A stretch of DNA of 62,222 nucleotides, counting the filler, from Asterionella formosa (taxonomy: Eukaryota): NCBI GenBank assembly GCA_002256025.1. It is 17 parts of 17 records of this genome, joined end to end, with 100 filler letters (N's around TTAATTAATTAA, not from the genome) between each part and the next. Parts side by side here need not be neighbours in the genome. Positions count along the whole stretch, not along the records: positions 58,329 to 60,226 come from NKIB01000901.1; 16 more parts are not named here. One strand, given 5' to 3'. The notes beneath the pieces are model-generated. The model was not told where the DNA came from and made no database searches. It saw only the letters and a program-made list of their open reading frames with translations. Below, piece by piece: positions 1 through 62,222 of this stretch (within the stretch, counting starts at the first letter, position 1; every line of letters starts with the position of its first letter). Made by a program: the position numbers and the translations under genes.

Positions 1-1905
1 TGTATAGGACAGCGCAATGGGTCAAGAAACAGACAGCTGAAGTCTATCGAGATGCTTTGATTCAGGTATTCCGTGTTTATAATACCGGAGGATTTAAAAT
101 TACAACAATCCACTGTGACAACGAGTTTCGACCTTTGATGGAACAAATTTCCAATGAATTTCAAGTCACTATGAACTACGCAAACCCACAAGAACATGTT
201 CCCGAAGCGGAGCGAAATAATCGAGTGATTAAAGAACGCGTGCGCGCAGCTTATCATCGATTACCTTTCAAACATTTGCCGCGACTGATGATTAAGATTC
301 TAGTGACAGAATCTGCAAGGAAACTGAATTTCTTTCCGGCAAAGAACGGGATATCCCCGTATTACAGTCCTCGTATGATTCTACATCAACGAAACCTGGA
401 CTATGCTCGACATTGCCAGTATACATTTGGCACTTATGTCCAAGCACATGAAGAACCTGTGTTTTCAAACACAAATGCACCTCGCAGCCTAGATTGCATT
501 TTTCTACGCTACAATGACAATGTGCAAGGAGGTCATGAATTGTTACACCTACCTACGAATTCATTGATCACTAGACGAACAATTACTCCTCTACCACTTA
601 CCCCAGCAATCATGAATCAAGTACACGCCCTTGCTGTGCAGGAAAATATGCCAGATGGTCTCAAGATAGCAAATCGAACGGGGCAACTATTTTATGATAG
701 TGCTTGGATTGCAGGAGTGGATTATGATAATGAAGCATTTGAAGATGCACAAGATGAAGATTATGAAGATCAAGATGCTAGTGACAACGAAAGCAATGAT
801 GAAATTCTCGGAGAAGAAGACTATGACGAAATGACTCCGGATGAAATATATGAAGCAGAACAGCTCGAATTAAATGACAATACTCAAGAGGATGACCCTG
901 AACCTGACGAGGGCAACAATGAGAATAATATCGAAATGAATGCAGATGATATCCAAGATGAGGATGAAGAGCCAGCAAATGAAACTGAAAATGAAGAGGC
1001 AATGTTAGAAGTCAATCCAAGCACTCAGGATGACTCAGACCCAAATGTTAGAACTACAAGGTCTGGAAGAGTCTCAAGACCACCATCAAAACTGACTATG
1101 GTCCAAAATCATTTGCATACCCAAGCACACTGTCGAGAAGAATACACGACTGATAATGCGAAAGTGATCGCAAAGACAATGTGTTATATGAATGAGATGT
1201 CTATCGATAAAGAAGCATTTCACTTTGTTCAGTCATACAGCTTAAGGAAAGGCCTCAAGAAATTTGGCCAGAAAGGAAGAGACGCTGCATATAAAGAAAT
1301 GAAACAACTACATGATAGAGTTGTATTTGAACCGATTAGGATTGAAGACCTAACTGATATCGAAAAGCGACGTGCAATGGAAAGTCCAATTTTTTTGGTT
1401 GAAAAGAGAGACAAGAGCATTAAAGGCAGAGCATGTGCCAATGGCAGTTTGCAACGTGAATACATGGAAAGAGATGAAGCAGCTAGTCCAACTACCATGA
1501 CTGAATCTGTTATGATAACAGCAACAATTGATGCGAAGCAAAATCGCGATGTTATGACTGCAGATATACCCAATGCATTTGTGCAAGTGGATATCGATGA
1601 GAAAGAAAAAGGGGAGCGAATCATTATGAAGATTAGAGGTTTGCTTGTCAATATGTTGACAGAACTCAGCCCCGAGACTTATGAAAAATATGTTGTTTAT
1701 GAAGGGAACAACAAGGTCCTATATGTTAGGATGATCAAGGCATTATATGGCATGTTACAGTCATCATTATTATATTACAAGAAATTTCGGAAGGATATTG
1801 AGTCAATTGGATTCAAGGTAAACCCATATGATCCATGTGTTGCAAATCGCATTGTTAATGGCAAACAGCACACAGTTACTTGGCACGTAGACGATTTGAA
1901 ATCAA
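1..1905 (+). mobile_element. Ty1/copia (CoDi-type) pol fragment: integrase core, acidic linker, reverse transcriptase; uninterrupted ORF, truncated at both contig ends
   Basis: Integrase HCDNEF...EHVPEAERNNRVIKER; RT KGRACANG, ADIPNAF, KALYGMLQS, NPYDPC, HVDDLK. Near-identical to the minus-strand element at 42846-44650. Confidence 0.95.
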
Positions 1906-2005
1906 NNNNNNNNNNNNNNNNNNNNNNNNNNNNNNNNNNNNNNNNNNNNTTAATTAATTAANNNNNNNNNNNNNNNNNNNNNNNNNNNNNNNNNNNNNNN
2001 NNNNN
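1906..2005. other. Artificial contig linker (N-run, TTAATTAATTAA, N-run); first of about 16
   Basis: The same ~100-bp linker with stops in all six frames recurs at about 3909, 5912, 7914, 9916, 11917, 13918, 15919, 17920, 19920, 21920, 23920, 25920, 56231, 58229 and 60227. The small contigs are about 1.9 kb and decrease in size. Confidence 0.97.
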
Positions 2006-2207
2006 TGTCGCGCCATTCAGTAACTGTTGAATTTTGAAGGTGATGATGCTTGATTATTATTAGCGTAGCAGACTACCGGTAGACCGGTAGACCAGCAACA
2101 ATGGCCATTTGCAAAGGGAAAATGTCCACTTTCGCGAATAAATGCTTGATCAATCAGTGATTGTTCGAGATCCAATTCCTATAAATCTCTGGCAAGCTAT
2201 TTCGGAT

Positions 2208-3908
2208 ATCATGTCAAAACATATTCAGGAGCTGTCTCAGGCTGAGGCTTCCTCTGCATCCGACAGTGAAAGCGACAATGGAGTCTCTATTCCTGGAGCA
2301 GAGAACAGCGATTTCTTCAGTGACGAGGATGAAAGTCTCGTTTCATCAACTGATGGTAAGAAAAACATTTCGACTATTTCTGATCACAAGGGAATTGAAA
2401 AAACCTTTCCTTAGAGTTTCTTCAATCTGAGTTGAAGAAAAGTAGAAAAGAGATTGAAGAGCTTCGGGAAGTAACGGAGAAGCAAAGACTTCAACTTTCT
2501 GGTGGCCATGGCATTGGAAGAGACAAGCATTGGACCCGGAATGTTGGTCAATGGGTCAAACTTGAACTTTTCCCAAAAGTCAAGTTTATCACAGGTGATA
2601 TCGAACTTGATGAAAGGGGACCAACTAGTCTGGCACTCTCATTTCGTGCTCACTTCCCAAGTCTATTCATGGGAACCGATAAGGACTTCGAGTCAATTTG
2701 GCAGACATATAAGAATGATATTAATAAAGTGATGTCTGAGAAAAGAAATGCCGTTGTTACCACTCTCAAACATGCCTTTGCTAGTAAGTAAACAACTTGA
2801 CTTGGTGGTATGCCTGATTTGTTCTTGACTTGGTTAACATACTCATTGTTTACTACTTACAAATCATTCCATTCCAATCTACAAAACTTCAGGACTTTTT
2901 CGTGATGGTATGCACATTCATCTGAATAAGCATACCATCTCCAACAGCCGTTCTGTTTCTATTCAGGAGACAGGTGATGGAGAAGGAACCAAGAATCATC
3001 CTTTCTTCCTTCTAGTTGAGTACTTTTATTCCAGGGTTGGGCGAAAGCTGTCTTGGAAACGACAGTGTGCTAAGAAGCATGTCAGTGACATTGTTAGTGT
3101 TTCTGACGAGGTTTTTTCATTGTTGGTCTTGGAGAATTGTTGGGATGTCTGGTTGCATAAGGCAATGATGAAAGGTCATGAAGATGATACTCCTGCACCA
3201 AAATACGTTTATACCGGTACTGGAGGACAGGGAAAGAGATATGGTGGCTGGGACGCAAAGGGATATGCCAGGTTCAACAGCCTGTATGACATAGTTGTTC
3301 ATCAAAGGACAACTGCCATGAGCAGGCAGTTGGAGATCAGTTTTAAGTCCAATCTTCTTGTTTTGGCTGGAGTTCCACAAGGTTAGTCACTTCGGGGAAG
3401 TGAACAAAGTGGAATTGTTGAAATGATGTTCATTGAAAATATTGACTAACTGATGGAAATTTTCATTGAAGTTACGCCAGGGAACAACAGTGTGCCTGCC
3501 ATTAGAGTTCGGAATGATCTAGTGGCCATTTCTCTTCCAGTAAGCACAACTCCGGCATCTTCCATCAGTGGATTGACTCCACAAGTTATTTCAGGAAGAA
3601 CTTCAAGGATAACAACTGGTAGTACTAAGAGTGCTAAGAGTTCAAAGAGTACAAAGAGTTTGAACGTGATTATTCACTTTCCCCCAGACCAAGTCAAGGG
3701 TGCCACAGATTGGTACTTCCAAGAGATGAAGAAAAAGATGTATGTGGAGCTTCGGATGAAGAAAAAGAGTGAAATTTATAGGGCTTGTATTGATCAGAAC
3801 ATTGCACCCCCAGACCTTTTTGGAGATGAAATTAAAGAAGGGATGATGAATGACGAGAGCTACATTAAAAAGTTCGAGGAGGTTGCAGCAAAGGGCGAGA
3901 AGAAATAC
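2208..3908 (+). pseudogene. Intron-containing, disrupted hypothetical gene, probably a transposon accessory protein
   Basis: Consecutive ORFs 2142-2414, 2432-2791, 2910-3386 and 3453-3908; GTAA..CAG intron at about 2786-2892; motif SDEVFSLLVLENCWDVW...KY...YGGWDAKGYARFN resembles repeat-associated diatom proteins. Family not established. Confidence 0.4.
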
Positions 3909-4008
3909 NNNNNNNNNNNNNNNNNNNNNNNNNNNNNNNNNNNNNNNNNNNNTTAATTAATTAANNNNNNNNNNNNNNNNNNNNNNNNNNNNNNNNNNNN
4001 NNNNNNNN

Positions 4009-4700
4009 ATCCATAGAATATGGTGGGGCGTTCTCTATCTCCGCATAGGTCAAGTCCAGTAAGGCCGAATACTTTGCCGGACTAGCTCCTATTGATGGAG
4101 TGGTAGTTAATACCAAACGAGCAAGAGGATGAAAGGACGAGGACGAGATTTTGTCTGGAGGTTCCAAAAACTCATGAGGTCCTTGGTCCAAGTTCGACAG
4201 CAAGGGCTGCACATTCAGGGACGGCAAGAGTTTAGTGTATAAGAATTTGGCGCTATTTCTCTTTGAGGGGTAAACCTGTATTCTGAGAAAGACAACCCAA
4301 AAGGTAGAGTCCATAATTCGTAGAGCAGGTATGTTCCAAATTTTCATCACCATTTGCTTCAACTGACGCCCAGTTTCGGAATCAAAACTCGATGGATGAT
4401 ACTGGAGTCCATGTCGTCCTGTGTTGCAGACAGTAAAGGAAAACGTGTTATTCCCACCACAGTTGCGGAGGATATAGAGGCAAAGGTACCCATATTCCTT
4501 CCGCTGCCACCTACCAGGGAGTGGCAGCTGCTGGTTTGGTTGAAGGTTTTCGATCAGAGACATCAGTACATTCACAAAGTTGAGAACACAACTGGTCTAG
4601 CTGTTTTCCGGAAGCACCAGCCAAATGGGGCAAAATGCCAATCAGCTTGATGCATGTTTCACACGCGAGGTGATTCGAAGGAAGGAATGCCAACAGTGAG
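4009..4700 (-). pseudogene. Frameshifted fragment of a large stramenopile protein (possibly DUF3638/DUF3645-type)
   Basis: ORF 3961-4575 has FSFTVCNTG..GLQYHP; the upstream part is in another frame (4511-4693) and ends where the putative LTR begins. Confidence 0.4.
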
Positions 4701-4712
4701 CTTCTAGAGGAC

Positions 4713-5911
4713 TGTTGGCTCTTACCGAGTCCAAAACGGCCTCAACCTGTTCTTGTTAAGTTGTCACTCTCAGCCACAACATGACAAAAGAAACTGAGAG
4801 CTTTTGCCATACATATAATATTACAGTAACGAAAGTATGAGTGATGTATGTACATCTTATTATTATTTCATTGCCGGTTATAGGACCGTTACCATGGAAT
4901 ATCATAAGATGATGTCAGCATTGGATATTTGGTTTTGAATCACATATACCGCCATCATTACCTGTACCGCCATCACTTCCGGCATATATAATATATAGCT
5001 CACAATTTCTAATAAATACTTTAGGAATTAGTCGTCATTACAAACCTTCCGCTTCTACAAGTTCTTAGAACAACCTCAAGAGTCTACTTCATCCTGCTTC
5101 ATTGCAAGAGCTGTCGACAGTACTATTCATCTGTAACAAGTGGTTATGACCCTAACATTATAAGAGAATAAATAAAGCTTCCATCAGCCAGATTACAAGA
5201 TCAACGACCATGTCTAATCCAGTAAATCTTCCAACCGTTCCCCCTCAGAGATGAGGTATTCATACCACATATGGCATCTTCATTGGAGGTGCTCAACTTC
5301 ATGACACTTACCACCTTCTACCAAACCGAAGCGCTTATCGATTCTCGACGCAACGTCGCTCGTCATGGAAAAACGATTGCTTCCATTGAACAGAAGCTAA
5401 GAGATGCACGCGATTCTGTAACCACTGTCAAGTTCAATGGACAACTTGAAGCAACTGCGGGACTGTCTACTGAGATAGGAAAGGAAAAATTCATCAGTAT
5501 GTTGAAAGAAAAGGTGAAAGAGCATGGCCAACAAACAACCTTCTATGCAATCAAAGACAATGATGGAACAGTCGTTGACTTTTTCGAACACTCTCATCGC
5601 TTCAAATTTGTCTCTGTTGTTGATGAGTTCACTCGTCGTGCAGATACGACCAATGTTGACTTTGAGGCATTTGATCAGTATGAGTTAGAAGAGGTTGAAT
5701 TGTCACGCATGCTCGTGTTTTCTCTAATTACTTCGACCTTCCGTGAGAAAATAGAAATCAGATTTGACCATCGACTCGATTTTGAGTACCTCTCCGGTGC
5801 TTGTCTATTCATGATGGCTTTAGAAACCTGTAATGCTTCCGTTGCCCATGATGTGGAAGGGGCACGCAACCAACTTGACGGCCTCACTCTTGACTCCTAT
5901 CCAGGTGAAAA
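4713..5911 (+). mobile_element. 5' end of a second Ty1/copia (CoDi) family: probable LTR, PBS and disrupted gag
   Basis: ...TGTAACA (5138) is followed by AGTGGTTATGACCC; gag-like ORF 5271-5911 ends LTLDSYPGE; LTR start (TG at 4713 or 4754) is uncertain. Confidence 0.65.
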
Positions 5912-6011
5912 NNNNNNNNNNNNNNNNNNNNNNNNNNNNNNNNNNNNNNNNNNNNTTAATTAATTAANNNNNNNNNNNNNNNNNNNNNNNNNNNNNNNNN
6001 NNNNNNNNNNN

Positions 6012-7016
6012 AGCAGTCAAGAAATGGGCTTAAGGGGACTATTCCCTCCAAGCTTGCTTTGTTGCACACACTTCAAGTGATAAGTCTGGAGTGCAAAGAT
6101 GATGATGACTTTGGTGGAAGCATACCATCCGAACTGTCAAATCTACCTTTTCTGGCTGAATTACATTTACAGAATTGCAAGCTGAATGGTACGATACCTA
6201 GCGATCTTTGGAACCATCCAAAACTGACCGTGTTGAGCTTGGAATTCAACAAGTTGACGGGGAGTATCTCAGCCGATATTGGAAAATCAAAATTGGAAAA
6301 ATTTAACGTGAATAAGAACTTCATGACTGGGACAATCCCTGTCACATTTGGCATGTTGGAAAATACTTTGACCGAAATGATTATCAGTGGCAATAAGTTT
6401 ACTGGTTGGATTCCTAGTGAACTAGCTAGACTCTCTAAATTATCGGATTTGACGCTTGGGGAAAACAAGTTGGCTCATCAAGAAGTTCCTGATTGGCTCT
6501 GGAGCTTGACAGACTTAGTCGTTCTCTACCTGGGTTCACTTAAGTTAACCGGAAAGATTCCATCCTCGATAGCAAATTTGAGCAAGCTTCAAGATTTCCA
6601 GGCGGATTACAATAACTTCAGCGGTACCATTCCAACTCAGATTGGAGCTCTTACTTCCCTTACAAACTTGCTCTTTGGTAGCAACAGATTTGTGGGCAGT
6701 TTGCCTTCTGAACTCGGTTTGTTGGCAAACGTGATACAACTTAGTGTCTCGAACAATGCAATTTCTGGAACGTTTCCTAGTTCATTGTCCCACTTGGAGT
6801 TCGCGTGTAAGTGCAAAATTTGGAAAAGTTTGCTTCGTCGAATCCATTTCTTTCCTAACCAAATTATATTGTACCAACACAGCTGGGCTGTTTTTTGAAA
6901 CGAATCAACTGACTGGCGAAATGGCACCTCAAATTTGCGCACTCACGAATGGAGTTCTGGAGGTGCTTCTCATTGACTGTCACGAAGTAATTTGTCCTTG
7001 CTGCGCGTGCGTATGA
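6012..7016 (+). CDS. Leucine-rich-repeat (receptor-like) protein, 5'-truncated, intron 6807-6882
   Basis: Repeated LxxLxLxxNxLxGxIPxxL units; GTAAGT..CAG intron; C-terminal DC..V.C.CC cap of diatom LRR proteins; stop at 7014-7016. Confidence 0.9.
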
Positions 7017-7579
7017 GGAGATAGGTAGGATGTTTCCTCATAGTGGGCTCAGCGACAAAGTCGAACAGCAAAGTGGTGATTTTGCTTAATTCAGCCGACA
7101 CGGATTCGCCATATCCAAAGTGTTCTAAGAGGGTGATAGGAAAACAAGATGTTTGTAAAGTACTGTCTGCTGTATCGCACGGCTTTCATGTGAACCCACT
7201 ACTTGGTACCGTAGCTGGAGCAGCATCTCTTACTAATTGTAGCATCAACACTGTACACTTCAATAAAGCAATGAAACAATAGAGAAGTACCGGTAATTAT
7301 TAAACTTTTTATCTTATCCGTACTATGTAGCAATAATTCGTATCTTTCTATCTTAGAGATACGCCGGATGTACCGGTAGTTACCGGTATGTTACACATAA
7401 AAAATATACTACCGATATAATACGCATTGTTTCTTGTTACATTCCTTTTTTGCTTCCAAGAAAGGGCAACACGATTTATTTCGAATACTAATCACTGAAG
7501 CTATTTGCGTAATTTAAGGATAATAAACACTCCTTGTTCCCGCACCTCAATCGCTCAAGTAGAACATCATCATACAGCC

Positions 7580-7913
7580 ATGTCCACCTCCAACTCGGGG
7601 AGAACGCTGTCCCCTTTCAGACACATCACCCTTCTATTGGTTGGGTATCATCTGTGGGGGTTGTCTCAAACCATTATCTCTGTCCTCTTACCCAATGGGC
7701 CCCCTGTGAATGTTCCAATGAATGAGCGTCCTATCCATTCCTCCATCGATTTTGATAACGACTCTCTTTGTTTGAAACGTGCGTTTTTCGAGTCTACTAC
7801 TGCCATTCCCCTCAATTCTGCGCGTGTCGCTCACAAACTCCTATTTATGATTTCACAGACGGGAAACTCCAAAAGATATTTGAACGGCGCGAAGAAGGCA
7901 GGAAGCCACTCAT
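7580..7913 (+). CDS. Hypothetical type II membrane protein, N-terminal part (3'-truncated)
   Basis: ATG at 7580, hydrophobic segment ITLLLVGYHLWGLSQTIISVLL, frame open to contig end. Confidence 0.4.
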
Positions 7914-8639
7914 NNNNNNNNNNNNNNNNNNNNNNNNNNNNNNNNNNNNNNNNNNNNTTAATTAATTAANNNNNNNNNNNNNNNNNNNNNNNNNNNNNNN
8001 NNNNNNNNNNNNNAGTACCTGCACATACTAGGTGGAATGGCGCTTATGATCAGAATGTATTCTTTGCCTCGAAGCAAACGAACGAAAAGCGTGTTTTGGC
8101 CAATCATAATACACCTTTGCCAGTATATGTAGGTACCAAGTACTTTGACCTGAAAAATCAACAAAACTGGCAGCCCTACCACTATCAAATATCCAACAAG
8201 ACTACAGGCAAAAAGCACCCAAAGCCTCTCGAAGGCAAAGGAGGAAGACATCTACCAAGGAAAAAGACAGCAACAAAACCACCAAGAAGAAATGATAGAG
8301 ACAAATCATACCACTCTCTAGTTCATAGAGCCGGAGCACAAAGACATCCAAGTAGCAGAACACACACAATCAGGGCAGGTCCCATGGTTACACACAGATA
8401 AAACACAACTGAGAAACCCAGAAAACAAATCACAAAAGATAACAAAGCAATTCACAACAAAACTCAGATAAGCGCAAGACAACCAGCCAAAGGTGACAAT
8501 CAAAGATACAGGCAACAACAAGAAATCCAGACATAGAGTCTCAAATCACATGGGGAGACAAACCCATAGCCATAGAGGACAGAACCCTCAGACTCAAGTT
8601 CCAAAACATCAAGGGGCTACATCTCCAAAGGAAAAAAGT

Positions 8640-9915
8640 ATTATTGTTCAACAAATATACCGGTAGATCAGTAAAAATTGTCAATAGTCCAATCTCTGTG
8701 GGAAGTGTGCCAGTGAAAGTATTGTTCAACAAATATAGATCAGTAAAAATTGTCAAGAGTCCAATCATGCCTACATATTTTATCTAACCCTAGCAGCATT
8801 CTGTGCATAACACATATGGACCACTATTATGTCATCAGTAATTAGAAATCCTGAGGGACTGATCCATTGAATGCATCTAGATCATTTAAACTTGTCAATA
8901 GTCCAATCTCTGTGGGAAGTGTGCCATTGAAAATATTGTAAGACAAATCTAGAATATCGAGACTTGTCAAGAGTCCAATCTCTGTGGGAAGTGTGCCAGT
9001 TAACCGATTAGGACCCAATGATAAGAATGTTAAGCTTGACAAGAGACCTAGCTCAGTTGGAATTTTTCCAGTCAGATCATTTCCATTTCGAATTTGGTGA
9101 TCTCCATGTCCAAAGTTCAAATGTCCTGTAATCATTAAGTGTGTACAAAATGTGAAAAATCAATGATTTGCTGGTTTTTTAATCTTCAATTTTTTCATTT
9201 ACTTACGTAGTTTTGTCAACTGAGGCCAATTTGAACTGATATTTCCAGATAATAAAACATTGTCACCAAAGTCCATAACAACTGTGTCACAACAAAATGT
9301 TGTTAGTATTTAATCACACTCTTGAATCACAATTGTTATTGCCTGTACTTACAAAGATTGGTCAAATTTCCAAAAATGGATGGTAATTCTTCAATGAAGT
9401 TAGCTGAGCAGTTGAAGTACTCTTATATAATAAATGGAAAAATGAGAAGTTGTATCAGAAATTAAAAATCATCAAAACCTTTGTTTTCTGATTTTTTGTC
9501 ACTCACCTATGTTTGAAAGATGACTGAAGCTCAAAGGTAAGTTAAAAATTGTATTGTTGCTCAAGTCAATGTGATCTGATTTAAATTACAAAGGCGAAAT
9601 CAAATAGTTAGTTTGCATAACTTTTTTTTAAGCAAAAACATGTTTATCGCAATGCACTTACTCATTCTTTCACTTAGAACTGCTACTTCTGGAGGAATGG
9701 ATCCAACAAGACCTTCACCACTGAGTTGCAGTGATGTTATAAATGTTCCATTGCAACCAATTCCTTTCCAATCACAAAAGTTGTAGTCGCCATATTCATT
9801 TGGTTCTAGCCATTTTTCATAAGTATTTGATTGAGACAGAGTACTAAGCCATGTTTTTCCAAATGCTTCAAAATAGATTACCGCCAAAACATAGTGTTGG
9901 AGCAAGTTGAAATCA
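8640..9915 (-). CDS. Multi-exon LRR protein fragment, probably degenerate at its 3' end
   Basis: QHYVLAVIYF...CDWKGIGC cap, GSIPPEV, GTLPTEIGLLTSL repeats, several short exons with GT-AG introns; detached duplicated LRR units at 8640-8768. Confidence 0.8.
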
Positions 9916-10849
9916 NNNNNNNNNNNNNNNNNNNNNNNNNNNNNNNNNNNNNNNNNNNNTTAATTAATTAANNNNNNNNNNNNNNNNNNNNNNNNNNNNN
10001 NNNNNNNNNNNNNNNGATTCCCGTAGATCCAAGACTGAATTAAAAATAGTACGGCTGTACCTGATATGCATAAAGCATAGCACCGGTTAAGACCGGTAAA
10101 CTATCCTGAAAACTGGTTATTTATTACTCGGAGTACCAGCGCGGGTTCCTACCAAACCATCTCTGGTACTCCATCGGGATACCAAGTACCTGGTACCTGG
10201 AACCAGGCCCGTTAGTACACGTTTTATACACACTTTTTCAGTTTCGACTCACTCCCAATGATTCATCCCATGCCTACGGGAAGGGTTAGGCTGGCTTTCA
10301 ATTCCAAACTCTTTTAAGTCTAACTTTCTATGCCATTAAATTATCATTCATTAAAACCAATTCGTGATCTCTCTTCGTCGAAATCGTGTTCACCTACTAC
10401 TACTGATATTAGTATTCAGGAACTGAAAAATGGTTTGTTAGAGCATTGCCACTGCATCGACCAAATACCAAGCCAATTGAAGTTGCAGGTCATCACACAT
10501 CATGATGCATTGTATTGGTCGAAAAAGCAAAAATATTTTAGCCACTGCATTGACCAAGACCAAATATGCTTTGGTCTTGGTCAAGGATGACACCCTTATC
10601 CACCAAATATCAGGTATTTGGTCAATTACTAGACTCCAACCATAGCCAAAAAAGGAGCATTTCTATTGGTTTAGATTGTGGCTCATGCTGGCAACCTAAC
10701 GTTTATAGTTTAATGAGTGCATACATGATTACACCATTACATTCACTATAGTCACTTCGTGTAGAACTCTATAGGCCAATATGATCTTGGTGTGTATACA
10801 TATTGAGTCAACATCATGCATGAAACAACAATCATCATCATTGTCAGGA

Positions 10850-11590
10850 TGGGTTCCGTTGTCACGTGGGAGAAGGAAGAGGATGAAGCACTCTCTCAGG
10901 CCTGGGTAGCTGCAAGTGAAGACGCAATCATTGGGACTGGTCAGAAAGCAAGCAAGCTTTGGAGAAGGGTATTCGAGATTTATGTTGAGCTTATCCCAGA
11001 TGGGAAGGATCGCACCTCAACAGCATGCACTGCTTGATGGGGAACAAACACACAAAGTTTTGCGACCTCAATTCACAGGTTATGTCCATTGCTAAGTCAG
11101 GATGAACAGATGACAACTACCTTGAAGAAGCCAGGGAGCCTATTAAATTAGAGGGAAAAGGAAGGAAACTAGGTAGAGAATTCCTGTTCGAAGGGTGTTG
11201 GAGAGTTTTGAAGGATGCCCCGAAATGGAAGGGTGGGTGTGGATATGTCCGAGATCAGCAGCAAATCGCAAAGAAGGGTCCTGAACTACTAGATGTGCGT
11301 CCCATGGGGACAAAAGCAGCAAAAAATAGTAAGCTGCTCGCAAATGCTCAGCTTGTCATTGAACAAAAACATGTGTAGATGATGGAAAGAAAGGTGAAGA
11401 CGCAATGTGATGAATTTTTGTTCAAGATTTTCTTGCTTAATTTTAATACAGCGGAAGCCAAAAGGTGGTTTGCTATGAAGGCTCAAGAACCTATTGAGGA
11501 TGATGGAGGATCATAGTTCAAAACCATCAGGCAAAAAACCAAGACTGGTTCTTTTGGAGCCAGGAAGTTCAGTTGAAATCGATCTTTAAA
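10850..11590 (+). pseudogene. PIF/Harbinger Myb/SANT-like (NAM-associated) accessory ORF, degenerate
   Basis: WEKEEDEALSQAWVAASEDAIIGTGQKASKLW, later CWRVLK..PKW and RP.G.K; stops and frameshifts; convergent with a transposase fragment. Confidence 0.75.
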
Positions 11591-11693
11591 CTTCTCGTTC
11601 ATCATCAGTACTAGATGATGAGCGAGGCTTCGATTCTGGAGACTGGACCACAATAGTATTAAACTAGTTTGATTATACTGACATTACATTACA

Positions 11694-11916
11694 TTACACT
11701 ATTGAACGATCCAAAATATTAAGATCATTGTTTGCCCTGGGCATGCATTCCAAACCATGCATGCCAGAACCAAAGTCTACAATCAACTGCAGCTTCCAAA
11801 GCAATTGTGGTCGCCACTCCTTCTTTTCCTTTATATGCTGCCTCCTCTGTGTGCTTTGGGACAGTTTTTCCACTCCCAATGCATGACGTCCAATGAACCA
11901 AGAAGCCCCGGCCAAC
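11694..11916 (-). pseudogene. PIF/Harbinger DDE transposase fragment
   Basis: Frameshifted EAAVDCRLWFWHAWFGM / PRANNDLNILDRS, matching the Harbinger W(I/F)WHA.FG.PG..ND.NVLDRS motif. Confidence 0.8.
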
Positions 11917-12016
11917 NNNNNNNNNNNNNNNNNNNNNNNNNNNNNNNNNNNNNNNNNNNNTTAATTAATTAANNNNNNNNNNNNNNNNNNNNNNNNNNNN
12001 NNNNNNNNNNNNNNNN

Positions 12017-12726
12017 ATGTTATTCTGCTATATAAATACTGTCTATTTCAATTTCGAATACGTCTTGAGCGTTTTCTTGAGCATCTGTTAACTCGACCTT
12101 CACTCCCTTGGAGTCCTTCTCTCACTGTGAAACCTCTTCACCATTTAGGATACCGTCGAAATTCTCGTAGCGATCCCCAACCTACATACCGGTAGCTTTC
12201 ACCTTGCTTTCCGATGACGTCTTCGGGGTCTCGATGAACAATGTTGCTTCGATACGCGAAAGACAATCCAGCTACAACTTACCAGCAGCCTTTGCAAGAC
12301 ATGGTGAATGTATGAAAGGTTGCAAAAGTGAAGTGAAATCAGCTGCTGTCAGTAACACCGAAGTGGGATTGCAACACATACACCGGTTTTTTTAGGAGAT
12401 TCAATTTCTTCTGCTTATGTTCGAGTCTATCTTTTTGAAAACATTTACCATACGTGCTGTTGAAATTTATCGGCGTGCTTCTTCCTAGCGCACTCCAGCT
12501 CTGCAAAATCGCTCTCGGTGCCGCTCTTGTACATATTACTCTGCTATATAAATACTATCTATTTCAATTTCGATTACGCCTTGTGCGTTTTCTTGAGTAA
12601 CTGTCAAGTCGACCTTTACTCCCTTGGAGTCCTTCTCTCCTTGTGAAATCACTTCAACGTTTAGGATACCGTCGAAATTCTCGTTGCGATCCCCCCCGAC
12701 ATACATATTGCATTGCTTTCCGATGA
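12017..12726. repeat. Diverged direct repeat (~200 bp, units at about 12020-12218 and 12536-12726), each encoding the same unknown C-terminal peptide on the minus strand
   Basis: Both units translate to GDR.ENFDGILN.E..SQ.EKDSKGVKV....EIEIDSIYIAE*. Confidence 0.7.
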
Positions 12727-12848
12727 GAACTGTGGTTGTATATGTAATTTTTGGAATGTTTAAGTAGTTTTTATTTAGGCGCAATAATGGGCCATAGTGG
12801 ATTTTTCGGAAGACCAATTTCAGGTTTGATTCAGGGACCATCGATTAA

Positions 12849-13862
12849 GGCCGCTGCTAATAACCGGTTGACCCAAACCAAAACCCAAAAACTTATTTTT
12901 GGATTTGTTTTGGTTTTGGTCAACTGACGCAAAAACGATGCCATCGGTTTTTGGGACATCCTAAGAGCATCGCCATTGTCAACCACCCATCTACTGTGAC
13001 GTAGGATGACACAAAACCATTTAAAAAAAAAAAAATATTTCTATTAGACTACTTTTATAAATGAAATATTATGATTCCTATTTGGGAATTAGTTAGTTTT
13101 CCCCGCAATTTACCGGTAGTGCCGTAAATATATACCGTATACTCCGACCACACTTCTTCATGATGAAATACAACTGACAGCAGTTTCAGCAACCCAGACA
13201 GAATTGAATGCCACATACAAAAACAATGGTGTCTTGGTACAAACGAATTGGCGATGCGCCATTACTACCTGCAACTAATCATCTACTGCTTACTTACCAG
13301 ATATATTGATACAATGGGACATGGCGATGCACCAGTCCCAGTTGCCGAAGCTAAAAATACCGCCACCAGCAGCCTCAGTTGAAGAGGACAACGAGGATGA
13401 AGTCATGGTGACAGAAGAATGATTTATGTGTTCCGCATAATAAATCGACGTCGATTTGTTGTTGTTGTTGTTGTTGTTCTTGTTGTTCTTGCCAGTGTGG
13501 TATGGTACTACCCTGGTACCTGGTACCAGTACTGTATAGCTATTGTTGTATATAGATATGACAAACCGGTACCGGCATATGATGCATCCTATATGTAGTA
13601 GTGATTCTGCAATGATATTAATTGGGGTTCTAGTGACTACATTCAAAGTAGTCAATATGGAATCCTACTTTTAGGTAACTTTGGAAAAAAAACCTAAACG
13701 TAATGCATTTGGGTAACTTATTGGGATATGGGCACGGAATCCCCTAAACGTAATGCGTTTGTGTTGGGTTTTTCACTCCCGATAGCATCATTTTTAGGGT
13801 TACCGAAACCAAAACACTGTTTGGTTTGCGTTTTGGTCCACTGTTAGCAATGGCCTGAGGCC
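12849..13862. mobile_element. Non-autonomous Harbinger/Tourist-like element with nested termini
   Basis: TAA-GGCCGCTGCTAATA at 12846 versus TGTTAGCAATGGCC ending 13855 (imperfect TIR), then TGA-GGCC-TTA; internal TAA-GAGCATCGCCATTG at about 12962 is a second Tourist-like terminus. Confidence 0.55.
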
Positions 13863-14164
13863 TTAACTTATTTTTCCTGAAATGCAAAGATTGACTCAAA
13901 GGATCCTAACTGCTGTTNNNNNNNNNNNNNNNNNNNNNNNNNNNNNNNNNNNNNNNNNNNNTTAATTAATTAANNNNNNNNNNNNNNNNNNNNNNNNNNN
14001 NNNNNNNNNNNNNNNNNAGTTGGTATATCCAGACCGTACAAAAATCTGACAAACATAGCTAGTCATTAGTCTGGTTCCACGTTTTGATATGCAATCGATT
14101 ACTAATACTATAGAGCATATCTGAATTGTTACTATTTATATCACATTTTCGGAGCGATGATAAA

Positions 14165-14520
14165 TGATGTAGCAACCAAAATTTCAATCCATATTTCTCC
14201 ACCAATTTTTAGCCGATTTCTTTCTAGTAAAGTATTCGATGTACAAGAGATCAATGCCTTTATGTCAAATGTCGACATGCTCAGAACGAACGTATATTGA
14301 TCAAATTAGGCATCAGTATGTGTAAAAATTTCGGTGCTTGTGGACTGATGATCAGTGATGCAAGCACAAAAAGCACAAAAAATCCAATCCATATTTCGTC
14401 TCCAACAATTTGAAGCCGAATTATGTCTAGTAACCTAATCAATGTATTCAAGATCAATACCTTTATGTCAAATATCAATATGCTTAGAACAGACATATAT
14501 TGATCAAATTAGGCATCACT
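14165..14520. repeat. Diverged ~200-bp tandem duplication
   Basis: AATCCATATTTC..AGCCGA..CAAGA(GA)TCAAT..CTTTATGTCAAAT..ATTGATCAAATTAGGCATCA occurs twice. Confidence 0.65.
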
Positions 14521-15679
14521 TAATATTTGCAGTGCTTGCTTTGTCGTGTTCCATAATTTGGATAATCCAATTTTTCAAACAAAAATTTCCTTCCACAGTT
14601 ATCAATTTAGATGTAATGTAGCTGGTCTAAAAAGGAGATGGCCATTGTGGCACTTCTCATTTTCGACTTACCAAAGGATGTGCTAGCTAGTATGCTGCTG
14701 TGATAGATAGTACATTAGCAGCAATGTACCAGAACTCAAATCTATGATTCTCTACCAAATTGTATCCAGCTGCGAAATTGGAAAGGATTCGATGTGCATG
14801 AGATCAATTCCTATATTTTGTGTGTCGAGATGCAACAACTAGTACTATTTCTATCAAATTTTCAAATTCGATCGTTGACAGATCCTCATTCTTTGCTTCT
14901 TTTTCTATCATGTTCTTTCTAGAGTTATCATTGTAGACTATTTCTAGCCGCTCCGAAAAGGAGAAGGCAATCGATGCCCATCTCAATTTCGAGTTACTAC
15001 AGTGACATGCAAGTCTCAACAATGATCACTGAGTATCAACAATGTTTTTTTCTAATCTGTCTGGCAATTGAAAGCTCAACAAACAATCAGCAATGACAAA
15101 ACAATGTGCAATAATGTGTCGACTACTACAACTTCATCAGCTTAATTCTTCTGTGTGAATCTTCCTCTTGCAAGTGTCGTTCTTTGGCAGTTGGTATCAA
15201 AGAAATATGCTGGAGCGGGAAAATATCGCTCTTTTTTCGTTACATGGTGAAAGCAGCATAGTTTCACCATTTTACTACGGTCGCAATGGCTAGTTGGTCA
15301 ATATGTATTGTCGCAAACACACCTAATTATTGGTGTGATCACATTATTATTTGATGATTGAAATAATTTTTTAAACCTGAATAAATTACTGAAAAAGTAA
15401 CATGATAGTTTAGAAACGTAACAAAATATATCACTTTATGCATAAAAGTGTTGTAAACAGCGTCACTATCAGAGAAGGCGTGAGCAACCCTGGTTGACTC
15501 CCCCGGACACAGATCAGGCTGCTTCTGTCAGTGCCTCAACTGTTGCTAGCAAACATTAAATCCCACCTGGTCTCCCACCATCACTCCCACCTTTCATTAC
15601 AACTACAACTACAACGTCAACTCCGTCACCTGCCTCCTCCCAATAGGACAACGACATCAAAGGAGCAATCAGAAACCAA

Positions 15680-15918
15680 CTCTCGATACATTGGCAAAAC
15701 CAGGAACATTGAAGACCCAGACAATCATCATGGCTATTATTGCGCTGAAATAGACACTTGCGCCGATAACCTTGTGCTGGACAAGCTTTTCTACCTATCC
15801 ACAAGACAGGATGAGACGTTGATGTTAGCGGTTTCCACTCAACCCTTCTTGGCACAATTAAAGGCATCCCAATTGTATGTAAGCCACAGCCTTTGGCTCT
15901 CCTCAAGGAACCTATATC
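15680..15918 (+). pseudogene. Degenerate CoDi-type copia protease-region fragment
   Basis: AEIDTCADN resembles the (E)LDSHADT protease motif of diatom copia elements; frameshifted downstream. Confidence 0.5.
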
Positions 15919-16018
15919 NNNNNNNNNNNNNNNNNNNNNNNNNNNNNNNNNNNNNNNNNNNNTTAATTAATTAANNNNNNNNNNNNNNNNNNNNNNNNNN
16001 NNNNNNNNNNNNNNNNNN

Positions 16019-17919
16019 ATGAAATAGTTACGAAACTTCTAATCAAAGAAGTCGACAGAGGCTGGCAACTCCCACTCCCACCGGAAAATATCCGCCTACT
16101 ACCACACGCTGTTGTAGCGCCGATAGGTCTAGTGACGCAAGCCACAATCAACGCACACTGGGAAATAATAACCAAAGACCGGCTGACCCACGACCAATCA
16201 TTCGAGTTCTCCCCAGGGACTTCCGTCAACGCACGTGTCATATTTGACTCGCTGACACCATGTAGATACGGCACCGCACTGCGACAATTTATTCACTACA
16301 TAGTGGATCTAAGAAGAATCTATCCGGACACTCGAATTCTAATGACTAAATTAGATTTTAAAGCCGCGTATCGCCGCCTACATACATCGAGTCTCACAGC
16401 ATCACAGGCCATAGTCATTATCAATGATATAGCGCTTCTCGCTTTACGGATGACTTTCGGGGGGGCACCAAACCCAAGCATGTGGAGCGATGTCTCTGAA
16501 CTAGCATGCAACACGTGCAATTTGTTATCACGTTGCGACCGATGGAACTCGGAGTCCACGCCCACACTGGAATCCCCGCACCAACAAAAATACGTCACCA
16601 TGCCAAAGTACCTCAACAATAGGTCAACTTGTAAGCCAGCACAACCCATGAAGGTAGCGATCGACGCTGATCTAGCACCGTTTACTGAATGTTATCTAGA
16701 CGATCTATTTACGTGTTTCTTGGATAGTCCGACAGCTATATGGAAAGGTTCACGAATTACACTGCTTATGCTACATCTGTTGGGCAGACCTATAGCTGAC
16801 TCTGAACCCCTACAACGTGAAGATCTACTCGCGTTCGAAAAAATGACAGCAGAAGGCTCCCCAGAAGAATCCAAGATAATCTTAGGATGGGAGGTGAACA
16901 CACGCACCCTTCGACTACGCCTCCCCCACGATAAACTCACGTCCTGGAATGCAGAAATTGACCGCATACTACAGTTGCCCACGGTTGATTGTGAAGTATT
17001 AGCGACCACGATCGGTCGACTGAACCATGCCTCGTATGTGATCCCAACCGCTCGTGCCTTTCTATGCCATCTCCGACGTGCCGAACGGCGAGCAAGGGTC
17101 AGCGGAAAAAGAATTCCAATATCGGAATTACAAAAGGAAGAATTGCGGCAATGGCTCACCTTCTTATGTACCGAAAGCCAAGGAATCAGCCTAAACCGAC
17201 TAACACTACGTGTTCCCACCATTCTCCTGCGTGCCGACGCCTGCCAATTCGGAGGGTTCTCGCTCACATCGGGCCGAGCCTGGCGATTCGAAATTCCAAC
17301 AGAATGTCGGGGACATCTGTCGTTGAACCTACTGGAGTACCTTGCATCCATCACCACCATTGCAACTGAAGCCGCAGTCGGTAACATCAGACCCGACGAC
17401 TGCATTCTCTCCCAACTGGACAGCTGGACGGCGGATTATTGGCTTCACCGCGGTGGCGCACGGTTTCAAGGTCTAGAAAAATCGACCCATTTAGCAATCT
17501 CTCGCTGGCTCGCCGCAATCCTCGAGCAAACCCAGGCGTGTAGCTACAGCCAATGGATCCCAGGAGATGACAACGTGATAGCCGATGCCCTCTCTCGTGA
17601 TCATCATCTATCAAATGCACAACTAACACACCTCATCCATCACTCGGCCACCCACCAGATGCCCCCGAATTTCTCCATCTCGCCGCTCCCCACCGACATC
17701 GCCTCCAAGCTTACCTTATGGATGCAGATCGGGCGCGCTCCCAAGGACTTCAAGCTAACACCACAGCGAAGCTCAATCGCGTCTTCCGAATCTGGACCGA
17801 ATTCCTTGCGTCCATTGGATTTTGTGATGTCACCGATCCATTCCTCGCCAACCTCTCCCCAGAACAACGCATTCGACTCATCGGAGCGTTCGCGCATGCC
17901 GTCCGGCAGGCCGAGTTCA
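16019..17919 (+). mobile_element. DIRS/Ngaro-like tyrosine-recombinase retrotransposon: RT-RNase H ORF
   Basis: KDRLTHDQSF, KLDFKAAYRR, RMTFGG, YLDD, ILGW, IGRLNH, DAC, LNLLEYLA, WIPGDDNVIADALSR; frame open across the contig. Confidence 0.9.
17718..17919 (+). CDS. N-terminus of overlapping tyrosine recombinase ORF of the DIRS-like element (truncated)
   Basis: Different frame overlapping the RNase H tail: RSQGLQANT...WTEFL..IG...DPFL...LIGAFAHAVR. Layout typical of DIRS; catalytic residues lie beyond the contig. Confidence 0.65.
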
Positions 17920-18019
17920 NNNNNNNNNNNNNNNNNNNNNNNNNNNNNNNNNNNNNNNNNNNNTTAATTAATTAANNNNNNNNNNNNNNNNNNNNNNNNN
18001 NNNNNNNNNNNNNNNNNNN

Positions 18020-19919
18020 AACATAGTACCACCATAACCGTACATCGCAGCCTCTACAGAGCTGCGACAGAAAATAATAGGGAAAAACATAGTACCACCA
18101 TAACCGTAAGTGCTACTTAAAGGTGCTGACAAAAGATGTAGACGTACTACCTGGTACCGGTAGTAACTCGTCAGCCTGGTCCTACATATGGTGTTCTATT
18201 GGTTTTTAGTTTTACGATCATATGATCCTAAAACTATGATGATTTACTGTCCCACTGCAGTAGCAACAGTCCTGTACATATGGTGTTCTGTTGCTAGTTT
18301 ACTACTCCGACTACCCCCAGTATATCACTTACTACCTGCTACTGGTACTCTGTATATATATATGATATATTGTTATTGTCATACCGGTATGATGTACCGG
18401 TACACATGAAGAGCTCCCAACCAAAAAAGGGGCTTAAACAATTTGCTACCAAAACCCTTGCTGCAATTGAACGGTCTAAATAATTAGTTTCAACGGACGA
18501 AGAAAATATCGATGCAAACAAATTTCAGAGATAATAACGGTACACGTAGTCGTGGAAAACAATTGACATCTGGTGCATTGAGTATTTTCGAATTATGTAT
18601 ATGCGAGTATGATCATCCCAACCAGTGCCTTTGAATTTTATAAATGTATAACACTTAATATATATATATATATTTACAAATTTTATTAGTATATTCATGG
18701 CATATATAGTTTTCAAATCGTTCTGTCATGTTAACAAACAATGCCTGCTGCTTCATGAAAAGATACGTCGTAGTAAGGCACATTAAGAGAAAAGAAAATT
18801 TTCACAATACATAACGAAAAACATTGTGACTTCGACACATTGCGCCTTCGAAGGATGGAGAATGTTTAAGGTAATGAAGCCATCAATGTGGTAGCTACTT
18901 GGATGACAATCGTTGGGAGACAGGCAGCACAACAACAAATTGTTAACTAAACGCAGCCACATTTCCTTTTTTCTCAGTTGATTCAACAGCTCGTTTCGCT
19001 TGTTGGGGAGCACCAATGTAAAACAAAACAAAACCAAATTGCATAAGTGCTCTTGTCGCTCGTTGGACCTATGCACTTCTGTTGGAACAAAACTGACAAG
19101 ACGTTGACCTTCTCTCAAAGTTAAGATGACAAAAATGAACCGGTGAGTTTTATTCGACAACATTGGATATCCGAAACTTACTTATTCAAGAATTTGGCTT
19201 ACTGACAAGTTACTATTACAGACTTATGCATCCTCAGTTGCATTGATTTGTGGTAAGTGAAGCAAGAAGATACGATGGAATTGCGTGTCGTTGTTTCAAT
19301 GTAACATGACTACTTGCTAACAAATCATTCCTTCTCATTGTGTCTGTAACTGCATGGGACCATAAAACCAATCAAACAACGGAATAGTCGGCGAGTTCAG
19401 AGTGACACTAACAGCAGGGAAAGAGACGTAACATTAGTAGGCACTGCCTGACACATGATTCAGAATAGTGGAAGGAAAGGACGAGACAGGAACAATAAAC
19501 ATTGAGAAAACTCACACTGATCTTCCTCTACATTCAATTGACATTGCAGCAAACCCTTTCAATTCAGGAGCATTGGGATGAAATCCAAAAGAACTCTGCA
19601 ATACAGTTGAATGGTGAATGTGTTCTTGTTGTGTACCTAAATGCTAGTAGCTATGGCTTGTCAGCTCACGCATTGTTGTTGACAACAGGCAGGGACAATG
19701 AGGTCCGGAATGAACGTTGTTCTGGTAAGATTACTGCGCTATTTTGACGGCTATATGAGCAACGCTACTGATAACTCACACTGATCTTCCTTTACATTCA
19801 ATTGACATTGCAGCAAACCCTTTCAGTGCAGGAGCATTCGCATGCCGTTCCGAATGAGCAGGCTTTATTTCATTAATGAAACTCTTTAATTTAGTTGAAT
19901 GAACTCCAGAAAATTACGT
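18020..19919. repeat. Degenerate repeat-derived sequence with internal duplications, distantly related to 40400-41200
   Basis: Duplications at 18020/18086 (ACATAGTACCACCATAACCGTA) and 19510/19773 (AACTCACACTGATCTTCCT...); shares TTTGTGGTAAGTGAAG and CCGGTGAG/TCGGTAAG splice-like contexts with 40650-40880. Confidence 0.45.
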
Positions 19920-20889
19920 NNNNNNNNNNNNNNNNNNNNNNNNNNNNNNNNNNNNNNNNNNNNTTAATTAATTAANNNNNNNNNNNNNNNNNNNNNNNNN
20001 NNNNNNNNNNNNNNNNNNNTACTAGTGCCTACGAGGACAAAAAGAATTATAGCACGTTACTTTGTCTATGACAAGAAAATTATTGGGTGTTTGGTTCCAC
20101 CTCGAGAAAAATGTACAGGGGGGTCCAGCAACCATAGGGGGGGTCCAGGACAATGAAGTATACGGTAGTTAAAAAACCGAAGTTCCTTTCTGCAGTTTCT
20201 CGCCAGATCCTATATCCTGACGATATATAGCGTTGACCTATACCCCTACTTTGATAAATGACTGTATTTAAGCATGTGGAAAGGGTGTGTATTGGTGAAA
20301 GCTCCGTTTAGCGAAATAAATCTACGTTTTACTCGTAAGAAGTCTATGTTTGACTACTCTGACTTAATATATTTTTTTAAACCCTACCTCGAGCTAGGGG
20401 TTCGAATGCAGGAACCTTATTACGGTAATAGTTGCAGCCACACATGTGCATATCATCACACTTGGTGTGACAAAGAGGGCACATGTTCGCTTAATCAGGA
20501 TTCCATTTTAAAACATTAGCCAGTGATAGAGAGCTGCTGCAAACTAGTACCAGATACCGGTACAAGATACTGGTACTCATTGCCCGACAATCGTCCGGTA
20601 GAACGCAGTAAATGTGATAGTATTCAATAAATCACTACCAGGTACCAGGTAGAGGTACCTGGTACCGTACCGGTATGTAGCTTCATCGTGTTCGTCGTCA
20701 TGAACAACAGGCAGGCAGTGCGTTGGATCATTTTCTCAATACCTGGAGATTGTCCGGTGGCCGAGACAGAATCCTGATACCAGATACTTCGTCCGGTAGA
20801 ACTGATATGATGATTCATGTTCATCCTCTGCTGAGAAACACAGTTCTTTTTCGTAAAAGTAAGGTCATCGCCATCACAAGCTCGCACCT

Positions 20890-21919
20890 ATGAGCCTAGC
20901 AAATGTCTTCCGGGAGGAAGACGATAGCGGAGATAAAGTGGAAACTATTATGGACCAGATCGAGAACTGCTTGGCGCAGTCCCTGTTGATCTTCATGTTG
21001 GCGGATCTCCGATTGCTAAGTGCGACTGGAAGAATCTCGACAAAGTACGAGACGCTCTCCATTGACAGCGATCGAGTAACGAAGACGAGTGCAAATGAAA
21101 TCACAGGCCTATCCGATCCGACGACGAATGATAAAGTAGGAAGTAGCATATCACCGGCTCACATAATGACAGTTCTGTTCATCGAGATCATGAATGAAGT
21201 ACAGGTACACAAGGGGAAGATTAATATTCCTGCAGATGGATCTGGAAATTTTTTGCAGGAGGAAACAGATACATTTGAGGATCCTAATCGACTTCTATCA
21301 ATTGACACAGGATGCATGCAAAGAAATGCGAGGCTGAAGCAAGCTGAAGGTGATATGCACGATCTCGTCAGGGGGTACGCTAGAGGCTTGCGCCGAGATC
21401 TCAAGCAGGATCCGGCAGAAGTTGAAAAGGCCGCAATCGGTACACCCTACATGAAAATAAAGGAGCTTAAAGTGCACTTTCAAAAGCCTCAAATCAAGCG
21501 CATGAGAGCAAAGCGTCACTTGGAGACAATGCACGAATTTGTTGGGATTCTGAACTCTCTTCTGAAATCAGCTAGCTCACTTGGTGATGCTGTTAGAAGT
21601 GCATCGTTTCGATCCAGCGTTGCAGGGGTCATTGATGATGACGAGTCCATGGTGGATCTGCTGCGGCGGAGGATGGAGAAGGCCGTTGAATCCAGGAAAT
21701 TTGATCGACTTCACTTCATAAAAGATTTTTTCAATGAGGGTTCCATCTCGCATGTTATGGCTAAGTCTACCGCTCAACTTGTTTGGCTTCACGATTGGTT
21801 TCCTACGAAGGAGTGTACTTATGCTATCTCCGTAGATGTAATAAGAAAGAAAGTCCTAGTTGTCTTCCGAGGTGCGATTACCAGACAAGATTGGTCTCAC
21901 GCTTTTGATTCCAATTTGC
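20890..21919 (+). CDS. Probable class-3 lipase family protein, 3'-truncated
   Basis: Long ORF ending TYAISVDVIRKKVLVVFRGAITRQDW (Lipase_3 N-terminal motif); GHSLG not reached before contig end. Confidence 0.75.
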
Positions 21920-22044
21920 NNNNNNNNNNNNNNNNNNNNNNNNNNNNNNNNNNNNNNNNNNNNTTAATTAATTAANNNNNNNNNNNNNNNNNNNNNNNNN
22001 NNNNNNNNNNNNNNNNNNNAAGAGTAGCTACAACCAAATATAAT

Positions 22045-22758
22045 TTAACTCAAATTTTTGTCTGCACATCCTATTAAATCCTTCCTGAATTTTTCCAATG
22101 TGAGCCCACTTAAATCCATGTCCTTCATGTAAATGTTTGCTAGTCGAAGCTTCTTGCCTAACTCTGATGAATCAACAAGGAGTAATGCCAGTTCTTCTGT
22201 TGTGTCAAAAAAAAGGGGGTAGGAATTGCCAAGGTATTCTTCAGTACTGTCGATTCGCCGAATTAGCATGGGAATCTGAAGGCCAATGGCTTCTTCAAGG
22301 ATGGCATTGTTGGCAGTAGCAGCCCATAAATCAACAATTTTGATGTTCTGCTTAAGGAGTCTGGCATAATCTGAAAATGAATGGGAATATATAACTTCAA
22401 CTAAGGGATCAGATTCACATTTAGCGATACCAAGCTCTTTCTCAACCTTCCCTTTAAGAATATCGAATTCAGTGGTATTTAACTTGTACCCTGGGAGCCA
22501 AAGCTTCTTCCTACTCGTTTTCAATTGATGTATGGTAGCTAGTCTTCGATATTGTTGTCCCAAGAACAGGACACCTGCGCTTCGATTTTGAACTAACACC
22601 TCTAGATCAACATCTGACATAAATGGCTCAACACCTTCAGTCGTAATGGGGTGGTGAAGAGCACACACATGTATTTTAGGTACCTCAGGAAGTTATCTAT
22701 CCAAAAATTCTTGGACGTTTCAGGCAGCATTCTTACTGAAACACACTATTCCTTAACA
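22045..22758 (-). pseudogene. C-terminal fragment of a glycosyltransferase-like (GT-B) protein, truncated by a repeat insertion
   Basis: LHHP...FLGQQYRRL...VDLWAATANNAILE....PMLI..IDSTEEYLGNSYPLFF; two in-frame stops upstream of 22668. Confidence 0.55.
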
Positions 22759-22762
22759 AATT

Positions 22763-23919
22763 CCCGCTCCAGCTATCGTCTTGCCATTCGGGTACTTCTA
22801 AGTAATTTTTAGTCTCTAAGTAATTTCTTAAGTAATTTTTATTTAAGGGCAATATGGGGCACATCGAATTTTTCGGGAATAAAATTGCCGATTTTAGCAT
22901 GACAACCAAAATAACGGTAATATGCATGGAGATGGTACAACAAGTGTAAAACACACGAGAATGATTGTAACATGCAACATCAATGAAAATTGAACATGAT
23001 GTTTGGAGCAACCAAAGTATGAAATGCGATGTAATAAGTAGCATCAAATGAGAAATAGAAAAAATTGTTTTGGGTTAGAAATGAAATAAAAAAATAAGAG
23101 TTCCAATGGAGACGTATGCATTGTGAATCATTGTAGTACTTACACACGAGGCAACATTCACTTTCCATCACCACACAATCGAAGACCAAAATAAGAAGGG
23201 AAAAGCTGAACCCAATCTTGACCTACATCATTATGTAGCGTAAATGGTCTGGTTTCTGCAACCATGCGCATCGCTGTAGTAGCCTGACACCAGTAGCAGT
23301 ATTTCCGCCACAGTCATTCCTCTCCGCTGCCCACCAAACAAGCAACCCTGATCATTCCATTCTGAGCAACTGTGATCGCCACGCTGCTCCAGAACTATTG
23401 ACTCTCTCTAGCTGAGTATTCTTCATGTAGCTTCTGATACGAACTCGTAGTAGAAATGTAGCAAAGCGCGTTAGTACAAGAAAAGCATTGCTTGGCGGCA
23501 ATATTGACATCATTGTCAACGACTATACAAATCAACAAATACGATCAACAACGGCACAATACCACATCTTCAATGAGTAGTCATTGATAAATGCATTGGT
23601 TCTCATGTAGATATGTACAATCGAAACAAAACGACAGTGCGTAACGACAAACAACGATGGAAGCGATCAAAACAAACCACGGAAGCAATCAAATTGGAAA
23701 GTCGATAAATACGATCTACAATCCACATTCAGTATTTCACTGTTGTACTCACCGATCCGCTTCAACTAGCAATACAAGCAGCAGACTATGGGATAAAAGA
23801 AAGACGAACGTTGCCTATTGCAAGCCCGAATAGAGCAAAGGCAGGCAAGATAGAGTGAGAACTATATTTGTGAGGACGAAATCGGGCATACGGTACGTAA
23901 AATCAATGAATATGTGAAC
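22763..23919. mobile_element. Interspersed repeat (probable non-autonomous DNA transposon end), inverted copy of 34748-35907
   Basis: Over 1.1 kb of colinear similarity; both copies end at AATT|CCCGCTCC and diverge beyond it. Confidence 0.8.
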
Positions 23920-24019
23920 NNNNNNNNNNNNNNNNNNNNNNNNNNNNNNNNNNNNNNNNNNNNTTAATTAATTAANNNNNNNNNNNNNNNNNNNNNNNNN
24001 NNNNNNNNNNNNNNNNNNN

Positions 24020-25919
24020 ACCGGGATAGTTTCGCAAAGAGCGCCTCGTGGGGCACCGTATCATATGCCTTCTTGAGGTCTACGAATACCACGTAGGTCG
24101 GCTCTCCCACTATCCTCCGGCGTTGTATGATTTCCATGACACAGGCTACCTGGGTTACACATTCCTCTCTCTGGCGAAAGCCAGCCTGGGCTCGGCTAAA
24201 CAGCCCTCGAGATTCCGCTTCCACATTTATCCTGGTACCAAGGATCACACACACCACCTTGAGGACAGTGGCCATGAGCGAAATCCCCCGATAGTTGTTC
24301 ATATCAGCCAAGTCCCCTATCTTAGGTATTGAGACGACTAGTGACTCAGCCCACGACTGGGCCACCAGTCCCCTCTCATACGCAAAGTTGAGTAGGGTTC
24401 CTAGTGAGTCCGTCATTGGAGTGGATGGTGGCGGGGTGGGCTCCTCTTCCCGATAGTTTTGAAGGTGGGAAAGTAGGGCCCGTTCCTCCGCCAAACATGC
24501 CTGTAGCAGTTCAGTGGGTATCCCGTCACCGCCCGGAGCACGATGGCTCTTCATCTTCCTTAGGGCAGTCCAAATATCGGAGGTTGTGAAGGGTTCGTCC
24601 AGCGAACGGATCTCCTCCTTTGCCTGTGGGTGCGGGTCAAATTTCTCCCAATATTGGGCCTCCTGGCTATGACCGGTTTCATCTGCTGCTAGAGAGGCAT
24701 AGTGCGCTCCCCAGGCCTGATGAATATCAGTCAAAGCTGTCAGCAGGCGTCCATCCGGGTCAAGGACCGGTTGGACCCCTGCGATGCTGCTCTTCTGGCG
24801 CCATCCTGCAGTTGCTGAGGCCCACCGCCAATAATGGCGAGGTTTCTCGCGCATATTGACATGAGCCTCCCTAATTGCCTTATACCATGCCCGCCTACCC
24901 GAGAGGCGGATCACCTTCCGCGCCCTCTCTTTGGCAGCCTTGTACATGTCCCCAAGCCGTGCTACATCTTCACGGTCTCCTCGCGACTCCGCCCTCCGGG
25001 TTTCCCGGAAGATCCTCCTTCGGGTCTCAATCGCCCGACGTACCTGTCCTGTCACTCTTGGTGGGTTTAGTCCCGCCACCCGTTGGTGGAGGTTCAGGTC
25101 CTCTGCCACCTGGTGACATGTTGTAGTGAACTTCTTGGCCATACCATCCAACCTTTCCTGGTGGTAACTGGTGGGGTTTTCAAGTGAATTTGAACACTCG
25201 ATTACATCCTCCAGGTCTTCATCCAGCGAGTCAGCTAGTGGCTGCCAATAGTTACTATTAGCCACGGTTACTTTGAGTTCCTTCTCCTCCATCACAATCC
25301 GCCGGTACAGTGATTCCGGCCGTGGTGGGGCAATCCCCATCTCTGGGATTCTGGTAAGCCCAGGTAGGTCCGCAACAACTGGGAAGTGGTCCGAAATATC
25401 CCATGTGTCGAGGACCCTGGCAGGGGGGACAGCCGCCACTGTGTCACCACAATATGTGATGAAATCAATGGCAGGTGTTGGCTGTCCCTCCCGCCGGCTT
25501 TGGCGAGTGGAGGCCCCCCCTCGGATGGGTAACACCCGAAAGGGAAGCCGCCACGGTCCCATCAGAATCTGCAACTCCGTCATCTTCATGTTGAAGTCTC
25601 CCATCATCACAATGGGATCTTCTGGAAACTCCCGATGCAGAGCGTCCAAGGCTCGGGGCAGGGCCCTGAGCACTCGGATGCGATCCGCTCTGCATGGGAC
25701 ATAAATTGTTCCCACAAGAATAGGCCTCAAGAGCGTGGCCCCATAGACTCTCGCAAAAGTCCAAAATGGTGTGGCCTTACCAACTGGGGTACAGTTGAAT
25801 TTGGTCGACACCAGTATTGCCACACCTCGCTGCGACGCTGTCAGGTCCCCCATTGCTGTGAGGCAATGGTAACCTGGCAAACGAAGCTGCCAATCCGTTG
25901 ATCGGAGCAGCGTCTCCTG
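24020..25919 (-). mobile_element. Non-LTR retrotransposon (LINE) ORF2: APE endonuclease plus RT, truncated at both ends
   Basis: RGVAILV, IYVP, MGDFN, IDFI, SDHFPV; RAPGGDG, NYRGISL, QAGFR, FVDLKKAYDTVPH. Confidence 0.93.
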
Positions 25920-27199
25920 NNNNNNNNNNNNNNNNNNNNNNNNNNNNNNNNNNNNNNNNNNNNTTAATTAATTAANNNNNNNNNNNNNNNNNNNNNNNNN
26001 NNNNNNNNNNNNNNNNNNNCTATATGCTAGCGACTAATTGATTCTATCTTTTTGACTATTATACAACAACAAATGAGCGAGGGGAAGATGGCATGATCAT
26101 TGTCATCAAATCATCAGCGATTTGTTGAAGTTGTAGCTGAAATAATTACAATTTTCGTTACATTTTTGTCGTCTTACTACGTCTCAGTTGAAGGGTGGCT
26201 GACAACGTTCAATTTTCCGGGAGAAAATTAAGCTTCTAAACACTGTCGTTGCGTTAGCTCCCCTCTGTCCGGCTTCCAGTGGGCTGAAAAGACATCCCCT
26301 AACCCTACTATAATCAGAAGTTCGTTTGCTGCTTAAGTTTAAGAAAGATGTACGTTTCCTGATAAAGTTTAAAATTTCCTTGGAGGGAAGGCCGGCGTGC
26401 ATGCATTTCACCAACCCGGCCCATTCCAAACGACATTAAATTATAATATCTTCATTTTTTGCTGCAAATTATGAAATGTATATCAAAAATTCACTTCGAT
26501 GTGTAGAGAAGTTTTTGGAAGTTGATTCTATTCTTACCACAAATAATGAAGGACGAAGACACTATGCCATCATAAGCCCGCCATAACCTTGTTTACAAGT
26601 TTTTAATCAGAGTTGTCTATGGACCACTGGGAAAAGGTTTTTGAAACAAGGACTTTCCTTACTGTTGTTTGAAGGGAGTCTGATCCCTTTTGAAAAAAGA
26701 ACCCAAATAAATTGTACACTGGTTTCAAACCAACTTCTAAACGTTCTAAATCTATTAGTGATTAGTTACACTTACTATTTTCATTCATTTCAATAGTATT
26801 TCTACTTCAATACACCTACATCTGTCATTTGAAAAACTTTTAGAAGTGAGGTTGCATGTGTTCGGCTTGATTTCAAAGTAACAAATTTATTTCACTTTGT
26901 TCTATAGTAAAAAATTCAATAACCACCACCACAACAACAACGACAACCGCAGCAATATGCCGCGTTCCAGTGGTGGTCTTTGTACATCGTCTTGTTTCTG
27001 AAATTGAAACTGGAGGACAGGGAGGTCGAAATATTAATGGCAATGAAAATCAGAATTGATGGTACTCTAAAATCCCAGTGGGGGGGGGNNNNNNNNNNAA
27101 AAAAACCAAAACCCCCCCCCCCCCCCCCTCCAACAATCACATCAACAATTTAACCAAACTCTCAACTGAACAGCAATCATCTTATTGACAATCATTCAT

Positions 27200-29060
27200 T
27201 TTCGAAATTGCTGCAAGACGATATGTTTGCAAAAGTTGTGTTAATATATTTGTAAAAGAATATTGCAAACAATCTATTCTTGATTTTTTAACTTACTTTC
27301 AAACAAACAGTTGACAAAAGGTGTTCATCGAACAGCAATGTGAAGCATTTCTAGACCAAGATATCTTAGACAAACCAATTTCACGCATGAACCAACCGTT
27401 GATTGTTGTGTTTTCGGGATATTTCGGCTTGGCAAGCGAAATCAAAGTCTCCTGTTGTTGCCTGTCAGAAAATGATTTCCAAACTAGAATCTGCAAGAAG
27501 CAACCACAACATCGAAGACAATGGTAGATAACAAATAAAAAAAATGAAGCAAAAAAATTTCCTATCAAGAAACAATTTATTTTGGGTTGTCATAAAGTCG
27601 AAATGGGACCGGGCGATGCAGATATCATTTGCTCCGCAATGAACTTACCAATAACTTTTGGAAAATGTTGTACGCAAGGTAACTTCAGTGTTGTAGAGGA
27701 ACTGGTGGGAAGAGCTGAAGTCCTTGCTACAACTGCTCTTGTTGCAATGAACAATGTGTGTCAGGAAGAAATATCTCAGACACTCAATTTTCATCGCAAG
27801 GAGATTGAGCTGACAAAGGACGTGTTTTCCAGTGGTGGAACAGTCTAACTGGGGGTAAAGACCGCTTGTCCTTTTTAAATTTGGTGAGACTCGCCATTAC
27901 TTCTATGATATGGGCTGGCAGCAGCAATACAGCGGGAATATGTACAACTCCGTAAGTGGACATGCGTTTTGTATTGGTGGCTACATGAGAAAGATATTAG
28001 GCTATTGAGTGAAATATAAGGTCTGTAATGTGTGCTTCAGAGCTATCTGGTTAAAGACACCCAATCAAGGAGCATCTTTGCCCCAAGAATCACATAAGTG
28101 GTAGTTCGAAGGCACTGGAACCAGATGCCAGTATGGAAATGATGATTGATGCAGTTCCAAAGATATCTTTTTTACAAATCATCTGTGATGATGATTCTAC
28201 TATTAAAGCTATTTCCAAATGGTCCTAAGAGGAGTTAGTAAAACTACAGCCTGTGTTTCAATGGCCAAGGACATTGAGAGGATTTTTAAAAGCCGACAAG
28301 CAAAGGATGCCTTCCACTGACTATGCCGCAACCCAAATTTCTGTCTGATCCACATCACAAAATACAGGTTCTTGTCAGCCCTGCGTTTCTGATATTCAAT
28401 GAGCCAATCTCTCTTCTCGAACATGCTTCAAAAGCAGATTATCTTCTGTTAAAATTTTACTATGGCGCTTGGAGAAAGAAAAACAGGAACCTCTCCTTGA
28501 ACAAATTATTTATTTGGTTATCATGATTACTACTCTGAGACACACGGTGCCCAGCAGTAAAAGCAGGAAAAAGTGTTAGCAATAGAAAATATCATGACAA
28601 GGAAAAAGAAAAAGAAATTATATGAGTGTTTGATGGTGAATGCTGCAACGAAAATGGAAGGGGAAAGCTGCTATCACTATATCAAGGTCGATTTGATACT
28701 CAGATAAATGAAGCAATGAGCAATGCAGTGTTGCGACGATGTCCGAAAAACAAGGTGTTTACTGGATCCGGTGGCCTTAAATATAGTTTGGCTTCGGTTG
28801 CTGTACAACACAAACAAGTAGCAACACAATACACAAGGGATGTTTACAAGCAATGTGGAATGGAGATGACAGCATCGCAAGAATCATTCTGGAGACAAAA
28901 AGAATAGCGACAAAGTAACAAAGGGTCCTACAAAGCACAATTCAAATGGAAGAGGGAAAAAAACAAAACAAAACGAAAAATACATGCCGCACGATTTGAA
29001 ACTGTCAAACAAGAAAACAAACCAAGGAAGACTTATGGCTCTAGTGTTGCGCTAAGGGAA
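27200..29060 (+). pseudogene. Degenerate Mutator-like/Kolobok-type DDE transposase
   Basis: Fragments in order: YDMGWQQQYSG..YNSVSGHAF.IGG, C..C, NHISGSSKALE, ICDDDST, FLSDPHH, DTQINEAMSN; many stops and frameshifts; no termini identified. Confidence 0.7.
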
Positions 29061-29555
29061 AATCATGATATAAGAAGGAAAAGTAAATGTATGCAATCAT
29101 TGTCGCCGAAATGATCATCAATGGAAACATAGCGCACTCTGTTCATTCGATGAAGGCAAAGGAAATTTTTTACAGGAGATTTTACGACTACTAATTTTAG
29201 CAAAAGACTACTATTCCGATGATGACGTTTCGGCGCAAGCCTGCGTGCCAATACTTTCGTTTCTAAATAGGATCACTTCTTTGGTAGCCACTGGTATAGC
29301 AAAATGGTTCACCAGAGATTTGGCAGATAAAGTGAATTGATAATGGCCCATAAGTAAACACTACACAAATCAAGGTAAAGTTTACCTTTTTATTCCATAT
29401 CAAAAACAATTTGCTATACATGCTAACGTCTTTACGATGGCAACAAGGAAAAACTGAGTACTGGAGGCATTGTTTGGGTTGATGGGGTGGCAATGCTCTG
29501 ATTAGGTCAAAATTGCAATGTAAGCCCAGATTCATGAACCAGTTCTTTAGGTACA

Positions 29556-30767
29556 TTAAACAAATAATGTAGACACAGTAAAACCTGTTCCACCAACAAC
29601 CAAAGCTCCTACCCCGCCCACTGCAAATGGCTGCCATCCAACACCTTTCAATGATGAAACTGATGTACTAAGGCCAACTCCGGCCATTGCTGTCCCAAGT
29701 GCATACTTTGAAAGATCATCGCCAATGAAACACATTACTTGATGGTAGAAAGTTGCATCATCACACCCAAAATATAGGTCACCACATGAACGCGCTGCGG
29801 ACATTGCAATGAATGCAATTAAAAAAGGAGGGACATACTGTTGAAAGGTGGCAAGACCTGACATGGTATCTTCCTTACCCACAACATTTTCTGAGACAGC
29901 ATCATCAGATGTCTTAAAGGCAATTGTTAAGGCAGGAATAGCAAAGGCAAGACCAAGGTTTCGAGTAAGCTTGGTGATTGCTGCAACTCTTAATGCAGTC
30001 TCATCATCAAATGTTTCTTTATAGGACATGGCCGAGCCTAGCACTTGTGAGGTATCATGGATGGCAACCCCCAAACACATACCAACTTGCTCCGAGCTGG
30101 TGCACAGGGCATGGAAAATGTATGGATAGGCTAGCATGCCGATCGTGCCAAAAGCAACAGTATTTGCAACAGCAACAGCTGTAGCGCGATTGGAAGCATT
30201 AATGGCAGGAGCCAGTGCAGTGATAGCAGTAACTCCACAAATAGATGTTCCTGCAGTTAGAAGAGCTGTCATGTCTCGTGGCAAACCAGCGATGCGCCCT
30301 GCAAGTGGAATAAAGAGTAAGCCTGCACTGACGGATGCAAGTACAACAGGTATTCCACTCGATCCCATAGAGAGCAGCTCAAAGAAGGAAAGCTTGGCTG
30401 CCACTGCTACGATTCCTCCTTGGAGGATTTTCTTTGTTGAGAATGTGATACCTGGCTTGCACAAATTTGGGTAGCCAACCTTGCTGTTTTTAATTGCCAT
30501 TCCGAGAAGAATCGACATTGGAATACCAGACACAGGAACCCCCAGTGTAGACGACAGGATGTATGACACTTGAAACCCAACCGCCGCAGTGGATGCGGCT
30601 AGTGCGATTCCAGGAACAATAGAGGGATTGTTTTGTTCTTTTGATGGTGAAGAAAAATCTCTGAATGCGCCATTGATATTATTGTTTGGACTGACCAATA
30701 GGCATCTAGACAATCGAGAGCGCCGAAACAAAAGAACTCTAGCTGATGATGAGCGAACGGTAAACAT
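29556..30767 (-). CDS. YeiH/UPF0324 (PSE, putative sulfate exporter) membrane protein with mitochondrial-type presequence
   Basis: GTSICGVTAI, G.AIHDTSQV, TKLTRNL, AMAGVG motifs; about 10 hydrophobic segments; Arg/Ser-rich N-terminus; intronless. Confidence 0.88.
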   Translation of the reverse strand: MFTVRSSSARVLLFRRSRLSRCLLVSPNNNINGAFRDFSSPSKEQNNPSIVPGIALAASTAAVGFQVSYILSSTLGVPVSGIPMSILLGMAIKNSKVGYPNLCKPGITFSTKKILQGGIVAVAAKLSFFELLSMGSSGIPVVLASVSAGLLFIPLAGRIAGLPRDMTALLTAGTSICGVTAITALAPAINASNRATAVAVANTVAFGTIGMLAYPYIFHALCTSSEQVGMCLGVAIHDTSQVLGSAMSYKETFDDETALRVAAITKLTRNLGLAFAIPALTIAFKTSDDAVSENVVGKEDTMSGLATFQQYVPPFLIAFIAMSAARSCGDLYFGCDDATFYHQVMCFIGDDLSKYALGTAMAGVGLSTSVSSLKGVGWQPFAVGGVGALVVGGTGFTVSTLFV

Positions 30768-31285
30768 GATGGGGAAAGTAATTTTTATCTTGAGTCTTCG
30801 TTGGCCATTTCGTCGGGATTTTTTGTCGTCATCCCCATGTGAACCAAAGATTTATAATCGAGCGGTTGACAATGCATATCTACTACATATAGTATCGGCA
30901 AAAAATATATACCGTATATTGCACTCTCGAACAAATAAGAACCTGGTTCCAGGTAGGTATATCATCATGTTCAACATTCTGAAAACATATATCCGACAAT
31001 AAATTCTGCCCTCCAATGATCTACCGGTATATACCGGTGCATTTTTAGGTGTAAACTGACATAAACTAGTCTACTCTAGACTCTAGACCATAGTTTCGGT
31101 CTTTAGTACCAGGTAGTCTACTCCGTACCTGGTTGTCTATAATAGTTCATCCAGTCAGAAATGTAACCTCCGATGACACAAGGAATTGAATTTATGCAGT
31201 ACATAATATATTCTAAAAGACGAGTAGTTGTCTAGAATTGTTGTGAAAGTATACATACCCCAGTAAGATTTGCCTCAGCACTTAG

Positions 31286-33427
31286 CTAGGCAGCCTGCTC
31301 AATTTCCTCTGTCACATACTCCAAAATGATTTCGTCAGCTTTCAACGAACTGCCGGATTTCACCTTCAAAACCCCAATCGTTCCAGATCGCGGAGCTCGG
31401 ATTATATTTTGCATCTTCATGGCTTCGACTACACAGAGCTCCTGCCCAATTTGAACGATATCGCCTTCACTGACAGCATAGCTGACAAGAGTTCCAGGCA
31501 TGGGACTCATTACAATGTCGGTCGTGTCAACGTCCAATGGGGGGTGCATGTGTGCCGACAATTCATACTCCCGAGGAGTTTGAAGTAGCACTTCGAGCTG
31601 CGCTCCGTACATTTGCACTTGGAGTTCCCCAGTGGTAAGTTCTTTCAGCACTTGGATAGACCTCGAGTGACCGTCCAATGTCACTTTAGCGATGTAGTCA
31701 GTTGCCTTATAATCCACAAAATCTAATTTAAACGAGCATTCCAATCCACCCTCATGTCCGAGAATTGATACCTTTGCCTGTTGTGTGGTGTGATCAATTG
31801 ATACGGCATGTGCGTCGCCAAACATGCCACCAAGTCTGACCACAACATCGTCACCCAAAGACATCACACCCAACTCATTTCGTCGCTTCTCATCAATCCA
31901 AGCGACACAAACGGCAAGCTCGAGGCGTTCCATTTCGGTCAGTTGGACTCCCTGGAAACCATCAGGGCCATAATGCGTTCCAAGAAAGGATGTTGGAGTG
32001 TGACCAGAACGAAAGTCTTTGCTTCGCAAGACATCATTGACAAGTCTGCCGTTATGCTGGATCTTGTCACCAATAACATATTCATCCAAGGCATGACTCA
32101 GCGCAGCGATCGCGTCTAGTCGCGTCTCTTTCCACGCAATCACCTTGCTCAATAGTGGATCATAGTGAGGTGACACAACGTGACCTTCGATCACCCCAGA
32201 GTCAACACGGACATGTGGAGGCTCTTTATATGGCACGAGAGGACCAGTGGAAGGCAAGAAACCTCGGATTGGGTCCTCTGCATAGATGCGCGCTTCGATA
32301 GCATGCCCATAATGAGGATAGTAGGGCGCGTCGCCTATCGCCACCTTCATGTAATCTGGTATCCCCCAGCCGGCACCTACCCACAGCATAGCCTCGACCA
32401 AGTCGACGTTACCGGACACTAGTTCTGTTACGGGGTGTTCCACTTGCAATCGAGTGTTCATTTCAAGAAAGTAGAAGTTTTGGTCCTCGTCCACCAACCA
32501 CTCGACTGTACCAGCACTTGTGTACCCCACTTTTCGTACCAACGCCTTGACCTGTTCCACCATTTTAAGACGAGTCTCCTCTTTGAGCATGGGCGATGGC
32601 GATTCTTCTATAATCTTCTGGTGCCGACGTTGAATACTGCATTCGCGTTCACAAAACACAATGATATCCATATCGTCACCCGAGGGATGCTGTCCTGGCT
32701 TCATGGCCGCCATGACCTGAAATTCGATGTGGTGAGGGTTATCAACGTATTTTTCCATGAGGAGACGATCGTCAGAGAAAAACTTGAGTGCTTCGGACTT
32801 GGCCAGACCGTAGCCTTCTCGCACATCGGCATCGCTGCGGCAGACTCTCATACCCTTGCCTCCTCCACCATTGGCAGCCTTGAGCAACACTGGATAGCCA
32901 ATATCTGTGGCCACTTGAAGCGCATGGTCAAGCGACTCTAGCTTCCCATCAAAACCGGGAATGATGTTCACACCAGCGGCTAGCGCAATTTCTTTGGATC
33001 GAATCTTGTCTCCCATTTCTTTGACTGCTGAAGGAGACGGACCCAACCAGGTGACACCCATGTCAGTAATTTCTTTGCTGAACTGGGCATTTTCACTCAA
33101 AAAGCCATAGCCAGGATGAACCGCTTGCGCGTTCGTGGCCTTGATTGCTGCCACGATGTTATCCGTTTTCAGATAGCTTTTGGCACTGCTGGCAGGTCCA
33201 ACGCAAATGGCTTCGTCTGCTTGAGCAACAAAGGCAGCCTTTGAGTCCGCAGTAGAGTAAATGGCAACAGTCTTAATGCCCAACTTCTCGCATGTTCGCA
33301 TCACACGCGATGCGATTTCTCCTCGATTGGCGATCAGGACCTTGTCGAATGGCTTCTTCGACGAGAAATGACGAACCAGGAGTCGAGGCGCTTGGCGCAA
33401 GATTCTAATCATGATTGGAAGTGCCAA
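31286..33427 (-). CDS. PCCA: Propionyl-CoA carboxylase alpha subunit, mitochondrial
   Basis: KVLIANRGEIA, HPGYGFLSEN, GGGGKGMR, ERECSIQRRHQK, FLEMNTRLQVEHPVTE, C-terminal SPMPG...VEAMKMQN biotin carrier; presequence ends RHFSS. Confidence 0.9.
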   Translation of the reverse strand: MALPIMIRILRQAPRLLVRHFSSKKPFDKVLIANRGEIASRVMRTCEKLGIKTVAIYSTADSKAAFVAQADEAICVGPASSAKSYLKTDNIVAAIKATNAQAVHPGYGFLSENAQFSKEITDMGVTWLGPSPSAVKEMGDKIRSKEIALAAGVNIIPGFDGKLESLDHALQVATDIGYPVLLKAANGGGGKGMRVCRSDADVREGYGLAKSEALKFFSDDRLLMEKYVDNPHHIEFQVMAAMKPGQHPSGDDMDIIVFCERECSIQRRHQKIIEESPSPMLKEETRLKMVEQVKALVRKVGYTSAGTVEWLVDEDQNFYFLEMNTRLQVEHPVTELVSGNVDLVEAMLWVGAGWGIPDYMKVAIGDAPYYPHYGHAIEARIYAEDPIRGFLPSTGPLVPYKEPPHVRVDSGVIEGHVVSPHYDPLLSKVIAWKETRLDAIAALSHALDEYVIGDKIQHNGRLVNDVLRSKDFRSGHTPTSFLGTHYGPDGFQGVQLTEMERLELAVCVAWIDEKRRNELGVMSLGDDVVVRLGGMFGDAHAVSIDHTTQQAKVSILGHEGGLECSFKLDFVDYKATDYIAKVTLDGHSRSIQVLKELTTGELQVQMYGAQLEVLLQTPREYELSAHMHPPLDVDTTDIVMSPMPGTLVSYAVSEGDIVQIGQELCVVEAMKMQNIIRAPRSGTIGVLKVKSGSSLKADEIILEYVTEEIEQAA

Positions 33428-33902
33428 TCTTTTCTGAGATACACTGTTTTTTGCTTATGTAGTTTTCAATTCGCTTTTATGAGCTTTGACCTTGGTTGCC
33501 CTTCTCGTTGGTTGGAGCGCCCGTTCGCTTCAACATGCAAACTTATATTATTATTCATGGATACAACATACAACTACCGGTACCGGTACCTTGTACTGGT
33601 ACACAGGATGTCAAAAGTTCGCATTCTGCGAGCCCGAAGAACATGATGGGGTACTGGTGAAACATACTGGTACTGGTGTAACGATCTTGGAGAAAATCAC
33701 TTGACAGATCTTCCCATGTACCCGTATGTAAGCAGTGTTCCGTTATAGCAAATATTGTGTATGGTATATGTGTACAAACAGATATACCCGGTAAGTAATT
33801 ATATATAATATGATGAGAAGCCATCGACGATGCGAACCCCAACTACCGGTACATTCATCAAGTATGATATGTACTGCTGTACAGCTGTACAGTAAATATG
33901 CA

Positions 33903-34210
33903 AATGTCTCCACTGAAACTTCTATTTCTTGCTTCATTTCTACTAACCCAGAACAATTTTTCTATTTCTCATTTGTCACTACTTATTATATTGCATGTCA
34001 TACTTTGGTTGCTCCAACCATCATGTTCAGTTTTCATTGAAATTGTATGCATGTAACAATCATTCTTGTGTGTTTCACACTTGTTTTACCATTTCTAAAT
34101 ATATTACCATTATTCTGGCTGTCATGCTAAAATCAGCAATTTTAATGCCAAAAAATAGATCTGCACCATATTGCCCCTAAATAAAAATTTCTTTAGAAAT
34201 TACTTAGAGC
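33903..34210. repeat. Partial third copy of the 22763/35907 repeat family
   Basis: Colinear with about 35550-35850. Confidence 0.75.
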
Positions 34211-34747
34211 CTAGGGATTGCTGAAATCGGCAAGGGGTCTGCTGACAGAAACCATTTTATATACTAAACAGATTTTAATAATTTATATCTAGAATTCACC
34301 TCGTTCTTGTTCTTCTCCTAAAAAGTGGACTCCGGCAATTCACCTTTCACCATGCCAATCGTCGTCCATCATGACCGGTTTGAAGCGAGATCAGTTCAGT
34401 GATGATGCCAGTAGTGACTCGTTGTCGAACGGATGCAGTTGGTTGTTGTATTGCTTGTCTTCTCGAGGGATTCATGTAGTCGCATTGTCAATAATTTCGT
34501 CGGACGAACGATGATATCAATACATCTGATGTTGGTGGCAAGTTTTTGCTCCGGTCATGCATGTGATGATGATGCTTAATGGATATTCTATGTACCGGTA
34601 GTAGCCATCTAGCCTACATATGTAAGTGGTACTCGAAACAACCATGCATGGTTTAAGCTTAACTTTCACGCTTACTTTGAACACGTTAAAATATTATCGC
34701 TGTAGACTCAGTATTATTTTTACGAGACCAGAATATTAAATTATATC

Positions 34748-35907
34748 GTTCACATATTGATTGATTTAACGTATGCCCGATTTCGTCCTCACAATTATCC
34801 TTCTCACTCTATCCTGCCTGACGTTGCTCTATTTGGGCTTGCAACAGGCAATGTTCATCTTTCTTTGATCCCAGCATCGCCTGCTACTTGTCATGCTAGT
34901 TGAAGCGGATCGGTGAGTACAGCAGTGAAACAATGAATGTGGATTGTAGATCATATTTATCGACTTTACAATTTGATTCCTGCTTCCATGGGTTTTTTTA
35001 ATTGCTTCCGTCGTTGGTTGTCGTTCCGCACTGCCGTTTTGATTCGATTGAATAAATCTACATAAGAACCAATGTATTCATCAATGAATACTCTTTGAAG
35101 ATGTGGTATTGTGCCGTTGTTGATTGTATCTGTTGATTTGTATAGTCGTTGACAATTATGTCAATATTGCCGCCAAGCAATGCTTTTCTTGTACTAACGC
35201 GCTTTGCTACATTTCTACTACGAGTTTGTATCAGAAGCTGCATGAATACTCAGCTAGAGAGAGTCAATAGAGATGAGGCAGCAGCCTGGCAATTATATTC
35301 AATCAGAATGGATTGGAATGGAATGATGATCAGGGTTGTTTGGTGGGAGGAACGACTGTGGGCGGAAGGCCTGCATCTTCTTATGTCAGACTACTACAGC
35401 GATGTGCATGGTTGCAGCAACCAGATCATCTACTCTAAATAAAGATGCAGGTCAAAATTGGGTTCAGCCTTTTTCCTTCTTATTTCGGTCTTTGATTGTG
35501 TGTTGATGGAAATTCAATTGCCTGTGTAAGTACTACAATGTCACAATGCATACGTCTCCATTGAAACTCCTATTTTTTACTTCATTTCTAACCCAAAACA
35601 ATTTTTTCTATTTCTCATTTGACGCTACTTATTAGATCGCATTTCATGCTTTGGTTGCTCCAAACATCATGTTCGATTTTCATTGATGTTGCATGTTACA
35701 ATCATTCTCGTGTGTTTTACTCTTGTTGTACCCTTTCTATGTATTTTACCGTTATTCTGGCTGTCATGCTGAAATTGGCAATTTTAGTGCCGAAAAATTT
35801 GATGTGCCCCATATTGCCCCTAAATAAAAATTACTTCAGAAGTTACTTAGAGTCTAAAAATTACTTAGAAGTACCCGAATGGCAAGACGATAGCTAGCCG
35901 GAGCGGG
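34748..35907. mobile_element. Interspersed repeat (probable non-autonomous DNA transposon), inverted copy of 22763-23919; left boundary unknown
   Basis: Ends GAGCGGG|AATT; long colinear match to the contig at 22020-23919. Confidence 0.8.
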
Positions 35908-36120
35908 AATTGCGTCTACAGAGGGCTTCTTTTAAGGAAGTGGATCGAGCAGGCCGATTAAAACGATTTTTGCCACTATACGGGAACAGAGGGAGCACAT
36001 ACATAGATAGATACATCAAGAGATTGATTTTCGAGGTGAATCTTTTATGTTGACGCTGGCAATGTGAAATGCAGGTCAAAACGAAATCAAAACAGATGAA
36101 CAAAAATTAGAAAGCAATCC

Positions 36121-36861
36121 ATGATGAAGCGAAATGTATTGACAACAAACATCCTAGTTTTCGTGGTCACAATAGATTGTCACGGCTTGGCTCCAATTCA
36201 TCGACGCGAATCTTTTTCCATATTTCTTTCAACTCTGACAGCAGCAGGGGCTCCCGCGATTGCTTTAGAATATGAACAAAGAAATCGAAATGGTAATAAA
36301 CAAGCGATTGTCCGAGAAGACTATTGGTACATGATGGGCAAGGCCCCTCCATGACGAATGGAATCAGGGATAATGCGAATTGACAATCCCGAATACAACG
36401 CCTGGGGAACTTGTCAAACGGAAACTGGTAACTCTTGCACCTATGTTTCATTGAAGCAACGAGTACCTACATATTCCAAATACTCTGGGAGTATAGCAGC
36501 AGGGATCTCTGATTATTCCAGAGTGAAGGATTCTCTAGAAAAGCAGGATTGGGCTATGGCGTCCTACTTGTTGGTGGACTCAAGCACTCCTCCTCCTGCC
36601 ATTGAAGCTCTCTTGAAAATGGTGTTGTTTGCTAGACAAATGTTGAGCACTCCCGATTACACTGGGCCACCCAAAGAACTTTTGATTGCCCATTTTTATG
36701 TCAATGAAGCTCACTTTGCCATAATTGAGCTTCAGGATGCGATCCAAGCACAAGATATGGATCGCGCCATGTCAGCATGGGAGTTTGGTCGTGATTCATA
36801 TCTAACGATTGTCAATCGAAACATCAATGACAAGGTAGGTGATAAGTTGAAATTGCTATAA
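36121..36861 (+). pseudogene. Signal-peptide-bearing (probably plastid-targeted) hypothetical protein with one in-frame TGA
   Basis: ORFs 36121-36354 and 36358-36861 share a frame, separated by TGA; N-terminal hydrophobic stretch, CHG-LAP, then RRES...APAIA (TAT-like). Confidence 0.6.
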
Positions 36862-37366
36862 TTTGGGTTTTTGTCGCCCATGAAGCTCTACATTTTGCGC
36901 CCATGAAGCTCTACATATGGCGAAAGATAAAACATAATGAAACCCATTGTCCACGTCTACTGTAGCCTCCACCCGACTTGAATTATGCAGTTTTGAATTC
37001 TACTTTTGACTACCGGAAACAGATGGTTGCTCCCCCTCTCCCCCTACTATAGTAGCAAGAGTATTTACTGTCTATGCGAGAGCAAAACTGATTTCAAAGG
37101 CAGAAACCTAGACAATAGCTATTTGCAAAGCAACATCATCATGCTCACATAAAGGGCAAATGTCAGTAGTCAATTAATTAGAAGTGGATTTGTAAAGAAT
37201 AAGATATACAGTAGGTACACAATAGTCAATGACATTCGGTATCTACCACTATGACGAGATTCAACCTGGAGACACCTGGAGACATGAATCTGCTGCAATG
37301 AAGTGGTATGGATGAAGTTGCCTTGAGTTAAAAACAATACAGTAGGAACACCAGCATACTACCGTC

Positions 37367-39886
37367 TGCAAATAAAAACTATCATATTCCTATGATACAT
37401 CATAGGATTATGATCATCTGATCATAATTTTTGGTTATATCATCTAATAATTTTGATAAATGCCCTCGTAATTTAAAAAGTAACCATTTTGACTATGGAA
37501 ATTTAATTTTTATATGTATTGTTTCTTTTAGTTTCCTTTATTTAAATTTCTTGGTAGGATAATGTACCAGTTAAAGTAATGTGGTTTGGCTCATCATCCT
37601 TGCCAGTCCTCACTCTGATTCTTGCAACAACGAGGACAAAGCAGCCATGTCGAGAGGAACAAGTGTTTGTGATAAAATCTCCATTTGTCGTTCAAGTCAT
37701 GATCATATGTCTTCGATGAATCATCATCTACATTGCACAGTATGTTCATACTATGCAATCCGTTAAGAGCTTGAAAAGAAATCCAATGAAAACTAAATGG
37801 CTTGTCATGAAAGACGAATATTTCCGGTCTGTCAATGTTGCATCCATCAGTATTACAACCTCAATTATAGCTAAACAACAACATCCATTATAGAACAGCA
37901 GCACAATCTACTTCTCTGTAGTAATATGGTCTCTCTAACAAGAACGTTATACATCTAGAATTGAAACACAGCATAGCAGGAGATATGCACAAAGAAGCAT
38001 GGCTGAGACTATCAATTTATAGTAACAGAGTGTTTCTGGTTTCATAATTTTCATATCTCATCAGATTTCCTTTGTCATCGTACTACTAGTTCTTTACCCT
38101 TTGAAGACAGGAGCATATTTTTTGATGTATCTGGAATGTTTCAATGGATGGCAGCAATTGGATTTAGACACAAACCTCGACAAAAGCACTAGTACTTTGT
38201 GGATGTTCATAAAAAGCCAGACACTTTGGCCTATCAACCACCAGCCAGTCTATACTGCAAAAATGCAAGAAGCACAAGTTGAATGCCCATTTATGGATTC
38301 AAGTTTCGGTAGTGTAACAATGTAAAATATTAGAAACCGGAAGTCACATTTCATCTAATTACGGTTATCATTAGCTATACTAGCTAGTATTGATTGCGAG
38401 GAAGCGATGGTAGAATGCCAAACAGGCAGGGGCAAACACAGAGAATCCTACTATGTTTTCTCCACAATGATATCAGACCCTTCTGGAATGTCACTTGCTA
38501 CAGAAAATGGAGAATAGCCGCCATGATCTGTTGATTGCTGCTGTATGGTGCCACTGACCAAAACCTCCAGAAAGGTCAATGAGTTGCTTGTTTATTGACT
38601 TGAATGCAAAAGGGGTCGAAACCAGTGGAAAAATCAAAAGGGAAATAAAAATGTTCTACGAACATCAGGAAAAATGCTCTGCAAACATCAGGACAATTAT
38701 GAAAGAGAAATGAAGGTTCTTGGGATGAGAAGTAAAGGGATAATTGCTTCTGGTCTTGCGGGAACAAGAATAGATCGACCCAAACTATGTTGACAAATAG
38801 GTACATACAGGGAAAGGAAGCAATGCTTTCGGCATCATCAATCTATACACAAGCCTGCGCCACCTGACATCAATATAGCTACCTCGACTTCATCAATGAA
38901 GAAGTCAATGGGTGGAGCATTTGAGGAAAATCGGGGTTGAGGTTTTGTTGACGCCAACGTGCTTGGCTGAACTTGCAGATGAAGGCATTGAGTAACCTGG
39001 GCCTGTGAAAGCCAAAGGATAAAGAAAATCTATGACAAAGGTGGTGAGATAGTGTTTAGGAGGGGGGAGCAAAAGTTAGTATCATAGCTGAACGCATTCG
39101 AAACTCGTATAGACAATAAATAAGGGCATAACCTTGGCTGCTCTTGGCTGATCTTGGCTGACAGTTGCCAAGTCAAGCACAAACACAACGAGGGTGCACA
39201 AAACTTAGTTGTGAGACTCACCATTCTGCAATGGGGTGGACTTTGATCATTGCTTCGTTCAAAGCACAATCAATTCGAATGCTTTCCAGCGAAACCGCCA
39301 ATGAAAACAATTGTGGCGAAAAAGCGCAGAACAGATCAAGAGCGAGATTTCATAGGAATTAAAATAACAGGGCATATATGATGCACTGCTCCTTGTGTAG
39401 ACTAGCTATATTTGATCATTTCCATATTTCATACTATACAGGTGCAGCATGGATGATTCCTCCCGCCCTTTCATTAGATATGCAACCATGTTGCGATAAT
39501 TCTACAGGACCTATAAGATTGGTAGTCTGGTGGTCATCATTTCTGCATTGTATATTCAACAGTAGGAGTCATGTATGCATGCATGCTGCGATAATTCTTA
39601 CAAGACAAAAATTTGGTAGCTTGGGGGTTATTACTTCCGTACTGTATACAGGGGGGAAGGGGTTGCATGCATGAGCAACTACTCCGGTATAAACTATGAT
39701 TGTTAATCAATACATTTTGATTCTTTATCATTTACCTTTGATCATAACATATTGATCATATGATAAATGGTGTCATTGATGAGAAAATGAAAGATCAAAA
39801 TTTATTTTCAAGAATCAGGATTAATTGATCTTAAAAATATGATCAAATGATCCTAAACACATGAGCATATTCAGTTTTCCGCTGCA
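37367..39886. mobile_element. Putative degenerate DNA transposon with imperfect TIRs and TGATCA-rich subterminal repeats
   Basis: Left TGCAAATAAAAACT..ATATTC..ATG..GATCATCTGATCATAATTTTT versus reverse complement of right end TGCAGCGGAAAACTGAATATGCTCATG..GATCATTTGATCATATTTTT; the right part is repeated at 60328-61295. Confidence 0.45.
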
Positions 39887-40710
39887 CTATTGTGGTATTT
39901 CCATGATAGACTCCCGTTTATTAAGGGGCTTAATTAAATCAGCCAGTGACTTGTAGATACAAGAATTGACACAAAACAATTTGAAAACAATCAACAGGAG
40001 TTCGTGGAAAACTATGAACTCATCATGCATCGTATATATTTGAATTATGTATAATCAAAATTGATATTAGCATACACAGGATGTGCTGTATAATGAGCGT
40101 GTTTAAAACTATGTAAATGTTTAACTACATACACATTTAAACTTCTTACAAATCTTTATTTATATATGTATTCATGGCTGAAACATTTGAAATAATGTTT
40201 TCATGTTCCTTGTCATGCATACACTTTGCTCCTGAAATGAAGGATCATCACACATGATGACGCGGAAAACGAAAGAGATAATACAGCACAATGATACTTG
40301 CGGCTTAGAAGAGGGGGGCGGAATCAATTGATGGTAAGTCAAGAGCAAATGCCTTTCATGTTTCTTGTCATGCATCCACTTCCTGAAATGAAGGATCTCA
40401 AGTAACACATGATGCGAAAAACTGAAGTGACAATACAGCACGATGATACACCATGCGGCTAAGAATGAGTGAATATGACGAAGAAGGGCGGAATCAACAA
40501 GCTGTGCATAGTATCACGGCGTGTTAAGAGCAATTTCCAGGATGATCAATTGCTGGGATTACAAATATGGAATGACTCATCCCCTTTCAGTGATTCAATA
40601 GCTCCTTTTCGATTCAGAGGCTGGCCAACCATCAATGTGGACAAAAGAAATCGGTAAGTGCTATCAGCCATCTTTGGATCAATCCACAACTGTTAGAAAA
40701 ACTGACACAT
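38797..40710. repeat. Segment duplicated at 60328-62222 (same orientation, with indels)
   Basis: Colinear similarity over the whole last contig. Confidence 0.9.
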
Positions 40711-41507
40711 ATGTGTTGCTTCTCTCAGGATACTGGTAGTCAAACAGTATTTGTAAGTTACAAACAACAGCAGCATTGTAGCCCATTTATTGATCGATAC
40801 TTTCTTATTTAATCTTCAACTGACACTCACATTATTTTACAGAAATATGCATGAGTTACTTCCTCAATTTGTGGTAAGTGAAGATGGAAGCGAAATGCAT
40901 GTTGTTGTGTAAGCAAAACATGAACAGCTAACAGTGAATTGCTTCTCTTTGTTAGTATGGCTGATTGGGACAACGAAACGGATTCAATAGTAATAGGAAA
41001 ATGCGTGAATGCAAACTCAGATCCGTCAGGAGTAAATGGAACAACGCAGGGGAACAACGGCAAGGCAACCAGCACTACTACAACAACCTTCAGAATTGGA
41101 TTGGGGGGAAGGTGGAAGTGAAAGCGGCACCAACAATCATTGCGATGAGAGCAATTGTAGAACATTCTGTAGCCACTCAAGATATAGAAAGCAACATAAA
41201 ACCATTCTTATATATAGTTCTAAATTTTGATTAATGTCATCCTATTTTAGACAGTGAATTTCGATTAATGTCAACCTATTTTAGACAGTGATATCGATGA
41301 GAATTACGATCATGCTAAGATAGATGTATGACAAAAGTATACACATCATATGACCATGTTTAACTAATTATATGATGCAATGGTATCATAACTATGATAG
41401 TATCATCATAAATCAAGCTCAATTAAAGTTTACTACATGATCATAATTATATGATACATTGATCATACTTTTGATCGAATAACTATCATATATGTAAAAA
41501 TCCTGTG
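40075..41507. mobile_element. Possible CACTA/EnSpm-like (CACAG) element remnant
   Basis: 8-bp inverted termini CACAGGAT...ATCCTGTG; ATGATCAT-rich subterminal region 41300-41495; no TSD found. Confidence 0.3.
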
Positions 41508-41591
41508 CCACTTGGCGTACAATACCCTTGATCCTATATTCATGATAGTTTTTATTTACAGACGACATCTTGCACCTTGATTGACCTCTTG

Positions 41592-41867
41592 TGTTGAAAC
41601 TGCGTCCCGAAGCCCTATATTGCTTTCTTGTATCCTGTAAGGACACGTCCGGGACCACATAGGCTGTATATATGAACAACGATGTGCAGTAATAGATTGT
41701 AATCGTTCCTAAGAATTTTAGTAGAATTATGGGTTTTACTGGCGCTGTAGATTGTTTTCGAATTCTGAGTTTTCGCTGGTAACATATTCTTTTTTGATTT
41801 ATTTGATTCAATATGTCGTAGGTAATTCATACCGGGATTTTTCTTTCCTAAAATAGTTTCTCCAACA
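41592..41867 (-). repeat. 3' LTR (276 bp), preceded on the minus strand by a short PPT-like AGCAGGAGTG
   Basis: Direct repeat of 46763-47126; TG...CA termini. Confidence 0.95.
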
Positions 41868-44800
41868 CACTCCTGCTGGACGCAGATGCTCACTTTGAAT
41901 TCATAATTTGCTCACGAAAGTGAATGAATCTCGTTCCAACCAGTGGTTTTGTCATGTAGTCTGCAATCATTGCATCCGTTGGACAGTACTTAATCTTTGC
42001 TTCCTTTCTTTCAATAAGATCAGAAATGTAAAAATACTTGATGTTGAAATGTTGCGTGCATTTTCCTGAACTTGCCTTTCCATTAGCTTCTAGTTTCATT
42101 GCGCTAGTGTTGTCATGGTAAATGACATTCGTAGTCACCTTGTGTCCTTGTGCTTCAAGAAATAATTTCGTCCGCAATACCTTTGAAATAATGTTGTCGA
42201 CACCAACCAATTCTGCTTCAATCGAACTTCTAGTGTTCACTTTCTGTTTTGTAGACATAGAACAAATAATTCCGTTTCTAAGTGACAATGTAGCTCCTGT
42301 GTGACTTTTAAAATCTTTGTGTACTGCAAACGCCGCATCAACATACCATTTAATGCTCTGAGTGTCATCAGTACTCATAGATGCAACCTTATTCTGGGTT
42401 GCTTTCAAGAAATTCATGATCTTGACTAATTTTTCCAAATCGCCTTCATTCGGTTCAGTAGCTCGGGTTGCCAGGATTGCAATTCCTGGTTGAATGTCCA
42501 GTCTTCCTCGCTTACATAGGAACATTCCTTTCATAACAAAAGTATGAAATATTTTTGCTTTTTTCGAATTCAAGCTTCTTTGATGTCGTATCAAGCACCT
42601 GTGAACAATTTATCTGTCCATGGAAATTCTCCGACACCTTCAAGTTTCTCTGGAAATTAAAAATCATTGTTTTCACATATTTAGTCATGTCCACCCTCAA
42701 CACTCTTGGAAGAGAGTAATCTAGTGTCATTGCCGAATAATCATGCTTCTTTCCACACATGACCTTGACTACACCAATATCGTCAGAAGCGTATTTCGTT
42801 TTGAGCCATTCCAAAAATTGATCATTTACTTTGCTGTCCACGTGACTAGAATTTCAAATCGTCTACGTGCCAAGTAATTGTGTGCTGTTTGCCATTAACA
42901 GTGCGATTTGCAACGCATGGATCATATGGGTTGACCTTGAATCCAATTGACTCAATATTCTTCCGAAATTTCTTGTAATATAACAATGATGACTGTATCA
43001 TGCCATATAATGCCTTGATCATCCTAACATATAGGACCTTGTTGTTTACTTCATAAACAAAATATTTTTCATAAGTCTCGGGGCTGAGTTCTGTCAACAT
43101 ATTGACAAGTAAACCTCTAATCTTCATAATGATTTGCTCCCCTTTTTTCTTTCTCATCGATATCTACTTGCACAAATGCATTGGGTATATCTGCAGTCAT
43201 AACATCGCGATTTTGTTTTGCATCAACTGCTGCTGTTATCATAACAGATTCAGTCATGGTAGTTGGACTAGCTGCTTCATCTCTTTCCATGTATTCACGT
43301 TGTGAACTGCCATTGGCACAAGCTCTGCCTTTAATACTCTTGTCTCCCTTTTCAACCAAAAAATTAGACTTTCCATTGCACGTCGCCTTTCGATCTCTGT
43401 TAGGTCTTCAATCCTGATCGGTTCAAATACAGCTCTATCATGTAGTTGTTTCATTTCTTTATACGCAGCATCTCTTCCTTTCTGGTCAAATTTCTTGAGG
43501 CCTTTTCTTAAGCTGTATGACTGAACAAAATGAATTGCTTCTTTATCGATACACATCTCATTCAAATAACACATTGTCATGGCGATCACTTTCGCATTAT
43601 CAGTCGTGTATTCTTCTTGACAGTGTGCTTGGGTATGCAAATGATGTTGGACCATAGTTAGTTTTGATGGTGGTCTTAAGACTCTTCCATACCTTGTAGT
43701 TCTAACATTTGGGTCTGTGTCATCCTCATTGCTTGGATTGACTTCTAACATTGCCTCTTCATTTTCATTTACTGGTCATCCTCTTGGATATTGTTTAATT
43801 CAAGCTGTTCTGCTTCATATATTTCATCCGGAATTATTTCATCATAGTCTTCTCCGAGAATTTCATCACTGCTTTCATCGTCACTAGCGTGTTGATCTTC
43901 ATAATCTTCATCTTGTGCATCTTCAAATGCTTCATTGTCATAATACACTCCTGCAATCCAAGCAATATCATAAAATAGTTGTCCCGTTCGATTTGATATC
44001 TTGAGACCATCTGGAATATTTTCCTGCACAGCAAAGGCATGTACTTGATTTATGATTGCTGGGGCAAGTGGTAGAGGAGTAACTGCTTGTCTAGTGATCA
44101 ATGAATCTGTACTAGGTAGGTGTAATAGTGCATGACATCCTTGCACGTTGTCATTGTAGCGTAGATAAATGCAATCTAGGCTGCATGGTGCATTAGTGTT
44201 TTAAAACACGGGTTCTTCATGTGCTTGGACATAAGTGCCAAATGTATACTGACAATGTCGAGCATAGTCCAGATTTCGTTGATGTAAAATTATACGGGGA
44301 CATCCTGTTCTTTGCCGGAAAGAAATTCAGTCTCTTTGCAGATTCTGTGACTAGAATCTTAATCATCAGTCGTGCCAAATGTTTGAAAGGTAATCGATGA
44401 TAAGCTGCATGCACGCGTTCTTTAATCACTCGATTATTTCGCTCCGCTTCAGGAACATGTTCTTGTGGGTTTGCGTAGTTCATAGTGACTTGAAATTCAT
44501 TGGAAAGTTGTTCCATCAAAGGTCAAAACTCGTTGTCACAGTGGATTGTTGCAATTTTAAATTTTCCGGCATTATAAACATGGAATACCTGAGTCACAGC
44601 ATCTCGATAGACATCAGCTGTCTGATTCTTGACCCATTGCGCTGACCTATACATAATATTTCGAGAAATTATTGTGAGAAATGATTGTCCATTCACTTTC
44701 ATTCCATCCATGCAAAGAGTCACTTCCCGTTGAGCTTTGATAAGCTCTTTAGGAATCTCGATGTAGTCATTCACAACTGGCAGCGGCTTGCGACAAGTTG

Positions 44801-46748
44801 TCTTGCCTTTTAGTGTTCCGACGTCAGGTCCGAAAATTTTCTCGGCAATCTTGATATCATCGGTAGTCACTGGATTATTTTTGATCTTATTCATACAAAT
44901 TATTGCCTTGAAATCATTACTTGACGGTGTACCCAAGGCACGAAATAGATCATGAGCTCGCTTGACTCTTTCAAATTGACGTTCAGTGTAGAATGTTTTG
45001 TTTTCTTCAACTGTATTTAAAATTTGAGCATTCTCCGCCTTAATTGTTGTAGGAGGCTTGAAAACATATAGATTCATCCCAATTCTTTCAAATCGAACTG
45101 GTTTGTCAGGCAAATGAACAATAAATGCATCTTCTTTCTCAGAGTTGTAGGTAATCCTGTGCCTATCTGCCATTTCGGCATAACTGAAGATGTTGGTGAT
45201 TGCCTTGTCATTGAGCCATACTTCTCTACATTGTGGAAGATCAGCCTTAAATTTGTGGCCAGGTGCATGCTTCCATTGGTTGACATTCGAATGTTTTCAA
45301 CCATTTTTGGATTGCAAAAGACTGTGACACTTGATTGATTATCCAATAGTATCCAGTCACACATCTCAGATGCTTGGTAAAATTGTAGGTTCATATGAGC
45401 TCCCGCCCATCCAAATTGATTGACATTTGCTTGTTGTCAAGCTTGTGATGACAGTGGGTTGTTGGAATTAACAGAGGTAACCGTACTAGTCTCTGATGTA
45501 GAAGCCTGTGACTGTGCATGGCTTTGGGCCTTGTTGATAGCCCATTCCTCTTTGGGTTTATTCTTGTCTTGGCACAAAGGAGATTTGTGACCTGCTCTAC
45601 CACAGCAGTGACATTTTCCTTCCAACTGTGCAAACGATAAGTTCACATCTTCATCTTCCTTGCCTGTATCCTTTTGTTCTGTCTTTATTATGATCTCCTG
45701 GTTTCTTATGACTGTTGGGTTTATTTATTATGTCAAACCGATGGTTGCTGAGAACATTATTTGATTCAGTGGTGGTCTTCGGGTATTGATTGTTGCCAAG
45801 TGATTGTTGAGTGTTCAGCCCGGTCATAATTGATCCATATTTGGCTTTATCCGCATTATTGAGGTATAAATAGGCCATAAATTGACTGAATGCTTGTTCA
45901 CGAAATTTATTTTGTAGCTTGATGTTGGTCTTGTTGTACCCATCGATGGCTTCAACGAACTTGGTGAGGATAATGGGTCCTCCAATGTGTGACTTGCCAC
46001 ACGAAATCTCTTGGTGTAGTCTTGTAGACTTTCTCCTTCTTTTTTCTTTGTAAATAAAAGCGTTGCATCTAAAATGATCGACATTGAATATCGATTCCCT
46101 TGAAAATTTAGTGCGTGTTCTTTAATTGCCATAAGCAATGTTATTGGGTTATTTTTGATCCTATTGTAATCGGATCTCGCTTCGATCTTGTTCTTCATAG
46201 CCTTGTGGCATCTTTCCCAGAGCAACGCATATGCCTTGGTGTTATTATTTTCATAGGTCTATAACCTCTTGCTGTACGCGTTGTAATCGGCCTTAAACTT
46301 GATCTCAAATTGCCGATTCTCTGCAGTTCGATCTTCTTCTGTAGTTGCAGAGCTAAGCTGCATTCTTGGCTTCCATGCCAATGTGCTCATTGGTTCTAAT
46401 AACTCGAGCGCGGTTCCTATGTCGTTGCCATAGTCGAACACTTTCTTGATGTAGTTGATGAGGTACTCAGTAGTAGTCTCATAATCAAATGCCTGCTTCG
46501 ATGATCCAAGGTAGTACTTATAGTCATCAACTGACTTCTTGATGGTGTGAAAATCATTATTGCTCCCTCCCTTGGCTTGAAACTTGCCCTTGGCCTGAGC
46601 CTTCTTGGTAAACTTTCCTTTGCCACTCATGATGCGCCTTGTGCCACTTCTTCATACTCTGGATGGTCTGGTACCCTCAGATCTTGTCTCCGGACTCTCA
46701 ACGGTCCACCTGTTGTTGATTGTAATATTACGGCTCTTCCTGGCCGGC

Positions 46749-46762
46749 TAATTCTACTAAAC
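46749..46762 (-). promoter_or_regulatory. Non-tRNA primer-binding site, complementary to LTR-internal site 46887-46901
   Basis: Minus strand GTTTAGTAGAATTA directly follows the LTR end; no TGG. Confidence 0.65.
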
Positions 46763-47126
46763 TGTTGAAATTGCGTCCTGAAGCCCTCTATTGCTTTCTT
46801 GTATCCAGAAAGGACACATCAGGGACCAAATAGGCTGTAGATATTAGGAACAATGTTGCAGTAATTGATTGTAATCGTTCCTAAGAGTTTTAGTAGAATT
46901 ATGGGTTTTACTGGCAATGTAGATTGTTTTCGAATTCTGAGTTTTCTCTGGTACCATATTCTTTTTGAATCAATTGTAATTGTTCCTAAGAGTTTTACTG
47001 GCGATGTAGATTGTTTTCGAATTCTGATTTTTCTCTGGTACCATATTCCTTTTTGATTTATTTGATTCAATATGTAGTAGGTAATTCATAACGGGATTTT
47101 TCTTTCCTTAAATAGTTTCTCCAACA
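46763..47126 (-). repeat. 5' LTR (364 bp, with an internal ~90-bp tandem duplication)
   Basis: Direct repeat of 41592-41867; TG...CA termini. Confidence 0.95.
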
Positions 47127-47955
47127 TCTTGCTGCATCAGCAAACCAAATCTGGTTTGGCTTTGCTACTTTTCTCATCTGCTGTAAATTAATCAATTTGG
47201 GAATCAACTGACATCGAAGGCCAACTTTCTGATCCATTGGTAGAAATGTTTATTTGAATGCACGGTGAAGTATACTTGTAATGACACTTGTGGTATCGCT
47301 TGGGCAACATGCCAAACCACAATTGATGCAGTTGGACTGAGTACATGCTCATGCATGGGGTCCTTGATATGATGTCATTTACTTCCTTCCTTATCAGACA
47401 TTATTAATATCTCAATTCACTAAAAGATTACTCTCCACTTGAAGCGAATCAATCAAGACTCTTGCCATCTGTTTTTCGACGGGTTTTCGTTGTGGGACTG
47501 CACCGAGCTCCACCCACTCCAACTGGGAGAATGTCATGAAAAGTGATAGAGAGAAGATCCCCTGGTATTACAACCTTTACCCAGATTGTCTCAGTGACAG
47601 GATTAAGCTTGAAGAAGTCAAATTTAGCGTCCGGATTTCTTGGAGTAACGGCTTGAATGAAGTAATCGTGGGTTTCCGATAGAGGGCTGGAGGGATAAGG
47701 GAAGTAACTGCACTCAAATGAAAAGTGACCTTTAGGCAGTCAGTGCTTTGCCCCTGGCCACATGTTTCTTGTTGAACTGCTTCTAGCGCAGGAAGGGGTG
47801 GACGAACTCGAGGCTTACAGGTTGGTTTCGGTCTTGCTATCTGCTATGCATTATCATTGTCAGCCAAAGGAAACAAAAGGTGCTGCTCGCAACGAACCTC
47901 GTACACATTTTGGTTACCGGTACCAGGTACCAGGTAGTATACACTGATACCCTGA

Positions 47956-50900
47956 CCCCACTTTTTGATAAACCCTTAAACCCTACTAGCCTACATAGTC
48001 TTCGTATAAACCACCAATACGTTTTTGCCACACGAATCTTAGTTGGCTCCTTGACAACACTGCCATGCTGCACAAACGCATGCACATCATTGTGTTTGAA
48101 TTGACTCTGATGCCTCCTCAACCAAAGTTGTCAGAAGAAGATTGCTGACAGAGGTGGAGAAAGTGATTGTCCGAGATATGGCCAAAGCTGGGGTGACCAG
48201 CTCACAAATACAGAGTCACTTGAAGTTCAAAACAGGCAACCAACTAACAACAGCAAGAGAAATTTCGGATGAGGAGGCAGCTGCCAGGAAAGAATTTCTC
48301 AATGGGAGATCACCAGTACAAGCACTTTATGATTTGATTTCGTCTGGTGGATATACTTTTAAAGTGAAACTAGCTAGGCGATAATGGCAATTTGAAAGCA
48401 TTGTTTTTCTTGAACAAGGACAGCATGCTGGCTTTCTCATGCAGGTACTACAAATATGTGTTTATGATGGACTGTTCCTACAAGAAAAATCGATTTGGGA
48501 TGCCGTTACTGAACATTGTTGGGATCACTTCCACCTTCAAACATTCAATGCTGGTTTTGCTTTTTTGTCTGCCGAAAATGAAGATTACCAATGGGCTCTT
48601 GAAGCATATGGGTCAATTGTTGAGCCTAAACTCCTAATCACAGACCCTCCTAATCACAGACCGAGAGCTTGCGCTCATGAATGCCATTAATAGTGTTTTC
48701 CCAAATCGCATACATTTGCTATGCATTTGGCATATGAACACTACTATTTTCACAAACACAATGACAGATAAGTGGGACTCTGAGGAAAAATTCAAAAACT
48801 TTATGGGGAGGACTGGAATTCTCTCCTCTATTCTGGGAAACAAATTGACTTCGAGCATAATTGGCAGGGCTTCCAGGATACTAAGTACAACTCTATTGCA
48901 AAACATTCATTAGATTATATTGCCAGAACTTGGATTCCTTTAAAGGAAAAATGTGTGTCATGTTAGGCAGACAAACACCTCCATCTTGGGTCAGTTACCA
49001 CTTCTAGAATTGAAGGCAACCATTCTGTTTTGAAGAAGTATCTCAAACACATCAATAATGACTTGCTTATGTCTATTCAAAAGATAGACACAATACTTGA
49101 CAACCAAGTCACGGAGATTAATGCTTTGATATGTAAAGAGACAATGCAGATAACCCACCGGCATTCTAACCCAATGATTGCTGCATTGACTCGAAAAATG
49201 TTGCAACATGCCCTAGCTAGATTTGTTCATGGTGGAATTTAAAGCTGCCAAGTATGTTGAAAACTCAATTTGCGAATGTAACTTCAGCACAAAATATGGT
49301 ATCCCATGTAGACATACTATCTGCGACAAAATGGAGAGCTCCGGAACATTCCAAAGCACCGATTTTCACGAGCATTGGATGCTTCAGCATGAGACTTCAT
49401 CCCCAGCAGCCAACAATGTCTCCTCTCCACGACAGAAACGGCTGAACTCAATCCAAGAGACCCTATATTCGGTAGATGCTGATCAAGTTACCGTTTTATT
49501 GCAAAGACTTGAGGAAGCCACTTCTCGACCGCTACATATGCTTTCAAATCCAGTGGCCAGTGTAGTTAGAAAGCGTGGACGTCCTCCAGGTTCTAAGAAC
49601 CGTGCTAGTAATTAACGAGATAAGTCAAGATTTGAATATGTCAGTGGAAATCAATGTGGTTATTGCGGGGTGAATGGGCACAATTCATGTACCTGTCCCA
49701 AATGAATAGCTAGATATACTTATTTTTAGTAAAGCATATCATATGTAGTCAATGCACTCTGAACTACACTTTGAATGCTATTCATTGTTAAACAAAGACT
49801 CAATAGTAAACACCTGGTAAATTGAATATTTTGATCGATATGCTGTAGCAAAGAAATTACCTTTGCACAATACCTGTTGATGCCACTGTCTACACACCCA
49901 TCAGTGTTGAGCAATCTCTTTTCTTCAGCAGCATTTTGTGCTGAAAGTCGAATGAATAGCTCAAGAGAGGAATTGTGGACTCGACAATTAGAAGTTGCTG
50001 ATACACTGCTCTGTGATTTGGGTGGGCTATCTTTCCATCTTTGTAAAGAATGAGTCTCAAACCAGGATTTCCTAAGCATAGAAAATTTCCCAAAGCATTT
50101 GAGATTCAATCCACTGCCTCGGGACCAACTCGCTCACTTGTGCCAGAAAATCAGCAACTTTTGGAAAGTGTCCAATCTGCTACCACACCCGCACCTGGAT
50201 CGCCTTTTTCCAAGTCGAGCCAATCCATGAAGAATTTTTTGCCAAACCATAGAAGCATCAACAGTGAATTGCAATTTGTGCCTTATATGTAGAACAAGGA
50301 CAAGATATACTATAGTATACATTGAACTAATAGTAGAATTTCATCCAAAAGCTCGAAATGTCATTGGACTGACACCTTGTACCTTGTACCTTGCTTGCTT
50401 CAACCTGAGCTCGTTGCAGTATCATATGAGCAATGGATCCTGTGAAATAATGGCCATTGGCTCTCACGTAAAGTCATTGTTCTTTGTTTTGGTGGATCCT
50501 CCAACAATAGAGCCACCACCCGGCTAAGTCAATGCTGAAGATGAGTGTAGTCCATGCTTGCTGGGTCCTGGGTTTCCTCTTGGTGTGGTCTGACAAATAC
50601 AAAGTGATCTATTCACGTATCAACAACAACTGTTTCTATTGTTTGGCTCAAACTCTGGATGTATAGTTGGCCTAGTAATGACGGCTGGAGATACAAGTGC
50701 TGCAGCATGGAAATTGCTGGGTTGTTGTGCTGTTGACTTTGTGGCATGCTAGTCTATCGCCTGTGATTTGAAGCAATTCAGCTGCCAGCGCTTTGGTCAG
50801 ATGAGATTGAACCACCCAGCAGTATGTGTAAATCATTAGCAGAAATACTTTCCGTTCGGAAAATATTTCTGCTGCCAGTTCCATCATGTTTGCAAGTGTC

Positions 50901-51000
50901 ATGGAGGAGTCAACTAAGATTCTTGTGGCAAAAAAGTATTGGTGGTTTATACGAAGACTATGTAGGCTAGAAGGTTTAAGGGTTTATCAAAAAGAGGGGG
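47956..51000 (+). mobile_element. MULE (Mutator/FAR1-like) DNA transposon, degenerate, with ~100-bp TIRs
   Basis: TIRs 47956-48055 and about 50900-51000; transposase fragments 48140-49705: MDCSYKKNRFGMPLL, TDRELALMNA, HLLCIWH, TTSRIEG.H..LK, SWIM-like CEC..GIPCRH, AT-hook KRGRP, CCHC knuckle; no TSD seen. Confidence 0.9.
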
Positions 51001-51543
51001 ACGAAATATCTTTTTCCTAAATATAAAATATAAATAGGCTACTAAATGATAAATACCGGTATTTATGCTCCGTACTGGACTGGCCTGTACTCTGTACCTG
51101 GTACCAGGTACGTACTGTACCAGCCATCTGCCATCAGGTATCTACCTGTATCTTGTACTGTCCTGCGTACCAAAGTAAACCACGTAGAAGTCAGTACTAG
51201 ATACGGTGCTGGATGTCCGACTCGTCTACAAGCAGAAGAGGAACCTCGCAGTCATGTGTGTACTGGAATAAATGAATAAATGAAAGTACCATGTACCTGG
51301 TACCTGGTACCAGATACCGGTACACAGGTGACGTACCATCAGATAGCTAAAATAATAAGCAATTGTGAACAATAACAAATCCTCCCCGTCCTCTGCCTAT
51401 TACGGTACCTGGTAGTTAGTTTTATAAAGATTTCATCAGACTTCGCTGTTGAGCAGACCACTTCCCACAGTACCGGTACACCTGTTACTCGCCTCCTCAT
51501 AGCATCGCTACAACTGTCAACGTCCCTTTCGAGAAATTTCAGA

Positions 51544-54222
51544 ATGGACAACAACGAGGCCATCAATAATGGCTCTTCTTTAATGGCCCCCCTTGAAATA
51601 GAAGAAGAAATGCTTTCCTTGTTTGAAGAAACCGCTGGAAGCATGAACGTTGTATCCAAGCTACGATTCCGAAAGAAATCGTCAAAGCAAGCAGAGGTAG
51701 ACGGAGGATCTACTGGATTTCGAGGCTTGCTTCGAACGAAGACAGCCTACATACTGAGAAACGTCGCGATTCTCGCTTGTCTCTGTTTACTGGTTGCCTT
51801 GGCGACTCAGTTCATGCGTTCTACCGTCGAGCATCTAAGTGAAGAGGACCAGCTAGAGAAGGACCCAAGAGGTCCACATCAGTCTTCTTTCGGGGGCTCT
51901 CAAAATCTAGCAACCCTAGAAGGTGAAAAAGCACACAATACGCATTCGGAAACGGACATTCATGACTCCGTTGAGCTCCCAATGGACAATATCGGGCAGA
52001 AAGTCCCGTCCATTTCGTGGGAGAATGAAAATAACCACATTGGTCACTATTGGCATGATCCACACCGATCCCCGTGGTCGTCTCATCTATACGACCGAAA
52101 TCAAACACAACTCGACCAAGAACAATCCGATTTTCTGAACAAACAGAATGAAACCAAAGCTAAGTACGGTAGTTGGGATCTTGTTGATCCCTACTTCGCG
52201 AAGAATGGCAAGAATCGGCCTCTTTTTAGCTTTGCACCTTACAAGAACAGTGATGCTCCAACTGAACGTTTTGTAGAGTTCAATTGGCAAAACGATAAAG
52301 AGTACGTTGGAATGCTCATTGACGAAGCCAAGAAACTAATTGACAGGGTCAAAGAAGGCATCTATGAACAATATGGTCATCCCAAAAATGTTTCTGGTGG
52401 TTTTACACCATCAAATGTAACGCTAAATGAAAGGTCAAAGCTTTTCGGGGTCATCACACAAGACTATGACGTGAACGCGGACGGAGAAGCCGTCGATCTC
52501 AAGTCCAAGGAGAAGCTTCAAGGTGTTGCCTACCTCAATGAAAACGGCTGGGAGGCACTCCAGCGCAAGCTTTTGCATGCCATGATTACTAAAGGCGATT
52601 TCTATGTAGTCCTAGTAGGTGATGCAAATGCAGCAGGTCACGGAAATAACTTTTTGCAGTCGAGTATCATGAGCTTTCATTATCTCATGGAACCAGTCTT
52701 GGATTTCCTCGGGATTCACCTAGTTTCTAGGAACATGGCCATGAAGGATACTCCTACCATCCTTTCTGCTTTGGCTGGTTCAGATATATATGGGGAAGCA
52801 GATATATTGCTATATTCATCCAAATCTGCGGAATCTGCCGGATCACTGGACCTTTTGTACAAACAGTCTGTCATGAGCGGAGAGACGGTTCCTATCATAC
52901 TGACAAGCTGGCCAGGAAATTTTATGAACGAGTCCAATGGAACGGCGTGGTTGGGAAACTTGCAGCCTGGACGTGAGGTTTGCGGTACTCAGAGTCAAGG
53001 ACCATGCAATTTTGATGCTTTCAATAGTGTATGTTGGGTTGATAGGATTGATGTTAATATTACAACACCGCAGGAACAAGAGATTTCTGCGGAGACTTAC
53101 GATGGGTATCGCGTGCATCAACTAGAAGGTAACAAGTTGGCTCTACTTGTTCTCAATGCGATAGACGCTGCCCTCAATAATTGGGTGAGAGGGATTGAAT
53201 CAGATGGCTTTCCTTTGAATAGCAAACATTGGCATGTTGAAAATGTCTATGATGGAATTCGTGAGTCGGTTAGAACATTGAAAGGAGGCGAACAGGAGCT
53301 ATCTGAATGTGAAAAAATGATGGGTGATCTTCGAATCATTTGTCGAATTGAGATGCATGGGTTCAGTGAGTTTACACCTCGAATTGTTCCCTACAGGACT
53401 TCGCTGGAAGAAATTCTCCATGTTGATATGGACTTATCCTACAACTACAAATCACAAACGTACGACGGATTCGATCTACTGCCTTTGAGTTGGAAAGTAC
53501 CAAGCGACCAGGTCGATGTTCATGCAATCGCTATTGCCACTTCTGCCCCACCGCCAAAAGAGCACGACTATTCAACCGCTGACGACGACTTGGGCTGGCC
53601 TAGCGACGATGACGACTTAGACAATGACATGATGCGCATACTCTACGATGAAAAGATAAGGTGGCGAAGGGCCTCTGAAGCAGCGACAAACACATTCGCC
53701 CCAACAAAAGTCGGGGTGGTGCCTGGTAAAGGCTGGGCTTTTCTTAATCGAGTGTCAGGTTTTTGTGACGGTTCTGCGCAGTCAACGTGTGGTCGCGGCC
53801 CCGAAAACTCGTGTCTCCTTGCCGGTCACAACAGCCACCATTCTGGGATCATTGGCAATGGCCTTAGTGGTTGGTTAGTAATGAATGTCAAAAATGTAAA
53901 GGAAGGAATCGTTTTGGTTCGTTTAGATGTCGATGTCGATCCAAATTCAGAGAATGAAGGCCGAAACCGAGAACTTTTACCTCAGGACTTTCAGTTCGAT
54001 TTCGCTATCAATGGCAATGTGACGACGTGGTCATCAACAGAATTCAAGGAGGCAGGGTTCGAGGTCACAGAAGGTGTGATAATTTACTCTCTCATGATGG
54101 ACAAAGAAAAGTATTTACGAGAGAAGAACGACGGCGATGATGGGACAACGGTTGAGGTAGCAATCCGCATGAGGAGTGCGCTAGCCGTCACCATGGCATT
54201 GACTCACCTTTTCTACGCCTAG
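51544..54222 (+). CDS. 892-aa type II membrane protein with SGNH/GDSL-like lumenal domain (diatom-type family)
   Basis: Single TM near residues 70-90; RKLLHAMIT..FYVVLVGDANAAGHGNNFLQS, SRNMAM, IYGE.D, GFCDGS...C.R....CLL.GHN; intronless. Confidence 0.8.
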   Translation: MDNNEAINNGSSLMAPLEIEEEMLSLFEETAGSMNVVSKLRFRKKSSKQAEVDGGSTGFRGLLRTKTAYILRNVAILACLCLLVALATQFMRSTVEHLSEEDQLEKDPRGPHQSSFGGSQNLATLEGEKAHNTHSETDIHDSVELPMDNIGQKVPSISWENENNHIGHYWHDPHRSPWSSHLYDRNQTQLDQEQSDFLNKQNETKAKYGSWDLVDPYFAKNGKNRPLFSFAPYKNSDAPTERFVEFNWQNDKEYVGMLIDEAKKLIDRVKEGIYEQYGHPKNVSGGFTPSNVTLNERSKLFGVITQDYDVNADGEAVDLKSKEKLQGVAYLNENGWEALQRKLLHAMITKGDFYVVLVGDANAAGHGNNFLQSSIMSFHYLMEPVLDFLGIHLVSRNMAMKDTPTILSALAGSDIYGEADILLYSSKSAESAGSLDLLYKQSVMSGETVPIILTSWPGNFMNESNGTAWLGNLQPGREVCGTQSQGPCNFDAFNSVCWVDRIDVNITTPQEQEISAETYDGYRVHQLEGNKLALLVLNAIDAALNNWVRGIESDGFPLNSKHWHVENVYDGIRESVRTLKGGEQELSECEKMMGDLRIICRIEMHGFSEFTPRIVPYRTSLEEILHVDMDLSYNYKSQTYDGFDLLPLSWKVPSDQVDVHAIAIATSAPPPKEHDYSTADDDLGWPSDDDDLDNDMMRILYDEKIRWRRASEAATNTFAPTKVGVVPGKGWAFLNRVSGFCDGSAQSTCGRGPENSCLLAGHNSHHSGIIGNGLSGWLVMNVKNVKEGIVLVRLDVDVDPNSENEGRNRELLPQDFQFDFAINGNVTTWSSTEFKEAGFEVTEGVIIYSLMMDKEKYLREKNDGDDGTTVEVAIRMRSALAVTMALTHLFYA

Positions 54223-54626
54223 GAGCTGAATGTATCCACAGTTTCAATAAGGATCCTGCTCGGCCGCGGTATGTTAGTAGCAGAAATATCTTGAATCGCG
54301 CAAGCCGCTGGATTGCCATCATGTTGTGTAAATAAGTTTGACGTGTCCGAAAGGTCTCCAACGAAGGATGATGACAATCCAACCACCAAAGCTTGCTGTT
54401 CCGACAGTGATTCAAAAATGATCATACTTGGCCTGAGACAAGGTCCGTGAAATATCAAGTCGACATCTATGTGTCTGCTGTAAATCGGGTGTCACAAAAG
54501 TTTCTTCATTCATGTAGACACCTTCTTATGATAACTATCTCTTATCTTAGCTATGCACACAATGCACTTCATGTTTCCTTTGTGACAGGTGATCGGAAAA
54601 TTTAATTACTAAACTGATGAATTTCT

Positions 54627-55241
54627 TTAGGTATCAAGAGAAAAAACTACAGCAACTTCCTTTCCTTTACCCAAACAGGATGGCTTGTCTCCCATGATGA
54701 TTGGCATCGTCACGTTAGCGAATATTCGAATCCTCGCAGTCATCGCGTTCGACATGAAGGTATCCATTGTGTCTTTGCTCATCAAAGATAGTTGACGCGG
54801 GTTGTCGACATCATCATGCATCGATTCCAATTGACGCAGTTTGTCTTTATTGTCGACAGTGCAAAGCTTGCAAGCGTACAGTGCCGTTCCGGCGTACACA
54901 ACTTTGTATACAATAGCCAGACGTCGCTCGTCCTCTAGCAGTGCACTTCGTCGAAGCATCCTGTTCGTAGCATTCCATATTTCCACAAGATCAGGCGATT
55001 TAACAATATCTCGTTCAGCAATATGACAGTATCGCGCGGCGTTCACAATGAGAGAAATTCTCAAATGCACTCGCAGCGCTAACACCTCATCATGTGTACA
55101 TGACGGAGGTGGTGGCTGTTCGGGTGTTCCCACCGAAATGTGGAAAGGAATCTCGATTTGAGACGAAACGGTTAGCCAAAGGCTAGCTGTGGTAACGATA
55201 AACAAGTAGCACAACATGATAATCCCGACACTGACAAGCAA
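54627..55241 (-). CDS. Hypothetical secreted or membrane-anchored protein
   Basis: 204-aa ORF with hydrophobic N-terminus and RRL/C..C..DN.D features seen in diatom secreted proteins; start uncertain. Confidence 0.55.
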   Translation of the reverse strand: MLVSVGIIMLCYLFIVTTASLWLTVSSQIEIPFHISVGTPEQPPPPSCTHDEVLALRVHLRISLIVNAARYCHIAERDIVKSPDLVEIWNATNRMLRRSALLEDERRLAIVYKVVYAGTALYACKLCTVDNKDKLRQLESMHDDVDNPRQLSLMSKDTMDTFMSNAMTARIRIFANVTMPIIMGDKPSCLGKGKEVAVVFSLDT

Positions 55242-55949
55242 GGGATTTTATGGGGCGTCCCGACTTTTCCCCCAAGCGCGTCTGTGGTTTGGCTTTCGTG
55301 ATTTAACATTTTCTTAAGACACCGGGACATAAGCCCTTCCGCATATATGTGTGCCAATCATGTCGATTACAGGGGACAATAGTAGTTGGACATAAAGATA
55401 TTCTGATGTCGCAAATACAAGGGTATCAAATTGTGAGAATTTGTTGACGCTTTGATAGAAATCAGGGATAAATGATTTACAACAATGCCCGTTGTTGATC
55501 ACGAACACGTTGTGACCTTCCCACGAGTTTTTAAATAATATATAATACTGGTATATCCATATATATATAAATTTAATAACTCCTTCTTCCGACTAAATTA
55601 GCGAAGTGGCACTTACACGTCGCGAGCTCTGTTCTTTTCCAAAATATTTTTTTGATGGATTTCAAACCACACAGTACGTACAACTACTGGGCGCGCTCTG
55701 ATAATAAAAAATTATTATATCATGTGTGTATTAGTATAACACAAATTATTCTGGTGATCTGCTACATAATATCGTCCTTGCGCTCTGATAATAGAGATAT
55801 TTTAGATTACTTCTCTGACATTATATATTTTTTTAACTTTAATTTTCAACAGTTAAATTTTCATATCGATGCATCCTCTTGTATGCTATGCCGCCTCTTG
55901 TTCATTATATGCATGATTTCTATATATTCATCATCGTTGGTCACTGACC

Positions 55950-56230
55950 ATGTCGACTTTCATCTCATCTCCTGATGATGATGATGACATTATGATCACA
56001 TTGCTACTGTTTGCAATGTGCTATCCACCAGTAAATAGGACGCCATCGTTCAGGGAAAGTTTGACTTTTGATGAGGTCAGAAGAAGAAGTGGCAAAATCC
56101 ATTGCCACGCACTACAGCATCCATTATCGAGTCCATTCTGGACTTTGTTCAACAGCAAGCATGATGATGCTCTGATTACCTTGTGTGGGTTTGACCATGC
56201 TTCTTTCGAGCTCCTACACCAGCTGTTCAA
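55950..56230 (+). mobile_element. N-terminus of a Harbinger/DDE_Tnp_4-type transposase (truncated)
   Basis: RRRSGKI...ALQHPLSSPFWTLFNSKHDDALITLCGFDHASFELL matches the stramenopile SPW..L..S..D.A.IT.TG.D..SF pattern. Confidence 0.6.
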
Positions 56231-56330
56231 NNNNNNNNNNNNNNNNNNNNNNNNNNNNNNNNNNNNNNNNNNNNTTAATTAATTAANNNNNNNNNNNNNN
56301 NNNNNNNNNNNNNNNNNNNNNNNNNNNNNN

Positions 56331-57254
56331 GCGATTGTACTTCATCGAGCGAAAGTGGAAATGTGGGATCATTCTCATCCAATGAGGCAGTCCACATTAT
56401 TTCGAGTTGCTGAGGTTGGGCTTGAGTTTGCCAGCAACCACACACGGGTCCTATATCCATGGGACCCAGAATCTTCTATTCTGGTATTCACAGGGATACC
56501 TCCTCATGTTGCACTATTGCAAGAAGTGCAGGGGCTGCAGCGCTTAATCTTAGGTCTTGTAGATCAGTTTGATGAGAGACTTACAAAACAACTTGACCAG
56601 AGACAAATAAATGGTGGAATGTTGGGTGATACCAGAATGATTGACCTAATTCGTCAAGGGACCAGTGACCTTAGGGCAGCTGTTGCAGCAGCTGGGCAAA
56701 ATTCATTACATTCAGGAGCAGAACTTGCGGTTATTAATGGAGGACCTGGAATTACTGGTAGAGATGGCACTACTATGATTGCACCAAAGCGGTTTACACT
56801 ACATATGTATGGTGGGCAATTCCATGTTCTACCCCAGACATGGAGGTTACCAATGAGTCTTGGTCCCTTAGACTTGTGGATGCAATGGTGGTTGGGAGAT
56901 GTGAGGAATGATGTTCCTCCCCTTAAGATTTTGCAAGGAAGAGATGTCTACCATCTAGATTTCATAATGGCAGAGGAGGGTCGTGGTACTAGAAAGGCTC
57001 GCAAAATTCTGTGTGACATAAGATTCTTGATGGTATACTTAGAGAACAAAGTCAGGGCTACTGGAAAGTGGGTTGAAACTCATACAGTGTCCTCAGTTCT
57101 GGCAATGTATTATGAAGTAGTAGAAACTCTGGTGGTAAATGATGGTAACAATCAGCATCATATACGCCGCCATCCTCAGTTAAGATGGCAGACATTGGTG
57201 TTGATCCTTCGCAAGCAAGAAAAGCATTTATCCATGGGCATGCTAGAAGAATAG
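56331..57254 (+). mobile_element. C-terminal part of a Crypton-like (CryptonS-type) tyrosine recombinase protein
   Basis: TGIPPHV, then GGQFHVLPQTWRLP..LDLWMQWWLGD...VPPLKIL (GCR1_C-like); catalytic residues not in the contig. Confidence 0.65.
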
Positions 57255-57842
57255 TGTATGATTTTTTACCATTACTTAAGTCCAAATACAGGTATTTCAG
57301 TACCATCTTTAATCTGACCAGCCACAGTGCATCAGCCATACATAATATACCTATATCAGTATGCAGGTGAGACATGCATCATGCCAGCCGCTAAATACCG
57401 GGATATCCGCTACCGGTAAAGATGTGATGCTCATTTTCGACATCATGCATAACATCCAAGCTGATTCTGGATTCCGTTTTTCCATATACTCGTGTGTAGA
57501 ATTCGTCGTATGTAGCTACCTGGTACAAACGGAACACACCGACCTCAGTGTCCGGTAAAATGGTTGTGCAACTCAATGTCAGTAGCGCAGCACTACCGGT
57601 AAACCTGGTACCGGTACCTGGTTTCCAGGTAACATACCTGTACTCCGGTACCTGGTAAAAGGGGTACTCACCTGGTACCAGGGTACCGTGCAGGAGGTAG
57701 AGGCATGTACGGGTGTTATGTACTGTAGTCACCACTGTAAATTCTTGTTCTGACTCCTCCATCACTCATACAAATAGGAAAGTCACAATCACCATACCAC
57801 AACAACTTATTCTTCACAACAACTTGTGCCTTTGACAACAAG

Positions 57843-58228
57843 AATGCCTGGAGGCCGTAGACATCCTGCATTTTGTTCTAAAGGGAGGACAGATGAACCT
57901 GTTGTAGTAATTGGAGGCAATATTGATGTCCATGATGAGCACTTGGGTCAAATTCAAGAGACAGAAGATAACAGGCGAAAGCTGAAAACAAAACAGGAGC
58001 ACCGCAACAGATTGAAGGTAATAATTCAATGGTTGAAAGATCAATACCCTCAGTATACTGCATTAGGTGGAGTTATTTCAATTTCTCAAGAGCATGCAAG
58101 AAACCCAAATTTTTTCCGACACACAAACACAGAAGACTTAAAGTACAATGGGATCAATGTCACTCTCATCAAAGCATTTCTTAGCTCTGCGAAGCGAAAA
58201 TCAAATGGAAAAATATGCTCATTTTCAA
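57843..58228 (+). mobile_element. N-terminus of a Crypton-like tyrosine recombinase protein (truncated)
   Basis: TKQEHRNRLKVIIQWLKDQYP...DLKYNGINVTLIKAFLSSAKRKSNGKICSFS resembles N-termini of diatom Crypton-like proteins. Confidence 0.55.
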
Positions 58229-58328
58229 NNNNNNNNNNNNNNNNNNNNNNNNNNNNNNNNNNNNNNNNNNNNTTAATTAATTAANNNNNNNNNNNNNNNN
58301 NNNNNNNNNNNNNNNNNNNNNNNNNNNN

Positions 58329-60194
58329 TTTCATTAAACCATACTTCTCCCCATTCTGGAAGATCAGCCTTCATATTAGTTACCATGGATCCACCATTTG
58401 TGGCCAGGTGCATGCTTCTGTTTTTTGACATTCGAATGTTATTAACCATTTTTGGGTTGCATAAGACTGTGACACTTGATTGATTATCCAATAGTATCCA
58501 GTCAGGCATCTCAGATGCTTGGTAAAATTGTAGTTTCATATGAGCTCCCGTCCATCCAAATTGATTGGCATTTGCTTGTTGTGAAGCTTGTGATGACGGC
58601 GGGTTGTTGGAATTAACAGAGGTAACTGTACTCGTGTCGCATGTATTAGCCTGTGCCTGTGCATGGCTTTGGGCCTTGTTGATAGCCCATTCCTCTTTGG
58701 GTTTATTCTTGTCTCGGCACGAAGGAGATTTGTGAACTGCTTTTCCGCAGCAGTAACATTTTCCTTCTAACTGTGCAAACGATAAGTTCACATCTTCGTC
58801 TTCCTTGCCTGCATCCTTTTGTTTCCTCTCTTTATCATTATCTCCTGGTTTCTTGTAGTTGTATTTATTTGTTACATCAAACCGATGGTTGCTGAGAACA
58901 TTATTTGATTCGGTGATTGTCTTCGGGTATTGATCATTGCCAAGTGATTGCTGAGTGTTCAGCCCGGTCATAATTGAACCATATTTAGCTTTATCGGCTA
59001 TTATCGAGATATAAATATGCCATAAATTGACTGAAAGCTTGTTCGTGAAATTTATCTCATTGCTTGATGTTGTTCTCATTGTATCCTTCCATGGCTTCAT
59101 TGAACTTGGTGAGGATAATGGGTCCTCCCATGTGTGACTTGAGCACATCTCGTGCCACACGAAATCTCTTGGTGTAGTCTTGTAGACTTTCTCCTTCCTT
59201 TTGCTTTGTGAATAAAAGTGTTCTCATCGCATCTAAAATGATCGACATTGAATATCGATTCTCTTGAAAATTTAATGCGTGTTCTTTAATTGCCATAAGC
59301 AATGTTATTGGGTTATTTTTGATCCTATTGTAATCGGATCTCGCTTCAATCTTGTTCTTCATGGCTTTGTTGCATCTTTCCCAGAGCAACGCATATGCCT
59401 TGGTATTATTATTTTCATAGGCCTGTACCCTTTTACTGTAGGTGTCATAGTCAGCCTTAAACTCGATCTCAAACTGCCGATTCTCTGCGGCGCGATCTTC
59501 TTCTGTTGTTGCCATGCTCACTTGCATTCTTGGCTTCCATACCGATGTGTTGATTGGTTCTAATGACTTGAGTGCGCTTCCAATGTCGCTGCCATAATCA
59601 AACACTTTCTTGATGTAGTTGATGAGATACTCAGTAGTAGTCTCATAGTCAGATGCCTGCTTCGATGATCCGAGGTAGTAGTTATAGTCATTGACTGACT
59701 TCTTGATTGACTGAGAAGCAATATTGCTCCCTCCCTTGGCTTGAAACTTACCCTTGGCAAGAGCCTTCTTGGTAAACTTTCCTTTGCCACTCATGATGCG
59801 CCCTGTGCGACTTCTTCAGACTCTGGATGGTCTGGTACCCTCAGATCTTGTCTCCGGACTCTCAATTGTCCGCCTGTTGTTGATTGTGGTATCACGGCTC
59901 TTCCTGAAAGGGCTAATTCTATTAAAACTGTTGAAATTGCGTCCCGAAGCACTCTATGCTTTCTTGTATCCTGTAAGGACACGTCAGGGACCAAATAGGC
60001 TGTAGATATAACAACGATGTCTCCGCGATCGATTGTAATCGTTCCTAAGAGTTTTAATAGAATTATGGGTTTTTACTGTTGGCGTAGATTGTTTTCGATT
60101 TCTCTGGTACCATATTCTTTCTTGATTCATTCGATTCAATATGTAGTAGGTAATTTATACCGGGATTTTCTTTCCTAAAATATTTTCTCCAACA
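58329..60194 (-). mobile_element. 5' part (LTR, PBS, gag, protease) of the same copia family as 41592-47126
   Basis: LTR 59929-60194; gag ATG 59794; TGA at 59057 and a frameshift near 58999; CYCCGKAVHKSPSC; WILLDNQS. Confidence 0.95.
59914..59928 (-). promoter_or_regulatory. Non-tRNA primer-binding site, 15/15 complementary to LTR-internal site 60051-60065
   Basis: Minus strand GTTTTAATAGAATTA directly after the LTR end CAACA; the LTR carries TAATTCTATTAAAAC on the same strand. Confidence 0.7.
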
Positions 60195-60327
60195 AAGGGG
60201 GCTTCGTCGGGATAGACGTGGCTAAANNNNNNNNNNNNNNNNNNNNNNNNNNNNNNNNNNNNNNNNNNNNTTAATTAATTAANNNNNNNNNNNNNNNNNN
60301 NNNNNNNNNNNNNNNNNNNNNNNNNNT

Positions 60328-62222
60328 TGACAAATAGGTACCTACGGGAAAAGGAAGCAATGCTTTCAGCATCATCAATCTAGCTATACACAAGCCTGCG
60401 CCACCTGATGTCGTCAATATAGCTACCTCGACTTCATCAATGAAGAAGTCAATAGGTGGAGCATGTGAGGAAAATCGGGGTTGAGGTTTTCTTGACGCCA
60501 ACGTGGACCTGCTTGGCTGAACTCCTTGCAGATGAAGGCATTGAGTAACCTGGGCCTGTGAAGCCAAAGGATGAAGAAAAATCTACGACAAGGGTGGTGA
60601 GATAGTGTTTAGGAGGAGGGGGGAGCTAAAGATTTCATAGCTGAATGCATTTGAAACTTGTATAGACAATAAATGGTGGAATACCATGGCTGCTCTTGCT
60701 TGGCTGACAGCTGCCAAGTCAAGTACAAACACAACAAGAGAGGGTGCACAAAAGTAAAAAATCAACAGCAGGGCATATATGCTGATGCACTGCTCCTTGT
60801 GTAGACTAGCTACATTTGATCATTTCCATATTTCATACTATACAGGTGCATGGATGACTCCTCCCGCCCTTTCATTAGATATGCAGCCATATTGCGATAA
60901 TTCTACAGGACCTATAGGATTGGTAGTCTGGTGGTCATCATTTCCGCATTGTATATACCAGTAGGAGTCACCATGTATGCATGCATGCTGCGATAATTCT
61001 TACAAGACATAAAAATTTGGTAGCTTGGGGGTTATCACTTCTGGACTGTACACAGGGGGGGAAGGGGTTGCATGCATGAGCATCGAATACTATGGTATAA
61101 AATATGATCTTTAATCAATGAATTTAGATTCGTTTATCCTATAACTTTGATCATAACATATTGATCATATGATGAACGGTCTCGTTGATGAGAAAATGAA
61201 CGATCAACATTTATTTTCAAGGATCAGGATCAATTGATCTTAGAAATATGATCAAATGATCCTAAACAAATGAGCATATTCAGTTTTTCTCTGCACTATT
61301 GTGGTATTTCCATGATGGAAGTAATTACCAGCAATTATACATTACTACCGGTAGGCCATATGAATTTTGGCCAATATGTCTTTTTACATAAATGTATGAT
61401 TTCGACCATTTGAAAAATTTGTGATGACTCCCGTTTATTAAGGGGCTTAATTTAATCAGCCACTGACTTGTAGGTACAAGAATTGACACAACAAAAATTG
61501 AAAAAACTCAACAGGTCGTGGAAAACTATGAACTCATCATGCATTGTATATATTTGAATTATGTATAATCAAAATTGATGAAAGTATACACAGGATGTGC
61601 CGTATAATGAGCGTGTTTCAAACTATGCAAATGTTCAACTTTATATACATTTAAACTTCTTACAAATCTTTATATATATGTATTCATGGCTGAAACATTT
61701 GAAATCATGTTTTCATTTTCCTTGTCATGCATACACTTTGCTCCTGAATTGAAGGATTAACACAGATGATGACGCCGAAAACGAAAGTGATAATACAGCA
61801 CAATGATACTTGCGGCTTAGAAGAGAAGGGCGGAATCAATTGATGGTAAGTCAAGAGCAAATGCCTTTCATGTCGTTCCTTGCCATGCTGCATCCACTTC
61901 CTCAAATGAAGGATCTCAAGCAACACATGATGCGAAAAACTGAAGTGACAATACAGCACGATAAGAATGAGTGAATATGATAGAGAAGGGCGGAATCAAC
62001 AAGCTGTGCATAGCATCACGGTTTGTCAAGAGCAAATGACAAGATGATCAATTTCTGGGATTACAATTACGGAATGACTCGTCCCCTTTCAGTGATTCAA
62101 TAGCTCCTTTTCGATTTGGTGACTGGCCAACCATCAATGGCTGTGGACAAAAGAAATCGGTATGTGCTGCCTATCAGCCATCTTTGGATCAATCCACAAC
62201 TGTTAGAAAAACTGACACATAT
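60328..62222. repeat. Paralogous copy of 38797-40710
   Basis: Colinear; lacks about 39200-39360 and has ~110 extra bp at about 61315-61425. Confidence 0.9.

Follow-up and report, generated by a model that had tools for sequence, protein, structure and literature searches.

A 62,222-nt stretch of Asterionella formosa sequence (joined parts of assembly GCA_002256025.1; hereafter the window) carries two copies of an LTR retrotransposon in which the sequence at the 5' LTR's end forms the complement of a stretch within that same LTR. The locus raises the question of whether the element primes reverse transcription with its own RNA rather than with a tRNA, as the original prediction had it. The letters and coordinates given there for the complementarity in both copies were all verified against the window. 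In copy 1, GTTTTAATAGAATTA (59928-59914) is exactly complementary to TAATTCTATTAAAAC (60065-60051), and adding the A:T pair 59929:60050 gives a perfect duplex of 16 nt; an inverted-repeat search returned arms at 59914-59932 and 60047-60065, 19 nt long and 95% complementary.

The LTR boundaries of both copies (Table 1) are fixed independently, in copy 1 by contigs from public runs, which split into differing flanks exactly at 60194 and 59929, and in copy 2 by the 5-bp CAAGA on both sides. The gag frame of copy 1 is disrupted near 59000-59060 and the copy ends at the linker at about 58330; at position 58999, most run contigs are one base shorter than the window sequence. Copy 2 is decayed, with 11 ORF fragments, and its junction of CCAGCAGGAGTG with TGTTGG recurs in four related loci (L002, L004, L012, and L058). 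The window contains only three LTRs of this family. Between the two copies, the compensatory change from A:T to G:C was confirmed as a double change, present in both the PBS and the LTR site. Copy 2 has also lost one T of a GTTTT run, a point absent from the original prediction, which leaves it with just 13 nt of uninterrupted duplex.

Table 1. Features of the two element copies, in window coordinates.
Feature	Position	Strand	Remarks
Copy 1 5' LTR	59929..60194	-	TGTTGG...TTTCAACA; last A is 59929; can be aligned to those of copy 2, L002 and L004
Copy 1 initiator-like CCATA	60064..60068	-	Invariant C60067 and A60066 mark the duplex's 5' edge; A60066 is the predicted start
Copy 1 LTR arm, proposed self-primer TAATTCTATTAAAACT	60050..60065	-	16/16 Watson-Crick with 59929-59914
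Copy 1 conserved CTTAGG	60044..60049	-	Directly 3' of the primer arm
Copy 1 PBS	59914..59929	-	LTR last A (59929) plus 15 nt (59928-59914)
Copy 1 gag ORF	59057..59794	-	245 aa; 202 homologues found
Copy 2 target-site duplication CAAGA	47127..47131	-	5 bp; 5' side, partner at 41587-41591
Copy 2 5' LTR	46763..47126	-	Internal tandem duplication of about 87 bp
Copy 2 LTR arm TAATTCTACTAAAAC	46887..46901	-	In the 5' LTR; has the C of the compensated pair
Copy 2 PBS GTTTAGTAGAATTA	46749..46762	-	Has the G of the compensated pair
Copy 2 polypurine-tract-like AGCAGGAG	41870..41877	-	Just upstream of the 3' LTR
Copy 2 3' LTR	41592..41867	-	Arm TAATTCTACTAAAAT at 41729-41715

The duplex between LTR and PBS is real and far above chance. 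The longest perfect inverted repeat upstream of gag measures 16 nt in copy 1 and 13 nt in copy 2, lengths that none of 30 shuffles matched (shuffle maximum 11 nt), and the same measure in 700-nt control windows taken within gag/pol of related loci was 7-11 nt in 49 of 49.

A Gag profile search supplied 78 related metagenome loci with Gag identities of 40-93%; the named Gag relatives belong to Fragilaria crotonensis and Nitzschia inconspicua, which are pennate diatoms. A perfect duplex of 13-17 nt occupies the same position in 50 of the 78 loci (43 initially, seven added later). Three others (L039, L052, and L070) have a duplex with one mismatch, the imperfections being one G:U (L052) and two mismatches. 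The PBS is deleted in L053 and the 5' part of the LTR is missing from L047, while 21 loci are too short upstream to show a duplex; in L062 and L078, the upstream sequence is long enough, yet a convincing duplex was not found. In L043, the candidate PBS lies too close to the contig start. Few loci include a 3' LTR (L012, cut short; L003, partial; L022 and L058, tandem or collapsed), and collapsed or tandem LTR assemblies are found among the metagenome contigs in L002, L004, L022, and L058.

The 50 loci and both window copies make up 52 sources with 39 distinct duplex sequences, a strongly positive outcome for the co-variation of PBS and LTR that was to be sought in more copies. The duplex is 15 nt long in 30 sources and 16 nt in 18; lengths of 13 nt (two), 14 nt (one), and 17 nt (one) account for the others. 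A spanning tree across the 39 sequences has an edit length of 117, and five nearest-neighbour pairs have one compensated substitution as their sole difference. In all 52 sources, the PBS arm starts either at the conserved LTR end CAACA or just past it, a position that fits a primer site, and the terminal A of the LTR is inside the duplex in 44. The loop from LTR arm to PBS spans about 65-167 nt across the sources.

Pairing was quantified in an alignment of 45 rows (42 distinct) restricted to loci that were picked because their stem is perfect over 12 nt or more. In this alignment, 94.6% of cells are paired versus 62.4% when shuffled and 35-43% in slid controls; two-sided changes are seen at 13 of the 16 pairs (206 such cells), and shuffles equalled the observed pairing or covariation score in 0 of 500 cases. 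One-sided (G:U-type) states number zero at 15 of 16 pairs and one cell at the last pair, a near-absence that is partly by construction because the rows were selected for a perfect stem. Copying of one arm from the other would predict such scarcity, which would be unusual for a purely structural helix. RNAalifold predicts the primer stem alone from the alignment, and the stem is present in the minimum-energy fold of all 48 distinct R-U5-PBS sequences, with z-scores of -2.5 to -4.6 for the 11 sequences given shuffles. Directly 3' of the primer arm lies the motif (T)CTTAG(R), whose T, T, and G are at least 90% conserved in the alignment. A second helix, CTTAG:CTAAG, contains many G:U pairs and was rejected (71.2% paired versus 71.0% shuffled), as was a hairpin beside the primer arm (4.9 of 8 nt paired versus 4.4 when shuffled); these helix and hairpin tests support no pairing partner for the conserved CTTAG.

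The elements are of Ty1/copia type, as judged by RVT_2, an integrase fold upstream of the reverse transcriptase (RT), and the 5-bp target duplication. The class was assigned on intact relatives and not on the ORF fragments of the window copy, in which Pfam finds only a weak RVT_2 (17.4 bits) besides a DUF5662 match that is at chance level. RVT_2 scores 42.9 bits in L001 (cut-off 31.6, E 5.9e-11) and 34.5 bits in L003, where the match covers the C-terminal part. Residues 580-900 of the L003 polyprotein give a structural model with a pLDDT of 46 overall and 70-81 in the core, and every top match that Foldseek lists from the PDB is a lentiviral integrase chain, covering the catalytic core, with a best E of 7.7e-07. 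This fold lies some 450 residues upstream of RVT_2 (residues 1163-1393), and the passages cited from PMC3601003 describe a Ty1/copia order in which integrase precedes RT and RNase H. Sequence searches did not identify the integrase: with E values up to 1 allowed, SH3_retrovirus (E 0.14) was the sole Pfam match in the middle of the L003 polyprotein, neither phmmer nor a profile search of PDB sequences gave a useful hit, and a simple motif scan detects the CCHC knuckle and none of the HHCC, DSG, and YxDD words. Atlas neighbours carry gag_pre-integrs, rve, and SH3_retrovirus, which we take only as a lead. The LTRs run TGTTGG...CAACA, and their TG...CA ends together with a 5-bp target duplication are as in Ty1/copia.

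Turning to tRNA priming, reading of both copies upholds the claim that neither a TGG nor a half-tRNA site follows the LTR. Beyond the duplex, only N-CCG is conserved after the LTR in the alignment. No Rfam match was found on 59780-60222, and ARAGORN detected no tRNA gene, either in the window or among the 49 loci (of 78) that it scanned. The PBS itself takes the form of 36 distinct 14-mers among 51 sources, with a G+C content of 19%, and on the evidence of this diversity between lineages a PBS so variable cannot match conserved host tRNAs. Copia elements primed by half or full tRNAs (Osser, Bianca, Ty1) have, in the passages cited from PMC6317226, a PBS that matches conserved tRNA-Met or tRNA-Ile. 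The diatom elements share their superfamily and PBS location but differ from them in this variability and base composition.

The LTR arm is also marked by a motif, TCAYW, that points to a possible transcription start. Among 50 sources, T(-2) is found in 36, C(-1) in 48, and A(0), a pyrimidine at +1, and A/T at +2 in all 50. According to the passages cited from PMC3599244, the initiator consensus is YCAYTYY in stramenopiles and YYA+1NWYY in mammals, with the start usually at the A. The CA-bearing, initiator-like motif at the arm resembles the stramenopile and metazoan initiator, and its placement fits the predicted start near 60065. A TATA-like word within 45 nt of the arm is present in one of 50 sources; the TATAAAT near 60155 in copy 1 is not conserved, and copy 2 has TATGAAT. 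If the invariant A at the arm edge is nucleotide +1, it would not always be copied into the PBS, as it is paired in only 17 of the 42 distinct rows. The four public runs consist of contigs, from which RNA starts, ends, and strand are unreadable. RNA-library contigs span the arm into U3 (59992-60163 in X23, 60021-60161 in X24), as expected from the U3-R of a 3' LTR; an upstream start or carried-over DNA fits equally well. The contigs ending near 60161-60163 are whole short contigs that probably stop at a variable site. In X23 and X24, summed depth over 59931-60058 far exceeds that over either U3 or gag; X13 shows raised depth only over 59931-59994, and the DNA run X1 is flat. Contig depth cannot rank gene parts. 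No metagenome locus starts at the arm, the nearest starts lying 12 and 19 nt upstream, and no poly(A) tails were seen at locus ends.

We suggest that these pennate-diatom copia elements use their own RNA's 5' end to prime minus-strand DNA, in the manner of Tf1, and we put the probability of this at roughly 0.78. The co-variation, the diversity of the PBS, and the initiator-like CA all support the tRNA-independent self-priming originally proposed; the start, the cleavage, and the primer are themselves predictions. Transcription would begin at the invariant A of TCAYW in the LTR (A60066 in copy 1), and the first 15-17 nt of the RNA would then fold back across about 65-167 nt of R-U5 and pair in vivo with the 14-16 nt beyond the LTR end, in most cases together with the last A of the LTR; the complementarity of these two stretches is observed directly. 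The element's RNase H would cleave the RNA 3' of the paired stretch, beside the conserved (T)CTTAG, and the freed 3' OH would be extended through U5-R to give strong-stop DNA. Plus-strand synthesis would later copy the primer and so rewrite the PBS, a step suggested by the pattern of substitutions: rewriting from the primer could explain arms that are nearly all Watson-Crick yet drift between lineages.

The duplex could instead be a structural long-range helix of the R/U5 leader, serving packaging, dimerisation, or translation control, with something else acting as primer, but we regard this as unlikely. A structural role would sit well with the stem closing a panhandle in every one of the 48 folded sequences, with the RNA-library contigs that cross the arm into U3, and with fungal GalEa, a copia element with a conserved hairpin and no tRNA PBS in the passages cited from PMC5445492. 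Against this, there is no alternative conserved PBS candidate after the LTR, and the duplex is located exactly where minus-strand synthesis must start. It is moreover almost purely Watson-Crick with sharp ends, containing one G:U cell in 42 distinct rows (themselves chosen for a perfect stem), whereas ordinary structural helices differ in this respect, as the many G:U pairs of the CTTAG:CTAAG control illustrate.

A variant of self-priming, in which the same LTR sequence primes in trans, supplied either by the second genomic RNA packaged alongside or by a distinct short RNA initiated in the LTR, appears to us quite improbable. Sequence data cannot separate cis from trans, and the high summed depth of RNA contigs between the arms, flat in the DNA run, is no more than a lead towards a short RNA; but the loop is confined to a narrow range of lengths, the fold-back is the minimum-energy structure throughout, and the fold-back of Tf1 is intramolecular. 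That the match arose by chance or by misassembly of repeated LTRs might have been argued from the window, where only two copies can be compared, and from the several collapsed or tandem LTR contigs noted above. This explanation has a negligible probability, being already refuted by the shuffles (0 of 500) and controls and by the recurrence of the match in 50 loci from many assemblies as 39 distinct, perfectly compensated sequences.

Experimental demonstration of self-primed reverse transcription is, to our knowledge, confined to gypsy elements of the Tf1/sushi group in fission yeast, and self-priming in copia is a sequence-based prediction for one plant lineage. Tf1 and Tf2 of Schizosaccharomyces pombe and Tj1 of S. 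japonicus carry in R a self-primer that anneals to the PBS and is released through cleavage by RT (passages cited from PMC5341516 and PMC4600332). The diatom elements likewise have no tRNA PBS, and the PBS after their 5' LTR complements what is predicted here to be the LTR-derived 5' end of their own RNA. Membership of the Tf1/sushi family (Ty3/gypsy chromoviruses) is ruled out by RVT_2 and by integrase lying before RT; unlike the yeast elements, the diatom elements usually have the last A of the LTR within the duplex, and their self-priming is a prediction from sequence. The Tf1 duplex is reportedly 11 nt, compared with 13-17 nt, mostly 15-16 nt, in the diatom elements. Tf1 is also said to have an additional conserved helix of U5-IR type beside the primer duplex, a feature that the helix tests and RNAalifold do not support in the diatom elements.

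The remark that self-priming had been proposed sporadically for copia elements is a fair one: in the passages cited from PMC6317226, it is predicted from sequence for the plant Ty1/copia lineage TAR (Houba, Osr-1). Going by that description, TAR and the diatom elements are alike in being copia lineages with a PBS complementary to their own LTR and no tRNA, in both cases as a prediction; the hosts of TAR are land plants and those of the diatom elements are stramenopiles. GalEa has a local 9-bp palindrome into which the 5' LTR's final A falls, its authors state in the passages cited from PMC5445492 that they found no complementary U5/LTR sequence, and GalEa and the diatom CoDi clades share one copia branch there. 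The conserved pairing feature containing the LTR's last A, in a copia element lacking a tRNA PBS, is common to both. The diatom elements do not belong with the GalEa "conserved hairpin site", however, since their site is not palindromic and its partner is a distant LTR site 65-167 nt upstream. Our literature search returned no paper on self-priming or the PBS of diatom copia, and the main text of PMC2806351 (Maumus et al. 2009, on CoDi) contains no passage on PBS or tRNA priming.

We offer only tentatively, as a rather doubtful extension, that self-priming is the general and ancient mode of an entire radiation of copia elements in diatoms, tied to the core promoter. If true, the radiation concerned would span freshwater and marine diatoms with Gag identity down to 40%, and the initiator that fixes nucleotide +1 would also fix the 5' end of the primer, so that transposition would be gated by which start site is used, as has been shown for Tf2. 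Hairpin priming would then sit on the copia branch that holds Ty and GalEa, which would support a later origin of tRNA priming, and the excess contig depth between the arms might represent a short LTR-initiated RNA or the strong-stop product.

For annotation, a simple rule follows for LTR ends and likely starts: TCAYW followed by 15 nt and then, after a further 65-170 nt or so, CAACA joined to the complement. The mode of priming proposed here would also explain why these elements, very abundant in diatoms, would be overlooked or wrongly annotated by standard PBS finders based on tRNAs. Stramenopiles would become the second eukaryotic supergroup with predicted self-priming in copia-type elements, and the comparative record is unusually clean, with 39 primer/PBS pairs that are almost all Watson-Crick. 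These pairs amount to a natural set of compensatory variants with which the making of a primer by a retroelement itself can be tested, and they may bear on whether priming by hairpin is older than priming by tRNA among LTR elements, a question discussed in the passages cited from PMC3601003.

The two window copies of the Ty1/copia-type family both place, directly after the 5′ LTR, a PBS that is complementary to an arm inside that LTR (table). In copy 1 the PBS had been predicted to be the exact complement of a stretch within its own LTR, and the sequence check confirms a perfect duplex, 16 nt long once the pair A59929:T60050 is counted; a repeat search reports it as 19 nt with 95% complementarity. 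The compensated A:T to G:C change in copy 2 is also real, as read in both of its LTRs and in its PBS, where one T of a run is missing, leaving 13 contiguous pairs. When the upstream region was shuffled 30 times, 16 or 13 nt was never attained (maximum 11), and the longest inverted repeat was 7-11 nt in 49 natural 700-nt control windows inside gag/pol. The LTR ends are independently fixed: copy 2 is flanked by a 5-bp target duplication (CAAGA), and run contigs over the copy 1 LTR diverge at 60194 and 59929, with dissimilar sequence beyond.

LTR, PBS and pairing arm of the two window copies
Feature	Position	Strand	Sequence	Remark
LTR, copy 1	60194-59929	minus	TGTTGG to ...TTTCAACA	last A at 59929
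PBS, copy 1	59928-59914	minus	GTTTTAATAGAATTA	directly after LTR
LTR arm, copy 1	60065-60051	minus	TAATTCTATTAAAAC	exact complement of 59928-59914, same LTR
Copy 2	41592-47126	minus		
PBS, copy 2	46762-46749	minus	GTTTAGTAGAATTA	
LTR arm, copy 2, 5′ LTR	46901-46887	minus	TAATTCTACTAAAAC	
LTR arm, copy 2, 3′ LTR	41729-41715	minus	TAATTCTACTAAAAT	

Copy 2 is decayed, its ORFs surviving as 11 fragments. Pieces of about 2 kb, linked by N44-TTAATTAATTAA-N44 (seen at 1906-26019 and 56231-60326), make up the window, so the truncation of copy 1 on both sides comes from the joining of pieces and is not biological. The 5′ LTR of copy 2 contains an internal tandem duplication of about 87 bp (46857-47062), whose upstream unit lacks the primer arm (...CAGTAAAAC/TCTTAGG at about 47000-46985); a deletion between two TAAAAC repeats is the simple reading. 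A direct repeat of about 700 nt (40002-40712 and 61516-62222, 89-100% identity) and 106-nt inverted repeats about 2.8 kb apart (47956-48061 and 50895-51000, 82%) may be further mobile elements. No tRNA genes were found in the window. It holds only three LTRs of the family, and sequence from outside was therefore needed for comparison.

Homologues of the copy 1 gag ORF (59794-59057) number 202, and those with a species name include sequences from the pennate diatoms Fragilaria crotonensis and Nitzschia inconspicua. NCBI lists two homologues with 67-70% identity (P0006 and P0007) under Culicoidibacterales, the name of a bacterial MAG; mis-binning of diatom contigs is the most likely cause. With a profile built from 40 Gag sequences, 78 metagenome loci were collected (Gag identity 40-93%). 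Public runs that contain the element carry the labels algae, freshwater, lake, riverine and estuary metagenome. In intact relatives a single polyprotein is encoded (1428 aa in locus L001, 1646 aa in L003), with a CCHC knuckle near residue 350 and RVT_2 near the C-terminus (42.9 bits against a cut-off of 31.6 in L001; residues 1163-1393 in L003). For L003 residues 580-900 the modelled structure is of low overall confidence (pLDDT 46; 70-81 in the core), and the top Foldseek matches listed against the PDB are all lentiviral integrase chains that span the catalytic core (best E 7.7e-07). Copia elements encode integrase ahead of RT, according to the excerpted text of PMC3601003.

In the sequence upstream of gag, each locus was searched for its longest perfect inverted repeat. 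A perfect duplex of 13-17 nt was present in 43 loci at first and in seven more with a wider search window (50/78); in all 50, the 3′ arm opens at, or immediately past, a conserved ...CAACA, with the 5′ arm 65-167 nt further upstream. The shuffle test covered 42 of these 50 loci, all with at least 300 nt upstream: the stem was attained by 0/30 shuffles in 41 and by 1/30 in L059. Three more loci carry a duplex with one mismatch (L039, T.C; L052, G:U; L070, T.T), L053 lacks its PBS through a deletion, and in L047 the 5′ part of the LTR is missing. For L062 and L078 this search settled no duplex, and in L043 and 20 other loci the upstream sequence was too short for it. Two loci repeat LTR, PBS and leader after a full internal region (L022, 4678-5105 and 9944-10371; L058, 1-200 and 5265-5464), either as tandem elements with a common LTR or because circular or collapsed repeats were misassembled.

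With the window copies there are 52 duplex-bearing sources, whose duplexes are 13 (2), 14 (1), 15 (30), 16 (18) or 17 nt (1) long and comprise 39 distinct sequences with 19% G+C. A minimum spanning tree over them has an edit length of 117. Five nearest-neighbour pairs differ by a single substitution, compensated in every one; L021 and L036 show a T-to-C/A-to-G change of the same kind as the window copies. The predicted co-variation extends well beyond the two copies. In A4, a MAFFT alignment of 45 R-U5-PBS segments, both sides change at 13/16 pairs (206 cells), and 94.6% of cells are paired, against 62.4% in shuffles; 0/500 shuffles attained the observed pairing or covariation score, and sliding the partner by 1-3 columns lowers pairing to 35-43%. 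One-sided (G:U-type) states number zero at 15/16 pairs, a scarcity that is partly by construction, as A4 loci were chosen for a perfect stem; one G:U and two mismatches come from the three imperfect loci. RNAalifold predicted the primer stem from A4 and nothing else; all distinct sequences (48/48) include it in their minimum-energy fold, and fold z-scores are -2.5 to -4.6 for the 11 sequences given shuffles.

We suggest that minus-strand synthesis is primed from the element's own 5′ RNA, with a probability of about 0.78. The duplex lies exactly where that synthesis has to begin, and conserved tRNAs cannot read the PBS, because it takes the form of 36 different 14-mers among 51 sources. The self-priming put forward in the original prediction is supported both by this variability and by the co-varying duplex. 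Plus-strand synthesis would copy the primer, so that every round of replication would rewrite one arm from the other, and near-pure Watson-Crick arms with few one-sided states would be expected because of this rewriting. The arms are almost purely Watson-Crick and their edges are sharp, whereas a tested control helix is full of G:U pairs. Were the duplex a purely structural helix, with some other molecule as primer, such purity and such edges would not be expected if it were kept only by folding selection, and we regard this as unlikely. Priming in trans by the same LTR sequence seems more improbable still.

Directly after the primer arm, (T)CTTAG(R) is conserved across lineages (60044-60050; A4), and after the PBS only N-CCG is (59910-59913; A4). 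No pairing partner for either was found in A4 by helix and fold tests; cleavage-site context and a downstream promoter element are possible roles.

The 5′ edge of the duplex was compared in the 50 sources that extend 45 nt or more upstream; it is an invariant A (50/50), preceded by C in 48/50, with T before the C in 36/50, and followed by a pyrimidine and then A/T (both 50/50). The 45 nt upstream are A/G-rich, with a TATA-like word in 1/50; TATAAAT of copy 1 (60159-60153), considered in the original prediction, is TATGAAT in copy 2. The edge A is paired in only 17/42 distinct rows of A4. As a sequence motif, TCAYW resembles an initiator. The excerpted text of PMC3599244 gives YCAYTYY for oomycetes and YYA+1NWYY for mammals, with initiation usually at the A, and the INR as the sole such motif seen in the diatom tested. 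Because of this initiator-like motif, the primer arm would most likely start at RNA nucleotide +1 or +2, as in Tf1. Several arms contain AATAAA or ATTAAA (L003, L005, L009, L010, L037; window 60051-60060), possibly a poly(A) signal where R begins; the feature is not universal, being absent from marine CTTTTTCAATTC-type arms.

The RNA evidence consists of contigs only, from libraries in which DNA is possibly present. They cover gag and LTR in three runs, and those spanning the arm into U3 (X23, 59992-60163; X24, 60021-60161) fit U3-R of the 3′ LTR, as expected. Between the arms (59931-60058), word depth sums to about 8,500-17,000 in X24 and 10,000-136,000 in X23, against about 200-2,000 over U3 (60059-60186) and 100-1,100 over the gag side (59057-59930), a lead only, since the depth of contigs is not a valid basis for ranking regions within one gene. 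DNA run X1, from the same sample as X24, is flat (1.5-1.9 million). If real, the excess could reflect a short LTR-initiated RNA, solo-LTR read-out or a strong-stop product.

The primer of Tf1, Tf2 and Tj1 is 11 nt long. The mechanism proposed here is theirs, as the excerpts of PMC5341516 and PMC4600332 describe it, but they are gypsy-type, unlike the copia-type diatom elements. Self-priming is predicted for the plant copia lineage TAR, including Houba and Osr-1 (PMC6317226, excerpt), and fungal GalEa copia has a local palindromic hairpin without an LTR partner (PMC5445492, excerpt). For diatom copia, a full-text literature search turned up no paper that deals with the PBS or with priming, and neither is treated in the main text of Maumus et al. 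2009. Self-primed LTR retrotransposons being already known, we take the diatom elements as a further case, across a broad diatom copia clade that offers an unusually rich record of compensatory change.
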